A stretch of DNA of 64,000 nt from an uncultured Methanomicrobiaceae archaeon (GTDB lineage: Archaea > Halobacteriota > Methanomicrobia > Methanomicrobiales > Methanoculleaceae), in assembly GCA_963826525.1 (NCBI GenBank), contig CAWGXH010000003.1, forward strand, positions 224,001 through 288,000, given 5' to 3'. Shown here one piece after another: positions 1 through 64,000 of this stretch (its first letter is position 1; every line of letters begins with the position of its first letter). Position numbers and translations under genes: made by a program. The notes under the pieces are model-generated. The model made no database searches, was not told the DNA's origin, and saw only the letters and a program-made list of their open reading frames with translations.

Positions 1-412
1 CGAACCTGATGGTGATCTCGACCGGCACCTCGGCTCCGCCTGATGTGAGGAGATCTGCGGTCACCATCTGCTGCCGCCGAGCTCGGTTCTTCCCGGACGA
101 GAGGATCTCGATGACCCAAGGGCGGCTTGCCGGCGCGATCAGGCTGCAGAACGGTATCTGCATCAGATCGTCGCGCTCGTAGCCGAGTTGCACCCAGGCT
201 GATTCGTTTGCATCGACAAGAAGGCCTGTCCGGGCATCGATGAGAAATATGGCATCGTTTGCCTGGTCCAGGAGTGCACGAAACCGTTCGAGCTCGGCGA
301 GGCGTTCCTGCAGCTCGGGGTAGTAACTCTTGTGGATCGAGTGCTCCCCGAGTCCGATGATACGCCGACGGAGCGCATCCCAGTCAGGTTCCTGATCAGA
401 GCGCTGCTGCAT
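1..412 (-). CDS. ErcS-like PAS sensor protein (probable histidine kinase), 5' part only; runs off window
   Basis: Not in the ORF track. Manual translation from ATG 412: MQQRSDQEPDWDALRRRIIGLGEHSIHKSYYPELQERLAELERFRALLDQANDAIFLID. The GLGExSxxKSYYPEL motif is typical of sensors encoded after ercA, and a PAS domain follows. Overlaps the ercA 3' end. Confidence 0.75.
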   Translation of the reverse strand, partial: MQQRSDQEPDWDALRRRIIGLGEHSIHKSYYPELQERLAELERFRALLDQANDAIFLIDARTGLLVDANESAWVQLGYERDDLMQIPFCSLIAPASRPWVIEILSSGKNRARRQQMVTADLLTSGGAEVPVEITIRF

Positions 413-1577
413 AGATCTCCTCAATCTCTTTCAGTTCCAGTCTCCGCGGATTGGTTGCCATGCAGGGGTCGATGAGCGCACGTTTCGCAAGATCCGGGAG
501 ATCGCCAGGTCTTACCCCGAGATCGGAGAGCGTCGCATCGATGCCGAGCGATCGGCGGAAATCGCCGATGGCACGGGTGAGAGCCTTCTGCCGTTCAGTC
601 CCGGGCAACCTGTCCGGCTGCAGCCCCATTGTCCGGGCGATCTCGTCGAACCGGTCGGGCACCGCGGCGTAGTTGTAGCCGACCACGTGCTCCAGGAGAA
701 TGGCGTTGCACCGTCCGTGTGGCAGGTCGAGAAGACCGCCGAGGCTGTGTGACATGGCGTGCCCGGCCCCGAGGCTCGCGTTCGAGAAAGCGAGTCCGGC
801 GTGCAGGCTCCCGAGCATCGTCCGGTAGCGTGTCCGCAGGTCTTCGGGGGCACTGAGAGCGTCCGGAAGGGCGGATATCTGCAGCCGGATGGCCTGCATC
901 GCGTGCAGGTCTGTTACCGACGAGCTCGCGTTCGAGACATATGCTTCAATCGCATGAGCGAGGGCGTCCACCCCGGTGTCGACGGTCAGTGTCGTATCCA
1001 TCGTGGTGAGCGGAAGCGGGTCGAGGAGGGAGATGTCCGGAACCAGCGTCTTGCTGATGATCGCAACCTTCCGCCGCTCCTCTTCATTCGTGATGATGGC
1101 GAACTGCGAGACGTCTGCAGAACTTCCGGCGGTCGTCGGAACGCAGATGAGCGGGGGACCGGGCAGAAGCACCCGGTCGACCCCCTCGAACGTCAGGATG
1201 TGGCGCCGGTTGGAGTTGACGATCCCGATTCCCTTCGCGCAGTCCATGGGACTGCCGCCGCCGACGGCAACAAGCCCCTGGCATTCCGCCGCACGGTAGA
1301 CCTCTGCGCCGGTCATCACCTCGCCTGCCCGTGGATTTGGGGAGACGCGGTCGAAGATCTCGTAGGAGAGGCCGGCCTCATCGAGGCTGCCGCAGACGCA
1401 GTCGGCCCACCCTGCCCTCGTCACTCCGGCATCGGTGACGAGCAGCACCTTTCTCAGGCCGAAATTGCGGGCGTACCGTCCGGCGAGCTCCAGTGCGCCG
1501 CGGCCGAATATGAACTCGGGAGCGAAGAATTTTTTCAGTTCGAGTTCGTCTCTCACGAGCATGGACACAATCTCCAC
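396..1577 (-). CDS. ercA: Iron-containing alcohol dehydrogenase-like regulatory protein (ErcA family)
   Basis: KKFFAPEFIFG N-terminus, GGGSPMDCAK, PTTAGSSADVSQF, metal ligands DALAH / HAMSH / HG; coupled to the ErcS-like sensor. Start may be 1562. Confidence 0.8.
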   Translation of the reverse strand: MEIVSMLVRDELELKKFFAPEFIFGRGALELAGRYARNFGLRKVLLVTDAGVTRAGWADCVCGSLDEAGLSYEIFDRVSPNPRAGEVMTGAEVYRAAECQGLVAVGGGSPMDCAKGIGIVNSNRRHILTFEGVDRVLLPGPPLICVPTTAGSSADVSQFAIITNEEERRKVAIISKTLVPDISLLDPLPLTTMDTTLTVDTGVDALAHAIEAYVSNASSSVTDLHAMQAIRLQISALPDALSAPEDLRTRYRTMLGSLHAGLAFSNASLGAGHAMSHSLGGLLDLPHGRCNAILLEHVVGYNYAAVPDRFDEIARTMGLQPDRLPGTERQKALTRAIGDFRRSLGIDATLSDLGVRPGDLPDLAKRALIDPCMATNPRRLELKEIEEIYAAAL

Positions 1578-1753
1578 CCGCGAGGGATCGTGACGGTCCC
1601 CCAGCGATGGAATTCATCCCCGTTATCCACATATATACATTAGCCCCTCCCGAATTTACCGCTCAGCTACGCTCTGAATCAGGTTCTTTCGGTTAGTCCT
1701 CGCGAAAATGTTCGCCCCTATCAGAGGTACGTTCAGAACGATGAATTTTGTGA

Positions 1754-1911
1754 CAGAGAGCCTTGCATTGCGGTGCATCGCCCGAAGGGCGAACGCTTCC
1801 TTGGCTAATGTGAAGATATCCCCGATCAGGGATCCTACCGTGGATACTCCTCCCATCTCTCCGATGGCTGTGATGGGAGACGGTGGCGAGCGGATAATGC
1901 AAACTGCTCTG
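1754..1911 (+). ncRNA. Candidate structured RNA (nested multi-stem), family unknown
   Basis: Nested complementary segments: 1754-1769/1896-1911, 1778-1783/1787-1792, 1794-1798/1888-1892, 1818-1822/1829-1833, 1835-1841/1880-1886, 1850-1857/1872-1879. No credible ORF. Confidence 0.35.
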
Positions 1912-2064
1912 CAGATCCTATGGAAATCGCTTTTAAAACGGAAACGGAAGCCGGATTGCCGATTTTCACCTATCGAGCCTGCGGCCGGTGTGGCCTCATC
2001 GGTGGTTTTGGGCTCTCACTCCGGTTTCCCTCTGCCCTGTGGGGCGTCCCCCTCCGCCCAGAAA

Positions 2065-2335
2065 TGCGGTCAAATTGGCGTTATTTCCGGTTTTACGCCT
2101 GCTTCCGGAGGCCGGATCCTGCCGCCGCAGGGAACCCGTGCATGTCGCGCCGATTGCGAAAACAATAAGAATCCTTGAGGTATATTGGCCGTATGAGCGG
2201 CGGTAATTTTTCGAGGGTGGATACCCTGCCTCGACCCGAGATCGGCCGTCTGTGGGCTTCTGTGAGGGCGGTCTTTTCGGCGGATTTTGCCCGGATTACG
2301 GGTATTTAAGGATTGCTTAACCGAACAGCAGCCTT
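2065..2335 (-). repeat. Dispersed non-coding repeat, module B, copy 1
   Basis: Reverse complement (...CCCTCACAGAAGCCCACAGACGGCCGATCTCGGG...AAAATTACCGCCGCTCATACGGCC) aligns with 45470-45740 and 48265-48530. Confidence 0.85.
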
Positions 2336-2339
2336 GATG

Positions 2340-2550
2340 TATGCGCAGGCCTGAGCCGGTGATGCGAGCGGCGGGCAGGAGCAGCCGTCACGCTGCTAGG
2401 CCGTGCCGAGCGAGGGAGGGCGCCGGCGATCCCATACACCGGGAAGAACCAGGGCGATGTTCTGCAGCGACCACCGGGAGCAAGCTCGCCCGCGACGCCG
2501 CCCGAAAAAGAAGAGACCTCCCCATCATTCCCGGTGAGGAAGTCCGCCGC
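2340..2550 (-). repeat. Dispersed non-coding repeat, module A, copy 1
   Basis: Reverse complement (GGCGGACTTCCTCACCGGG...GGCTGCTCCTGCCCGCCGCTCGCATCACCGGCT) aligns with 47910-48110. Confidence 0.85.
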
Positions 2551-2553
2551 GGC

Positions 2554-2598
2554 CCGGATCACGTCGACCGCCGACCCGTCGCGGATCTGCCGGAGCCA
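2554..2598 (+). repeat. 45-bp imperfect direct repeat, left copy
   Basis: CCGGATCACGTCGACCGCCGACCCGTCGCGGATCTGCCGGAGCCA; 41/45 identical to 5258-5302. Confidence 0.8.
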
Positions 2599-2728
2599 TC
2601 CCGGCGTTGGTAGGCCGCGGAGTTCTCGAGCACCGGCAGATCGGTGCCGGTCATGGCGCAGAGGAATGCAAGATCTCCGCCGTTAAGGTTTCATGTGTTT
2701 TGCGGTCGAAAAAGGTATGGAAACGTCG

Positions 2729-2962
2729 TTATTTTTGGATCGACATAAGATCTTCAGCCGCGTCTTTCATGTATTTGTAAGAATCATACACGCCCTGGTT
2801 GTAAAACTCCGGTGCTAATTTTTCCAGTATAAAATCCAACATCAGGCCCGCAGCCAGATCGCCGATCTCTTCTTCTTTCTCTTTCGAAAAATAGCCTTTT
2901 ATCTCAGAGACCATGTCGTTCCTTCTCTCTTTCGTCACTTTGATGGAATTTTCATTTTTCAT
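2729..2962 (-). CDS. DUF2164 family protein
   Basis: 77 aa, EEEIGDLAAGLMLDFILEKLAPEFYNQGVYD motif; AT-rich relative to flanks. Confidence 0.8.
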   Translation of the reverse strand: MKNENSIKVTKERRNDMVSEIKGYFSKEKEEEIGDLAAGLMLDFILEKLAPEFYNQGVYDSYKYMKDAAEDLMSIQK

Positions 2963-3117
2963 TCAGATCATCCTCCTTAAAATCGCTACCGTTTTCATAA
3001 AAATCCTCTTAAGCACGGTCAGGCCGGCGGCACGTGCGAGGCGAGGATGAAATACCCTGCCCCGGCTGTTCTTGTACCTTTTTCCGAGGAGCGGCTTCGC
3101 CTCATCGAACCGGCTCG

Positions 3118-3864
3118 TCACAGCACCGACAGGAAATCCTCGCAGACTCGCCGAATGGTTCCCTCGTCCATTCGTTCGTATTTGTCCCGGGCATCGTCCG
3201 AATCGGGCAATCTCTCGATGCATCCCTTCAGGAAGGCATGGTGGTTCAGCATCTCGCCGAGGAGGTCGAGATCGAGATCGTGCCCGCCGTGCTCCGGGTC
3301 TAGCAGAGCCAGGACGTCGGCATTGTCTTTGACGAGTTTCGAGTACTCCCATTCGAGGTCGGACGATCTTCCCAGTTCGTAGCGGAACGAGCGATCCCAG
3401 ACGGCTTTCAGCTTCATGATCAGGAGCGCTCCGCGTGTCGGTACGGCCATTCGGACACCGCCTCTGATGGGCATGATGACGGCATAGTCGTCGAGGAAGT
3501 CGAGCACAAGTTCTCCCCGGCCGCCTTCGAACGGACCCGGCCGTTCTCTCGAGTAGAAGTCGAGGATGATGGTTTCCGAACCGGATTCTTTTTCCACGGT
3601 CTTATGGTGGGTGTATCGCTTGTAGTGGAACCCCTCGTGGTGAACGAGATGGTTCATCAGGCTTCCCCGTGTCTTGCTGTTGGTGACGAGGTCGATGTCC
3701 ACGGAACCGACGTACGGATTGTATGCATCGACCGCCCAGCCTCCGATAAGGATCGTCGTCGGATTGGGCGAGTCTCCTTCACGCTCGGCGACCCAGGCGA
3801 CGATCTTTCGGAGTTCGGCAAGAGAGCGCTCGACAACCTCCTGGCTCGGGTTATAGAGCGTCAA
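3118..3864 (-). CDS. Pol-beta-superfamily nucleotidyltransferase, AbiEii-like (type IV TA toxin candidate)
   Basis: ILIGGWAV...SVDIDL motif, LLIMKLKA and KDNADV C-terminal motifs; likely TTG start at 3864 overlapping the upstream gene end. Confidence 0.7.
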   Translation of the reverse strand: MTLYNPSQEVVERSLAELRKIVAWVAEREGDSPNPTTILIGGWAVDAYNPYVGSVDIDLVTNSKTRGSLMNHLVHHEGFHYKRYTHHKTVEKESGSETIILDFYSRERPGPFEGGRGELVLDFLDDYAVIMPIRGGVRMAVPTRGALLIMKLKAVWDRSFRYELGRSSDLEWEYSKLVKDNADVLALLDPEHGGHDLDLDLLGEMLNHHAFLKGCIERLPDSDDARDKYERMDEGTIRRVCEDFLSVL

Positions 3865-4883
3865 ACCTATCCACCATCGCTTTGGTGAGATCCATCGCGC
3901 TGTACCCGAATCCTGCAAGGTCGAGCAGGGTTTGTGCAGGGGATACGATGGTGATGCCCTCTTTCTGTTGCGTGTCGGTAAAGACGTCCCTGTCCGGTAC
4001 GTAGATCCATGCCCGTATACTGTTCCGGTTCGGCTCATCGAAGGACGTTTTGAAGATCTCGGTGAAGAGGTCGAGGTTTTTCTTATTGAGGTAGAGGTAG
4101 ACTGCGTCCTGGCGGACCGCATACCCCGTGTAGAGCCCGCCGGCGGTGTAGCCCGTGAAGGCGAACGGCACGTTCTGCTCGGAGAGCATGGAGGTGATGT
4201 CCCTCGCTGCCGGAATCGATCCGTCGAACTGTATCGGGATCTCCGCGATGTTCAGGTTCTTCATCGGCCGCTCCCAGGCGATGCCGTTCAGGAGTTTTTT
4301 CACATCGCTGATCTGAACGTAGTCTGTCGTTCTTCTTTGCGATGTTCTGGTTCATGAGCATCTCCACGGTTTTGTGTGCCCAGCCGTAGGAGACATTCTC
4401 CTGCAGTGCCAGCTGCCGGATGGACGTGCTCTTCTCTTTGAGCAGGCGGGATACGATCTTCCAGGATTTCTCAGAGGTGATCTTGCTCTTCGATGGCTTG
4501 AACTCGTCTTTCAGGGGTGGGCCGAGCGTCCAGGGGAGTTTTATCACCCGGATGCCGAGTTCCCGTGCGAGCTCTTCTTCCCGTGGGCGAATGGTCCTGG
4601 CAGCGATGACCATCTCGACCGGTGGCCGGTCGAGTCCCCGTCGATGCCAGATCTCCCGCAAGAGCTGCATTCGAGCAATCGTGTCGATCGATGCGACGTT
4701 CGCTTTTACCTCGACGAAGTAGAGCTGCTTGTCTTCTTTGAATACGATATCCGGCTGCAGTGGCAGTTCCATGCAGAGCGTATCGTACAGATTTCCGGTA
4801 TCAACGGTTTCGGCTCCTGGTGGCAGGCCGAGTGCGTCTCGGATGAACAGAGCGACTTCCGGAGACTGTTCTGTCAGAATCAT
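3851..4883 (-). CDS. AbiEi-like antitoxin/transcriptional regulator with N-terminal PD-(D/E)xK-like domain and HTH (split by frameshift near 4320)
   Basis: ORFs 4083-4892 + 3851-4303. QPDIVF...FVEVK motif, HTH SIRQLALQENVSYGWAHKTVEML, C-terminal FAFTGYTAG and IVSPAQTLLDL typical of AbiEi_2-like antitoxins. Confidence 0.65.
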
Positions 4884-4886
4884 AGT

Positions 4887-4972
4887 TATCACTATATGGT
4901 GATATGTATTTATAATTATCAGTGATATGTATCACCATTAGGTGATACGTAAATAAATGTATCAGTGATAGG
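4887..4972. promoter_or_regulatory. Tandem 2x43-bp repeat containing TATCAC-N6-GTGATA and TATCAGTGATA palindromes; probable autoregulatory operator/promoter
   Basis: 4887 TATCACTATATGGTGATATGTATTTATAATTATCAGTGATATG vs 4930 TATCACCATTAGGTGATACGTAAATAAATGTATCAGTGATAGG; directly upstream of the antitoxin start. Confidence 0.75.
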
Positions 4973-5130
4973 CGGTCAGGACGTGAGCCGTTCCTGCCTG
5001 CTCTTCCTGTATCCGCTCGAGCAGCATGCTCGCGGGTTCGTATTTCCGCTGAGTGAGTTCCGCTTCGGTGGGCACGAGTTCGCCCCTGAAGGCTCTGGTG
5101 AGAATGGCTTCGGTAAGTCGGTCGACCCAG
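4962..5130 (-). pseudogene. hsdS: C-terminal remnant of type I restriction-modification specificity subunit
   Basis: DRLTEAILTRAFRGELVPTEAEL...YEPASMLLERI matches the HsdS C-terminal signature; no TRD upstream. Confidence 0.7.
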
Positions 5131-5257
5131 GGGGGGGCGACGCCACCCTCGCGATCGCGATGGGCGGCGAGGCCGTCCGCGATGCCTATTCGTGCCAGCT
5201 CACGTGCCACGATCCGTCCGGCGAGATCACTTCCGTCACGTTCAGCCGGGACGTGCT

Positions 5258-5302
5258 CCGGATCACATCGACCGCCGAGCCGTCGCGGATCTGCTGCAGC
5301 CA
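5258..5302 (+). repeat. 45-bp imperfect direct repeat, right copy
   Basis: CCGGATCACATCGACCGCCGAGCCGTCGCGGATCTGCTGCAGCCA; see 2554-2598. Confidence 0.8.
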
Positions 5303-5420
5303 CCGGCGGAGGTCGCGGTAAGGGATCGCGTCGGTGAACGAGAGGGGCGCCCGGAAGGGTTAAGGGGTCAGAATACAGGCATATAAACATTTACTCGGGG
5401 ATTTGAACCCAAAAACAAAA

Positions 5421-5493
5421 AGCCCCAGCCGAGATTTGAACTCGGGGCCTGCTGATTACAAGTCAGCCGCTCTGCCAGCTAAGCCACTGGGGC
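5421..5493 (-). tRNA. tRNA-Thr(TGT)
   Basis: GCCCCAGTGGCTTAGCTGGCAGAGCGGCTGACTTGTAATCAGCAGGCCCCGAGTTCAAATCTCGGCTGGGGCT; cloverleaf, anticodon TGT, no encoded CCA, T-rich tail. Confidence 0.97.
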
Positions 5494-5543
5494 GCAGCAT
5501 ATACGTTGGTCTTCCCGGATAAAAAGGATGGTGTTTGCAGGGG

Positions 5544-5816
5544 CTATCCCTCGCTGCTCCCGGCGGGAGATCGCTCCCGGCTCCAGACGACCCGATCGCC
5601 GTACCGGATCTCCGTCAGCCGGTGGTACGGGATGCAGGTTATGCGGTCGCCGGCGTCGACCTCGAAGTAGTAGGCGTCGAGCCCGCGGATCTGCCCGCCG
5701 TCGACGGAAGAGACGTCCCCCGGAGCGCCCCGGTTGACGTAGGTCAGTGAGACGAGGGCAAAGTCGCATGCCGGATCGTGGTAGAGCCGCAGCAGCAGGC
5801 GGTGACTTGTTCGCAT
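5544..5816 (-). CDS. DUF504 / MJ1316-like RNA-repair domain small protein
   Basis: MRTSHRLLLRLYHDP...Y.NRGAPGD...IPYHRL..I..GDRVVWSR. Confidence 0.75.
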   Translation of the reverse strand: MRTSHRLLLRLYHDPACDFALVSLTYVNRGAPGDVSSVDGGQIRGLDAYYFEVDAGDRITCIPYHRLTEIRYGDRVVWSRERSPAGSSEG

Positions 5817-5971
5817 ACGTTCGTGCCCCGTGGGAGACTCGCTCTCCTTTCGTTTAATACCCCCGGTCGCCTCTGCCGTGCGGATCACGCCGCTCCGGTC
5901 GGGCGGATGCGGGTGGGGATCATCCTTAAGTCGAGGTTGTGCTAGAAGAGGGCACAGATCAGGATCTGTCT

Positions 5972-6763
5972 ATGTCCTGTGGAGACCCTACCGCTCCGGC
6001 CGACGACGAAGTCGCGATATCGGTTATCGTACCCGCACGGAACGAGGCAGCGACCATCGGGACCTGCCTTCGTTCCCTCTCCGAGCAGCGGCTGGAACGG
6101 GAGACCTACGAGATCATCGTGGTGGACGGGGATTCCTCGGACGAGACCTGCGATATCGCCGGGCGTCATGCAGACTGTGTGGTCGCTCAAGGTCGGAAGG
6201 GCATCGGCGGCGCCCGGAAAGACGGCGTGGATGCGGCCTCAGGCCGGGTGCTCGTCTTCACCGATGCCGATACGTCTCCCGCGCCGACGTGGCTCACGGC
6301 CATCGCCGAGAATCTGCTCGTGAACGGCTACGATGCCAGCACCGGCCCGATACGCTTCTGCGAAAGAACCATGCGCTCGGAGATCCTCCAGATCTGGCGC
6401 AAACAGTACCACCTCTTTCACATCTTCAACTACTACCGGCTGATCGGCTCGAACATCGCCATCACCCGCCAGGCATACGACCGGATCAGCGGGCACCGCG
6501 ACATCTCGCTTCTCGAAGACTACGATCTCTCGCTCCGGATGTTCCGCGAAGGCTCGATATTCTGCAACTATGACCCCCGCCAGATCGTCTACACCTCGAG
6601 CAGGCGGATCTGCAATCTCTTCAGTTACATGCTCGTCTACCTCTACGGCCAGTACCACTACCACGTCACCCGGGACTATACCCGCCTGCTGCAGTATCCC
6701 CGGTTCGACGAGATGAGCCTCAAGGTGATGCTCGAGCACCTCGCCGAGAATGCGGAAGAGTGA
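5972..6763 (+). CDS. Glycosyltransferase family 2
   Basis: SVIVPARNEA, IIVVDGDSSD, FTDAD (DxD), LEDYDL. Confidence 0.9.
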   Translation: MSCGDPTAPADDEVAISVIVPARNEAATIGTCLRSLSEQRLERETYEIIVVDGDSSDETCDIAGRHADCVVAQGRKGIGGARKDGVDAASGRVLVFTDADTSPAPTWLTAIAENLLVNGYDASTGPIRFCERTMRSEILQIWRKQYHLFHIFNYYRLIGSNIAITRQAYDRISGHRDISLLEDYDLSLRMFREGSIFCNYDPRQIVYTSSRRICNLFSYMLVYLYGQYHYHVTRDYTRLLQYPRFDEMSLKVMLEHLAENAEE

Positions 6764-6837
6764 GCGGGCGGCTCCGCACCCCGCTCCTTGCGGCGAATAA
6801 CAAACTCATTATGCAGTGATGACAAGAGTGTACCACG

Positions 6838-8064
6838 ATGGCTCACCTCACCGTTGATATCGGCGGTCGCCCCGGCCTTGACTGCAGAGGGTTCTGCGAC
6901 TACTGCTACTTCAAACACGTCTCCGGTGTCCGGTCGCTCGGGTGCCGCTACTGCCTTCCCTTCAAAGTGGGATGCGACTACTGCACCCGCGGCGTCCGGG
7001 AGATCTACGAAGGGTTCAAGGATCTCAGGACCGTGGCGGACGAGACGCTGGCAAACCTCAGCATCCGCGGCGACGACATCGACCGGATCACCATCAGCGG
7101 CGGGGGCGATCCGAGCTGCTACCCGCACTTTGCCGACCTCGTCGACCTGCTCTCCTCCATGGAAGCACCGCTCCATATCGGCTATACGAGCGGGAAGGGG
7201 TTCGACGACCCCGGCGTTGCCGACCTCTTGATCGACGGCGGGCTCTCGGAAGTCTCGTACACGGTCTTTGCGTCCGACCCGGCGCTCCGGAAGCGCTGGA
7301 TGCACGACCCCACCCCCGAGGCCTCGCTGAAGGTGCTGGAGCGGCTCGCCGAGGAGATCGACGTCTACGCTGCTGCGGTGGTCGTCCCCGGCGTCAACGA
7401 CGGCGAGGTTCTCGAGGAGACCTGCGACTGGCTGGAAGGGTGCGGGGTGAAAGGGCTCATCCTGATGCGGTTTGCAAACACGACCGAGCAGGGGCTGATC
7501 CTCGGCAACGCTCCCATCCTGAAGGGGCAGCAGGTGCATACGGTGCGGGAATTCGAGGAGATCGTCAGCGGCGCTGCCGAACGGCACGCTCTGAAGATAA
7601 GCGGAACGCCGCTTCTCGATGCGGAGATCGGCTCGCCGTTCGCCATCCTCCACGAACCCGATCTCTTAAAGAAGCTCCCTCGCGTCAGGAAGCAGGCGAC
7701 CGTCATCACCGGAAGCGTCGCGGCGCCGTTCATCCAGCGGGTGCTGCAGATCCGCGGCTACCAGTCCCGGGTCGTCAAGGTGAAGAAGGATATCGCCTGC
7801 CTGATCACCATCGACGATCTCCGCGCCCTCGACCTAAAGCGCCTTGAGGATGTCGTGATCATCCCGGGCAGGGCGTTCGTGCACGATAAAGAGGCGCAGG
7901 AGGTCCTTTCAGCCGATGGCACCTACCGTGAGGTGGTGCGCGGCCCTGATACGCTGACGGCCGATGCCGAGACCAGCATGGGGATGACGAAGGCTCAGGT
8001 TCTGCAGATGGAGCTCGACGGGTTTGCCGCCCTGATCAACATTATCAATCTTCACGGGAGATGA
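6838..8064 (+). CDS. mmp10: Methyl-coenzyme M reductase arginine methyltransferase Mmp10 (methanogenesis marker 10; radical SAM, cobalamin-dependent)
   Basis: DIGGRPGLDCRGFCDYCYFK (CX3CX2C), second CRYC...CDYC Fe site, C-terminal PGRAFVHD/GPDTLTADAETS. Confidence 0.9.
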   Translation: MAHLTVDIGGRPGLDCRGFCDYCYFKHVSGVRSLGCRYCLPFKVGCDYCTRGVREIYEGFKDLRTVADETLANLSIRGDDIDRITISGGGDPSCYPHFADLVDLLSSMEAPLHIGYTSGKGFDDPGVADLLIDGGLSEVSYTVFASDPALRKRWMHDPTPEASLKVLERLAEEIDVYAAAVVVPGVNDGEVLEETCDWLEGCGVKGLILMRFANTTEQGLILGNAPILKGQQVHTVREFEEIVSGAAERHALKISGTPLLDAEIGSPFAILHEPDLLKKLPRVRKQATVITGSVAAPFIQRVLQIRGYQSRVVKVKKDIACLITIDDLRALDLKRLEDVVIIPGRAFVHDKEAQEVLSADGTYREVVRGPDTLTADAETSMGMTKAQVLQMELDGFAALINIINLHGR

Positions 8065-8069
8065 CGCTC

Positions 8070-10694
8070 TCGGCAAGTTCGGCCTTTGGCAGCGTAAACC
8101 TTATCGCTGCTCCTTCGCTGGGAGAGCCCGGCACCCGGTCGTCCGCCCATATCCTTCCGCCGTAGCGTTCCACGAGGGCACGGCTGATATAGAGGCCGAG
8201 ACCCTTTCCGCTCTTTTTCCCCCGCTTTTGCGAAACCGGTAGAAGACCTCGGGTTTCAGGGGGTCGGGAATCCCGGGGCCGGTATCCTCCACCGATATCT
8301 CGACGTACCCGTCCGTATCCCGGGCGCCGATCGCGATAGCCACAGCCGGGCCGCCGAATTTGCGGCTGTTGCCGATGAGGTTGATGAAGACCTCGGGAAG
8401 GAGATTGTCGGCGAGCACGACCGCATCCGTCCCCGGGTAATGGACTTCCGCCTCTGGAAAGAGGTGAATCACCTCGCGGATAACGGTATCGAGCGTGGTC
8501 GGCGTTACGGCAGGTGCCTCCTCCTGCAGCCGCCGTATCGTCGAGACATTGCCGATGATCTCGATGCTCTGCCGGATGCCGGTGAGGAGTTTCTGCGCAA
8601 ACAACTTCTCATCCCCGGTGAGGATCTCTTCGAGGAGGGATGCGTACATCAGGGACGAGGTGTTGGCGTTGCTGATATCATGCGCCATCACGTCGAGGTA
8701 GAAGTTTGCCTGCTCGTTCGCCTCCTCGAGCCGGCGCTGGAGCATCAGCCGGTCGAGGGCTCTGCCCACCTCCCTGCCGATCGAGATGAGGATGCTTTTT
8801 TCCTCGTCTGTGAAGCGGTGCGGGCGCCTGCTGGTAAGGATCATAGCCCCGATACGGTCGCCGTCTGAGGTGAGGGGGATACGTGCAAGGGCACGGATCC
8901 CGGCACCTCCCGGATACCGGGACGGATAGTCTTCAGCGAAGCAGGGGCTCTCTCCCCCGAGGATACGGTCGTAGGGAGACTGATTGAGGCTGATCTCTCC
9001 CATATCGGGCATGAAACCCGGGGGGAGCCCTCGCCTGACAGCCGTTCTCGCCGTGCGGCCGGAAAGGTCGAAGAGGGAGATCGCTCCCCCCTCGAAGGCG
9101 ACGAGATCGAGCGTCCGGTCGAGAGCTCTCTGCATCAGATCGTCCGGGTCGGTCGAGGTGCTCGCGGCGCCGATCACCTGATTGATCGTATAGAGCTGCT
9201 TGTTACGCCTTTTTATCTTCTCTTCGGCGATTTTCCGCTCGCTGATATCGTTGAAGTAGAGGGAGAGCCCTCTGTTCCGGGGGAAGACCCTGACCTCGAA
9301 GTACCTGCCGTGCGAGGGGTCGAAGGTCTCGAAGGTGACGGGACGCTGCTCGTCGAGCACCCGGCGGAGGAGATCCTCAAAAGCGGTGCTCCCGGGTTCC
9401 GGAAAGACCTCGGTATACCGCTTTCCGATGAGTTCGTCACGCTGCACCCCGAGCAGCCGCCCGGCAGCCTCATTGGTATACGTGATGGTACGATCGCTGT
9501 CCATGGCGATGAAGGCGTCGCTGATACTCTCGAGGATCGTCTGAATCTGCGTCTTCGACTCGAGCAGCGCTGCCTCCGCCTCCTTCCTCTCGGTGATATC
9601 ATGGACGATGGAATGGAGGAGAGGCCGATTTTTCACGGTGATCGCCCCGCTGTACACCTCGACGTCCCTGACTTCGCCGTTCGCAAGCATGTGGCGGAAT
9701 ACGAAGTAGTTCCTGCGTTCGGCCAGTGCATGCTCCATCTCGGCTGCGACCTCACCCTCGTTCAGCGTATTGATCTCGGCGATCGTCATTCCGGTCAGGA
9801 CGTCGTGCGGATACCCGTAGAAACGTGATGCAGCGGGATTTGCGTCCACGATCTCGCCGGTGGCGGGATCGATGAGGAGCATGACGGCGAGGCTTTCGGT
9901 AAAGATATTTCGATACCGCTCTTCGCTCTCGCGGAGACTCTGTTCGGTCCGTATCCGTTCGACGACCCGGCCGAGCCGTCCGGCAACGGCGTCGATGAAC
10001 AATCGCTCCTCCTTCAGGAACGGCCCCACCCCTTCATCCTCCTCCGGATGTTCGCTCTGGTAGGAGACCTCAAGTCTCCCGACGGGTCTCCCGTGCACCC
10101 TGATACTGCTCGCTAAAAGCCAGGGCGTCGCGGTGAAAGCCTCGGTGCCGAACACGCGGCCGTCGAGAACGATCCGGACAACGGTATCCTTTGGGTACTG
10201 GAAGGCAGATAGGATGATGCTGAGCGCTTCCGAAAAGAGGTCCTCGAGCTGCAGCCCGGGGGTTTCGATGAGACGGGAGATGCCGTAGAGGCATGCAAGT
10301 TCCCGCTCCCGCTTCTGCAGGTTGCGCCGCTCAAGTGCGCAGCGGACTGCCTGCCGTATGAGGTCGGGGCCGAGCTGCTCTCGGGGAAGGTAATCCACGG
10401 CACCCTGCTCGAATGCCTGTAGTGCCGGCTCGTCGTCGGAGAGGATAATTATCGGTATGTCGCCGGCCTCCCGGTGCAGGCGGGTAAACGTCTCAAGCCC
10501 GCTGCTGTCGGAAAGTCCGAGGTCCAGGAGTATGATCGCGAACGTCCCGGCGGCAAGTGCGTCAAGCCCTTCCGAGAGACTACCGACGTGAACCGTTTCG
10601 AAACGGGGGAAGACCTCCTCGAGCAGTCTCCTGACGAGCCTTGCGTCTTTCGGGTTACCCTCGATGAGGAGGACCTTCTGTTTCATGTTCATGT
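8070..10694 (-). CDS. Hybrid sensor histidine kinase REC-GAF-like-PAS-PAS-GAF-HisKA-HATPase (frameshift near 8210)
   Basis: ORF 8101-10776; REC (LLDLGL), PAS motifs, H-box YLDVMAHDISN, N box NLIGNS, DTGPGIP; G2 box GLGLYI in the shifted frame. End approximate. Confidence 0.85.
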
Positions 10695-10851
10695 CTGGCA
10701 CACGACCGGGATCTTTCCTGCGTCCCATGCGTTCCTGCGCTCGGCAGAGCGCGGGCAGGCATACACCCTCTCTCAAGGGCGATGTGAGTATTAAGGATTA
10801 CCCTCTTTCGAAAGATACCCTGCGGGTCGCGGGAAAAAAGGTGTCCGGTCT

Positions 10852-11418
10852 TCAATCCGCGAGGCCGCACTGCTGCAGGAAGCGGGTCACGACCCACTCG
10901 TTCCGCACTTCGGGATGGAACATCACGCCGTACACCGGCAGCGTCCTGTGCCTGATCGCCTGAACGCACGCATCGGAGCGTGCGAGAACCTCGAACGAAG
11001 CGGGCGGCTCGGCTGAGAAGTTGTGCAGTTCGAAGGCCGTAAACCGGTCGTAGCCGTCAAAGAGCGGGTCTTCGACGGATCGCAGGACCTCGGTCATGCC
11101 GATCTCGCTGCACGGCACGATAGCACCGCAAAAGAGGCGTGCGATGATCTGCATCCCCGCACAGATGCCGATTACGGGTTTTTTGTACGAGCGGAGCCAC
11201 GCGAACTCCTCATGCCTCTCGGCAAACGCGTTGTCCATCAGGGCGGTTCCGCAGAGGATGATGCCGTCCGCCTCGCCGAGCAGTCCGTCGTCAACCTCGG
11301 TGAAATGCCTGACGGTATACCGGGCATGCGTCGTCCGCACGATCTGCACGAGCGGCCGGACGAACTCGTCCACACCGAGCGAGTCCTTCGTTTGGCAGAG
11401 ATCGACGATGAGTATCAT
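10852..11418 (-). CDS. Class I glutamine amidotransferase (GMP synthase subunit A-like)
   Basis: GICAGMQ catalytic Cys and FHPE His-Glu. Confidence 0.85.
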   Translation of the reverse strand: MILIVDLCQTKDSLGVDEFVRPLVQIVRTTHARYTVRHFTEVDDGLLGEADGIILCGTALMDNAFAERHEEFAWLRSYKKPVIGICAGMQIIARLFCGAIVPCSEIGMTEVLRSVEDPLFDGYDRFTAFELHNFSAEPPASFEVLARSDACVQAIRHRTLPVYGVMFHPEVRNEWVVTRFLQQCGLAD

Positions 11419-12096
11419 CGCTCCACCAGCCGGGCTTTTCGGATCAGGTACCTGCCGTTATGGTTCCGGTATATCCGTGGAGGCCTCTTCGATCAGAATA
11501 CGCTGTGTAAAGAACGGTGCATCGATCACGAACGTCTCGTACTCCCCGCCTTCGCCGGTCAGGGTGATCCGGTGAGTCCGAACCATCTTTCGGAGATCGC
11601 AAAGGGCGGCTTCGTCAAGCTCCCTCCCGAGCCACTCTTCGTCGAAGGGGGCGGAGAAGACCCCTGCGATTATCACCCGGAAGCCGGCCGCAAGCAGTGA
11701 TTCCATGTACGCCTCCTGGTCGATATACCAGAGGGGGTTATAGCACCAGAGGTGCAGCTCGTTGCAGATACGCTGGATCCGTGTTGCCTGGTAGACCGAG
11801 AGGATTGCACCGGTGACGACGCCCTCGATCCCGTATTCGTCCCGGGCGCGAAGAAGCGCCCGCTTCAGGTCGTCGAGTTCCGCCTCTTCCTCGCCGAGCG
11901 TCTCCACCTCGACGAGCGGGAGTCCGGCGGCCTCTGCCTGGAGCGCTGCGAGGCGGATGTTCGGGGTGTGAAACATGTAACTCTCGTCGTTTTTGGAGAC
12001 GATGGTGATCAGGCAGACGACGTCTTCCTGCATCATTGCCCGGTAGCAGGCAAACAGGGAATCTTTCCCTCCGGAGAATAATACACCGAGTTTCAT
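11415..12096 (-). CDS. Diphthine--ammonia ligase-like PP-loop ATPase (Dph6/DUF71), frameshift near 11470
   Basis: MKLGVLFSGGKDS, SYMFHTPN, GAILSVYQ, GEGGEYET; corrected tail YRNHNGRYLIRKARLVER* ends in an ATGA overlap with the amidotransferase. Confidence 0.85.
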
Positions 12097-12188
12097 GATT
12101 GAGGTACTATCGGGCGAACGGCCGGAACGTGAGTGATCATATCTCGACCCCGGCCACAAAAAAGGTATGCGGTCTTTCAGGTGCAGAA

Positions 12189-13434
12189 CTATCCGGCACC
12201 GCTCGTTTTGAGAGTGAACCGGAATGCCGCCCCTTCCCCGGGAGAGCCCGGCACGCGGTCTTCGACCCAGACCGCTCCGCCGTAGCGTTCGACGAGGGTT
12301 TTCGCGATGAAGAGGCCGAGCCCTTCACCCCGTCCTTCGTTCTTCCCCTGCTCGAAACGATAGAATATCGCCTCTTTCGTATCGTCCGGAATCCCGGGGC
12401 CGGTATCTTCCACCGCAACAAGGAGCGTCCCGGCGCCATACTCCTCGACGCGAACGGTGATCGCAACATCGGGCCCGCCGAACTTGGCGGCGTTTCCGAG
12501 CAGGTTTGCAAAGACCTCGGCAAGGAGCGGGTCGGCCAGGGCCCGGCGTGGTCCGCATTCGTACCGGATCTGTATATCCGGGAAGTTTGCGATACTCTCA
12601 CGGATGATACGGTCGAGGTCGACGCTCATGTTCCGGACGGTCTCCTGGTGGATCCTCCTGATGGTGGAGACGTTTCCAAGGATCTCGATGCTCTTATGGA
12701 TGCTGGTCATGAACTTTCGTGCATACTCTGACGGGTCGTCCCCGTCATTGAGATCGAGCAGCAGGTCCGCATACAGCGTGGAGACATTGAGCGCATTCCT
12801 GATGTCGTGCGTGAGGATATCGAGGTAGAGGTTCGCCTCCCGGTTCGCCGCCTCGAGCTGCTGCTGGAGGCTGCATTCGAAGAATCCCGGAGCCGATCTC
12901 CCTCCCGATCGCCTCGAGGAGCATCTTCTCCTCGTCCGTAAAGATCCGGTCTTCACGACTCCCGATGAAGATCGCACCGACGGTTGCGGATGTGGCGATG
13001 AGCGGGATACAGGCGAGGGAAGATATCCCGAGTTCCTCAAGCATCAGGGTCTCATGAGGACTTCGAACTATCCCGGCTTCGATATAGTGCGGCTGCTGCC
13101 TGATCAGGACGGTATGGCACGGCCACTTCCCGATGGGGAGCACCCGGTGCCGCGAAAGGTACTCCTCGGGCACGTTCAGCGAATGCCGGATCGCTGCCTC
13201 CGTCTGCCCGGCGTCCAGCAGGTAGATCATGCCGAGGTCAAGACCCATCAGGGTGAGCACGCTCTCGAGAGCATCGGTGAGCATCGCATCGAGAGACTCC
13301 GAGGCGGCGGTAATCCCGATGATCCGGTTCAGTACGGTGAGGTGTCTGTTCTGCTGCCGGAGCGCCTCTTCTGCCGCTCCTGCTCTTTCCTCCCGGTGGT
13401 TCGTCTCTCTCCGGGTAAGCCCGATGGAATTCAC
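12189..13434 (-). CDS. GAF sensor histidine kinase (split by frameshift near 12875)
   Basis: ORFs 12745-13434 (GAF) + 12189-13040 (YLDILTHDIRN, NLLGNA, DTGPGIP, GLGLF). Confidence 0.85.
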
Positions 13435-13774
13435 TGGTCCTCTCTTCCCCCTGCGTTCAACTGTGTAACAGAATTATTCGTTGTATTTTATACTGCTATG
13501 GTCTTGGAAAGATCCAATGGTACTGGATCGAGGCTTTTTGGGGCTTTCCTGACCTTTCAGGTTCTAAAAAGAGCGTCAATCGGTGATATGATTCATTATA
13601 TGCTCTAGAATGGTATTCGGAAGCCTCGGGGATCTCTGCTGCCGTATCCCTGCTGAAGGCCGGTATCCGGCTCCGCCGAACCCCTGCGTACTTATTTAGG
13701 ACTGCATACCCTACAGTCCCCTGCATCAAGAGTGACGACGCTCCTTCGCCGGGCACCGGCGAAGGGGCAGACAG

Positions 13775-14850
13775 GTGAATTGTAACGTACGCCATACGCT
13801 TTTACCGGATATTCGATGCCGGCGATACGATAGATCTGAACTTTCTCGAAGAGAATCTTGCCATCGGCCATGCGACCACCCGCACGAGCTTCACCCGGGT
13901 CAAACCGAAATCGGTCTCGCTGGATGTCCCTCCGCTGCTTGTCAGGCTCCCGCCTGTCCAGGTGAACGCAGGCGATCGAGAGTGGCAGATGGCCACCGTC
14001 GCCCGGATATACGATATCGGTGCAATCAGTCTCTGCTTCATCCTCGAGAACCACGAAGCCCCGCCCTCCGCTCTCCAGGAGGCGGCTCTCCTCTTCGCCG
14101 GACAGAGCGGCCTCGATCCGCTGTACTCCGTCTTTCTCGATCAGATACGAACGATCCTCCACCCGCACCTCGGGGATCTCCCCATCGATCCCGGATTCTA
14201 CGAGGATTATACCATCTTCATCACCGATCACACCGATGAGGCGCTCGACCCGGTCGTCCTCCTCCTCGGGGAGGATATGGTCTACAGTGCGCAGACACGG
14301 GAGGATCTGCTGAAGAATTCACTGAGTTACGGGATCGACGATCTCACCATCCTCTCCTGGGACTCCGCCCTGCTCGTCAGCCCCGATGCTCCCGGTGATC
14401 TCATTGATATCATCGAATATGCTGCCGTACAGGCGCTCGAGTTCCGCTACTACGACCGAGTGCTCACGCAGCAGATGGAGCGGATGTACGAGGATATCGG
14501 GGGTACTGAGCGGCGTTCACAGCTCCGGCGCATCGCCAGGTACCGTAGCATCATGACCCGCCTGATGGAGACCCTTGCCGATATATCCGAGATCACCGAT
14601 AAAGTCGATAACCTCATCAAAATTACCGAGGATATCTACTACGCCCGCGTATACGCAATGGCGCTCGGGGTGCTTCGCATCTCGCAGTGGCGTTCCAGCG
14701 TCAACCGGCGGATCGAACTCATTCACCGGAACTACGCGATGCTCTCGGACGAAGTGAACATCCAACACTCGCACCTCCTCGAGATCATCGTCATCCTCCT
14801 GATCGCTTTCGAGGCCGGGCATTCTCCTCTGGGAGGTCAGCGGTTTTCAG
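13775..14850 (+). CDS. RMD1/DUF155-like membrane-anchored protein (ends probably frameshifted)
   Basis: ORF 13962-14930; frame open upstream (FYRIFDAGDTIDL); C-terminal LEIIVILLIAFE typical of DUF155-like proteins. Confidence 0.6.
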
Positions 14851-14976
14851 TAATGTCCGTCGTACCGGCCATGGGTCGGCTGCCCGGCCGGCCGGCGATC
14901 GGAGACGACGCCGGGACGCTCAAATTATAAGTGTACTTTATATATAATTCCGTTTATGTCCCTCCGGTGATGACTA

Positions 14977-15678
14977 ATGGCAAATGGAATCATCCCGTCG
15001 CAGATGACGGCACAACTGGGAGAGATCAATAGCGCGATCAGCAACACCGTTGCGTTCCTCCCGAGTCTCGTAGCAGCGATCATTATTCTTATCATCGGTT
15101 GGATTATAGGGCGAATCCTGGGACGGGTCGTGGCAGAAGTCCTCGACAGGATCGGCGTCGACGACGCTCTCCGGAAGACCGCCTTTGGAAAGTATATCGA
15201 ACGCTCGAAGATGACCCTCGGACATCTCTTCGATCTCATCGTCCGCTGGTTCATCTATCTTATCGCAATTCTGACGGCGGTCAGCGTACTTCAGATCGCC
15301 TCACTGACGGCTGCCGTCGCAGCCATTGTCGCGTATATCCCGAACATCGTGGCATTCCTGTTGATCCTGATCATCGGGTTCATCGTCGTCGACTGGCTGC
15401 TCGACTTCATCCAGAACTTCGGTGAGGCGGAGGGGATCGAGTATATGAGCTTCATTACCCTGGGGCTCCGGGCGCTCTTCTACTTCGTCATCGTCATCCT
15501 CGCCCTTGAGCAGCTCCTGATCGACCTCTCGATCATCTACGTCTTCGTCGTCCCGATCGCATGGGGCGTCGGTCTCGGCATCGGTGCTGCAATCGCCATC
15601 ATCGTCGGGTTCGGCCTCAAAGACCGGGCGCCGGAGATTATGGCATGCATGACGGGCAAGATGAAAAAGAAAGAATAA
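14977..15678 (+). CDS. Conserved TM-helix repeat membrane protein (MscS TM-like)
   Basis: Two repeats FLPSLVAAIIILIIGWII / YIPNIVAFLLILIIGFIV; ends GFGLKD. Confidence 0.75.
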   Translation: MANGIIPSQMTAQLGEINSAISNTVAFLPSLVAAIIILIIGWIIGRILGRVVAEVLDRIGVDDALRKTAFGKYIERSKMTLGHLFDLIVRWFIYLIAILTAVSVLQIASLTAAVAAIVAYIPNIVAFLLILIIGFIVVDWLLDFIQNFGEAEGIEYMSFITLGLRALFYFVIVILALEQLLIDLSIIYVFVVPIAWGVGLGIGAAIAIIVGFGLKDRAPEIMACMTGKMKKKE

Positions 15679-16009
15679 TCTCTATTTTCGGAGGATTCCT
15701 CCGGGAATTTCCTCTTCCTGACGCAACTGGCGCCGCTTCTGCGGACTCTCATCTCTGCCCACCGTTCGGGGGAGCTGAAAGGGGAGGTCGGCGCCTGTCG
15801 AGAGCCCTTGCAGCAGGGGCCTTTTCCAACGCGAGCAGGGAACGCCGGTTCGGTATTCGGATCGAGTCTCTCTCCTGAGGGAAAGGGCGGCGCACCCCGT
15901 TCCCGGCGGAGTGAAGATACTATTAAGTGGGCGGAGGACGTGATTGCCGCCCCTGCCTCACACCGGCAGGAGTACCTTCGCCCTGAAGAAGGAAGGGGAG
16001 ATGATCTGA

Positions 16010-16900
16010 ATGGCTGATGGGATATCGAGTGTTGTTCTGGAGCGAAAGACCCGGAAGACGGAAGCGGAAGGGTTCATGAGGTCCGAGCATATTGTCGGGA
16101 AGCATGTGAAGAATATGGAAGGCTACGACCTTGGAGAGATCGCGGGCATGTGGGTAGGGCTGCTCCGGGGCCGGGTCGAGTACGCCGTGCTTGCGTGTAC
16201 GGCGGCGGCGGGAGGAAACTGTTTGCCGTTCCGATCGAGGCTCTCGCCTACCGGCCAGGGGACGATGTCTTCCTGGTAAACATCGACAGGCAGACGCTTG
16301 ATGCCGGGGAGGGCTTCCCGGAGGATGACTGGCCCCGTAAAGCGGACTGGGATTCTGATCGCGTTGACCCGCCCCGTGATGCCGCCGACCCGGGAGGAGG
16401 CGCTTGCCGTGGAATCGACCGAGGCTCCGCCCCCGATGATCACCACCACGGAACGCGTGGTCGTGAGCACCGGGCTCACGCCTGCCAATTCCGTGATCGT
16501 AGATCAGCAGGTCGAGGTCATGGCGGGGGAGTGGACGCCCTCCGGGGCTTCGGGGGATGCGGTGATTGGAGGCGAGGATGCCTCTCCTCCGGTTACCGGG
16601 GCTGAAGCGGCGCGGGGAGAGAAGACGGTGGCCGGACAGGGGCGGCCGGAGCAGTTTTATACAGGACACCGAAAAACCGGTGTCCGGGAGGGGGCACCGA
16701 CGTCTTCCCGGCACATGGGCTCTCCTGAATTTCTTGCCTACCTCGAAGGCACGGAGTACCCCGCAGGAAAGCACGACCTGATCGATCGGGCGAAGGCGAA
16801 TAATGCACCGAAGGACAGTATCGACCTGCTTGCTAGATTCGAGACGAAGAAGTATTTGTCCGTCGAGGATGTGAGAAAAGAGTTGAGCCGGGCCCGATGA
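16010..16900 (+). CDS. PRC-barrel protein with C-terminal DUF2795 domain (frameshifted)
   Basis: Pieces 16010-16279, 16150-16605, 16298-16900: IVGKHVKNMEGYDLGEI...GRVEYAVL...KLFAVPIEAL; C-terminal YLEGTEYPAGKHDLIDRAKANNA. Confidence 0.7.
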
Positions 16901-17118
16901 CCCATTTTCGATCCGCCCGGGAGCGGACAGCCGGATGCCGATCCGTCTGTCGGGCTTGCGCATTCCCACGAAGCACCGGCCGGTTCTGTCCCCGAAAACG
17001 CATCCGCCGTGCCCGCTTCATGCCCTGCGCAATGCTTAAGTGGTCTCAGTGCATCACTGCCGGCCCTGCACTGGTGCGGCCGATGCATCAGGGCCGGCAG
17101 ATAAGGGAGATGAGTGCA

Positions 17119-17608
17119 ATGGCTGAAGGAAGGTCAGGGATGGTTATGGAGCAAAAAGTGCGGGAGACGGGAGCAGAGTGGTACATGTCGGGCAACGACG
17201 TGATGGGTAAGAGCGTCCTCAACCCGCAGGGAGAGGAGCTTGGCAAGGTATCCGATATGCGGATTGTTTTCCCCCAGGGCCGGGTCGAGTACGCTGGTAC
17301 TCAGGCACGGCGGCATGCTCGGCATGGGAGGGAAGCATTTTGCCATTCCCGTCGAGGCGCTGACGTACCGGTCAGGAGACGGTGTCTTCGTCGTGAACAT
17401 CGCAAAAGATACCCTGGACAACGCAGCAGGCTTTTCGGAGAATGAATGGCCGAAAGAGCCGGACTGGAACCTGATCGAATCGGCACGGGCACGGGCACCC
17501 CCGAGCAGAGAAGAGGCAGAGGCCATGGAATCTACGGAGACACCGCCGCCGGAGGTCGTTACGACGGAACGGGTCGAGGTGCGCGAACAGCCGCCCCGGC
17601 AGCGGTAA
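17119..17608 (+). CDS. PRC-barrel domain protein, paralog of the upstream gene (frameshift near 17295)
   Basis: VMGKSVLNPQGEELGKV...GRVEYA + VLRHGGMLGMGGKHFAIPVEAL...PPSREEAEAMESTETPPP. Confidence 0.75.
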
Positions 17609-17629
17609 CCTTCAGGAAGATTCCTCCTC

Positions 17630-17643
17630 TCTACCTTTTTTTT
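17630..17643 (+). terminator. Oligo-T archaeal terminator
   Basis: T8 run about 30 bp after the stop of the second PRC-barrel gene. Confidence 0.4.
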
Positions 17644-17713
17644 GTCGGTATGTGCGAATCACCACAACCTTTTTCGAACCTCCACGCAAGGGGCACCCTC
17701 GGAGGGTGAGCGT

Positions 17714-18256
17714 ATGGCACAGAATGTGATTGATATACTGAAACAGGAGCACGACACGGTTCTCCCGGTGCTTGAGGAGCTGACGGAGAAGGGCCTCGGC
17801 GACCGAAGCGGCACGTACTCTTCGATGAAGAGCGCTCTTCTGTTGCATATGGAGGGTGAGGAGAAGGCCGTCTATCCACGGTTCGAGCAGGCGGGCATGC
17901 ACGACAAGATTCTGGAATCGATACAGGAGCATAACGCGGTGAAAACCCTGCTGAGCCAGCTCGACAGTGTTTCCATGTCGAACGAGGACGAATGGGTTGC
18001 CAGGATGAAGGTGATCCGGGAGAACGTCCGGCACCATGTCAAAGAAGAAGAGAACGAGATCTTCCCGAAAGCCCGACAGTCTCTCAGCGAAGACGAGCTC
18101 GAAGAGATGGGTAGCCGTTTTGAAGAAGCAAAAGGGAAGAGTGCCCATGGCGGCACGCTGACCGCCACACCTTTTCCCGCGACGCAGGGTCGGCATCACC
18201 TGGTTACCTGCAGGATGTACTGCCGGCCGTCTTTCAGAGTATCCGTTCGAGGATGA
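17714..18256 (+). CDS. Hemerythrin/HHE cation-binding domain protein (true stop possibly about 18160)
   Basis: LKQEH, HMEGEEKAVYP, IQEH, HHVKEEENEIFP. Confidence 0.85.
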   Translation: MAQNVIDILKQEHDTVLPVLEELTEKGLGDRSGTYSSMKSALLLHMEGEEKAVYPRFEQAGMHDKILESIQEHNAVKTLLSQLDSVSMSNEDEWVARMKVIRENVRHHVKEEENEIFPKARQSLSEDELEEMGSRFEEAKGKSAHGGTLTATPFPATQGRHHLVTCRMYCRPSFRVSVRG

Positions 18257-18668
18257 CGACGGCATCCCGTACAAATTCCGGGCATTTCGTGACAAACAAT
18301 CCGTCCCGGCCAGCTTTTTCGTATTCTTCGGGGTTATCGAGGTTGTATCCGAGGAGGTCGGTGCAGTTGACCGATCCGTGCCGGAGGGAGAACTCCTCGA
18401 TGAACCTGCGGACGAGTGCACGTGTTTGCGCCGTGGCTGCATCGTCTCCCTGCTTCGCTTTACCGTACTTCAGCCCGATGACGAGGACGGCGCCCGATAC
18501 TGCCCCGCAGATGTTGCCGGTTTTTGAAATGCCGGCACCGAATCCGGATGAGATCTTTCTGGCCGTCTCGGCGTCCAGACCCATCTCCTCGGAGAACGTG
18601 GAGAGTACGGCTGACGAGCAGGTAAATCCATCTTTAAAGCAGGCAACGGCCTGGTCTGATTTGTCCAT
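18234..18668 (-). CDS. C-GCAxxG-C-C family putative redox protein
   Basis: FTCSSAV, GFGAG, ICGAVSG, VNCTDL, KCPEFV. Confidence 0.88.
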   Translation of the reverse strand: MDKSDQAVACFKDGFTCSSAVLSTFSEEMGLDAETARKISSGFGAGISKTGNICGAVSGAVLVIGLKYGKAKQGDDAATAQTRALVRRFIEEFSLRHGSVNCTDLLGYNLDNPEEYEKAGRDGLFVTKCPEFVRDAVVILERIL

Positions 18669-18759
18669 GGTACTTCCTGGAGAGGAATATTTCTCAGTGC
18701 ACTATCATGAATGCACGCCCCCTGCTCCCACGTTCGTCCGTCATTCCGGTATGCACCGG

Positions 18760-19714
18760 CGGCACTGCACCGGAAAAATTGGCGCCCGGTCGGTCAGCGG
18801 GCCTGGCCGAGGAAGGTCTCACGATCGCGGTGAACTCGTCAGGGTACTGGGTACATGAGCCCGTGGCCTGCTCCCCGTACCTGCATCACGGAGGCCGAGG
18901 GGATCCGCTCGCCGATGAAGAAGGAGTTCCCGGGCGGGGCGAGGATGTCCCGGTCACCGACGATGAGGAGGGTGGGCTGCTTGAGGGTGCCGAGCCATGC
19001 CGAGACGCCCGTCCTCGCTCCCATCGCCTCTCCCTGCCGGGCGATATTCTCGGGGCTGCTGCTCTCGGTGACGTTCGGGAAGTACTCCCGCGGGTCGGGG
19101 TGTTCTGCCATCCAGTCTGCGGGGAAGAGGAGCGAGAGCAGGCGCATGCCCCGCTCAGCGTCCGTGCCGGAGGTGTCGAGGAGCCGCTTCTCTACCTCGG
19201 GATCCATGGGGATGCTCTCGTTTCCGCCCGGATCGGCGGCATACAGCACGAGCTTCTCGACCTTTTCCGGGTGCTCGTGAGCGAGCGCGAGCGCGATGTC
19301 GGCACCCATCGACCAGCCGAGCACGGGGGCCTTCTCGATCCCGATCGCGTCCATGAGGCCGGCGGTGTCGTTTGCGAAGAGCGGGATAGAGTAATTCTGT
19401 TCGGACGAGGTGGAAAGGCCCATCCCGCGGTTATCGAAGACAATCACCCGGTACTGGCGGGCGAGCCCTTCGAGCATCCGCGTGTCCCACATGTCCATCG
19501 TCCCGGCATAGCCCATGACGAGCACGAGCGGCGGCCCGTCCCCGAACTCCCTGTAGGCGATCTCGATATCGTCGACGGCAACCGTCTGCACGGTTACGTT
19601 CTCGATCGGGTCAGGGGCAGTCTCCGGTGGTGTCCCGGTGCAGCCGCAGAGGAGGCAGGTTGCGGCGAGAAGCAGGAAGACGGCGCCCGTAAAGGCAGGG
19701 GATAGCGTATGCAT
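18760..19714 (-). CDS. Alpha/beta hydrolase with lipoprotein-like signal (frameshift near 18850)
   Basis: LLCGCTG lipobox, FDNRGMG, GWSMG nucleophile, GDRD, AGHG. Confidence 0.85.
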
Positions 19715-20397
19715 GGTGATCTCTCTTCCTGAAGATCCCATCCGGCAGTTGAAGTAATTTTTTAAACGACATTATCCAGCCTTTTCCGGGATGAGAGCCT
19801 CTCTCTTCATCACCCGGTGACCTGCCCCCGGAGAGCATGCCGCATACCCTTCTGACCCCGATCTCGGCTGCCCTCCTCAGATCTCCCTGGACCGCAGGAC
19901 GAAGATTGGCAGACACTGCAGAACCCGTCTGACCTGCAGGAGGAGATGGCCCGGTCATCAGAGTTCTGATCGTGGATGGCGCTGCCATGCATTTTCCGGC
20001 AGTCGAAGTGTCATATGTCACGAGGTTGAGAGTAGATCTATCAGCGGCACCCGGGAGGCGGCCAGAAGAATTCAGCGGCAGATATCCTTCACCCGGGATT
20101 ACGAGGATCTGTGGGGGTGAGGGCACCCGAATGGCAACGGGTAGAGACGGTCGTCACGCTGGGTAGAGAGTGTTTCGATGGAGGGGATCGACCTCGTGGT
20201 GCCTAAAAAAGGATCTCAAATGGTGTCCGGATGAACATTCTAATCCCTGTGCGTGTTCTGTCGGATCGGCGATGTTCTCTGCCGAATTCCGGATTTCCAT
20301 CCCCGAAAACGTGGGGCAGGATTCTCTGACTGTCCGGATCACCTCACCTGCGTACGTCTGATGTTCGTCCTCTCCTCGCACTGCAGTACTTCCCGGC

Positions 20398-20985
20398 TTA
20401 CCGGGGCCTGCCGCCGCCGGGGAACTCGCCCCCGGCCTGGCCTGCACCTGATGAGCCTGCATAGGTCACGATACCCGAGATCGTAACGTCGGCAACCTCT
20501 GTTCCTGCAGTATAGGTTCCCCCGGAGTAGAGGCCGTCGGTGACCGTCCCGGTCGCGCTGCCTCCGGAGTAGATCGTGTAGGTTGCACCCTCTTTGAGTT
20601 CCGGCGAACAGAAGACCACCGACTGATACGCCTTTGTCGGTACGAAGGTAAGAATGTCTTCGCCGTCTCCGGCTTCGATGTGAACCATCGTGCCTGCCGG
20701 CTGTGCCGATGCGAACGTCACCATCACCGAGCGTTGGGTCGATGAGGTGCCGGGAGCCTGCGCCATGCCGGAGCTGCCTGCCGCAACAAGATACCCGCCG
20801 GTAACGGTGAACGCACCGTCGTAATCGAGAGCGCCGTTCCCGTTGTTCGTCGGGCCGTTGACGATAACGACGCCGCCGGTCATATCGATCGAACCGTTTA
20901 CGTCGATACCGTCGCCTGCGGCATCGACGACGATATAGCCGCCGTTGATATGAAGCGAGTTGTTACCGGAAGAGGCGAAGGGCGT
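20398..20985 (-). pseudogene. C-terminal fragment of Cthe_2159-family carbohydrate-binding beta-helix protein
   Basis: LHINGGYIVVDAAGDGIDVNGSIDMTGGVVIVNGPTNNGNGALDYDG...AGSSGMAQAP; no N-terminal part or signal upstream. Confidence 0.7.
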
Positions 20986-21420
20986 CCTCTCCCCTGGTCA
21001 GACGGTGGTCAGGGATACTATCACAATCTCTGAAAAACGGCCTTTTGGGGGCGGCAAGACCTGCGGCTCAGGATACGACGGCGGCTGCGCCGGAGTATGT
21101 GTGGATCCGAAGAGTGTAGTAGAGCCGTCAGACTCGGTTTTCATCACGCTGAGCGCGGGTAGCCCGGATTTCAGATGCCGGGTACGGAGTCCCGGGTACC
21201 TACGGGTTGCCGGCTGATCCGTGATTCGCCGCACTCTCTTCCCGTGGCTCCCCCTTATCTCGTATAAAACTCCGGGAAACAGAGTGCGGTTAGCCCCGGC
21301 TCAATGGTCACCGTCACCCCGGCACCCCGGACGGCTCCTCCTCTCCGTGCATGAGCCCTGTATCGGAGGATCGCTTCCGCTCTGCCTTCCGACCGGCAGG
21401 TAAGCCCTCTGCTGATGGGT

Positions 21421-24400
21421 TTACCTGTTGCCTTCCGCTCTCCATACCCCGGCAGGGGCGAAGATCTCGAATCTGGCCCCCCACCCGGCCCCGCCGTTCT
21501 CGGTGATGGTCATCCCGGTGATGGCGAGAATCCTGCGGATGAGAAACAGTCCAAGTCCCGTATTCCTGCCGATGCCGCGCTCGAATATCCGCTCTTTCTG
21601 GTCGTCCGGGATCCCGACCCCGTCATCTTCGTAGACGACGGTCAGGCCTTCCTCGTCTGCAACGGAGGAGATCCGGATCGCGGATACTCGCTCTCCGTGG
21701 CGGACGGAGTTGTCGACCAGGTTCTCAAGGGCCTTCACGAGCATCGGATCCGCATAGATCTCTCCGGGGGCGCATTCGACCGAGAAGGCGATCCCTTTTT
21801 GCACCTGCAGTTCCGTGGCAAGCACACGGAGATCCTGCCAGTACGGTTCGGTGGTGCCGAGGTCCTGGTAGACCCGGGAGAACTCTAACTGGGACTGTAT
21901 CTTCCAGGTTGCAGCCTCCAGTTTCTCAAGGTAGTAGGTAATAAGCGGGTCAGGTGAGACCTCCCGTGCAAGTTCGATATACCCGAGGATACCGGTCACC
22001 ATGTTGAGAATGTCGTGCCGGGTGATGCCGGAGAGAAGATTGAGTTTTTCGTTCGCAGCCCGGAGCGCCTCTTCCGCATGCTTGCGGTCGGTGACGTTGC
22101 GGAACGATAGCAGAAGTGCCGGTTCCCCCTCGTACACTATCTGCTTTCCTGTGCACTCCACGAAGACGCGGCAAGAATTCGGTGTCAGCAGGACGTATTC
22201 ACCATCGGAGACCTCGTTCCCGCGGGCGAGCTCTTCCAAGCTTCCGGGCGGCAGCCTCCCTCGATTCGGGGGCGATGAACTCCAGGACGCTCCTGCCGAT
22301 CGGGAGATCCTTCTCCCCGTACCCTGCGGTGGCTGCGGCCGCTCTGTTGGCAAGAAGGATGGTGCCTGTCCGGTCGAGAACAAGCGTGCCCTCGAGCGCA
22401 TGCTCGACCAGTGTGCGGGACTTCGCTTCGCTCTCCCGGAGCCGCTCCTCAATCTCTTTCTGCTCAGTAACGTCGTGGCCAACGGACTGGTATTCGATGA
22501 GCCTTCCGCTCAGATCGAAGATCGCCCGCCCGCTCCACCGGAGCCAACGGACGACGCCGTCCTCCTGGATAACGCGGTGCTCGTTCATCCCAGCCGGATG
22601 AGCCTTTGTGAGGGACGCGAAGAAGTCGCTGATCCCCTGCCGGTCTTCATCCGGGACAGCGGGGTAGAAACGCCTGCCGATCAGGGTCTCCCGCGAAAGA
22701 CCGAAGTAGCGCAGGAACGCCTCATTGACAAAGAGGAACACTCCGCCCGGCGTGAACCGGCAGATGAGTTCGGTCTGGCTCTCCACGACATCCCGGTAGC
22801 GCTCTTCACTCTCCCGGATTCTCCGGTGCGCTTCTGCGATCTCGTCCACCTGTTGGCGGAGTTCTTCTTCCACTGCTGCCAGGTGTTCGTTCGCCGCCAG
22901 AAGTTCCTCATTCGCCCGGAGGAGCGCCCGTTCCCCTGCTCGCTGTTCCGTAATGTCGCGGATAGACTCGATGGCACCGACGATCGCTCCGGTTCCATCG
23001 TAGAGCGGGGTCGCCGTAGCCCAGAGAACCACATTCTTTCCCTTCAGCCGGGCATTCTCCGTCTCGATTACGGCGCTCTGCCGGCTGTGGCTGATCCGGG
23101 AGTAATGCTCGCGCAGAGGCGCTTCGTCGCCCTCCAGTACAAGATCGATGAGAACCGGCCGCCGCTCCCCGTAAAAGAGGCGGGCGTACTCGTAATCTCC
23201 TTTACCGACGACCTCGGCCGACCCGATACCGGTCATCTCCTGAATTGCCCGGTTCCAGGCGATGACCTTCCCGTCGGCATCGATGACGAAGGTGGCATCG
23301 GGGAGGAACTCGATGATATCGGCAAGCCGGCGTTCGCTCTCCCGCAGATGCTCTCCGGTGGCGGCGAGGTCGTCGAAACTCGTCCGGAGTTCCTCTTCGA
23401 TCGCCGTGAGCTCCTCGTAGGCCGAGGCGAGTTCCTCGTGCTGCCGGGTGAGCATCATCTCCGCATCTTTCCTTCCGGTAATATCGAGCAGGGATGCGAT
23501 GCTCCTGCCGGTTCCGGGGAGGATCCCGATGGTCATGAGTATGTCGTGCACCGCTCCGTCTCTCGATACGAAACGGAACTCGTACTGCTGCACTGCCTTT
23601 GCCGGGGCGGATCTCCGAAGCCGGTGCTGCTCGAGCATCTGTTCGAGGTTGGCCGGGTCGATGAACTCGGTCCACTGCTTTTTCCCCTCGATCTCCTCCC
23701 GTGAATATCCTGATAGCCGGACGAACTCTGCGTTGACGAGGCTGATCGTCGTATCGTCCTCGACGGTGACGATAGCGGTGCCGGTGTTCTCAAACATCGT
23801 CCGGTACCGCTCTTCGCTCTCCCGGAGCGCTTCTTCCGCGAGCTTCCGGTCGGTGATATCCTGGCCCTGGGCAATGGTCGCGATGATCCGCGATCCGTCC
23901 CGGTCGAGGATGTTTGATGTGCTCCAGAGGATGGTTCTGATGCTGCCCGAGCGGTGGCGAATGGGGATCTCCACCGCTTCCAGCCGCTCACCCGTCAGGG
24001 TCATCCTGAACCGCGCCAAGGCGGTCTCGTGACGCTCGTCCGGAAAAAGGGCGGCGAGCGGGCTTCCGACAGCCTCGCCGACCGGTATGCCGGTCAGGTC
24101 TTCGGCGGCGCGGTTGAACCGGGTGATGACGAGTTCCGGGTTCCAGACGATGATCGGGGCGTTTGCGTATCCGATGAGGTTCTCGAGAAGATCGGTCTGT
24201 GCCGCAAGTTCCGTCTCCGCCCGTCGCGCCTTGACGGCCTGCCGCAGCTTATGCGCAAGTTCGGCAAACTGAGCCTTTGGGTCGCCCCCTTTCTGGAGGT
24301 AAAAATCGGTACCGCTGTTTAAGGCCTCGATCACGACCTCTTCCCGACCCTTGCCGGTGAATATGATGAACGGGACAGTGCAGCCCGACTGGCGGATCGT

Positions 24401-24622
24401 CTTGAGCAGCGTGATTCCGTCCATTTTCGGCATCTGGTAATCGGAGACGACAGCCTCGTAGCGTCCGGATGCCGCCTGCAGGGGAGCCTGCCTCGGATCC
24501 GCAAGTATATCGACGGAGAAGTCACCGGTGCGTTCGAGGAAGAGTTTGGTCACTTCGAGCAGCGCCGGTTCGTCGTCGACGTAGAGGATAGGGATGATCT
24601 CGGCACCTGCAGTATCGGGCAT
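21421..24622 (-). CDS. Hybrid histidine kinase REC-multi-PAS-HisKA-HATPase (frameshift near 22230)
   Basis: ORFs 22199-24622 + 21421-22482; YVDDEP...SDYQMP...QKG receiver, five PAS-like repeats, LLSGITRHDILN H-box, DDGVGIP, GLGLF. Confidence 0.88.
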
Positions 24623-24891
24623 GGCGGTCTCCAGTAATTAGAGACACTCTTTTCATTACTTAAGTGCTTCTATACGAGCCCCTGCGTGACGGTACCTCTT
24701 GCGAGGAATAACGCCCTCCGATGCGGGAACTGCCGCTCACCGGGGCCTTCGGGTGAGGTGTTTAATGAACAGCATCGGCGTACCGGCCCGGCTCTGGCAC
24801 CTGCTCCCTGCATATGCAGCTCTCTGTTCGTTTGCGAGGACGACCGAACCAAAGGGAAGAGTATTCGGCTCTCGAACGAGAGATGTACTTC

Positions 24892-25485
24892 ATGGAAGAA
24901 CCGGTGGCGGAGATCCTGGCGTATGTCAGGACGGTGTTTCAGGATTCGGGGGCGCACGGGTTTGATCATACTGTCCGGGTCACCCGCCTCTGCGAACTGC
25001 TCGGCGTCCGTGAAGGTGCGGATATGGCTATCCTCGTCCCGGCCGCTCTCTTCCACGACGTTGGAAGGCCTTGCGAGGAGGAGACGGGTCTTCCCCACGA
25101 AGAGGAGGGGGCGAGGATGGCGGAGTCCTTCCTCGGGTCGATAGGTTTCCGCGAAGACCTCATTCCCGCCATTACCCACGCCATCCGGGCACACCGGTAC
25201 AGCACGGGCATGCTCCCTGAAACACTTGAGGCACGGATACTCTCGGATGCGGACAAACTGGATGCGATGGGCGCCGTCGGCATCGCCCGGACGTTCATGC
25301 AGGCAGGGGCGCGGGGAGGGGGCATTGCGGACGCGACCGGCCACTTCCACGAAAAGCTGCTGCAGTTACAGAGCCGCATGTATACAGAGAGTGCCCGGAC
25401 TATCGCCGAGCGCAGGCATGCGTTCCTCACCGCGTTTCTCGAGGCTCTCGACGACGAGATGAACGGCACCTCCGCTCTGCCGTGA
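24892..25485 (+). CDS. HD-domain metal-dependent phosphohydrolase
   Basis: AHGFDH, LFHDVGR, AHRY, SDADKLDAMGAVG. Confidence 0.9.
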   Translation: MEEPVAEILAYVRTVFQDSGAHGFDHTVRVTRLCELLGVREGADMAILVPAALFHDVGRPCEEETGLPHEEEGARMAESFLGSIGFREDLIPAITHAIRAHRYSTGMLPETLEARILSDADKLDAMGAVGIARTFMQAGARGGGIADATGHFHEKLLQLQSRMYTESARTIAERRHAFLTAFLEALDDEMNGTSALP

Positions 25486-25519
25486 GGGCTGTTCCCGGAA
25501 TATACTATTCACCGGAGCG

Positions 25520-26140
25520 GTGTACCTCTATGGTCTCCGCAACCTCCCGGATAACGATCTCGTTCGCGCTTCTCACCCTGATCATCACCGCCGGGGTCGG
25601 GACGTTCGTCTCGGTCTTTGCAAACGTCGTCGGGAGCCTCGTATCGCAGAACGAGCAGCAGGCACGCCGCCGGAAGATCAGCCTGATCCTGGGCATCTTC
25701 CACAGCGAGGCCGGAACCGAGATCCTCACGGCCTTCGCCCGCATCGACCCGGATGTCGGAGAGATCCGGGTATGGACGACTTCAAGCGAATCAGGCGGCG
25801 TCTCGAGGGGCACCGGTATGCCGTCGACGGCGGTGCGGCGGATCTTGCAGGGCTGCAGCAGTTCCTCGACGAGAAGAGGGTCGGTTTCTCCTGCGGCTCA
25901 CGGAGAACCCGGCCATCTTCGAGCACGACGCGTTCACCGACCTTCTGCATGCGTTCTCCACCTGCGAGGGAACTCATGCTCCGCGATGACCTCACGGCGC
26001 TTTCCGAGGCCGATCGTGCCCACCTGGCGGGCGACTTCTCCCGGGCGTACCGGCACCTTGCCCTCGAGTGGCTCGGCTACCTGCAGACGACCTACCCGTA
26101 TCTCTTCTCACTGGCAGTCCTGAGAAACTCCTTCGGCGAT
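25520..26140 (+). pseudogene. Degraded ion-channel-associated membrane protein
   Basis: Fragments LILGIFHSEAGTEIL, LLRLTENPAIFEHDAFTDLL, DRAHLAGDFSRAY...YPYLFSLAVLRNSF in three frames; no clear start. Confidence 0.5.
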
Positions 26141-26514
26141 CGTGCATCTCCAGGCGAATCCGGTGACCGGCAGATGCGCCGGGGTGCCCGGATCGCCACC
26201 GGCTTCCTCCCTGCCTTTTCTCCGGATTCGCCTGGAGGATCCCGAAGCATCGGGCCGTAGCCGTCGTGATATTCACACCTCCCGCTTCCACAGGTTCTTG
26301 CCGTTCTCCCGGGTCTTCAGCGTAGTTCCTTCCCCGTATACGCTCCTCTGCTCTCTCTCTGCCCTTCGCACTCCGGCACCGGCCGGTCGGTCGGCTTCGG
26401 AGCACGTTTTTCCCGGCAGGATCTCTCAAAATACGGCAGTAGCGGGAGAGAATGCGCATGCAGACGAATAGAAAGGGTGATATGTGCGTCAGACAGTATT
26501 CCTGTAGTGTAACT

Positions 26515-27344
26515 ATGGAAAAGATCCCCTCTCTGGATATCTATGACGAATTTCGTGAAGAGATTCAGGCTATCTTCCGATCGAGGCTTTTAACCCAGAT
26601 GCTGGTTGCTCTGGGGAGCGGAAGCAGGTCCCTCTCCGACCTCCGTGACATCACCGGCAGTTCCTCGCAGGCGCTCATCCCCAAAATCCGGCAGGCTGGA
26701 GTCGGCTCACTACATCGAATCCGACAAAGGAGATTACACGCTCTCCCCACTCGGCAGGATTGTGGAACCCGAGATCGAGCGGCTGGTAACACTGATGGGA
26801 GCGCTCCAGCGTCACCGGGACTTCTGGATACAGCACGATATCGAGAGCATCCCGCCGGAGTTCCTGAAAGAGATCGGCGACCTCTCCAATTCGGATGTCG
26901 TCAGGGATGTCGAAGAGAACATATTTGCCGTATACACCACGTTTTTGAGTCTCCTGCAGAACGCGAAGTGGATACATGCCGTATCCTCAATCATGAGTCC
27001 GGCCCACGCCGAAGCAATGATGGGTACGGTACGACAGGGCAAACCGGTCGAGCTGGTCGTCTCTGACAGATCTCGCCGATAAATTAACCGCCGAGCCGTA
27101 CATCAACATGCTACAGTCCGTGGGCGACTTCCGGGACTTCAAGATCCATGTTGCTTCGGTTCCGGTCAGGCTTGGGATGACCGTAACCGAAGGGTGCCTG
27201 TCACTCGGACTCTATAAACGGGGCACCGACGCCTACGACGCCGCCGTAGACCTTATCAGCCTTGATGCAACGGCGTTCGCCTGGGGCGAACGGCTGTTCC
27301 AGTACTACAGGCAGCGATCAGAACTGCTGGTATACGACCCCTGA
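26515..27344 (+). CDS. Winged-helix transcriptional regulator with DUF1724 / FilR1-like domain (two frameshifts)
   Basis: Pieces 26452-27066, 26606-27082, 27108-27344: RSLSDLRDITGSSSQALIPKI, YTLSPLG, FWIQHDIESIP, LGMTVTE..LSLGL, AFAWGERLF. Confidence 0.78.
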
Positions 27345-27493
27345 AAACCGTTTTTATATCTTCTATCGCCGGAAGAAGTGTTTTATTTCCCTATTCTATG
27401 AGCCCCGGCGTTGAACCTTCACCGATCGTATTAATTTGATCGATGAATTTTCATTGTCATAATTAATGTTAACCTACCCTCTGAAAACTATGC

Positions 27494-28406
27494 ATGTTCG
27501 AGACTGCATATCAGCCCGAAACCAATCTGATCGACTTCCGGGGGATTATTCATCCTCTGGTGTACAGTTCTGCGTACCTCTCGCTCGCCGGTGCGGCGAT
27601 GGTCTGGATCTCCTGTGTTCTGCAGGGTCTCGCCTTCGATCCCATCGCCGCAGGCATCATGGTGCTCGTCACCTTCTCCATCTACAACCTCAACCGGAAG
27701 ACGGATGAGAGCGAGGATGCCATCAACCATGCCGAGCGGTACACGTTTACGAAGAAGTACGGAAAGTTCCTCTTCTATTCTGCAATCGCTGCATATGGTA
27801 TCGCTCTTCTGGTATCCGTTATCCTAGGGTTTCGACAGCCTCCTGATAGCGGCCATACCGCTGATCGGCGGGGTCGTCTACAGCATTCCGCTCCTCCCGG
27901 CGTGGACCGGCTATCGGCGCTTAAAAGAGATACCGGTGATGAAAAGCCTGATCGTGGCCGTCGCCTGGGCGGTCCCGCCCGCTCTCCTGCCGGTCTGTCA
28001 TGCCGGTCTCCACGCAGACGTCTCCACCGCTATCGTCGGAGTCTTCTACTTCTCGCTGGTCTTCATCAACACCGTGGTCTTTGACATGCGGGACGTGGAG
28101 GGCGACATAGTCTCCGGCGTTCGCACCATTCCGGTGATCCTCGGCATGCGGAGGACGAAACTCGTCCTTACGATTCTCAATGTCTGTCTCGGGGCTGCGA
28201 TCGTCTATGGCGGCCTCTCCTGTATGGGGCTGCCCGTGACGCTGCTGCTGATCGTGAGCGTGCTCTATGCCCAGTGGTATATTACCTCCTTCAACCGCCT
28301 CTGCACCGAGAAGATCCTCGGCGAGCTGCTGGCGGACGGGCAGTTCATCCTGCTCTCCGGGGTGTTGTATGTCTTTGTCAGCGTGATACCGCTTCGTCTG
28401 CTGTGA
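27494..28406 (+). CDS. UbiA-family prenyltransferase (frameshift near 27830)
   Basis: YNLNRKTDESEDAIN and FDMRDVEGD Asp-rich motifs, GVRTIPV, multiple TM helices. Confidence 0.85.
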
Positions 28407-28539
28407 ATTGACCATCCGGCCTTCTCGCGGGCCGGTGAACCCCCTCTCTTTTTAGGCCCCGGGATCTCCAAAATTCATGCATTTGACGAATCTTCATCGA
28501 CGGAATAAATGTCTATGATCTTGGAGAATTCTTCATTGC

Positions 28540-28806
28540 GTGATGAACCTGTCAAGCCGCGTCTGCCTGGCGATCCGTGATGCAGACGCAAACGTGGATC
28601 ACGCTGCACTCAGTTACGAGGGGACGGCAACCGGCAGGTATGCGAAAAGAGGCGACGTAGTCTCTCTGACAGAGAAATTAAAGGAGAGGCCGACCCGGTG
28701 CGGGTGTGCCCTGTGCCCTTACTACGACCCGGAACGCGCCTACTGCCTCTATGTGGATACCCCGGTGACTATTCTGTTCGCCTGCCCGCGGTTTCTTGAT
28801 CTGTAG
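28540..28806 (+). CDS. Small hypothetical protein with Cys-rich C-terminus
   Basis: CGCALCPYYD...YC...ACPRF; start uncertain. Confidence 0.35.
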   Translation: MMNLSSRVCLAIRDADANVDHAALSYEGTATGRYAKRGDVVSLTEKLKERPTRCGCALCPYYDPERAYCLYVDTPVTILFACPRFLDL

Positions 28807-28895
28807 GATAACGGCAGTATTCCGCCCGCCGTCTGCATCACCAGTTCAGGGTGTGGAGTGCATCCGGGTCGGTGCAGTGCCTCTCTGAAAGGGAG

Positions 28896-29300
28896 TTACC
28901 CGGAGAACTCGTCGCCGTAGACGCCCGTCGCGATCTCGTCCTCGATCGTGCCGGTCTCCGTCTCCTCAATCGCCTCCTCCCGTCGCCGCTGCAGTTCCCG
29001 GACGAGGTCTCCGACGGCATGCGGATCAGGGGCGGACTCCGGCGAAGACTCACGGGCAAGGGCGGCAATCTCCAGCAGTGCCTCGCCGATGCGGTCGAGG
29101 TCGCTGTACTGCCCGATCTCGATCAGGAATCGTTCAAGGGTCGGCCCGGACTGGTAGGCGAAGTCTCCCTGGATTGAGGCGAGCATGAGGATCTCGTCGG
29201 CAGCACCGCCCGCTGCCACCTCGATCTCGAGTCTCGCCGGAGAGATCTCGTAGGTGTCGCTACCACCTGTTTCGAACGACCGAACCAGCCGGATCCTCAT
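28896..29300 (-). CDS. Hypothetical acidic protein
   Basis: MRIRLVRSFETGG...IEDEIATGVYGDEFSG; host-like codon usage. Confidence 0.55.
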   Translation of the reverse strand: MRIRLVRSFETGGSDTYEISPARLEIEVAAGGAADEILMLASIQGDFAYQSGPTLERFLIEIGQYSDLDRIGEALLEIAALARESSPESAPDPHAVGDLVRELQRRREEAIEETETGTIEDEIATGVYGDEFSG

Positions 29301-29442
29301 AGCCCGGCCGCTGCCGGACTCCGCATCACAATCCCTCATGACTACATCCCTTCCAGGAGATCGCCGTGCCGGAGGATTACTGTTTGCTTTTTTACCTGCG
29401 CCGGATCGTAATGTTAATACGTCAACCTGCTCATGTTGACAC

Positions 29443-29888
29443 ATGCCTCTCCCTCACAGCGACCGGCAGTTCGAGTTCTGGAGACTCCGCAGAAGTGGTC
29501 TTCCGAATATCCGGATCGCCGACCTCTTCCGCATATCCCGCCAGGCGGTCTCAAAGGCACTCCTCACCATGGATCGGAAGGTCGAGGGAGACGCTCCTTG
29601 AAATGGCTCACGCAAACCAGATAGACGCAGAGAAGCTGAACGCGGAGATGGGGAGTCCTCTTTGGGCGGTCCATCCCGCTCAATGCGAATGCTCTCATCT
29701 TCATCTCCGCCGGACACGGGGTGCAGGTCTGGTACGAGCATGAAGGAGACTGCGACGCCTCCCGGTATGCCCGGTGTATCGACATCCTCTGGGACGTTGC
29801 CGACGAGATGGGGATTGTGCTGATGAAGACCGATGACCCGACACGGATGGCCGACGAACTGTTTCTGAAACTGAAGGGGCTCGTATGA
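29443..29888 (+). CDS. HTH-containing conserved hypothetical protein (two frameshifts; not in ORF track)
   Basis: Reconstructed MPLPHSDRQFEFWRLRRSGLPNIRIADLFRISRQAVSKALLTMDRKVE...ETLLEMAHANQI...GVQVWYEHEGDC...DELFLKLKGLV*. Confidence 0.6.
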
Positions 29889-30049
29889 CGGTATGCTCTT
29901 CTGGATCTGGTACGGAGGCGGCTGGGCTGGTGCCCGATGGAAGGGCCGATGCAGGCGCACCTGCCGAGGCAGCCGGAGATCCGGACGGAGGGTGTCCCGC
30001 GTGGGCATGGGAAGCGGGAGACCCCCGGCTGCCGCCGGTCATACCTACG

Positions 30050-32955
30050 TTATCTCTCAGCGAGCCCGAACTCTCCCGGAGCGTGAACCGGAACGCCGCC
30101 CCCTCCTCCGGCCTGCCCGGCACCCGGTCGTCGACCCAGACCTCTCCCGCCGTAGCGCTCGATGAGGGCCTACGATAAAGAGCCCGAGGCCTTCGCCCTT
30201 CCCCTTGGCTCTGCCCCGTTCGAACCGGCTGAAGATCGTCTCTTTCATCTCGTCCGGGACGCCCGGGCCGGTGTCCTCGACCGCGACCAGCACTTCACCG
30301 TCCTGCATCTCCACCTGGATGGCAATCTCCACATCAGGTCCCCCGTAATTGACGGCGTTGCCGATGAGGTTCGTGAAGATCATCGGTAACAGATTGTCCG
30401 CCAGCACCTCGACCGAAGGGTCCATGTACCGGATCGATGCCCCGGGGAAGTTTCCGATCTCCTCCTTAATGACGGCATCGAGGTTCACCGGCACCAGGCG
30501 GCCGGGTTCCTGCTGAATCCGCCGGATGGTGGCGACGTTTCGGAGAATCTCGCTGCTCCGCTCGATGCTGTCGTGCAGTTTTCGGGCGTAGAGCCACTGA
30601 TCGCCCGCAAGCAGTTCGACCAGGAGGTCGGCGTACATGCTCGAGACGTTGTTCGCGTTCCGGACATCGTGGGTCATGATATCGAGGTACAGGTGCGCCT
30701 CGTCGCGTGCTGCTACGACCTCTTCGCTCTTCCGGACGAGGTCATCGGTCCGACGCTGAAGTGCTTCTTCCGCCCTTTTGCGGTTGGTGATGTCGATGAA
30801 AACCCCTACCGCGCCATGGGATCTGCCGTTCTCATCAAGCAGCGGTACGGCATTGCCGAGCAGGTGCCGCAGCGTCCCGTCGCTGAAGACCAGATCGAAT
30901 TCGAACTGTTGTACCGGCCGGCCGGTTGCGGCGGCTCTCTGTAACGGAATTTCCTCCGGCGGGATCTCGGCGCCGTCTTTCATAATCCGGAAATGTGCCG
31001 GCCGCTCGCCTTCGGGTGCCGATTTTGAGAGGTTGCTTCCCGGTGGCATACGGAACAGGTCGTAGGTGCACCTGCTGCCGAAGATGGAGCGGCATTCGGG
31101 ATCGAGCGCGATGAAGACCGCGGCCGGCACCGCTTCCATGATCGCCTGCAGCTCCGCCGCCCGCTGCCGCTCCCGCTCCTCGCTCTCCCGGAGTGCCTCC
31201 TCGGCGAGTTTGGTCGTTGTCAGGTCCACGGCCGCGGACGCCACGCCGATGATCCGGCCGTCGCGGTCGCGGATCGGCTCCCAGATGATATCGAGATACA
31301 TCCGTCCGGTGGGCCGGTCGAGCCATATCTGCTCGCGCTGTTCGATGCCTTCTTCGAGCACGCGCCGCTCGATCGCCGTGAAATGCGCCGCCTCTTCGGC
31401 AGTGAAGATCTCGTGGTCGAGATGCCCGACGATCTGATCCGGTCCGCCGACCGCTGGTTGTACGCCCAAACGTAGCGCAGGTCGCGGTCCTGCGCCGCCA
31501 CAGACACCGGCGAGTTCCTTAGCGCCAGCCGGAAGCGCTCCTCGCTCTCGCGCATGGCCTCTTCGGCCTTTTTGCGCTCGGTGACGTCGCGGGCGTTCAC
31601 CACAAAACCCCGGACAGCCGCCTCTTCCAGGAGATTGACGCCGATTACATCAAAATACAGCCAGTCTCCCGAGTGGTGCCGCATCCGAACTTCGAGGGTG
31701 ACCCTCTTGTCCGGATGGGTGGCGGCAGTAGAGAGGGCGTCCATCACCAGCGGCAGATCGTCGGGGTGCGTCAGTCTGAGTATCGGCATTCCGGTGAGTT
31801 CTTCGGGTGCATACCCGCTGACCTGTTTCACCGAAGGGCTTGCATACACGATATGCCCCCCTGCATCGAGGACGACGACGACATCCGAGGCATTCTCGGT
31901 GAGCAGCCGGAACCGCGCCTCGCTCTCCCGGAGCGCCCTCTCCGCCGCGTTCACCTGGCGGGAGATATCGGTGACGGCAACCCGGAGCCGGGGCGTATCG
32001 CCGTCGGCGGCGCTCTTCCCCTCGAGCAGCGCCCAGGCGGGCTCGCCCCTCCGCCCGCTCCAGCCGGATGTCGCAGGCCTCGTTCATATCCGAGGACAAT
32101 CGCCCGGGCAAGGAACTCGTTGAACGTTTGAGACTCTCCCGCTCGAGGAAGAGCCCGAATCGGGCTCCGATAAGCCGCCCACGCTCCCTGCCGAGGAGTG
32201 ACGCCCCGGCAAGGTTCGCTTCCAGGATCTCCCCTCGCGCATCCAGCGTGAAGTAGCCGAGCGGTGCAAACTCGTAGAGGTCGCGGTACTTCTCTTCGGA
32301 GGCCTCGAGCGCAGTATACGCCCCACGGAGTTCCTCGTTCTGCGTTTCGAGTTCGACCCGGTGCTCCTCGAGTTCTTCATATGCTCTGTGCAGCGTCACT
32401 TCTGCGGATTTCCGCTCGGTCAGATCCATGGCAACCAGGGAAAATACCTGACATCCCGTCCATCGGCAGCAGCCGCAGGGAGAGGTACACCGGCACCAGG
32501 CCCCCCGCGTACGTCTGCAGCGTGCTCTCGCCCGTGCCGCCGGAAGGGTCTCCTGCCGTCATCATCCGCCGGAAGCTCCCCGCGGATGCAGGAGCGATGA
32601 AGGCATGGATCGACTCCCCCATCACCTTCTCGAGAGGCATCTGGAGCAGCCGGGCGAAACTTGCGTTGCTGTAGAGGATGGTGCCGTCCGTGGTGAGGAT
32701 CGCCGCTCCTTCCCGCATCTGCTCGATGAGCACGCGGTAGGGATGCTCGGCGGTCTTTAAGGTGTAGATCTTCTCCCCTTCGTCCGTGGAGACCAGGAAG
32801 GCATCGACCTCCCCCCGCCGGATCGCCGAAAGCGTCTCTTCCGCCTCGGCAAAGCCCCCGTAGAGCTCCTCGAGTACGCGGAGGAGTTCCTCTTTCGCGC
32901 GGCAGTCGGGGAGCGTTCGTATCGGATTGGTGCTCTGGAACCCTGCATCATGCAT
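30050..32955 (-). CDS. Kai-operon multi-PAS histidine kinase (split into 4+ pieces by indels)
   Basis: ORFs 32377-33012, 31650-32429, 31220-31954, 30057-31469; N-terminal EAEETLSAIRRGEVDAFLV...YTLKTAEHPYRVLIEQMREGA, five PAS-like domains, YLDIMTHDVRNANN, DTGPGVP, GEGLGLF. End approximate. Confidence 0.82.
30085..30790. repeat. Near-identical kinase transmitter cassette (also at 37762-38470; related at 49535-50150 and 54238-54880)
   Basis: Long identical DNA runs, e.g. about 30503-30720 vs 38183-38390. Confidence 0.85.
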
Positions 32956-32974
32956 CACCGATGGGGCGACCGGC

Positions 32975-33331
32975 TCACTTCCTCTTCTGGATGCCAAGCC
33001 CGATAAGGACACGGTCTTTATCCGACATATCCCCGATCAGCTTCCGGAGGGGCAGGGGCAGCTGCTTGATGAGCGTGGGGGCCGCGACGACCTGGGCTTC
33101 CTGCGCCCGCTCGGGCTGCTGGTAGACGTCGATCACCTCGAGGTCGTAGCGCCCCGCAAGGTGCGTCTCGCAGATCTCCTTGATGTTCTCGATCGCCTTC
33201 TGCGATCGGGGAGTCATTCCCGTGATGTAGAGCCGCAGGATGTAGCGGGCATCCGTCCTCTCCAGCGCCAGCTCGAACTCGTCCGTGGCCGAACGCGGCT
33301 CCTCTGCTTCCCTGGTATCTCCATCTTTCAT
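32975..33331 (-). CDS. kaiB: Circadian clock KaiB family protein (second copy)
   Basis: YILRLYITGMTPRSQKAIENI..CE.HL.GRYDLEVIDV...VVAAPTLIKQLPLPLRKLIGDMS. Confidence 0.93.
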   Translation of the reverse strand: MKDGDTREAEEPRSATDEFELALERTDARYILRLYITGMTPRSQKAIENIKEICETHLAGRYDLEVIDVYQQPERAQEAQVVAAPTLIKQLPLPLRKLIGDMSDKDRVLIGLGIQKRK

Positions 33332-33363
33332 TGTGTAAGCTCCTCGGGGGTATCTCCCGTATT

Positions 33364-33674
33364 TTACCCCTTCGGCCGGATGTCCAGCCCGACGAGGACC
33401 TTCTCCTCATCCGAGAGGTCGCCGATGATCTTGCGCAGGGGCGGAGGCAGCCTCCTGACCAGCGTGGGGATGGCAAAGATCTGGTCGCCCTTGGCGAGCT
33501 TCGGGTGCTCGAGGAGATCGATCACCTCGATCGTATACCTCCCGGCGAGGTGCTCCTCGCACATCCTCTTTAAGTTGGCGAATGCGGCGAGCGACTTCGG
33601 GGTCTGCCCGGCGACGTAGAGCCGCAGTATGTATACCTCTCCGTTCTCATCCGGTCTGTTCTTGTTTCGGTCAT
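33364..33674 (-). CDS. kaiB: Circadian clock KaiB family protein (first copy; frameshift near 33655)
   Basis: GGAGGAG RBS then ATG 33674; shifted frame [39 protein letters not shown]...[23 protein letters not shown]. Confidence 0.92.
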
Positions 33675-33724
33675 TGCTCCTCCCGGTGATCCCTGGTGAA
33701 GAAACCTGCTTATCATTATCGGGA

Positions 33725-35432
33725 TCATCGGATCTTGCGCAGTCTCTTGATCGTCCGCGTGTCCGCTTCGATCACGCTCTGCCGGCGGTTCTCCGCCTGG
33801 ATCTGTTTCAGGACAGTCTCCTCCTGCGAGGCGAACTCGCCCTGCAGGGCTGCGATCCGGGCCTCCATGACGCTCCGTTGCCGCTCGAGCTCGCGCTGCC
33901 GGAACGCGATCTCCTCTCGTCTGGGCCTCGGCCTCCGCCTGTTCCTTCGCTTCCTGGACGAACCGGGCGGTGCCGAGGAACATCCCGCCGGGCCCGACGT
34001 AGACGTCGGTGAGATCGATGCCGTCGTCCGTGATCCGGTATTCGCGGATCTGGTTGGAATGCCCCATCCCCCGGGACTTCAGCACGTAGAGCCCGCGGTT
34101 GCGCTCCCCGACGGACTCGATATTCTGCAGCTGGATCAGGGTATCGATGAGCGAGGAGACGGCAAGGTCCGAGGGGGCTACCGCCTCCCGCGTGCGGATC
34201 AGGTGGGTGAAGAGCGCGGTGATCCCGTTCATCTTCAGGAAGTCGATCAGCCGCGTGAGCATGACCTTGACATCCCGCGTGCTCCCGATCGCGATGAGAT
34301 CGGTCAGGGGGTCGATCACGACGACCGCGGGCTGTTTCTGTCGGATCTCCTTGAGCATCATCACGAGGTGCATCTCGAGGCCGAACATCGTCGGCCGGGA
34401 GGAGCTGATCTCGAGAAGGCCGCTCTCGATGTGGGGCGCAAGGTCGATGCCGATCGACTGCATGTTGCGCACGATCTGGTTGGGAGACTCCTCGAAGGAG
34501 AAGTAGAGGCACTTTTCTCCCCGGAGGCAGGCGGCATGCATGAAGCTCGCCCCGAAACTGGTCTTGCCGGTGCCGGGCGTCCCCGTAATCATGATCGTGC
34601 TGCCGCGGTAGAATCCCTCTCCCTCGAGCATGGCATCGAGGCGCTCGACGCCGCTCGAGACCCGTTCATCGGTGACAGTGTGCGTCAGGGCCGTCGAGGT
34701 GATCGGCAGCACGGAGATCCCGGTCTCGTCGATCAGGAAGGGATACTCGTTGGTGCCGTGGACCGAACCGCGGTACTTCACCACCCGCAGGCGGCGCGTG
34801 GAGATCTGCTCGTCCACCCGGTGGTCGAGGAGGATCACGCAGTCCGAGATGTACTCCTCGAGGCCGTGGCGGGTCATGGTCGTATCGCCGCTCTCCCCGG
34901 TGACGACCGCGGTAACGCCTTTCTCCTTCAGCCAGAAGAAGAGCCGCCGGAGTTCGGCGCGAAGAATGCCGGTATTCGCAAGACCCGAGAAGAGCGACTC
35001 GATGGTGTCGAGGACGACTCTTTTCGCGCCGATGGAATCGATGGCGTAGGCGAGCCGGATGAAGAGCCCGTCGAGATCGAACTCCCCCGTCTCGATGATG
35101 TCGCTCCTCGATATCTCTACGTGGTCGATCGAGAGCAGATTCCTCTCCATGAGATCGGTCAGGTCGTAGCCGAGCGACGCGACGTTCTGGACGAGGTCCT
35201 CGGCCGACTCCTCGAAGGAGACGACGACGCCGGGTTCCCCGTACTCCAGCGCGCCGTGGATCAGAAACTCCATCCCGAGCAGGGTCTTGCCGGACCCCGC
35301 CCTCCCGACGACGAGGGTCGTACGCCCTCTCGGCAGACCGCCCCAGGTGACCTCGTCGAGACCCTGAATTCCTGTCGGACTTTTCGGCAACTCGATACGG
35401 GTCGATCTCCCTGGTTCTTCTCTGTCGTGCAT
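33725..35432 (-). CDS. kaiC: Circadian clock protein KaiC, double-domain, with C-terminal coiled coil (frameshift near 33920)
   Basis: Two Walker A motifs ([16 protein letters not shown]), FEES in both rings, [20 protein letters not shown] phospho-site, KYRG/KSRG fingers; corrected tail [27 protein letters not shown]...KRLRKIR*. Confidence 0.95.
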
Positions 35433-35851
35433 ATAAATCAGCAGTAAAAACCTATTGGATTTAACGGGCAATAAAACCCTCGTGAAGGCAAAGGCCGCGT
35501 CCCGGACGTTCTACGGACGTGCATGACGGGCTCCTATCCGGTGGTTACCACCTCTCCCGACGGGAGAGGGTATCCCGTCCCCGGGTATGCCCGATCCTTT
35601 TCCCTGCTTCGGCGGGGCGTGGGTGTTCCATACATATACGCTTTTCCGCCCGGTCTGCCGGGGGACGATTCTTTTACTGCAGGGCCGTGAGAAGGGGATG
35701 CCGGAGATGGGTCCCCTCTACGAATGATCTCTCTCCCGTGCATCTCCGACCCGTCCGGCACCTGGAGACGTGATAGCAGTGCGGTTCCCGCCGCTTCACG
35801 AGGCGGGGCAGCCGTCAATTTCCGGCCGGCCTCGAAGGTGAGATCGCCGGT

Positions 35852-37537
35852 TCAGGCGGCTCGTCTCTCCGGATTACCGTCCGCTGCTCTCTGGAGCGTG
35901 AACCGGAACGCCGCGCCTTCCTCCTGGTGACCCGGCACCCGGTCGTCGACCCAGATCGTTCCGCCGTAGCGCTCGACGAGGATCTGCACGAGGTACAGCC
36001 CGAGCCCTTCGCCGACGCCCCGCTTCTGCTGCTCGTACCGGTGGAAGATCGCATCCTTCTCAGCGTCCGGAACGCCGGGGCCGGTGTCCTCGACCGAGAC
36101 CCGGACGAACCCGTCTTCTTCTTCCACCCGGACGGCAACCTCGACATCGGGGCCGCCGTGCTTCACGGCGTTGCCGATAAGGTTGTCGAAGACCACGGAG
36201 AGGTAATCGTCTGTAAGGACCATATGGTGCGCCCCTTCGTAGCGGAGGGTGCTTCTGGATTCGCTCCCAATCATCCCCCTGATTGCCGCATCGAGATCCA
36301 CCGGTTTGAGCCTGGACGGTGCCCAATGGATCCGCCGGATGGTGGCGACGGTTCGGAGGATCTCGATGCTCTTTTGGACGCTGCGCTGCAATTTCTTCGC
36401 GTATCCGACTTCATCCCCCCTCCCCTGCAGGGACTCGATGAGCAGGTCGGCGTAGAGGTTCGAGACGTTCTCGGTGTTGCCGATATCGTGGGTGAGGATG
36501 TCGAGGTAGAGGTTTGCCTCCCGGTGAGCGCACGTAAGATCCCGGTTCAGACGGGCGAGCTCGTCGGTATGGCGCCGGAACGCTTCTTCGGCACGCTTGC
36601 GCTCGGTGATATCCTGGGTTATCCCGAAACCTCCAAGCAGCCCGCCGGCATCGTCAAACTCCAGGTACGCCTTCTCCCGCACCCATTTTACACGCCCGTC
36701 CACCAGAATGCGGTGCTCGATGTCGTAGGGCTCGCCGCAGAGTCCTGCCTTCCACCGGGTGTCTACATACTCCCGGTCATCGGGGTGGACGATCCCGAGG
36801 AAGGTCTCGTAGGTCAGCGGCGTCCCTCCGGGCACCCCGAAGATGCGGTAATTCTCGTCCGACCAGGTCAGGACGTTCCGGTCGATATCCAGCCGCCAGC
36901 TCCCGATCTGGCCGACAGTCTGGGCGTGGTCGAGGTCTTCCCGGCTCCGGCGCAGCGCCTCTTCTGCACGCTTCTGCTCGGTGATCTCCTCGGCAACGAT
37001 GCTGATCGCTATGATGTGCCCATGAGTATCCGTTACCGGCCACCAGGATTCACGCCAGTACCGAAGCACCCCGGGCTCAGCCGGTGTCTCCCCCCGGCTC
37101 TCGATATTGAGCACGGGTTTCCCCGTCTCAACAATCGTTCGGACGAGTTCTTCAGCCGCCTCTGCAAGATCCGGAACCAGCTCGCGGACGGTCTTACCGA
37201 GATGCTCCTCGATGGAGAACCTGTCCATCTCCGCAAACTGTCTGTTGACGTGCTGGTACCGGGTGTCCGTGCCAAGGAGACAGAGCCCGATCGGCGCCGA
37301 GGTATAGGCCGCCTCGATCTCAGCGAGCTGAGCATGCGCCTTCGCCTCGCTCTCCTGCAGGATTCTCTCAGCCCGGCGAAGCTCTGCATTCTCCCGCCGG
37401 AGTGCGTCGATCTCTTTCTGGAATTCTTTCACCCGCTCACGGACAAGCCGTTCTCCTTCGGTAGGAATATCCGGTATCTCCTCGTCGCTTCGAGCGGGTT
37501 CGGTCTTTTTCCGGGTGGTTCCTGGAGGCGTGGACAT
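35852..37537 (-). CDS. PAS-PAS histidine kinase
   Basis: Intact 561 aa; YLDILTHDIGN, NLIGNA, DTGPGVP, GEGLGLY. Confidence 0.92.
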   Translation of the reverse strand: MSTPPGTTRKKTEPARSDEEIPDIPTEGERLVRERVKEFQKEIDALRRENAELRRAERILQESEAKAHAQLAEIEAAYTSAPIGLCLLGTDTRYQHVNRQFAEMDRFSIEEHLGKTVRELVPDLAEAAEELVRTIVETGKPVLNIESRGETPAEPGVLRYWRESWWPVTDTHGHIIAISIVAEEITEQKRAEEALRRSREDLDHAQTVGQIGSWRLDIDRNVLTWSDENYRIFGVPGGTPLTYETFLGIVHPDDREYVDTRWKAGLCGEPYDIEHRILVDGRVKWVREKAYLEFDDAGGLLGGFGITQDITERKRAEEAFRRHTDELARLNRDLTCAHREANLYLDILTHDIGNTENVSNLYADLLIESLQGRGDEVGYAKKLQRSVQKSIEILRTVATIRRIHWAPSRLKPVDLDAAIRGMIGSESRSTLRYEGAHHMVLTDDYLSVVFDNLIGNAVKHGGPDVEVAVRVEEEDGFVRVSVEDTGPGVPDAEKDAIFHRYEQQKRGVGEGLGLYLVQILVERYGGTIWVDDRVPGHQEEGAAFRFTLQRAADGNPERRAA

Positions 37538-37726
37538 CTGAATCAGGGACTCCTTTCAAGAAAACGCCAATACGTTTCCCATCGTTGGTAATAGCGATGC
37601 TGAGAATGTGCGAAGTACGGATGGTCCTGTGCGGTGACAAGAGACATTTTGATGCATATGAATATCTTGGTCGGCAGAGAGAGTCGTGTTGCATCGGCCG
37701 GTGCCAGACTCGTTCATGGAGATCTC

Positions 37727-39340
37727 TCAGCTGTTTTGCCCGACCTTCCTGAGCCTGAATCTGAACGCCGCTCCCTCCTCCGGCCTGCCCGGCACCCGGT
37801 CGTCGACCCAGACCCTCCCGCCGTAGCGCTCGACGAGGGTACGGGTGAGGAAGAGCCCGAGCCCCTCGCCCCTCCCTTTGGCTCTGCCCCGTTCGAACCG
37901 GGTGAAGAGCAGCTCCTTCACTTCGTCCGGCACACCCGGGCCGGTGTCCTCGACCGAGATCAGCACTTCACCGTCCTGCATCTCCATCCGGATGGTAATC
38001 TCTACCTCAGCACCGCCGTACTTGACGGCGTTGCCGATGAGGTTCGTGAAGATTACCGGCAGAAGATTGTCCGCCAGCACCTCGACCGGCGAGCCGTCAT
38101 AGCAGATCGATGCTCCGGGGAAGTTTCCGATCTCCCCCCTGATGACCGCATCGAGGTTCACCGGCACCAGGTGGCCGGGTTCCTGCTGAATCCGCCGGAT
38201 GGTGGCGACGTTTCGGAGAATCTCGCTGCTCCGCTCGATGCTGTCGTGCAGTTTTCGGGCGTAGAGCCACTGATCGCCCGCAAGCAGTTCGACCAGGAGG
38301 TCGGCGTACATGCTCGAGACGTTGTTCGCGTTCCGGACGTCGTGGGTCATGATATCGAGGTACAGGTGCGCCTCGTCGCGTGCTGCTACGACTTCTTCGC
38401 TCTTCCGGGCGAGGTCGTCGGTGCGGCGCTGAAGTGCTTCTCCCGCCCTTTTGCGCTCGGTGATGTCGTTGTTGATCTCCATGACCGCGACCGGTTCCCC
38501 ATGCTCGTTCCGCTGCAGTGCCCAGCGGCTTGCCACCACGATCCGCCTGCCGTTCCGTGTGATCTGGACAAGCTCGCCTTCCCATCGCCCTATCCTATGG
38601 AGCTCTGCGCGAATCGCATCAGGTGGTTCCGGGAACGTCGTCTTCAGCAGTTCGGGCGCTTCTTTCCCCACCGCCTCCGCTGCCGACCACCCGTACTGCT
38701 CCTCCGCACCGCCGTTCCAGAAGGCGATCCGGTTGTCCATGTCAAGAACCATGATGGCATCGTGCGTGAGGTCGAGGAGCGCAGCCCGGGCTTGTGCGGC
38801 CTCTTCCGCCTGTTTCCTCCCGGTAATGTCGATCAGGGCGGCCTGGAACGTCGGCTCCTCTCCGGCCTTCGCCTCGACCAGCACCCAGGCGGACTCGTGT
38901 TCCCGCGTTGCCCGAAGCCGCACCTCGACCGTCTCTTTCCCGCCCTCCGCCCGCACCAGGTCACGGAATGCGGTGAAGTCCCGGATGCTCTCCCGCTCGA
39001 GGAAGAACTGGAGCTTCTGATTCGTGAGGGACGCCCGGGATTCCCCGAGCAGTGAAGCGGCCGCCAGGTTTGCTTCAAGGATCCGCCCGCCCGCATCCAG
39101 GGTGACGTAGCCGATGGGGGCGAAGTCGTAGAGGTCGCGGTACTTCTCCTCGGAGATCAGCAGGTCGTGCTGCAGCTCCTGCAGCGCCTCGTTCTGGAGC
39201 TCGAGCTCGACCTGGTGCACCTCGAGCTCGTGGCAGAGCCTCCGCACGTCCTGCTCCGGAAGGTGCCCGGCACGTCCCGTCTCTCGAACTTCGTCTTCGG
39301 CACGCCGCCGGAGGTTCGGGTCAGGTTTTCTGTCCTGCAT
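37727..39340 (-). CDS. PAS-PAS histidine kinase of the type typically encoded after CheB-CheR fusions
   Basis: N-terminal LRRRAE...HELEVHQVELELQNEAL..EKYRDLYDFAPIGY; H-box YLDIMTHDVRN; 10 bp after the CheBR stop. Confidence 0.92.
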   Translation of the reverse strand: MQDRKPDPNLRRRAEDEVRETGRAGHLPEQDVRRLCHELEVHQVELELQNEALQELQHDLLISEEKYRDLYDFAPIGYVTLDAGGRILEANLAAASLLGESRASLTNQKLQFFLERESIRDFTAFRDLVRAEGGKETVEVRLRATREHESAWVLVEAKAGEEPTFQAALIDITGRKQAEEAAQARAALLDLTHDAIMVLDMDNRIAFWNGGAEEQYGWSAAEAVGKEAPELLKTTFPEPPDAIRAELHRIGRWEGELVQITRNGRRIVVASRWALQRNEHGEPVAVMEINNDITERKRAGEALQRRTDDLARKSEEVVAARDEAHLYLDIMTHDVRNANNVSSMYADLLVELLAGDQWLYARKLHDSIERSSEILRNVATIRRIQQEPGHLVPVNLDAVIRGEIGNFPGASICYDGSPVEVLADNLLPVIFTNLIGNAVKYGGAEVEITIRMEMQDGEVLISVEDTGPGVPDEVKELLFTRFERGRAKGRGEGLGLFLTRTLVERYGGRVWVDDRVPGRPEEGAAFRFRLRKVGQNS

Positions 39341-39350
39341 GATTGCCAGC

Positions 39351-42324
39351 TCAGTCGGGGGTGGTCTCTACGCGGGTCTCGCCGTGTTCCGCTTCCGATC
39401 GCCCGGTGACGTCTTCGATGGCGAGCAGGATCAGGTCGGCCCCTGTCTCCGACGCGATCCGCCGTGCGTTGAGGCGCATCTTCTTCTGCCCGATCTCCGG
39501 GAAGTCGTGCTCCATCTCGAACCCTTCAAACTGCTTTTCCTTGGGGAGGATCTCCTCAAGGAGTTCATGCAGTCGTGGGATATCCCACTGCCGGTTGCCA
39601 AGGTTGAAGATCACATTTCCTTCGGTTCCCTGCGGGGTGACCCGAAACGTCCGGTAAAACGAATTATTCGCCGAGATGACTGTAAAATCGCTGTTCAGCA
39701 CGACGAGCGGCTCCCTGATGGCCTCAACGATATTCTCGGCGTAGATGCGGGCTTCTGTGAGCTGCGTTTCGAGTTCCTTGATCGATGTGATCTCCGCGAA
39801 TGTGGCGACGATACCGTCGATACGGTCATTCGATGTCCGGTAGGGGAGGATGCGCATCTGGTACCACTTCCCTTCCGTGGTTCGCACCTGCTTCTCCACG
39901 GAGTTGAGTGTCTCGAGTGCCCTCCTGGCATCCTCGACGAACGTCCCGTCCTGTATGTTGATGACCAGATCGGCGACCGGCCTGCCGAGGTCGGTCGACC
40001 GCAGGTTGATGATCTCTTTGACGGGCTCGGTGAACCGGCGCACCTGGAGGTTTCTGTCCAGGAAGAGCATGGCAAGCTCGGAGCTCCGGAGAAGGTTCCG
40101 CATATCGTCGGTGGTGCTGGAGAGCTCGTCGATCTTGGCCTGGAGTTCGGTGTTCACCGTGAGGAGCTCCTCGTTGAGCGACTGCAGTTCCTCTTTTGAG
40201 GTGGTCAGCTCCTCGTTGGTGCTCTGCAGTTCTTCGTTGGTGCTCTGCAGCTCCTCGTTCATCGTCTTCTGCTCCTCCTGCGAGGCCTGCATCTCTTCGA
40301 CCGTGTTCTGGAGCTGCGATCTGGCATAGGTGAGCTCCGCGTTCAAGTTCGCGGTACCGGGCGTCGTCCTGCCGCTCACCCGTCTCTTCGGCTGCCTGTG
40401 GTGTCTCCGTCTCCTCGATATCCTCAAAAGCGATCATGAAGAGGTCTTCCGCTCCGGGAGAGCGTTCGATCGGTGCGACCGTCAGGCGTATCTGCTGGGT
40501 GCTGCCGTTTGTCTTCACGGAGACGTGTTCGATGACGCTCTCTCTCTTCTCCCGCTTTGCGGAACGGAGGGATGCGACCAGCGGATAACTGAGCCCCTCC
40601 CGGGCCATTGCATAGATGTTCAGGTTCGCTTTGCCCGAAGACGGTTCCAGGTACTTCCCGGTTTTGCCGTGGAAGTATGCGATGTCTCCGTTCTCGTTGA
40701 CGATGACCGAAGGAGGGACAAACCGGTTGATCAGTATCCGGGGTGCGAGTTCTTCGATGGAAGCGGGATGCCTCTGCTCGCGAATGCCGGTGCCGCCGAC
40801 TGAATGCGGGGCGAAGGAGACAGGGATATCGATCCGGTCGATGACGGGGGCGGACGTCTCCCGCCGCCGGTAGATCTTCCACCTGCTGTCCACAGTCCTG
40901 AAAAGTTCGCCGTAGCTGCCGATCGTCTCCGCCGTCCCGAGGAAGAGCGTTCCGCCGGGCTTGAGCGTGTAGTGGAAGAGGGGAATGAGCTTCTTCTGCA
41001 GCTCCGGCGCGAGGTAAATGAGCAGGTTTCTGCAGGAGAGGATGTCGAGGTGTGTGAATGGGGGGTCGGCGATGAGGTTCTGCCGGGCGAAGATGACGTT
41101 CTCGCGGATCTCCTGGCGGATCCGATAGTGGTCGCCCTCGTTGTCGAAGAACCTTTCCAGGCGTTTTGGGGATACGTCCGCCGCGATGGCGGCGATATAC
41201 CTCCCCCGCCGGGCGATCTCGATGGCCTCCTGGTCAAGGTCGGTTGCGAAGATCTGGTACTTGACCTCGCCGTGGCGGTTCAGGGTCTCCAGGCACTCGT
41301 GCAGCACCATTGCTATGGAGTAGGCCTCCTCGCCGGTCGAACATCCCGGCACCCAGACCCGGATCACACCCCCCTCCGGCGCGCTCTCGGCGATGCTGCG
41401 GATCGCTTTCTCCCGGAAGGCCTCCCATGCCTCGGGGTCGCGGAAGAACCGGGTTACGCCGATGAGCAGCTCCTTTGCAATGATCTCGATCTCGGTGGGG
41501 TTCTCCCGGAGGTACCTGACGTAGTCCTCGATCCGGGTCAACTGGTGCAGTCCCATGCGGCGTTCGATCCGCCGCTGGATCGTGCTCCGCTTGTACATCG
41601 AGAAGTCCTGGCCGGTCCGTGACCGGATGATGACGAAGACCTTCTTCAAACTGTCTTCCATCGTTTTCGTCGAGACCCCCGGTCTCCCGGCGATGGTATC
41701 GGCGGAATGGACGAATTTAATGAGCAGATCGGGGAGTTCCTCTACCGGCGCGGCGTAGTCGGCAAGCCCGGTGGCGATGGCGTTCTCCGGCATACTCCCG
41801 TACTGTGCGGAGTGGGGTTCCTGTACCAGCACGGTTCCCATCCGTTCTTTGATAGCCCGGATGCCCAGGGTGCCGTCGTGACCCATCCCGGAGAGAACAA
41901 TGCCGACGGCTTTGCCGTCCTGGTCATCGGCAAGGTGGCGAAAGAAGAGGTCGATAGGTGTCCGACTCGTCCGTGTTGCCACCGGTTCCAGGAGGGTGAG
42001 GCTGCCGTGCAGGATGGCGAGGTCGGCGTTCGCCGGTTTGACGTAGACGGAGTTCGGCCTGACCGCCATGCCGTCTTCGGCCCAGATCACCGGCATTTCA
42101 GTGGCCCGCTGGATGAGCTCCGGGAGCATGCCTTTGTGCTCCGGATCCATGTGCGTGACCAGCACGAATGCCATCCCTGTATCCGGCGGCATATGGGTGA
42201 AAAACTGTTCGAGCGCCTGCAGCCCTCCTGCGGAAGCCCCGATCCCGACGATGGCGCGGGGCGCCGCTTCGTCGGGCAGGCCTTCGGATGCGTGCGTATT
42301 TGTGCTCTCCGTATTCTGCGTCAT
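39351..42324 (-). CDS. CheB methylesterase-CheR methyltransferase-coiled-coil-PAS fusion (frameshift near 40340)
   Basis: ORFs 39826-42324 + 39351-40427; CheB triad GASAGG/THMDP/SGMGHDG; CheR WVPGCSTGEEAYS, ATDLD, SCRNLLIY; EELQSTNEELQSTNEEL heptads; PAS domains. Confidence 0.92.
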
Positions 42325-42596
42325 CGATCGTCCCCTAAAAAAATCCGCCGAAGGTTTCTATCCCTTCGCCCTCCACCGTCGCCGGTGGGCGAGGGTGGTG
42401 CCGGGTTGGTATATATGTCAAGAGTAGGTGGCCGATGCTTCATTAACTCTTCGTTCGCGCCGCACCTCTTCCCCGAAATGCGGATGGCCGAAACAGCATC
42501 CGTTTCGGGAAGGAGAAACGAGAACCGGTCACCACCCGCCGCGTGGGTGAACGCCACCCAAAGCGTTTTAACTTCTACAGAGGCAATATGTCTCCT

Positions 42597-43925
42597 ATGT
42601 CCCCGGATGCCGTCTCAACACTCCTCATGAGGATAGAACAGGATAATGTCCGGTTTTTACGCCTCCAGTTCACCGATCTCCTCGGCATGCCGAAGAACGT
42701 CGCAATCCCCGTAAGCCAGGCGGAGAAAGCGCTGACCGACGGCATCGGGTTCGACGGCTCCTCGATCGAGGGGTTCGCCCGGATAGAGGAGTCCGATATG
42801 CTCTTAAAGCCCGACCCCGCGACCTACACGATCCTCCCGTGGCGGCCGCACGAGAAGGCGGTCGCCCGGTTCGTCTGCGACGTGACCGGACCCGACGGCA
42901 GACCGTTCGCGGGCGACCCGCGCTATATCCTCCGGAAGGCGATGGAGGATGCGGGGAAGGACGGCTACACCTTCAACACCGGCCCGGAACTTGAGTTCTT
43001 CCTCTTCAAGATGGTCGACGGCAGGCCGACGACCGCCTTCCAGGATGTCGGCGGCTACTTCGACCTTGCCCCGACCGACCTTGCCGAGAACGTCCGCAGC
43101 GAGATCATCATCGCCCTCGAAGCGATGGGCTTTGAGATCGAGGCATCCCACCACGAGGTCGCCGAGAGCCAGCACGAGATCGACTTCAAGTACAGCGACG
43201 CCCTGACGACCGCCGACCGCGTCATGACCTTCAAGTTCGCCACCAAGACGCTGGCGCTCATGGCCGGTCTGCACGCGAGTTTCATGGCAAAACCGATCTA
43301 CGGCATCTGCGGCAGCGGCATGCATGTGAACTGCTCGCTCGCAAAAGACGGCAAAAACGCCTTCTATGATCCGGACGGCTGGCAGAGGCTCTCCGAGACC
43401 TGCATGCACTTCATCGGCGGCGTCCTCTCCCACGCAAAGGCGATCACCCGCGTGGCGAACCCGACGGTCAACTCCTACAAACGGCTGGTGCCCGGTTACG
43501 AGGCGCCGTGCTACATCAGCTGGAGCACGAGCAACCGGTCGACGCAGGTCCGCATCCCCGCACCCCGCGGCAACAGCACCCGCGCCGAGTTCCGGAGCCC
43601 CGACCCGACCTGCAACCCCTACCTGACGTTCGCCGCGCTCCTTGCGGCGGGCATGGACGGCGTACGAAACCGGATCGAACCCCCGGCGCGTACCGACTCG
43701 AATATCTTCCACATGACCGCTGCCGAGCGGCAGAAGGCAGGGATCGAGACGCTGCCCGGAAACCTCTACGAGGCGCACCAGGCGCTCCTCGCCGACGACG
43801 TCGTCTGCAGGGCGCTCGGCGGCCACGTCGTCGACGCACTCACCTGCATCGCCGAGCTCGAGTGGGACTCGTTCCGCACCGCAGTGCACCCCTGGGAACT
43901 CGACCGCTACCTGGCTACCTACTAA
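42597..43925 (+). CDS. glnA: Glutamine synthetase type I
   Basis: FDGSSIEGF, GPELEFF, HHEVA..QHEI, FMAKP..GSGMH, NSYKRLVPGYEAP, EFRSPD. Confidence 0.96.
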   Translation: MSPDAVSTLLMRIEQDNVRFLRLQFTDLLGMPKNVAIPVSQAEKALTDGIGFDGSSIEGFARIEESDMLLKPDPATYTILPWRPHEKAVARFVCDVTGPDGRPFAGDPRYILRKAMEDAGKDGYTFNTGPELEFFLFKMVDGRPTTAFQDVGGYFDLAPTDLAENVRSEIIIALEAMGFEIEASHHEVAESQHEIDFKYSDALTTADRVMTFKFATKTLALMAGLHASFMAKPIYGICGSGMHVNCSLAKDGKNAFYDPDGWQRLSETCMHFIGGVLSHAKAITRVANPTVNSYKRLVPGYEAPCYISWSTSNRSTQVRIPAPRGNSTRAEFRSPDPTCNPYLTFAALLAAGMDGVRNRIEPPARTDSNIFHMTAAERQKAGIETLPGNLYEAHQALLADDVVCRALGGHVVDALTCIAELEWDSFRTAVHPWELDRYLATY

Positions 43926-43957
43926 TCCCCTTTTTTCGTCGACGCCATGCCCGGTCT

Positions 43958-45250
43958 CTACCGGACGAACCCTTTCCGCCCGGCATACCGGGCTGCATCG
44001 CCCGCCGCCTCCTCGATCCGGAGGAGCTGGTTGTACTTCGCCACCCGCTCGCCCCGTGCCGGCGCCCCGGTCTTGAGGTGGCCGGTCTGCATGGCGACGG
44101 TGAAATCGGCGATGAACGTATCGACGGTCTCGCCGCTCCGGTGCGAGACCATCGCACCCCAGCCATTCGCTTGCGCCAGCCGGACGGCGGCGATCGTCTC
44201 GGTGACGGTTCCGATCTGGTTCGGCTTGATCAGAACGGCGTTTGCGGCGCCTTCCCGGATGCCCCGCTCGATCCGCTTGACGTTCGTCACGAAGAGGTCG
44301 TCGCCGACGAGCTCCACCCGATCCCCGATCGTCTCGGTCAGCAGGCGCCAGCCGTCCCAGTCGTCCTCGGCGAGGCCGTCCTCGATGACGATGACGGGAT
44401 AGGCGTCGGCGAGCTCACGGTAGCGGTCGACCATCTCCCCGGCGGTCAGGGTCAGCCCTTCGGTCCGGAGTTCGTACGCGCCGCCGTGGTAGAAACTGCT
44501 CGATGCCGGGTCGAGGGCGATCCCGACCTCTCTGCCGGGGGCGTAGCCCGCCCGCTCGATCGCTGCCGCGATCAGGTCGAGCGGTTCGGTGTTCGAGGAG
44601 ACCGTAGGTGCGAACCCGCCCTCGTCGCCGACGCCGGTGCTGTAGCCTTTCTCTTTCAGGAGACTTTTCAGGGCATGGTAGATCTCGGCGCCCCAGCGGA
44701 GCGCCTCGGCGAAGGTGGGTGCGCCGTAGGGGGCTATCATATACTCCTGGAAATCCGGCCCCTGCCAGTTCGCGTGCACGCCCCCGTTCAGGATGTTCAG
44801 CATCGGGACCGGGAGGAGCGGGTGTGCAGGGTCGCCCAGGTACTCCCAGAGCCGGCGGCCTTCTGCAACGGCGGCAGCCCGGGCGACCGCCATCGAGACC
44901 GCAAGGGTGGTGTTGGCGCCGAGGTTCTGCTTGTTCTCCGTTCCGTCGAGCCGGATAAGCGCCTCGTCCACCGCCTGCTGCTCGCGGGCGTCGAGCCCCG
45001 CCAGGCGATCCCTGATCTCGCCGTTGATCAGGCTGACAGGCCGCTGCACGCCCTTGCCGCCGTACCGGCCGGGCACACCGTCCCGGAGTTCGATTGCCTC
45101 ATGAACGCCGGTGGACGCACCGGAGGGCGATGCGGCGCGGGCGAACGCCCCGCAGGCGAGCGTGACCTCCGCTTCGACGGTCGGGTTGCCGCGGGAGTCC
45201 AGGATCTCCCGGGCATGGATCGATCGGATGGTTGTGTCAATCTCGGTCAT
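43958..45250 (-). CDS. eno: Enolase (phosphopyruvate hydratase)
   Basis: [54 protein letters not shown]. Confidence 0.96.
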
Positions 45251-45469
45251 ACGTATCATCTCCATGATCTTCTGTCCGGCTGATGAGAGCGAGCGCCCTG
45301 ATCGGCGGCCGGATATCTTCAAGCCCCGCTCTGTCCCCGATGGTCGGGCGGCAAGGTGCTCGAGGAACGCGGGTGTCTCTTCGGGGTTATTAAAGTAACC
45401 GACCGTCCGGGTCCCCGCACCGCAGGGGGGACGGCTCGACCCCGGACATGCTGCAGGGGTCTTCCTCGC

Positions 45470-45740
45470 TCGCGGCTGCTGTTCCGGTTGAGCAATGGGC
45501 ACAATCCGCAGTCCGGGCAGAACCCGCCAGAAAACCACCCTCACAGAAGCCCGCAGACGGCCGATCTCGAGGCGGGGCAGGGTATCCATCCTCTAAAAAT
45601 TACTGCCGCTCATACGGCCATTATAACCCCGTGATCCTTTCGTATTTCAGGAATCGGGCTGTTATACGCCGGGGAATGCTTTTGCCGGGATCTGCCCTCA
45701 GAAACCTGCGTTAAAACGGGAAAAGAACGTTATTTCTGCG
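45470..45740 (+). repeat. Dispersed non-coding repeat, module B, copy 2
   Basis: CCCTCACAGAAGCCCGCAGACGGCCGATCTCGAGGCGGGGCAGGGTATCC...AAAATTACTGCCGCTCATACGGCC. Confidence 0.85.
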
Positions 45741-45791
45741 TTTTTCCGGACGGAGAGAGGGGCGTCTCCCCCACCCTGACGCCGGCACGCC

Positions 45792-47651
45792 TTATCCTTT
45801 GCGAACCCGGTACATCCCCTTCGGCACCCGGATCTCGAACGTTGCGCCTTTCCTCGGGATGCCGGTCTCAGTGATCTCAATGCCCGTGATCGACAGGATC
45901 TCCCGTGAGAGGAAAAGGCCAAGCCCCGTGTTCTTCCCAAACCCCTTGGTGAATAATCTTTTCTTGTCTTCAGCGGAGATGCCCACCCCGTTATCCTCGA
46001 ACGTGATCGTCAGGGCGTCATCCTCTTCGCGGGAGCCGACCGAGATCGCAGTCATCCCATCGCCCCCATACCGGAGGGCATTATCGAGAAGATTATAGAA
46101 TACCTTTTGAAAGAGTGGGTCTGCGTACACTTCGCAATCGGTGCGGTCGATCGTCACGCAAACCCCCTGTAACGGCAGACCGGCCGCTGCCTGGAGGAGG
46201 CTTTCACTGACATTCTGCCATTTGGGGGCATGGTTCCCGAGCTCCTGATACTCCCGGGTGAATTCTATCTGCCGCTGAATTGTCCTTGCGGCCTGCAATT
46301 CACGCTCAATGAATACTCGCCGCCCCGGATCGGTCTCATCGTCAAGGGCTATTTCAAGGCTTCCGAGCAGCACCATCAGTTGATTGAGGATGTCGTGCCG
46401 GGTGATATTCGACAAAAGGCCGAATTTCCTGTTGGCGAGGGCAAGGGTGTCTTCCGTACGCTTAAGGTCGGTGATATCCGTCACAAAGAGCAGTACTCCC
46501 GTGACCTTTCCGTTTTTATTCTTCAAGGGCACCTTGTCGGTCCGCACCCAGAGCGTCTCCCCGCCGGCTGTCTGCATCTGCTCGATAATACCGATCTTCG
46601 GCTCTCCGGAACGGATGACCTCGAGATCATCCCGGTAATACTTCTCCGCCGTCTCGGGAAACAGGTCGTCGGCGCTCTTTCCCTCGATCTCTCCGATTGA
46701 GAGCCCGAACGCATGCGCTGCAGCCGGGTTGACCCGGATGAATGTATTGTTCAGGTCCTTATACCAGATCATTGCAGGAGCGTGATCGATGATCTCCGAC
46801 AGGTCTTCGGAAAGCGTATGGAGTTCTTCCTGTTTCTGCTTCAGCTCCCGGAAGAGGAGGTCGAACGGGCGTCTCAGGCCGACTACCACGAACGCCCGGT
46901 AGAACAGGTAGACTGAGACGAGCCGGAACAGGTGTCCCAGCATGTTCATAAACCCGTATACGCTGACATACGAAGTAAATGACAGTTCTCCGAGGATAAG
47001 GAAGATCAGGGCGGCGATCACCAGTTTCCAGACGCGTCCTTCAAACGACTGCCGTTTCAGGACGAGAACGACAACCGATGCGAACAGGATAAGCGAGATG
47101 ACGTACTCGCTGACGATCTTAAACGGAGTGAGCCCGCTCCCTTCGATGAAGCTGGAGGGGAACGTATGCCAGAGAAATATACTCGCCAGAAGCAGTCCGC
47201 AGGCAGTCGCACAGGCGGTAACAATAATTGCGGTATCATATCTCCGGTCCCTGGTGAGAGTTCTCCCGATAAAGAGCGTGGCGACGAAGAACGTTACGCT
47301 CTGGAAGTACCGGGCTGCTATCCAGAGCTGGGTGGGAAGGTCGGGACTGTTTCCAGGGAAGACCCCCATTCCTTTATAGGCAAGCGTATGGATCAGGTCG
47401 AGACCGCCGATAAAGAGGAAGGAGATGCCGAGGATGAGGAAGAACGTATTCGTGACGGCTCGCCGGGTATTCCAGACCAGGATAAATATTGAGAATGCGA
47501 CGGCTATACCGGCAAATTCTACAATGCTGTGAAAGAGGAGGTAGTTCCGGAGGCTTATCAGGTACAGAGCGAACAGGATCGCGGCGCCGATCACGACCTG
47601 AATTATCAGGGAGGCCTGCTGGTTCGCAATGCGGTGGTTACGTGCATTCAT
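45792..47651 (-). CDS. Membrane MASE3-PAS histidine kinase
   Basis: YLLFHSIVEF, DLIHTLAYKGMGVF, TQLWIAARY, GLTPFKI.SEY (MASE3); ITRHDILN H-box; NTGLGLF. Confidence 0.92.
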   Translation of the reverse strand: MNARNHRIANQQASLIIQVVIGAAILFALYLISLRNYLLFHSIVEFAGIAVAFSIFILVWNTRRAVTNTFFLILGISFLFIGGLDLIHTLAYKGMGVFPGNSPDLPTQLWIAARYFQSVTFFVATLFIGRTLTRDRRYDTAIIVTACATACGLLLASIFLWHTFPSSFIEGSGLTPFKIVSEYVISLILFASVVVLVLKRQSFEGRVWKLVIAALIFLILGELSFTSYVSVYGFMNMLGHLFRLVSVYLFYRAFVVVGLRRPFDLLFRELKQKQEELHTLSEDLSEIIDHAPAMIWYKDLNNTFIRVNPAAAHAFGLSIGEIEGKSADDLFPETAEKYYRDDLEVIRSGEPKIGIIEQMQTAGGETLWVRTDKVPLKNKNGKVTGVLLFVTDITDLKRTEDTLALANRKFGLLSNITRHDILNQLMVLLGSLEIALDDETDPGRRVFIERELQAARTIQRQIEFTREYQELGNHAPKWQNVSESLLQAAAGLPLQGVCVTIDRTDCEVYADPLFQKVFYNLLDNALRYGGDGMTAISVGSREEDDALTITFEDNGVGISAEDKKRLFTKGFGKNTGLGLFLSREILSITGIEITETGIPRKGATFEIRVPKGMYRVRKG

Positions 47652-47909
47652 TGGGGGGCTCGCGACTCCTCAAAACGCAGGAATGTGTGTATGCCTGTTC
47701 ATTTGCTTGCGATCCCGCCAGGAGAGCAGATACCGGATTGATCCGGTATAGGCGGGACTATCGGATAGTCACTGGTTGAAAGCGTGAGGCGATAAGTTTT
47801 GTGTGTATGCAGGATTACCGGACGTCAGGAGGAGCAGATCTACGAACGGAGCGATCAGAGTGGGGCGTTTTCGTTCAGGCGGTGCCTCGGGGTGCCCCCC
47901 GCCGACCGG

Positions 47910-48110
47910 AACCACGTGGGCGGCGGACTTCCTCACCGGGGGTGGTGGGGAGCCCCCTTCTTTCTCGGGCGGTGTGGCCGGGCGAGCTTCTCTGCTCCCG
48001 CTGGTTCTTCCCGGTGCCCGGACCTCCGGCGCCCTCACTCGCTCGGCACGGCCTTGCAACGCGTCCGGCTGCTCCTGCCCGCCGCTCGCATCACCGGCTT
48101 CGCCCGGGCA
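47910..48110 (+). repeat. Dispersed non-coding repeat, module A, copy 2
   Basis: Aligns with the reverse complement of 2340-2550. Confidence 0.85.
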
Positions 48111-48264
48111 TGCTCGCGGTTGTTGATTGGCCGCATGATGCTGTTAACCCGTTCTATCCGCTGAAGGGCCAGGGAAACGAGGCCATCGCCACGGACTGCC
48201 CTCCTCCGGGGAGGAGGGCTAACACTCGGCTTACCTGTGCGGGAGTTTACCTTCAGACTCAATG

Positions 48265-48530
48265 CGGTGCCGGTCAAGCAACCCTCAAATACCCGCAATT
48301 CCGGCAAGATTCGCCGGAAAAACTACCCTCACAGAAGCCCGTAGACGGCCGATCTCGAGGCGGGGCAGGGCGTACATCCCCTCAAAACTACTGCCCCTCA
48401 TAGTGCCCTCATATCCCGGGGATTCTGCCGTATTTTAGAAATCCAGGCGAGATTCTCCAGGTTGCATTCCCGCCGAAACCCGCTATCAGCAATCAGCGTT
48501 AAAATTGGGAAAAGACTGTAGTTTGTCCAT
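48265..48530 (+). repeat. Dispersed non-coding repeat, module B, copy 3
   Basis: CCCTCACAGAAGCCCGTAGACGGCCGATCTCGAGGCGGGGCAGGG...AAAACTACTGCCCCTCATA. Confidence 0.85.
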
Positions 48531-48549
48531 ATTTCAGGTGGGGGTCGCC

Positions 48550-49434
48550 TCACGCCAGATCGTTGCGCCGGAGGAACTCCCGGATCGCCCGGGACTCCAC
48601 CCATCCCTCGTCGAGCTGTTTGATGATCTCGTTTATGCGCCGCACCTGCTCCCGGATACTCGCGGCGGTCTTCGCGTCGTCGAGCAGATCCGCCCGGGCC
48701 ATGATCACCTGGAGCGGGTGGCGGATATGGTCGCCGAGGATGGCGAACTGCTCCATATTCTGTTCGATCTGGGTATATGCCTGCCGCCGGATCGCCTCGT
48801 AGTGCCTCTGTTCGGTGATATCGTACATGATGCCGTGGCTCGATACGGCGCGGCCGGCAGCATCGTAGATGAACCTGCGGATCGAGTGCATCCAGCGCTC
48901 TTCGCCGCCGGGCAGGCACACCCGGTAATCCATCACGAAGTCCTCCCGCTCACGGATGCTTCGATCGATCTCCTCGACGGCGTGCCGGCGATCAGCGGGG
49001 TGCAGCCGATCGAGCAGGGCGGTCATACCCGGCTCGACGCTCCCGGGCGCATATCCTAACAACTCGAACTGCCGGAGATTCCACTGCGTCCTGTCGTTCT
49101 CGAGATCCCAGAACGATACCCCGGCCTGCATGGCATCCAGTGCCAGTGCCATCCGATCCTGGTCTCTGCGCAGTTCGTCCTCGGCGTGCTTATCTCCGGT
49201 GACGTTGCTGACGACGGCGACCGCGCCGACCGGCACCTGGTCGATCACCGTCCGCAGTATGGCACGCTCGGTATCGACCTCATCCCGGAGCCGTTCGCAT
49301 TCCCGTTCGGCGTTCCGGGCGCGTTTTTCGAGTGCGTCGATGAGGCGGCGATCGGCAGGATCAACCCGTGCCCGTAGCCCCTGCAGGGTGTCGTGCAGTT
49401 CCTCGCCTGCGCGTATATCGCCTGACCCGTTCAT
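48550..49434 (-). CDS. PAS protein ending in a HisKA-like helix pair, no ATPase domain
   Basis: PAS_3 (LHPADR) then QIEQNMEQFAILGDHIRHPLQVIMARAD...GWVESRAIREFLRR*. Confidence 0.82.
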   Translation of the reverse strand: MNGSGDIRAGEELHDTLQGLRARVDPADRRLIDALEKRARNAERECERLRDEVDTERAILRTVIDQVPVGAVAVVSNVTGDKHAEDELRRDQDRMALALDAMQAGVSFWDLENDRTQWNLRQFELLGYAPGSVEPGMTALLDRLHPADRRHAVEEIDRSIREREDFVMDYRVCLPGGEERWMHSIRRFIYDAAGRAVSSHGIMYDITEQRHYEAIRRQAYTQIEQNMEQFAILGDHIRHPLQVIMARADLLDDAKTAASIREQVRRINEIIKQLDEGWVESRAIREFLRRNDLA

Positions 49435-49475
49435 CAATCTCCCTCGCCTAGTTTTTCGATCTTCACTGCCATCCC

Positions 49476-51725
49476 TCATGACCCTTCCGCTTCGGGTGTG
49501 GTGCCCTTCGCACAGCCGTGATCTGCCTGCCGGAGCGTAAACCGGAACGCCGCCCCTTCCTCGGGGCGGCCGGCCGCCCGGTCGTCGACCCAGATCGTTC
49601 CGCCATACCGTTCGACGAGGATGCGGCAGATGTAGAGCCCGAGCCCTTCACCCTTCCCTCGGGCTCTGCCCCGCTCGAACCGGTGGAAGATCGCCTCCTT
49701 CAGATCGTCCGGCACGCCCGGGCCGGTGTCCTCGACCGAGACCCGGACGGTTCCGTCCTCACGCTCGACCCGGATGGTGATTTCGGCATCCTGACCGCCG
49801 AACTTGACGGCGTTCCCTATCAGATTCGTAAAAATGGCCGGCAGAAGGCCGTCCGCCAGCACCTTGACTACGAGGCCGTCGTAGCAGATCGTGACACCCG
49901 GAAATGCAGTGATCTCAGTCCGGATGACGGCATCGAGATCTACCGGGGAGAGGATGGCCGACTCTGTGCGGATCTTGCGAATCGTATCGACGTTTGCGAG
50001 GATCTCGGTGCTTCTCCGGATGGCGTCCCGCAGTTTCCGGGCATAGAGCCACTGATCGCCGGCGAGCACGTCGGCCAGGAGATCGGCGTATACGCTCGAG
50101 ACGTTGTTTGCATTCCTGATATCATGGGTCATGATGTCGAGGTAGAGGTTCGCCTCGCCGTGCGCTTCCTTGAGCTGCCGGACCAGGCGGATGAGATCGG
50201 TCGTGCGGTGCTCCAGTGCCGCCTCGGCCTCTCTGCGCTCGTGAATATCCTCTACCATCCGGATGAGGTGTCGCGGATGCCCGTCTGCGTCCCGGACGAG
50301 GGTGGCGGTCAGGTGCCCCCAGAATACGTAGCCGGTCCGGGTGACGTAGCGCTTCTCTATCTGGTAGCGGTCTCGCTTCTCCGCGACCAGCTCTTCAAAG
50401 AGGGCCTCTTCGGCGGCGTGATCTGCAGGGTGCGAAAAATCGGTGAAGTGCATGCCCGAAAACTCATCGGCACGGTACCCGAGCATATTGCGGAGTGCGG
50501 GATTACTGTCGACCAGGTACCCCCCGAGATCCGTGATCCCTATGCCGATGCCGGCATTCTCGTAGATACCCCGAAACCAGGCCTCGCTCTCGCAAAGAGC
50601 CCTCTCTGCCGCTTTCTTCTCGCTGATGTCACGGATGGTGGCGGATGCGCCGCTCACCCGCCCCGACGCATCCCGGATCGGTGCGATGGTGAACGAGACG
50701 GCGATCTCCGTGCCGTCCTTTCGCCTGCGGACGGTCTCCGTCTGCTCGATCGATTGCCCTGCTATAAGCCGGTCGATGAACGACCGCATCTCGTCCTCGA
50801 GCCCGGGAGGGGTGAGGATCGATGCCGGCCGGCCGACGATCTCGTCGGCCGTATAGCCGTAGATCAGTTCGGCCCCGCGGTTCCAGCTGGTGACGATCCC
50901 GCTGCGGGATATGCCGACGATGCCGTCATCCGATGCCTCGACGATCTCCGCCAGGTGCAGCCGCCGCATCTCCGCATGCTTCCACGCCGTGATCTCCCTG
51001 AGATACTCAAGATGCTGTCCGGGCAGAATATTCGCAACAACCCGCCACTCAACCCAGAGGTGTCTTCCGTCGCTCCGGACGAACTCATACTCCCCGCAGA
51101 GCTCCCCTGCCGCAAGAGATCTCTTCCAGAACTTCCGGGCAGTATCCCGCTCCGCGGCCGGTACGAAGTCAACGCTCGTCCGGGCGAGCAGGTCGTCCCG
51201 GGTGCACCCGAGGAGCGCACAGGCAGCCGGGTTGGCGTCGATGTGCCGGCCGGCATCGTCGGCGATCAGGATGGCGCCCGGTGCGCGGTCGAAGATCGCC
51301 CGGAGACGCGCCCCACCCTCCTCCGGCGGCTCCTTGCCGGTGATATCACCGACCTGGAGAAGCCTGCAGCCCTGCAACGGTTCCCTGTCGAGAACCCGCG
51401 TGGAGACGGCCATCAGGCGCAGCCCTCGGTCGCGCGTCTCTATCAGGCAGGTGGCCTCTGCAGACGCTGCCTGCTCACGAACTGCCCGGAAAATCGGCTC
51501 GATGCCGCCTCCATCCCGTATCCGCGGCACGAGATGCGCTTCGAGCAGTTCTATAATATCCGTCTCTCCCGGTTCGCCGTCCCGGATCGCCAGGATCTCC
51601 ATCAGCGGCCGGTTGATCAGGAGGATGCGGCCGTCCGGTGATGCGATGAGCAGCCCGGCGTCGATATCGTCGAAGAACGCGCAGGCGACGGCGCCCTGAC
51701 CGGAGAGGTGATTGGACGGCAACAT
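49476..51725 (-). CDS. Four-PAS histidine kinase
   Basis: Intact 749 aa; YLDIMTHDIRNANN, NLIGNA, DTGPGVP, GEGLGLY. Confidence 0.92.
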   Translation of the reverse strand: MLPSNHLSGQGAVACAFFDDIDAGLLIASPDGRILLINRPLMEILAIRDGEPGETDIIELLEAHLVPRIRDGGGIEPIFRAVREQAASAEATCLIETRDRGLRLMAVSTRVLDREPLQGCRLLQVGDITGKEPPEEGGARLRAIFDRAPGAILIADDAGRHIDANPAACALLGCTRDDLLARTSVDFVPAAERDTARKFWKRSLAAGELCGEYEFVRSDGRHLWVEWRVVANILPGQHLEYLREITAWKHAEMRRLHLAEIVEASDDGIVGISRSGIVTSWNRGAELIYGYTADEIVGRPASILTPPGLEDEMRSFIDRLIAGQSIEQTETVRRRKDGTEIAVSFTIAPIRDASGRVSGASATIRDISEKKAAERALCESEAWFRGIYENAGIGIGITDLGGYLVDSNPALRNMLGYRADEFSGMHFTDFSHPADHAAEEALFEELVAEKRDRYQIEKRYVTRTGYVFWGHLTATLVRDADGHPRHLIRMVEDIHERREAEAALEHRTTDLIRLVRQLKEAHGEANLYLDIMTHDIRNANNVSSVYADLLADVLAGDQWLYARKLRDAIRRSTEILANVDTIRKIRTESAILSPVDLDAVIRTEITAFPGVTICYDGLVVKVLADGLLPAIFTNLIGNAVKFGGQDAEITIRVEREDGTVRVSVEDTGPGVPDDLKEAIFHRFERGRARGKGEGLGLYICRILVERYGGTIWVDDRAAGRPEEGAAFRFTLRQADHGCAKGTTPEAEGS

Positions 51726-51999
51726 GTGATCGATCGGTTCTGCTTTTAGTGTGAGTATGCATCCCCCGGTTCAAGAACCTTCCCGCTGAGATGAGGGTGC
51801 CGGACCACGGAATAGCGTCCGACAGAACTTCCGGAACTCCTCGTCAGGGCGGCGATCCGGAGAGGTCGAATGCCCCGGGATTGCACATTTCCGTGGCTTT
51901 TATAATGATCGAGATGTTAATCCTGCCGGAGATGAAAGAGCGTCTCTTGAGAAGAACCTGAGGAAGATCCACGCGTTCATAGAGGCGAGAGCAGCCTCT

Positions 52000-52360
52000 G
52001 CGCAACAGAGAAGGGGCTCGTCGAGTGCACCGTCGTCGGGGAAGGCCCTCCGTTTCTCTGTTTTCACGGCGGGCACTGCGGCTACGACCCGTCGGTTATC
52101 GGTTTTGATATGGAGGTTAGGGCGGGATTCTCCTGTACCTGCCTCTCACGGCCGGGGTATCTCAAAACGCCCCCCTCCGCCGGAGAGTCCTTCGGCGAGC
52201 AGGCAGATGCTGTAGCGGTGCTGCTCGATCACCCCGGTATCACGACGGTGGGCGTGATCGGCGTCTCCACGTGCGGCGCCCCGGCTATGAGTTCGCAATT
52301 TGCTATCCCGGGAGAACGGCCGCCCGGATCGTCATCGACGGCATATCCGGAGCTTACACG
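52000..52360 (+). pseudogene. Alpha/beta hydrolase N-terminal fragment
   Basis: TEKGLVEC..GEGPPFLCFHGG..GYD...SRPGYLKTP...EQADA..LLD...VIGVSTCG; frameshifted and truncated against the convergent gene. Confidence 0.6.
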
Positions 52361-52379
52361 ATGCCTGGAAAGGGGAGAG

Positions 52380-54156
52380 TTCTCACAAGAGCTCATTCTT
52401 GTGCAGGAACTCGCGGATCTCGCGGCTCTCAACCCATCCCTCGTCGAGCCTGCCTGACGAGAGCGTTGATCCGGAGCACCTGCTCCCGGATACTCGCGGC
52501 GGTCTTCTCGTCATCCATGAGATCCGCCCTGGCCAGGATCACCTGCAGGGGATGGCGGACGTGGTCGCCGAGGATGGCGAACTGCTCCATGTTATGCTCT
52601 ATCTGGTCGAATGCGCGTTTCCGAACCGATTCTGCCGCAATACGGCCGGTCACATCCCGGGCGACGAGGATGTAGCCGGTGACCTCGCCTCCCGTCTCCG
52701 CCAGGGCGGCCCCGTTGGTATCGATATAGAGGGGCCGGCCATCCTCACGGTACTGCATCAGCTCGCCGCTGTCAGGACCCTCTCTCTCCAGCGTCCGCAG
52801 CATCGTGGCGGGCTCGGCTCCCGGGCTATCCGAGTGAATCAGTTCCAGGAGAGAGCGGCCGATCGTCTGGTCTGCCTTCCAGCCGTACAGGTCTTCCGCC
52901 GCCCGGTTCCATGCCGTAATCATAAACCGCTCGTCGGTGGCGATGACTGCGTCGCTCACGTGGTCGAGGAGATAGGCGTGGTAGGCGAGCTTTTCGCGCA
53001 ACCGTTTCCGGTCGGTGATATCCCGCCCGATCGCCTGGAATCCGACACAGTCCTTTGAGACGGGGATCGGCGAAACGCTGAGTTCGAGCGTGACGCCGCT
53101 GCCGTCTTTGTGCCGCATCTCGATCGGGTAGCCCTCGGCACCCCCTTCCCTCGCCATCTTCCTGAGGGTCTGCACCTGCGGCTGCTCCGGGTGCAGTACA
53201 TAGTCCAGCCACCGGGTGCCGACGGCCTCCTCCGGTGTATACCCGAGAATCCGCGTCACGGCCGGGGAAACGTAGGTGATCCGCCCGTCACAGTCGGCGG
53301 TGACGATGACGTCGAAACTCCGCTGGGTGATCGACCGGTACATCTCCTCGCTCTTCCGGAGCGCTCCTTCCGCCCGCTTGCGCTCGGTGATATCGCTCAG
53401 GACGCCGATTAAACCTACCAGGCGGCCATTCTCCATGAGGCGGCGGCTGGACGTGACGACGTGGTGCACGGTGCCGTCCCTGGCGAGCACCCGGAACTCA
53501 TACGGCTCCTGCAGATCGGCCAGTGTCCTCTCAAGACTCGCCTGCAACCCGGGGAGGTCATCGGGGTGAACGTACCGGGAGAATGGCTCTCCGATGACGT
53601 CCGACACGCTGTATCCGGTAAGCCGTTCCAGCGCCGGGCTCATGTACGTGATGCGGCCGTGAGGATCGATGGTAAAGATCACCTCGTTTATCCCCTCGAC
53701 CAGGGTGCGGTACTTCTCTTCCGAGAGCCGGAGTGCCTCTTCGGCACGTTTCTTCCCGGTGATGTCCATGAACGAGACGACGCTCCGGTCCGATCCGGCG
53801 ATGAGCGCGACCGTGACCACGACGCTTCGTTCTGCTCCGGCGGCATCCCGGAGAGTCGCCTCATAGGTTCGTGGTGCGGCTGACGGCTTCACCCGGCGCA
53901 GGCGGTGGTAGTGTCTCATCCGTTCCCGGTCGGCTTCTCCGGGGAGCCTGTCCCAGAAGATCGTGCCTTCGAGATCCGACCTGGCATAGCCGAAGCTCCT
54001 CTCGAACTCGGCGTTGGCGTAGGCTATTCTCCCGTCGCCCTCGACGATCATGATGGCCGTGCCGGTATTCTCGACGATCGCCTGGTAAAGGGGTTCTGAA
54101 GGGGATGGCGCTTCGTGTGCCTGCTGCTGAATCTCGGTCCGGCTACTCTTTTTCAT
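52380..54156 (-). CDS. Four-PAS protein ending in a HisKA-like helix pair, no ATPase (terminal frameshift)
   Basis: ORF 52429-54201; QIEHNMEQFAILGDHVRHPLQVILARAD. Confidence 0.82.
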
Positions 54157-55159
54157 CGTCCATCGGCTGGTCGCGTATCTTCGGTGATCGCTGCTCATCA
54201 ATCTTTCGGGGCATGGGTGATACCCCGGCCTTTATGAGCGTGAACCGGAACACCGCCCCTTCCTCGGGGCGGCCGGCCGCCCGATCCTCGATCCAGATTC
54301 TGCCGCCGTACCTTTCCACCAGTGTCCGGACGATGAAGAGCCCGAGGCCTTCCCCGCGACCGGACGCTCTGCCCCGCTCGAACCGGGTGAAGAGTTTCGC
54401 CTTTATTTCGTCCGGCACGCCAGGGCCGGTGTCCTCGACCGAGATCAGCACGTCACCGTCCTGCTCCTCGACGCGGACGGTGATCTCCACGTGTGAGCCG
54501 CCGTGCTTCACGGCATTGCCGATGAGGTTCGTGAAGACGGTCGGGAGGAGGCCGTCCGCCAGCACATCAACCGGAGGATCGATATACCGGATCGGTGCAT
54601 CGGGGAAGTTCCTGATCTCATTCCTGATGACCGCATCGAGGTTCACCGGCATCAGGTGGTTGGCCTCCTCGGAAGCCCGCCGGATGGTGGCGACGTTCAT
54701 GAGGATCTCGCTGCTCCGGTCGATGCTGTCATGCAGTTTTTCCGCGTAGGTCTTCAGGGCTCCGTCCGCGAGGTCGACCAGGAGGTCGGCGTACATGCTC
54801 GAGACGTTATTGGCGTTCCGGACGTCGTGGGTCATGATGTCGAGGTACATGTTTGCCTCGTCGCGTGCTGCAACGACTTCCCGACTCGACCGGGTGAGGG
54901 CTTCTTCGGCCGCCTTTCGTTCATGCACCTCGACCGTCATCGCGCTGAGGAGCTTCTGCTGGCTGCGAAAGACGAAGTACGCGGCGAATACGGCCAGCAG
55001 GGTGGTGAACGCGATGGTGGTGATATGCGTCTCCGTGATGGAGATGTTCGGGTAGAGATACGCCTTACCGAACTGGAAGACGCTCATTAAGAGGAGCGTG
55101 ATTACGGCGACCTTGCCGAGTGCCAGAGCCATGTTGCCGGACCGGAAGTCTTCGTTCAT
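54143..55159 (-). CDS. Two-TM membrane histidine kinase
   Basis: Two hydrophobic helices, then YLDIMTHDVRNANNVS, DTGPGVP, GEGLGLF. Confidence 0.9.
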   Translation of the reverse strand: MNEDFRSGNMALALGKVAVITLLLMSVFQFGKAYLYPNISITETHITTIAFTTLLAVFAAYFVFRSQQKLLSAMTVEVHERKAAEEALTRSSREVVAARDEANMYLDIMTHDVRNANNVSSMYADLLVDLADGALKTYAEKLHDSIDRSSEILMNVATIRRASEEANHLMPVNLDAVIRNEIRNFPDAPIRYIDPPVDVLADGLLPTVFTNLIGNAVKHGGSHVEITVRVEEQDGDVLISVEDTGPGVPDEIKAKLFTRFERGRASGRGEGLGLFIVRTLVERYGGRIWIEDRAAGRPEEGAVFRFTLIKAGVSPMPRKIDEQRSPKIRDQPMDDEKE

Positions 55160-55733
55160 AGTCGCCCTCCGGAAAAGGGATGTATCTCTTCACGTACCGT
55201 GCGGGAGCGTCGGCGTGATAGAGGAACGGATACTGCTATGTGCGCAGGTATATCTCGCGGGAAAATGGGTACTCCCCCGTATTTTTGGTGGATGAGGTGG
55301 GTTTCAGATGCTGTCCGATATTTGTAAGGTACCTGAATCTTGCGCACTCGTCATGATAAAGCATTCTCCGGCATCTTTATGGCGCATCCGCGTGGCCTGG
55401 CTATCTCCGCGGTTACAGGATATTTTAGCAAAAAACCCGCCTGGAATGAGCATTCATATTCAGGACGAAGGGGAGGGGCGGTATCCCCTCACTCGAGCGC
55501 CGGCATGCCGTCCGCCGGAGGCGCTCTGATCATGGTGCGGATCGAGTGTCGTCCTGGTAACTTGTGATCCGGACGGCGTCACGGGAGAACGTGACGTAGT
55601 AGAAGGACTTCCTGAGATATCCAACCCGATCGATCTACGTCGGTTAGCGAAATGAGCACCTTGCCATCTCCGCAGAATGTGAACCCTGCCGGACACCCGT
55701 GCAGCGGTTCTGCGCCCGACCGGAACTCTCCCT

Positions 55734-55880
55734 CTAGCAGCATCCACCCCGCTCCGGCAGCGGCCGGAGGCGGTCCTTCTCCCGCTCCAGGCAGGCGTCG
55801 CAGAGGAGAACGATCCCGCGACTTTCGTGATTCACCCGGAGAAACCGGGTGCCGGGCGCTTTGCAGAGATCGCAGTTCAC
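55734..55880 (-). CDS. Small zinc-finger-like protein (48 aa)
   Basis: GTG start overlapping the upstream TGA; MNCDLC...LCDAC...GGCC*. Confidence 0.6.
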   Translation of the reverse strand: MNCDLCKAPGTRFLRVNHESRGIVLLCDACLEREKDRLRPLPERGGCC

Positions 55881-56236
55881 CGCCGGATCGCCTCCCGCAC
55901 GACGGCGGCGAGCCGCTCGATCTCGTCGAACCGGGGTTCGGCCATTCCGTTCTTTTCGATCCCGCAGGAGGTTGCGATGATATGCAGGTGCGGCTCGATC
56001 CCGAGCGCCTGCAGTTTCTTCCTCCCGCAGCAGTCGGAGCATCCATCGAGGACTACCAGATACTCAGCTCCTGCAGCGGCCTGTTCAAGAACTCCTGTCG
56101 GGCATCTTGCAGGAATATGGTCGTCGAATAGACCCGGACTGCGCCGCAGCAGTGCTGCACCTGCCTGCAGGGTCAACTTGCCGGTATTCGAAAGTCCTGA
56201 ACAGGTGACCAGCGTGATCTGTCGATGCTCACTCAT
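55877..56236 (-). CDS. DGC-domain putative zinc-binding protein
   Basis: TCSGLSNTG...VLDGCSDCCG. Confidence 0.82.
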   Translation of the reverse strand: MSEHRQITLVTCSGLSNTGKLTLQAGAALLRRSPGLFDDHIPARCPTGVLEQAAAGAEYLVVLDGCSDCCGRKKLQALGIEPHLHIIATSCGIEKNGMAEPRFDEIERLAAVVREAIRR

Positions 56237-56604
56237 CGCCGGCCCCCGACGCCAAAGACCGTATCAGGAAAAGCACGCTCTTCTCCATCGTATCCACCGT
56301 TTCATTCCAGTTCGGTTGTTCGGAACACCGCTTTCGCGATCGGTTCCGGTGCTGTCTTTCGGAAAGCGTTCCCCCATCCGGTTCCGCCCGACAGCAACTC
56401 CTTTCGCATCCCGGCCCTGGCGTATCCGCTCGATCATAGCGTGCCTCGCTGCATCTCCCGCCGGGATATTTTCCTTTTCTCTATATGTCGGTCATCTGTT
56501 GATAATGCGTGCGTTTTCATCACGCGTGCACTCACGGGCTTCGCCGTCCTTCCGGGAAGGTATATATATTGTCCGAACTCCGTATCGGTCAGCGGAGTGA
56601 TTGC

Positions 56605-57243
56605 ATGCCTGGTACGGAAAAAATTGATATACCTGCATGGGTCTGGGAGTTTCACGGGCACACCTGTCCGTTCATGCCCATCGGATACAGGATGGGAATT
56701 ATCGCGATGCGGGAGCTGGACGTGGGACGCATAGGGGATCACGGCGCTTTCGGTTTCTCCGAGATGGGGGTGGGGCATCCGCAGACCTGCCTGATGGACG
56801 GGTTCATGGCGGTAACCGGTTGCACCTACGGGAAGCTTATGATGGAGCGGCTCAACTACGGAAAGGTCGCCTGTATCCTGTATGTGCCGGGGAAAGGCGC
56901 TATCCGCCTGTACCTGAAGTCGGATTTCCAGGACGCGCTCGGCAAGGAAGAATTTTTTGCCTACCGAAAACGAGGTGTCGAACCCTCGAAGATTCCGCCG
57001 GACGTGGTGAACAGGGTGGTCGATGTCGTGCTGACGGCATCCGAAGATGAACTGTTCACGGTCGAGAGGCTGCCGGACTTCACCTTCAGCCGCCCGAAAG
57101 GCTCCTTTGCGAAGATGAAGTGCAGTAAATGCGGCGAGTACGTCTTTGAAAGGTACGTGAGAATGGTCGACGGCAGGCCCGAGTGTATTCCCTGCTCGGA
57201 TTATACCCAGACCTGGGTGAATATCCTCAAAGGGATGCAGTAG
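56605..57243 (+). CDS. FmdE-family protein with C-terminal zinc finger
   Basis: FHGHTCP..PIGYRMG, CLMDG...TGCTYGK, CSKCGE...CIPC. Confidence 0.88.
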   Translation: MPGTEKIDIPAWVWEFHGHTCPFMPIGYRMGIIAMRELDVGRIGDHGAFGFSEMGVGHPQTCLMDGFMAVTGCTYGKLMMERLNYGKVACILYVPGKGAIRLYLKSDFQDALGKEEFFAYRKRGVEPSKIPPDVVNRVVDVVLTASEDELFTVERLPDFTFSRPKGSFAKMKCSKCGEYVFERYVRMVDGRPECIPCSDYTQTWVNILKGMQ

Positions 57244-57257
57244 CCGGAAGGTAGCCA

Positions 57258-58034
57258 ATGGACAGCATCCTCCTTATTGCGGTGGTTGCGGTCTTTCTGG
57301 TATCCGTGATCTTCTCGATGTTCGGCCAGGGCGGCGGCTCTCTTTATACGCCAATCCTTTTTCTCCTGGGCTACGCCGTTCTGGTATCGATATCCACATC
57401 GCTGGTGCTGAACCTCCTCACTGCGCTTTCAGCCACGATTGTGTATTACCGGGCGCATCTGGTCGACCTGCGGCTCGCTCTCTTTTTCATCCCCGGCATC
57501 TGCATCGGGGCGTTTCTGGGGGGAGTCCTGACCGATCGTATCGATAATCCCGATATTCTGATGTGGCTCTTCGTCGTCTTCCTCGTCGGTGCGGGAGCAC
57601 GAATGGTCTACACCTACTGGGAAAAGTCGCCGGGGGAAGAAGCCTGTCCCATCAGTCTGTCGCGGCGCATGTACGTCGTGATTGTGGTATTCAGCTTCGT
57701 CGTGGGCATTCTCTCCGGCCTGCTCGGGGTGGGGGGAGGAGTCGTGATCGTGCCCTTCCTGGTCTTTCTCTGCCGCTACCCGATCAAAAATACGGCTGGT
57801 ACGGTCGCGTTTATCGTCATCTTCTCCTCTCTTTTCGGCGTCATAGGTCACGCCGCGTACGGCAGCCTGGATCTGGGGCTGATACTCGCCACAGCAATCG
57901 CTGTTTTTATCGGCGGCACCATCGGGGCACGAAGCATGATCCGGATCACGTCGGGGCTGGTTAAAGTCGGATTCGGGATTATTCTCTGGGTGTTTGCGAT
58001 TCAGTTGATCCTGAAGTTGATCCATATCGTATAG
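57258..58034 (+). CDS. TauE/SafE (TSUP) family sulfite exporter
   Basis: GQGGGSLYTP and GLLGVGGGVVIVP repeats, about 8 TM helices. Confidence 0.88.
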   Translation: MDSILLIAVVAVFLVSVIFSMFGQGGGSLYTPILFLLGYAVLVSISTSLVLNLLTALSATIVYYRAHLVDLRLALFFIPGICIGAFLGGVLTDRIDNPDILMWLFVVFLVGAGARMVYTYWEKSPGEEACPISLSRRMYVVIVVFSFVVGILSGLLGVGGGVVIVPFLVFLCRYPIKNTAGTVAFIVIFSSLFGVIGHAAYGSLDLGLILATAIAVFIGGTIGARSMIRITSGLVKVGFGIILWVFAIQLILKLIHIV

Positions 58035-58115
58035 GCATTCCGCGGATCTTCCGATGTCCCCCGCCGTCTGCGAGCGATCAAGCGTTGTGGGTGCAGACAA
58101 CGAGCACGCGCGTCG

Positions 58116-58973
58116 TCACGGTATCACAGAAGCCCGAGTGCTTTCAGCGCCGCCCGGGCGATCAGCTCCGGCGGGATCGCCTCGTAGCGTTCGCCCTCGG
58201 TACTCGACCGCCCGGCACTCCACGTTATCCTGGCCGGTGATACAGGCGCAGGAGCAGCAGGGCGTGCTGGTCACTTCCATTCCCTCGATCAGGTCCTCGA
58301 GCAGCACGCCGTTGAAGAGGATGCTGTTCGACTCCGCTATTGCCTCGTCCGGGAGGACGGTCTCGACGAACCTGACCGTGATGCCCTCCTCCTCGAGGAC
58401 CGGGCGCATCTCCTCGACGACATCGATCACCGCTCGTCCGGTCTCTCCGCACCGCTCGCAGGTGTTCTCCACGTCTCTTCCGATATGCCGCCATTCGACG
58501 ACAAGAGTGTCTGCCTGTCCTGCACAGCCGCACCCGCCGGCCGGCCGGCAGCACGCCTTCTCCTCCTCGCCTCTTCCTTTCCCCTCCCAGGCGGCGGAGA
58601 CGACCGTCTCCGCATCCTCTTCGGCGAGGTCAAGGCTCCCGCCCTTCGCGATACTGAGATCCGTGACCACGATCACCTGGGTGGGTGTAACGCCTGCCTG
58701 TTCGGCGATCTGCCGGGCGCACCCGACCGGGCAGCCGTCGATGACGATCACCTCGTCCGCCTCCTCGATCTTCTTCTTTATAGAGGGTGTCCCGATAGCG
58801 AGCGACGCCGTGCAGGCGATATTCCCGTATCCTTCCTTCGTCAGCCGGACGGCAGCCTCGTTCGAGAGTTGTCCGACGTTCGATGCACCGGCGCAGGCGA
58901 AGATGATCCGCTTCGTTCCGCCTTCCGGCTCCGAAGCCGTGCAGGTGCACCGGGGTGTGGTCTCTTCCGTCAT
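58116..58973 (-). CDS. DGC zinc-binding domain fused to DUF2703 domain
   Basis: FACAGASNVG...IDGCPVGC, then TCERCGETG, ESNSILFNG, TPCCSC, ECRAVEY; 3' end probably frameshifted. Confidence 0.78.
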   Translation of the reverse strand: MTEETTPRCTCTASEPEGGTKRIIFACAGASNVGQLSNEAAVRLTKEGYGNIACTASLAIGTPSIKKKIEEADEVIVIDGCPVGCARQIAEQAGVTPTQVIVVTDLSIAKGGSLDLAEEDAETVVSAAWEGKGRGEEEKACCRPAGGCGCAGQADTLVVEWRHIGRDVENTCERCGETGRAVIDVVEEMRPVLEEEGITVRFVETVLPDEAIAESNSILFNGVLLEDLIEGMEVTSTPCCSCACITGQDNVECRAVEYRGRTLRGDPAGADRPGGAESTRASVIP

Positions 58974-58974
58974 A

Positions 58975-59217
58975 TTACTTCACTCCCAGCAGTATCTGTT
59001 TGATATCCTCGACGCAGGGAACGTGCCCGACGACTTTGGGCTCGCCGTCGACGTAGAGCGCCGGTGTCAGCATGACCCCCCGTTCGATCATCGCATCGAG
59101 ATCTTCGATCTTCCTGATCTCGGGATCGATCCCGAGGTCTGTGACCGCAATCTCGACATTCTTGAGCATCCGCCTGCACTTGACGCAGCCGGTTCCGAAG
59201 ACCTCGATCAGCACCAT
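58975..59217 (-). CDS. Small thioredoxin-like redox protein (MTH895/ArsE type)
   Basis: GTGCVKC...GVMLTPAL. Confidence 0.88.
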   Translation of the reverse strand: MVLIEVFGTGCVKCRRMLKNVEIAVTDLGIDPEIRKIEDLDAMIERGVMLTPALYVDGEPKVVGHVPCVEDIKQILLGVK

Positions 59218-59248
59218 CTCTCCTCTTCCTCCGGGGGGATGTTCATCC

Positions 59249-59485
59249 TCATCCCTGCAGGATCTCCTTGATCTCTTTGACGTCCGCCACCCGGCCGGAG
59301 ACCTTGAGTTCCCCGTCGACGGCGAGCGCCGGCGTCAGCATCACGCCGCGCTCCATGATCTCGGTGATGTCGTCGATCTTGACGAGTTCGGCCTCGATGC
59401 CGAGATCCTTGATCGCTGTTTCTGCATTCTTTGTCAGCCGCTTGCACTTGGTGCAGCCGGTTCCGAGTACTTCAACTTTTATCAT
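59249..59485 (-). CDS. Small thioredoxin-like redox protein (MTH895/ArsE type), tandem paralog
   Basis: GTGCTKC...GVMLTPALAVDG. Confidence 0.9.
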   Translation of the reverse strand: MIKVEVLGTGCTKCKRLTKNAETAIKDLGIEAELVKIDDITEIMERGVMLTPALAVDGELKVSGRVADVKEIKEILQG

Positions 59486-59754
59486 CGTTTCTTCACCTCA
59501 TCTCGATACTCCCGGAGGAGCGCCGCCCGGTAGAGCGATTCGGCCTCCTTTGGGATGTAGTTGTAGATCTTCACCTGTTTGAGCAGTTCATCGCCGATAG
59601 CGGTTTCGCCGGAAAGACCGAGATCGATGATCTCGGCCAGGATATCGTCGAGCATCGCGAGCCCGACGACGACCTCCCCGACCTCGACCCGGCGGATCCG
59701 CCGCAGTGCCTCGGCGGCGCAGCAGGGTTTCTCTCGCTTCTTCTTCGTCTCCAT
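59482..59754 (-). CDS. Conserved hypothetical protein with N-terminal CC
   Basis: METKKKREKPCCAAEALRRIR...VKIYNYIP; ATGA overlap with the next gene. Confidence 0.7.
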   Translation of the reverse strand: METKKKREKPCCAAEALRRIRRVEVGEVVVGLAMLDDILAEIIDLGLSGETAIGDELLKQVKIYNYIPKEAESLYRAALLREYRDEVKKR

Positions 59755-59770
59755 ACACGTGCCCCCTCTC

Positions 59771-60850
59771 TCATACGAGCAGCATGCCGTTCCCGTACAG
59801 GAACCCGGCGATGGTCGCAAAGACGACCACCAGCGCCACGTAGGTCGCTGTCTTCGCCGCCCCGACGATCCGGTAGATGACGAGGATGCTCGGCAGGCTG
59901 ACCGTCGGCCCGGCCAGCAGGAGGGCGAGCGCCGGGCCCGGAGCCATGAGCCCCGCCGAGTAGCCGAAGGTCGTGCCGATGATCGGGACCTCGAGCAGCG
60001 TCGGCATGTAGAGGATCATCCCGACGATCGAGGCCAGAGCACAGGCGACAAACGAGTTGTTCCCGAAGTAGGGCTGGAAAGTCTCCGGCGGGAGGAAGAA
60101 GGCGATGATCCCGACCACGAAGGTTCCCGCGATCAGGATCGGGAAGATCTTCTTCGTGAGATCCCATGTCTCGAGCCCCCAGTCGGTCACCTCGTCCTTA
60201 TCGTAGTAGTAGATGAGCAGGACGGCGATCGCGAGCGTGAGAATGTAGACGATGCCGAGCCGGAGCGCCCAGTCGAGCTGCGACGCCCCGAAGACCAGCA
60301 CGCCGATCATGAGAGCGAAGAACGTGGGCGTGACCCAGCCTGGCTTCTCCTCCTCGCAGGCCCCGGCGACGCTCGGCGCCATCGCTTTCCGCTTCAGGGT
60401 CTCGACGTCCGTCGACCGGAAGATCAGCGCCATGGCAAGCCCGATGACGATCGCGAGCAGGACCGCGGAGACCGCCCGCGCTACCCCGAGGTCGTACCCG
60501 AGCACCCGGGCGGTGTAGATGATGGCGAGGATGTTGATGGCCGGCCCTGCGAAGAGGAAGGTGGTTGCGGGGCCGATACCGCTCCCTTTCTTGAGAATGC
60601 CTGCGTATATCGGGAGGATGGTGCAGCTGCAGACGGCGAGGATCGTCCCCGAGACCGATGCGATCCCGTAGGAGACCGGTTTCGGCGTGTCCGGGCTGAA
60701 ATACTTTAGTATCGCGTCTTTCTTGACGAAGGCCGCGATGGCGCCGGCGATGAAGAACGCCGGCACCAGGCAGGTGAGGACGTGCGCCGAGAGATAGTCG
60801 AGCACCGCTGCGAGCCCCGATGCAAGAGCGGCGGTGAGTATGTCGATCAT
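59771..60850 (-). CDS. ArsP/DUF318 family permease
   Basis: HVLTCLVPAFFIAG, AVCSCTILP, FLFAGPAIN, AGPTVSLP. Confidence 0.88.
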   Translation of the reverse strand: MIDILTAALASGLAAVLDYLSAHVLTCLVPAFFIAGAIAAFVKKDAILKYFSPDTPKPVSYGIASVSGTILAVCSCTILPIYAGILKKGSGIGPATTFLFAGPAINILAIIYTARVLGYDLGVARAVSAVLLAIVIGLAMALIFRSTDVETLKRKAMAPSVAGACEEEKPGWVTPTFFALMIGVLVFGASQLDWALRLGIVYILTLAIAVLLIYYYDKDEVTDWGLETWDLTKKIFPILIAGTFVVGIIAFFLPPETFQPYFGNNSFVACALASIVGMILYMPTLLEVPIIGTTFGYSAGLMAPGPALALLLAGPTVSLPSILVIYRIVGAAKTATYVALVVVFATIAGFLYGNGMLLV

Positions 60851-60891
60851 GGTCTGTTCCTTTTTGTACTACCTGTATGATGTTTTCGTGT

Positions 60892-61143
60892 TCAGATGAC
60901 GGCAAGAGCCTGGAACGCCACGCCGGCGAGGACGGCGACCCCGAGGACGACCGCCACGAAGGCGGCGAGAAGGCGCCGCTCGAAGATCGCGGCATGCAAT
61001 GGCAGCCGTACTCCGTCATCGTCGCCATACGCCCCCCGCATCAGGATGATCCCGGTGAGCAGGGCGACCGCGACGATGACGACCGCAAGCAGCACCCACA
61101 GGAGTTCCGCTCCGATCTCGATCGTCTGTAGCGGGTCGGCCAG
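60892..61143 (-). CDS. Small two-TM membrane protein
   Basis: (M)ADPLQTIEIGAELLWVLLAVVIVA...VAFQALAVI; start codon uncertain. Confidence 0.55.
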   Translation of the reverse strand: MADPLQTIEIGAELLWVLLAVVIVAVALLTGIILMRGAYGDDDGVRLPLHAAIFERRLLAAFVAVVLGVAVLAGVAFQALAVI

Positions 61144-61146
61144 TCG

Positions 61147-61218
61147 TTACTCCTCCGCCCAGGCATGGATCTCCTCGTCGAGTTCGTCTTCGGTCAGGGT
61201 CATCGGTTCGTCCGGCAT
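61147..61218 (-). CDS. 23-aa acidic micropeptide
   Basis: MPDEPMTLTEDELDEEIHAWAEE*, tightly packed in the operon. Confidence 0.35.
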   Translation of the reverse strand: MPDEPMTLTEDELDEEIHAWAEE

Positions 61219-61231
61219 CGGCCGGTTCCGG

Positions 61232-61372
61232 TCACTCTTTCTTCTCGCCCGTCTTCTTCGGCACGATCTTCACGTCGCCGCAACAGCAGCCGCAGCCGTT
61301 CTCCGGCGTGAAAAGCCTCTTGATCCGTCAGGCGATGCCTTCCTTCCGGTTTTTGCTGGTGTCGTCTGTCAT
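61232..61372 (-). CDS. Cys-rich microprotein with an in-frame TGA at codon 15
   Basis: MTDDTSKNRKEGIA*RIKRLFTPENGCGCCCGDVKIVPKKTGEKKE*; first ORF after the operator. Confidence 0.5.
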
Positions 61373-61391
61373 AGTGATACGCTCCAGGGTG

Positions 61392-61409
61392 TTTCAATAT
61401 AATTTGAAA
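61392..61409. promoter_or_regulatory. ArsR-type operator for the leftward permease operon
   Basis: TTTCA-ATATAATT-TGAAA palindrome 20 bp before ATG 61372. Confidence 0.75.
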
Positions 61410-61702
61410 TTACGTGGGCAGCACCACCCCATAAAGGTTCTGGTTTCAAAAAGAGTTGAAGAATCTGTGCAGGCAGACCCGGCGGTATTCGGTGTCTCTC
61501 CGGTCAGGAAGGCAAGGGTCTCCCGGTTGAGTTCGCGGACACGGCCTCTGTGCTGACCACACCGCCGCAAGCTGGTCTTCGGCATAGGACGTGTGGAGGT
61601 GTATCTCTGGTTCCCTGTCGCCACCGACGGTGTTTGCTTTCATGCTTCTCTCCCCGTTGCTGTCAGAGCACTCTCCGACACGATCTGCTTTCATGCACAA
61701 GG

Positions 61703-61737
61703 TTTAAATCTTTTTTCATTTCATAAAATATTGAAAT
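61703..61737 (+). promoter_or_regulatory. TATA box plus ArsR-type operator for arsR
   Basis: TTTAAAT at 61703 followed by ATTTCA-TAAAATAT-TGAAAT (61718-61737), same half-sites and spacing as 61392-61409. Confidence 0.75.
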
Positions 61738-61754
61738 GCTGGGGCGGTGTTCGG

Positions 61755-62138
61755 TTGGATAACAGCGGAGACGATGATATATCTCGAATAGTACCCCTCC
61801 CACCCGGGGTCGAGGAGTCGCTCTGCCGCTGTGGCGGTATCGAAGGGCTGGTAGAGCAGTTGCCGGATGATGCGGTACTGGTACAGCAGAGCGCCGTCCA
61901 CCGTGCGCTCGCCGACCCGCTACGGCTGAAGATCCTCGCCATGCTCGCGCTGCAGCCGCTCTGCGTCTGCGTGATCAAGGCGGTGCTCGGGATCGCAGAC
62001 TCAAAACTCTCCTACCACCTATCGGTCCTGAAGAAGGCCGGGCTGATCGTCGGCGACCAGCAGGGAAACTGGATCGTCTACCGCCTCTCGTTCGAAGGAG
62101 CCCGGTGGGCTGCGGCGGTCTGCGAAAGATCGGAATAG
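61755..62138 (+). CDS. ArsR/SmtB family transcriptional repressor
   Basis: ALADPLRLKIL, LCVCVI, DSKLSYHLSVLK, GNWIVY; TTG start. Confidence 0.9.
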   Translation: MDNSGDDDISRIVPLPPGVEESLCRCGGIEGLVEQLPDDAVLVQQSAVHRALADPLRLKILAMLALQPLCVCVIKAVLGIADSKLSYHLSVLKKAGLIVGDQQGNWIVYRLSFEGARWAAAVCERSE

Positions 62139-62151
62139 CAGCGCATCGAAG

Positions 62152-62255
62152 ATGGATCTGCTCGTCACGTCCACACTGATCGGCATCGGGCTTGCCATGG
62201 ACTGTTTTGCGGTCTCCCTCGCAATCGGGGCGGCGCAGCATGCCGCCCGGGTGCG
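62152..62255 (+). pseudogene. mntP: Truncated MntP-type manganese efflux pump (first helix only)
   Basis: IGIGLAMDCFAVSLAIG signature, then sequence becomes unrelated. Confidence 0.65.
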
Positions 62256-62368
62256 TAGTCATCGTGGCGACCCGACACCTCCGTGCATGCGATCAAAGAC
62301 TCTTTTCACTGGCCGCACGACTCAAGAGAGCATACGAATTACGCCGCAAGGCCGTGCGCAAAAATCTC

Positions 62369-64000
62369 TCAGCTCTGCTGTGCGGCTTTTCGAAGCGTGA
62401 ACCGGAACGCCGCCCCATCCTCGGGGTGGCCGGCCGCCCGGTCGTCGACCCAGACCGTCCCGCCGTAGCGCTCGACGAGGATCTGCACGAGGTAGAGGCC
62501 GAGCCCTTCGCCGACGCCTCGCTTCTGCTGTTCGTACCGGTGAAAGATCGCATACTTCTCATCGTCCGGCACGCCCGGGCCGGTATCCTCGACCGAGACC
62601 AGCACCTCATCGCCCCGCTCCTCGACCCGGACAGCGATCTCGACGTCGGGACCACCGTGCTTCACGGCATTACCGATGAGGTTGTCGAAGATCACGGAGA
62701 GAAAATCGTCAGCCAGAACCTGTGAGTGCACCTCGTCATAGAGGATTGTGCTGCCCGGGAAGTCTGTCGTCGCCTCCCTGACCACTGCATCGAGATCCAT
62801 CGGTTTGAGCCCGGACGACGCCCGGTAAATCCGGCGGATGGTAGAGACCGTCTTCAGAATTTCGATACTCCTCCGGACGCTGCGCTGCAGTTTCTTTGCG
62901 TATCCGACCTCCTCCCCCATCCCCTGCAGGCTGTCGATTAAGAGGTCGGCGTAGAGGTTCGAAACGTTCTCGGTATTGCCGATGTCGTGGGTCAGGATGT
63001 CCAGGTAGAGGTTCGCCTCCCGGTTCGTTGTTTCCAGATCGCGGTGAAGCCGGGTGAGTCTCTTCGGTGTGACGTACGAGTGCCTCTTCGGCCCGTTTGC
63101 GGTCGGTGATATCCAGGAAAACGGCGGCAAATTGCCCGATGGAGGGACTGAATGCGTTTACCTGATACCATCGATCGAGGGCTTTTGAGAAATTCTCAAA
63201 TTGAGCAGGTTCACCGGTACACGCGACGTGCCCATACTTCTCAATCCAGAAATTTTCAGTCTTCGGTAGTGCCTCGCGGACGGTCTTACCTATGAGCGCT
63301 TCCCGTTTCAGGCCGGTTAACCGTTCAAACCCGGGATTCACATCGAGGAACCGGTAATCGTAGGGGTTTCCGGAATCGTCGCAGAGGATCTCGTGAAGAG
63401 CGAATCCTTCACCCATCGAGGTGAAAAGGTGTCGATACTTCTCCTCACTTTTCCGTAAGGCTTCTTCGATCCGCTTGCGTTCGGTGATGTCGATGACGAT
63501 TCCTATATAGCGTATGGGCTTTCCGCTTGTGTCCCGCAGGGGGCGCCCGCGGGACATCAGCCATCGCACTCTGCCGCTCTCTTCCGGCACGCGGTATTCG
63601 AAGTTGAGCTCCAGACCTTTTCTGGCCGCCTCCTGGACAGTCTTCTCCGTTATCTCGCGATCGTCCGGATGGATGGAGGTGCGCCAGGCATCGTATGAGG
63701 GTTCACAATCGTGGGGCTGCAGGCCGAAGAGCTGCCATAGTTTCTCTGACCATATGTTCCTGTTGGTGGTCAGATCCCATTCCCACATGCCTGCATCCGC
63801 CGAGTCGAGGGCCAGCCGCAGGCGCTGCTCGCTGAGACGTAGCGACTCCTCCAGTCTCCTGCGTTCACTATCAGCCAGCCTGAGTTCCGCATTCTCCCGC
63901 CGAAGGGCATCGTTCTCTGCCTGAACCTTTTGCATTCGCTCGCGAACAAGCCGTTCCACTTCGGCGAAGATATCCTGCGTCTCCTCGTCGCTGCCGGGGG
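62369..64000 (-). CDS. PAS-PAS histidine kinase (frameshift near 63060; start just outside window)
   Basis: ORFs 62736-63959 + 62369-63130; YLDILTHDIGNTENVS, QQKRGVGEGLGLY; paralog of 35852-37537. Confidence 0.88.

Follow-up and report, generated by a model that had tools for sequence, protein, structure and literature searches.

A KaiA-less kai cassette beside a CheB-CheR fusion and its predicted partner kinase in a methanogen genome: an apparently lineage-specific juxtaposition

The locus described here lies in a 64,000-nucleotide stretch of contig CAWGXH010000003.1 from an uncultured Methanomicrobiaceae archaeon (assembly GCA_963826525.1), hereafter the window; coordinates are window positions, and the seven genes of the locus are on the minus strand. 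Examination of open reading frames and Pfam matches reveals seven co-oriented genes in the order CheB-CheR-coiled-coil-PAS fusion, HK1, HK2, kaiC, kaiB, kaiB and HK3, with HK1 and HK2 being PAS histidine kinases and HK3 a multi-PAS kinase. This is the arrangement given in a preliminary description of this DNA, and the kinase peptides quoted there are present in the translations. The same description listed kaiA, cheW and chemoreceptor genes as missing from the window, and rightly so: no MCP, CheW or canonical CheR was found in the window, CheA, like MCP and CheW, was not found near CheB-CheR, and KaiA has no match anywhere in this 87.6% complete genome. The same contig does carry two chemotaxis clusters, one at a distance of ∼68 kb, where the nearest MCP and CheW are located, and the other at ∼255 kb; receiver domains do occur in the window, on two hybrid kinases. 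Of the 70 HATPase_c matches in the genome, 10 fall inside the window, which is therefore a kinase island where a kinase beside any given gene is to be expected. HK2 (35852..37537), an intact 561-aa PAS_4-PAS_3 histidine kinase, is a member of neither of the two conserved cassettes described below, and its closest paralog is found at C3:533436-534524 (84% nucleotide identity).

The kaiC gene (33725..35432; delimited by Pfam and by alignment with six relatives) encodes a double-domain protein of ∼568 aa that is matched by PF06745 in two stretches (E 2.2e-113) and whose translation contains a Walker A motif in each half, GSGKT and GTGKT. The protein passes as circadian clock protein KaiC on NCBIfam NF006799, scoring 715 bits where the cut-off is 408, whereas on the cyanobacterial-type model TIGR02655 its 343 bits are below the cut-off of 546. 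Its closest solved relative is 8DB3/8DBA at 603 bits, compared with ∼316-322 bits for cyanobacterial KaiC, and the SS pair at query positions 426-427, presumably the CII phosphorylation site, aligns to the SS of the same entries. A C-terminal extension of ∼63 aa matches none of the solved KaiC chains in sequence and shows weak likeness to designed coiled coils only (E 0.025 or weaker). Both genes beside kaiC encode KaiB domains (PF07689, E 3.6e-20 and 4.7e-27) that score just under the cut-off of 110 on the NCBIfam equivalog, at 102.8 and 96.8 bits, and are closest to solved chain 8fwj_M. The frame of kaiB1 (33364..33675; Pfam and alignment with six relatives) is broken, and kaiB2 (32975..33331; Pfam) is intact with 118 aa. 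Of 80 metagenomic kaiC loci, 71 have a KaiB1-like gene after kaiC and 51 have a KaiB2-like gene there, and the kaiC-kaiB(-kaiB) order also recurs among 27 genomic loci. In addition, six relatives have kaiC-kaiB-kaiB and the first PAS of the kinase in common, at 82-85% nucleotide identity. We regard kaiC-kaiB-kaiB-PAS-kinase as a predicted KaiA-less timer cassette that is conserved on its own.

At the other end of the locus, the CheB-CheR gene (39351..42324; delimited by Pfam and by comparison with the relative G016) encodes CheB_methylest (aa 26-200), CheR_N (226-276) and CheR (290-483) domains, followed by a coiled coil and then PAS_10 and PAS_4. The fusion is receiver-less, as Pfam returned no Response_reg match on the protein, and the open frames of its relatives span 975-1070 aa. 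EE or EQ pairs recur in its coil over six consecutive heptads, and E/Q/S/N columns of the coil are invariant in an alignment of 13 orthologs. The strict receptor methylation consensus occurs only in the two MCPs of the genome and in neither the CheB-CheR coil nor the kinases. The protein stops after PAS_4 and the kinase domain sits on the next gene, HK1 (37727..39340; intact, 537 aa), the start of which is ∼10 nt past the CheB-CheR stop. HK1 starts with a helix-PAS module (38783-39340), which is followed by a PAS domain and then by the transmitter. A kinase with the helix motif is found directly after CheB-CheR at 7 of 11 archaeal loci and likewise in the bacterial genomes G569, G746 and G673, and CheB-CheR-PAS_10-PAS_4-kinase also occurs in bacteria as a single polypeptide. 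CheB-CheR and its partner kinase HK1 thus appear to be a split system of the MAC1 type, conserved separately from the Kai cassette (MAC1, from methyl-accepting coiled coil, goes back to Wuichet and Zhulin 2010 and is described in bioRxiv 10.1101/2022.05.07.491037).

The Kai-linked kinase HK3 (30055..32955, in five frame segments) begins with a cassette-specific PAS (32449-32955) that is unique in the genome, followed by an inserted segment of 1.08 kb (31203-32353), further PAS domains and the transmitter (30055-30836). Its pieces match PAS families and HATPase_c only in Pfam, with no KaiB-like (thioredoxin-fold) N-terminal domain. Within HK3 lies a copy of the helix-PAS module (31913..32375, the helix motif beginning at 32363) that is 57% identical to that of HK1 over 96 aa (E 6e-31), so that the homology of the two kinases put forward in the preliminary description stands. 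Their transmitters, called near-identical there, are better described as similar, with 82% amino acid identity over 222 aa and 89.4% nucleotide identity over 755 nt; HK3 is 84.7% identical in nucleotides to its ortholog in G001, a genome of the same genus, which is below the 89.4% between the two transmitters. The HK3 orthologs in G001, G002, G004, G009 and G011 are without the module copy. The HK3 module is nearest to two stand-alone paralogs (81-82% nucleotide identity) and not to HK1 (71%). We considered whether this proximity makes it a module that is not specific to CheB-CheR, and rejected the idea because the whole module family tracks CheB-CheR.

By genome, the helix-PAS module is present in 6 of 7 with CheB-CheR and in none of 8 without (Fisher p 0.0014), and in bacteria a strong full-length match is seen in all 5 genomes with CheB-CheR compared with 1 of 5 without. 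The strict helix motif is found at 7 of 11 CheB-CheR loci and in only four copies in the whole genome; neither 107 other kaiC loci (1.27 Mb) nor 200 kb of G001 contain it. By its distribution, the module marks the kinases that are partners of CheB-CheR. Kai-linked kinases with the module variant of their own lineage were seen in G000 (HK3) and in G024/L020, in tree clades with 100/99 and 98/98 support; Kai-linked kinases gained the module twice and independently, in HK3 and in the G024/L020 lineage. The Kai-linked kinases of G018, G021, G096, G032 and the G002/L019 lineage are without it, leaving two of seven lineages with the module; if 6% of kinases carry it, the chance of at least two in seven is p ∼0.06. 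The modular wiring of Kai and CheB-CheR that had been claimed for this locus thus has partial support, on firmer grounds than those first given: the module marks partner kinases, its strict motif is missing from the 107 other kaiC loci, and Kai-linked kinases gained it in two lineages.

In G001, kaiC abuts glnA, and ∼98 bp are found in place of a segment of 7,068 bp (35491..42558) that holds HK2, HK1 and CheB-CheR in the window. Synteny with G001 picks up again on both sides, at 35490 and 42559, and a search of G001 for a CheB-CheR fusion was negative. Approximately 58 nt of the DNA upstream of kaiC are kept, and the gap from the HK2 stop to the kaiC start is 419 nt. The borders of the segment have no direct or inverted repeat of at least 10 nt, and a mobile element as the source of the 7-kb insertion was rejected on this ground.

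Given a definition of linkage as kaiC and a CheB-CheR fusion within 10 kb of one another, both systems occur in 12 of 121 genomes in a sample of the order, and the present genome is the single linked case among the 12. Similarly, in a sample of the phylum, this is the one linked case among 13 genomes with a true fusion and KaiC; in five of the other 12 the two share a contig at distances of 417 kb to 1.2 Mb, and in seven they are on different contigs. In the bacterial phylum of G464 none of the 17 genomes holding both has them linked, and none of 27 genomic kaiC loci includes CheB-CheR. The physical wiring of the preliminary description, taken as conserved linkage, finds no support in these counts or in the kaiC-glnA arrangement of G001, and fails on the refuting condition set in that description, a lack of conserved linkage in related genomes. 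Among the 80 metagenomic kaiC loci, four have, at most a few kb away, a CheB or CheB-CheR gene that lacks a receiver domain, which has a Poisson probability of ∼8e-5 assuming one copy per 4 Mb, and MCP, CheW and canonical CheR are each near none of the 80. The four cases are unlike one another in orientation, distance and intervening genes. KaiC and CheB-CheR also occur together in genomes above expectation, with odds ratios of 14 in the phylum of the window and 6.4 in that of G464, both of which are confounded by kinship and genome size. Our literature searches returned no paper connecting Kai with CheB-CheR fusions. Taken at the level of genome comparison, the adjacency of Kai and CheB-CheR appears to be a lineage-specific juxtaposition, and any functional wiring between them is hypothetical.

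Seven frameshifts affect four genes across the 12.3-kb locus: one each in CheB-CheR, kaiC and kaiB1, and four in HK3. In CheB-CheR, a 1-nt insertion near 40340 relative to G016 results in two open reading frames, 39826-42324 and 39351-40427. A 1-nt insertion near 33919 shifts the kaiC frame relative to six relatives, and a 4-nt gap near 33664 relative to the same six breaks kaiB1 approximately 4 codons after its ATG. The four in HK3 fall within 2.9 kb, which is over the genome mean, and its module contains a likely compensated indel pair. Three further indels near the N-terminus of HK3, at 32969, 32940 and 32897 in a DNA alignment, were rejected as breaks because the G001 ortholog aligns from the first residue in one frame (86% identity). 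The base at 32897 is missing in one short, low-depth read contig of a related organism. In the same assembly, of 89 genes that are whole in G001, 26 are broken, among them genes 97-99% identical to G001, and 98.4 kb contain 32 frameshifts. Therefore, the frameshifts at the locus are probably assembly or sequencing errors, with 4.0 expected and the probability of the excess estimated at p ∼0.11 for at least 7 and computed at 0.05 for at least 8 and 0.008 for at least 10; real decay may nevertheless have affected HK3.

These defects raise the question of whether the locus is to be taken at face value. The mosaic HK3, or the juxtaposition as a whole, could be a chimera of paralogous kinases, or CheB-CheR, kaiC, kaiB1 and HK3 could be pseudogenes, an explanation that draws on the frameshifts and the indel pair just described, on a genome with 87.6% completeness and 5.3% contamination, and on the many paralogous transmitters of 68-89% identity. 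However, the frameshift rate is genome-wide, HK1, HK2 and kaiB2 are intact, and both borders of the insertion are in unique intergenic DNA with G001 synteny on each side, all of which makes artefact or decay an improbable account of the locus. The HK3 insert is not a pasted paralog, because no other copy in the genome exceeds 81-82% identity to it, and together with the unique borders and the resumed synteny this led us to reject misassembly as the main reading.

What we think reasonably probable is that two independent cassettes came to lie side by side in one genome through a lineage-specific 7-kb insertion into a kinase-dense island. Going by family membership, KaiC would autophosphorylate and be bound by KaiB, and HK3 would read the KaiC/KaiB state via its cassette-specific N-terminal PAS. 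CheB-CheR probably acts on itself, adding methyl groups to its EE-heptad coiled coil and removing them under the control of its PAS domains, and probably hands the methylation state to HK1, with the N-terminal helix-PAS module as the part recognized. Both cassettes keep separate upstream regions, and neither would need the adjacency in order to function. Because HK3 now bears the partner module as well, cross-talk that reaches the Kai output kinase from CheB-CheR is conceivable here as a hypothesis. The metagenomic CheB genes near kaiC, the co-occurrence odds ratios, the gain of the module in two lineages and the likeness of the HK1 and HK3 transmitters are observations that run against full independence of the two systems. 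A real coupling, in which the MAC1-type CheB-CheR feeds the Kai output kinase, the HK3 transmitter integrates timer and methylation-state inputs, and the insertion reflects selection for co-inheritance or co-regulation, would amount to the timer-plus-memory circuit through one kinase that the preliminary description had inferred. It gains from the module tracking CheB-CheR in archaea and bacteria, from the strict motif being frequent at CheB-CheR loci and absent from the other kaiC loci, from the lineage-own module variants in G000 and G024/L020, and from the four metagenomic loci. Nevertheless, no other examined genome holding both systems has them adjacent, only two lineages in seven have the module (p ∼0.06 for two or more by chance if 6% of kinases carry it), the HK3 module is closer to the stand-alone paralogs than to HK1, and the four metagenomic cases share no arrangement, so that we treat coupling at this locus as a tentative and rather unlikely reading. 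The wider proposition, that MAC1-type CheB-CheR and KaiA-less timers are coupled in a subset of prokaryotes via kinases carrying both the Kai-cassette PAS and the helix-PAS module, we consider doubtful.

We know of no function for Kai or MAC1-type systems in archaea, nor, to our knowledge, has an output pathway been identified for Kai systems outside cyanobacteria. If CheB-CheR recognizes kinases by the helix-PAS module, the locus names concrete partner candidates and offers a natural case of a Kai output kinase bearing the module. If it does not, the locus is an ordinary instance of cassettes being shuffled in a methanogen genome rich in kinases, and a caution on reading neighbourhoods in error-rich assemblies. 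If the coupling is true, HK3 and the G024/L020 kinases would be integrators, and the timer would have its output gated or tuned according to a methylation state that can be reversed.

Among known systems, the KaiA-independent KaiBC timer (8DB3/8DBA and 8FWI/8FWJ, entries that we take to be from the purple bacterium Rhodobacter sphaeroides) resembles the Kai cassette in that KaiC and both KaiBs are closest to its chains, no KaiA is found, the SS pair is aligned, KaiC has a C-terminal extension, and kaiB and a PAS kinase come after kaiC. Such a timer is further marked by a coiled coil in the KaiC extension, by KaiC autophosphorylation without KaiA and by dephosphorylation driven by KaiB. It differs in that the host here is an archaeon with two kaiB genes, the 63-aa tail is without sequence match to the solved chain, and the kinase bears an extra CheB-CheR-partner module. 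Cyanobacterial KaiABC with SasA and CikA likewise has a histidine kinase encoded with, or reading, the Kai proteins; unlike that system, no KaiA is found here and KaiC is under the TIGR02655 cut-off (343 versus 546 bits), and unlike a SasA-type output kinase, HK3 has PAS domains in place of a KaiB-like N-terminal domain. Chemotaxis adaptation, in which CheR and CheB act on chemoreceptors, shares the catalytic domains and a coil with a heptad register of EE pairs; here, in contrast, CheB has no receiver, MCP, CheA and CheW are not nearby, and the coil is without the strict receptor methylation consensus. The MAC proteins are, per bioRxiv 10.1101/2022.05.07.491037, experimentally uncharacterized in any respect. 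As described there, MAC1 is like the fusion reported here in combining CheB, CheR, a glutamate-rich coiled coil and PAS in one protein, and in the absence of both a receiver domain and chemotaxis neighbours, but differs in that the kinase here is encoded on the separate next gene, HK1, with its conserved N-terminal helix-PAS module.

Translation and Pfam annotation bear out the gene order given for this seven-gene locus in the preliminary description, and the peptides quoted there are likewise right. All seven genes are on the minus strand, running from position 42324 down to 30055. The CheB-CheR gene (39351-42324; CheB_methylest, CheR_N, CheR, coiled coil, PAS_10 and PAS_4 by Pfam) is followed by its partner kinase HK1 (37727-39340; 537 aa, intact) and by HK2 (35852-37537; 561 aa, intact), a kinase that belongs to neither cassette. 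Next come kaiC (33725-35432), with a double KaiC domain, kaiB1 (33364-33675) and the intact kaiB2 (32975-33331), each with a KaiB domain, and HK3 (30055-32955), the Kai-linked multi-PAS kinase, all as assigned by Pfam. The window as a whole (1-64000, corresponding to C3:224001-288000) is a kinase island that holds 10 of the 70 HATPase_c matches of the genome. Two receiver-multi-PAS hybrid kinases are located at 8104-10797 and 21424-24637, with a frameshift dividing the latter; a MASE3-PAS kinase is found at 45795-47669. The same contig also carries two canonical clusters of chemotaxis genes (MCP, CheW and CheR), at C3:333500-335800 and C3:521800-527900, which lie approximately 68 kb and 255 kb away. 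Therefore, the CheB-CheR fusion is not the sole methylation system of this genome.

The genome assembly is 3.06 Mb in 16 contigs, 87.6% complete with 5.3% contamination, and the assembled sequence interrupts four genes of the locus. CheB-CheR carries one extra nucleotide near 40340 when compared with the related genome G016, and kaiC carries one near 33919 when compared with all six relatives. The frame of kaiB1 is lost about four codons past the ATG, and HK3 is divided into five frame segments, corresponding to 4 frameshifts; in total the locus has 7 frameshifts in 12.3 kb. As a control, we took 116 ORFs of at least 200 aa in 200 kb of G001, a genome of the same genus; 89 of these ORFs have an ortholog in the genome under study covering at least 70%. 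Frameshifts were detected in 26 of these 89 orthologs (32 in 98.4 kb, or 0.33 per kb), including some genes with 97-99% protein identity to G001. Given this genome-wide rate, we read the frameshifts of the locus as assembly errors, and the pervasive frameshifts probably account for the completeness figure of the genome. HK3, with 4 frameshifts in 2.9 kb, lies above the mean, and so real decay of this gene is possible.

The kaiC-kaiB-kaiB-kinase cassette is of an already known kind. KaiC passes the NCBIfam model NF006799 (715 bits against a cut-off of 408), whereas it fails the cyanobacterial model TIGR02655 (343 bits against 546). The nearest solved chains are 8db3, 8dba and 8fwi (603 bits), compared with approximately 316-322 bits for cyanobacterial KaiC, and the SS pair of the protein lines up with the SS of the 8db3/8dba-type chain. 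Past the second domain, a 63-aa tail matches no solved KaiC in sequence. Both KaiB proteins are nearest to chain 8fwj_M, and no KaiA match was found in the genome at its 87.6% completeness. The closest named record for KaiC, at 86% identity, is that of Methanoculleus frigidifontis. The kaiC-kaiB-kaiB genes and the first kinase PAS are common to G001, G002, G004, G009, G011 and G018 at 82-85% nucleotide identity. An order of kaiC then kaiB recurs in bacteria and archaea; among 80 metagenomic kaiC loci, a KaiB1-like gene follows kaiC in 71 and a KaiB2-like gene in 51, and 27 genomic kaiC loci have the same pattern. A passage of PMC5520375 states that KaiB is found in few archaeal genera, in which a KaiC2-like protein is always present.

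The preliminary description had read the arrangement as physical wiring of a Kai oscillator to CheB-CheR, a reading that fails the test of conservation. In G001, approximately 98 bp between kaiC and glnA are replaced here by 7,068 bp comprising HK2, HK1 and CheB-CheR (35491-42558), with homology picking up again on both sides. No terminal repeats were found at the borders of this segment, and G001 yielded no CheB-CheR fusion. Among 121 genomes of the same order, 23 have CheB-CheR, 22 have KaiC and 12 have both, with linkage within 10 kb in the genome under study alone. The same single case is recovered from 401 genomes of the phylum, where CheB-CheR occurs in 48 (36 of them full fusions), KaiC in 27, and KaiC with a full fusion in 13; of the unlinked genomes, five have both systems on one contig at distances of 417 kb to 1.2 Mb, and seven have them on different contigs. 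For the phylum of the Syntrophobacter MAG G464 (401 genomes; CheB-CheR in 64, KaiC in 35), linkage was seen in 0 of 17 genomes with both, a count that includes several assemblies too fragmented to rule out adjacency. In G550, of that phylum, KaiC and a CheB-CheR fusion are 41 kb apart on one contig (C3:110153-154312). CheB-CheR is absent from all 27 genomic kaiC loci, and the neighbor upstream of kaiC varies among relatives, being glnA in G001 and a divergent kinase in G018. In the Methanoculleus frigidifontis record (L019:5678-9000), the genes just upstream of kaiC-kaiB-kaiB-kinase encode a PAS-HAMP-MCP, a CheW and a single-domain receiver, with only an MntP gene of opposite orientation separating them from the cassette; this trio is a second, different chemotaxis-type neighbor of a Kai cassette in the group. 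The observation of the locus itself stands, with the reservation that the assembly is error-rich.

The N-terminus of HK1 is a helix-PAS module, and HK1 carries a PAS domain that is absent from its orthologs. At 7 of 11 archaeal CheB-CheR loci, from three families, the gene directly 3' of CheB-CheR has the strict helix motif. With the 186-aa HK1 module as query, the module was present in six of seven relatives with CheB-CheR (G016, G018, G095, G090, G021 and G024; absent from G015) and in none of eight without it (G001, G007, G009, G010, G011, G013, G014 and G017). A profile search of bacteria gave strong full-length matches in 5/5 genomes with CheB-CheR, located directly downstream of it in G569, in G746 and at three places in G673, and in only 1/5 genomes with no CheB-CheR match. 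No EE pair was found in the HK1 helix, and it therefore looks like a docking element rather than a methyl acceptor.

HK3 contains a 1.08-kb insert (31203-32353) that is missing from the orthologs of G001, G002, G004, G009 and G011 and that opens with a copy of this module, 57% identical to that of HK1 over 96 aa. Only four copies of the motif exist in the genome. In the module tree, the HK3 copy clusters with two stand-alone paralogs, and their clade is sister to HK1 together with the modules adjacent to CheB-CheR in G016, G018 and G095 (support 100/99). At 32050-32130, approximately 11 residues of the HK3 module differ from both paralogs before the sequence returns to register, which looks like a compensated indel pair. 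The transmitters of HK1 and HK3 (37722-38471 and 30052-30798) share 89.4% nucleotide identity, more than the 84.7% that HK3 shares with the G001 ortholog; this suggests that gene conversion has occurred between the two neighbors.

These data raise the possibility, which we consider tentative and rather doubtful, that a Kai output kinase has recruited the module that marks CheB-CheR partners, making cross-talk possible. HK3 has acquired the module, and the Kai-linked kinases of G024 (L136:3950-6086) and of the related record L020 (8917-11002), 73% identical to each other in the module, represent a second lineage, with the variant found beside the CheB-CheR of G024 itself (L137; 62% identity over 126 aa, support 98/98). 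The module is otherwise rare near kaiC, as the strict motif is found in 0/107 other loci (1.27 Mb). A looser motif recovers module-like kinases beside kaiC in L027 and L033. The former, in a Methanoculleus MAG (L027:6752), immediately precedes kaiC and shares 71% identity over 127 aa with the kinase that immediately precedes CheB-CheR in G090 (L055:12958); the latter, in a Chlorobiaceae MAG (L033:6024-6971), is a helix-PAS-type kinase on the opposite strand, approximately 3 kb upstream of kaiC. However, the module is missing from the Kai-linked kinase in five of seven lineages with both systems, paralogs in this kinase-rich window have clearly exchanged PAS domains, and the HK1 helix resembles a docking element more than a methyl acceptor.

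Of 80 metagenomic kaiC loci, with a median length of 8.4 kb and a total of 869 kb, four contain a receiver-less CheB gene: a CheB-CheR fusion in L130, two genes cut by contig ends in L056 and L091, and a stand-alone CheB in L128. Orientation, spacing and the genes in between are not the same across the four, however. MCP, CheW and canonical CheR were each found in 0/80 of these loci. KaiC and CheB-CheR co-occur above expectation (odds ratios of 9.6, 14 and 6.4), values confounded by kinship and genome size, and within one family the association is weak (p 0.053). Recruitment of the module draws its support from domain-level evidence in two lineages and a loose but recurrent neighborhood.

The CheB-CheR protein is without a receiver domain (Pfam), and EE or EQ pairs recur in six consecutive heptads of its coil, in columns invariant in 13 orthologs. 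It fits the methyl-accepting coiled-coil class MAC1, with CheB and CheR in one protein; a statement within bioRxiv 10.1101/2022.05.07.491037 describes MAC proteins as lacking any kind of experimental characterisation. The kinase is encoded separately in the present genome, with HK1 starting approximately 10 nt past the CheB-CheR stop, as it does in G016. In contrast, fused CheB-CheR-PAS_10-PAS_4-kinase proteins occur as single chains of 1512 and 1636 aa, relative to which the genome under study has the same arrangement with the kinase split off.
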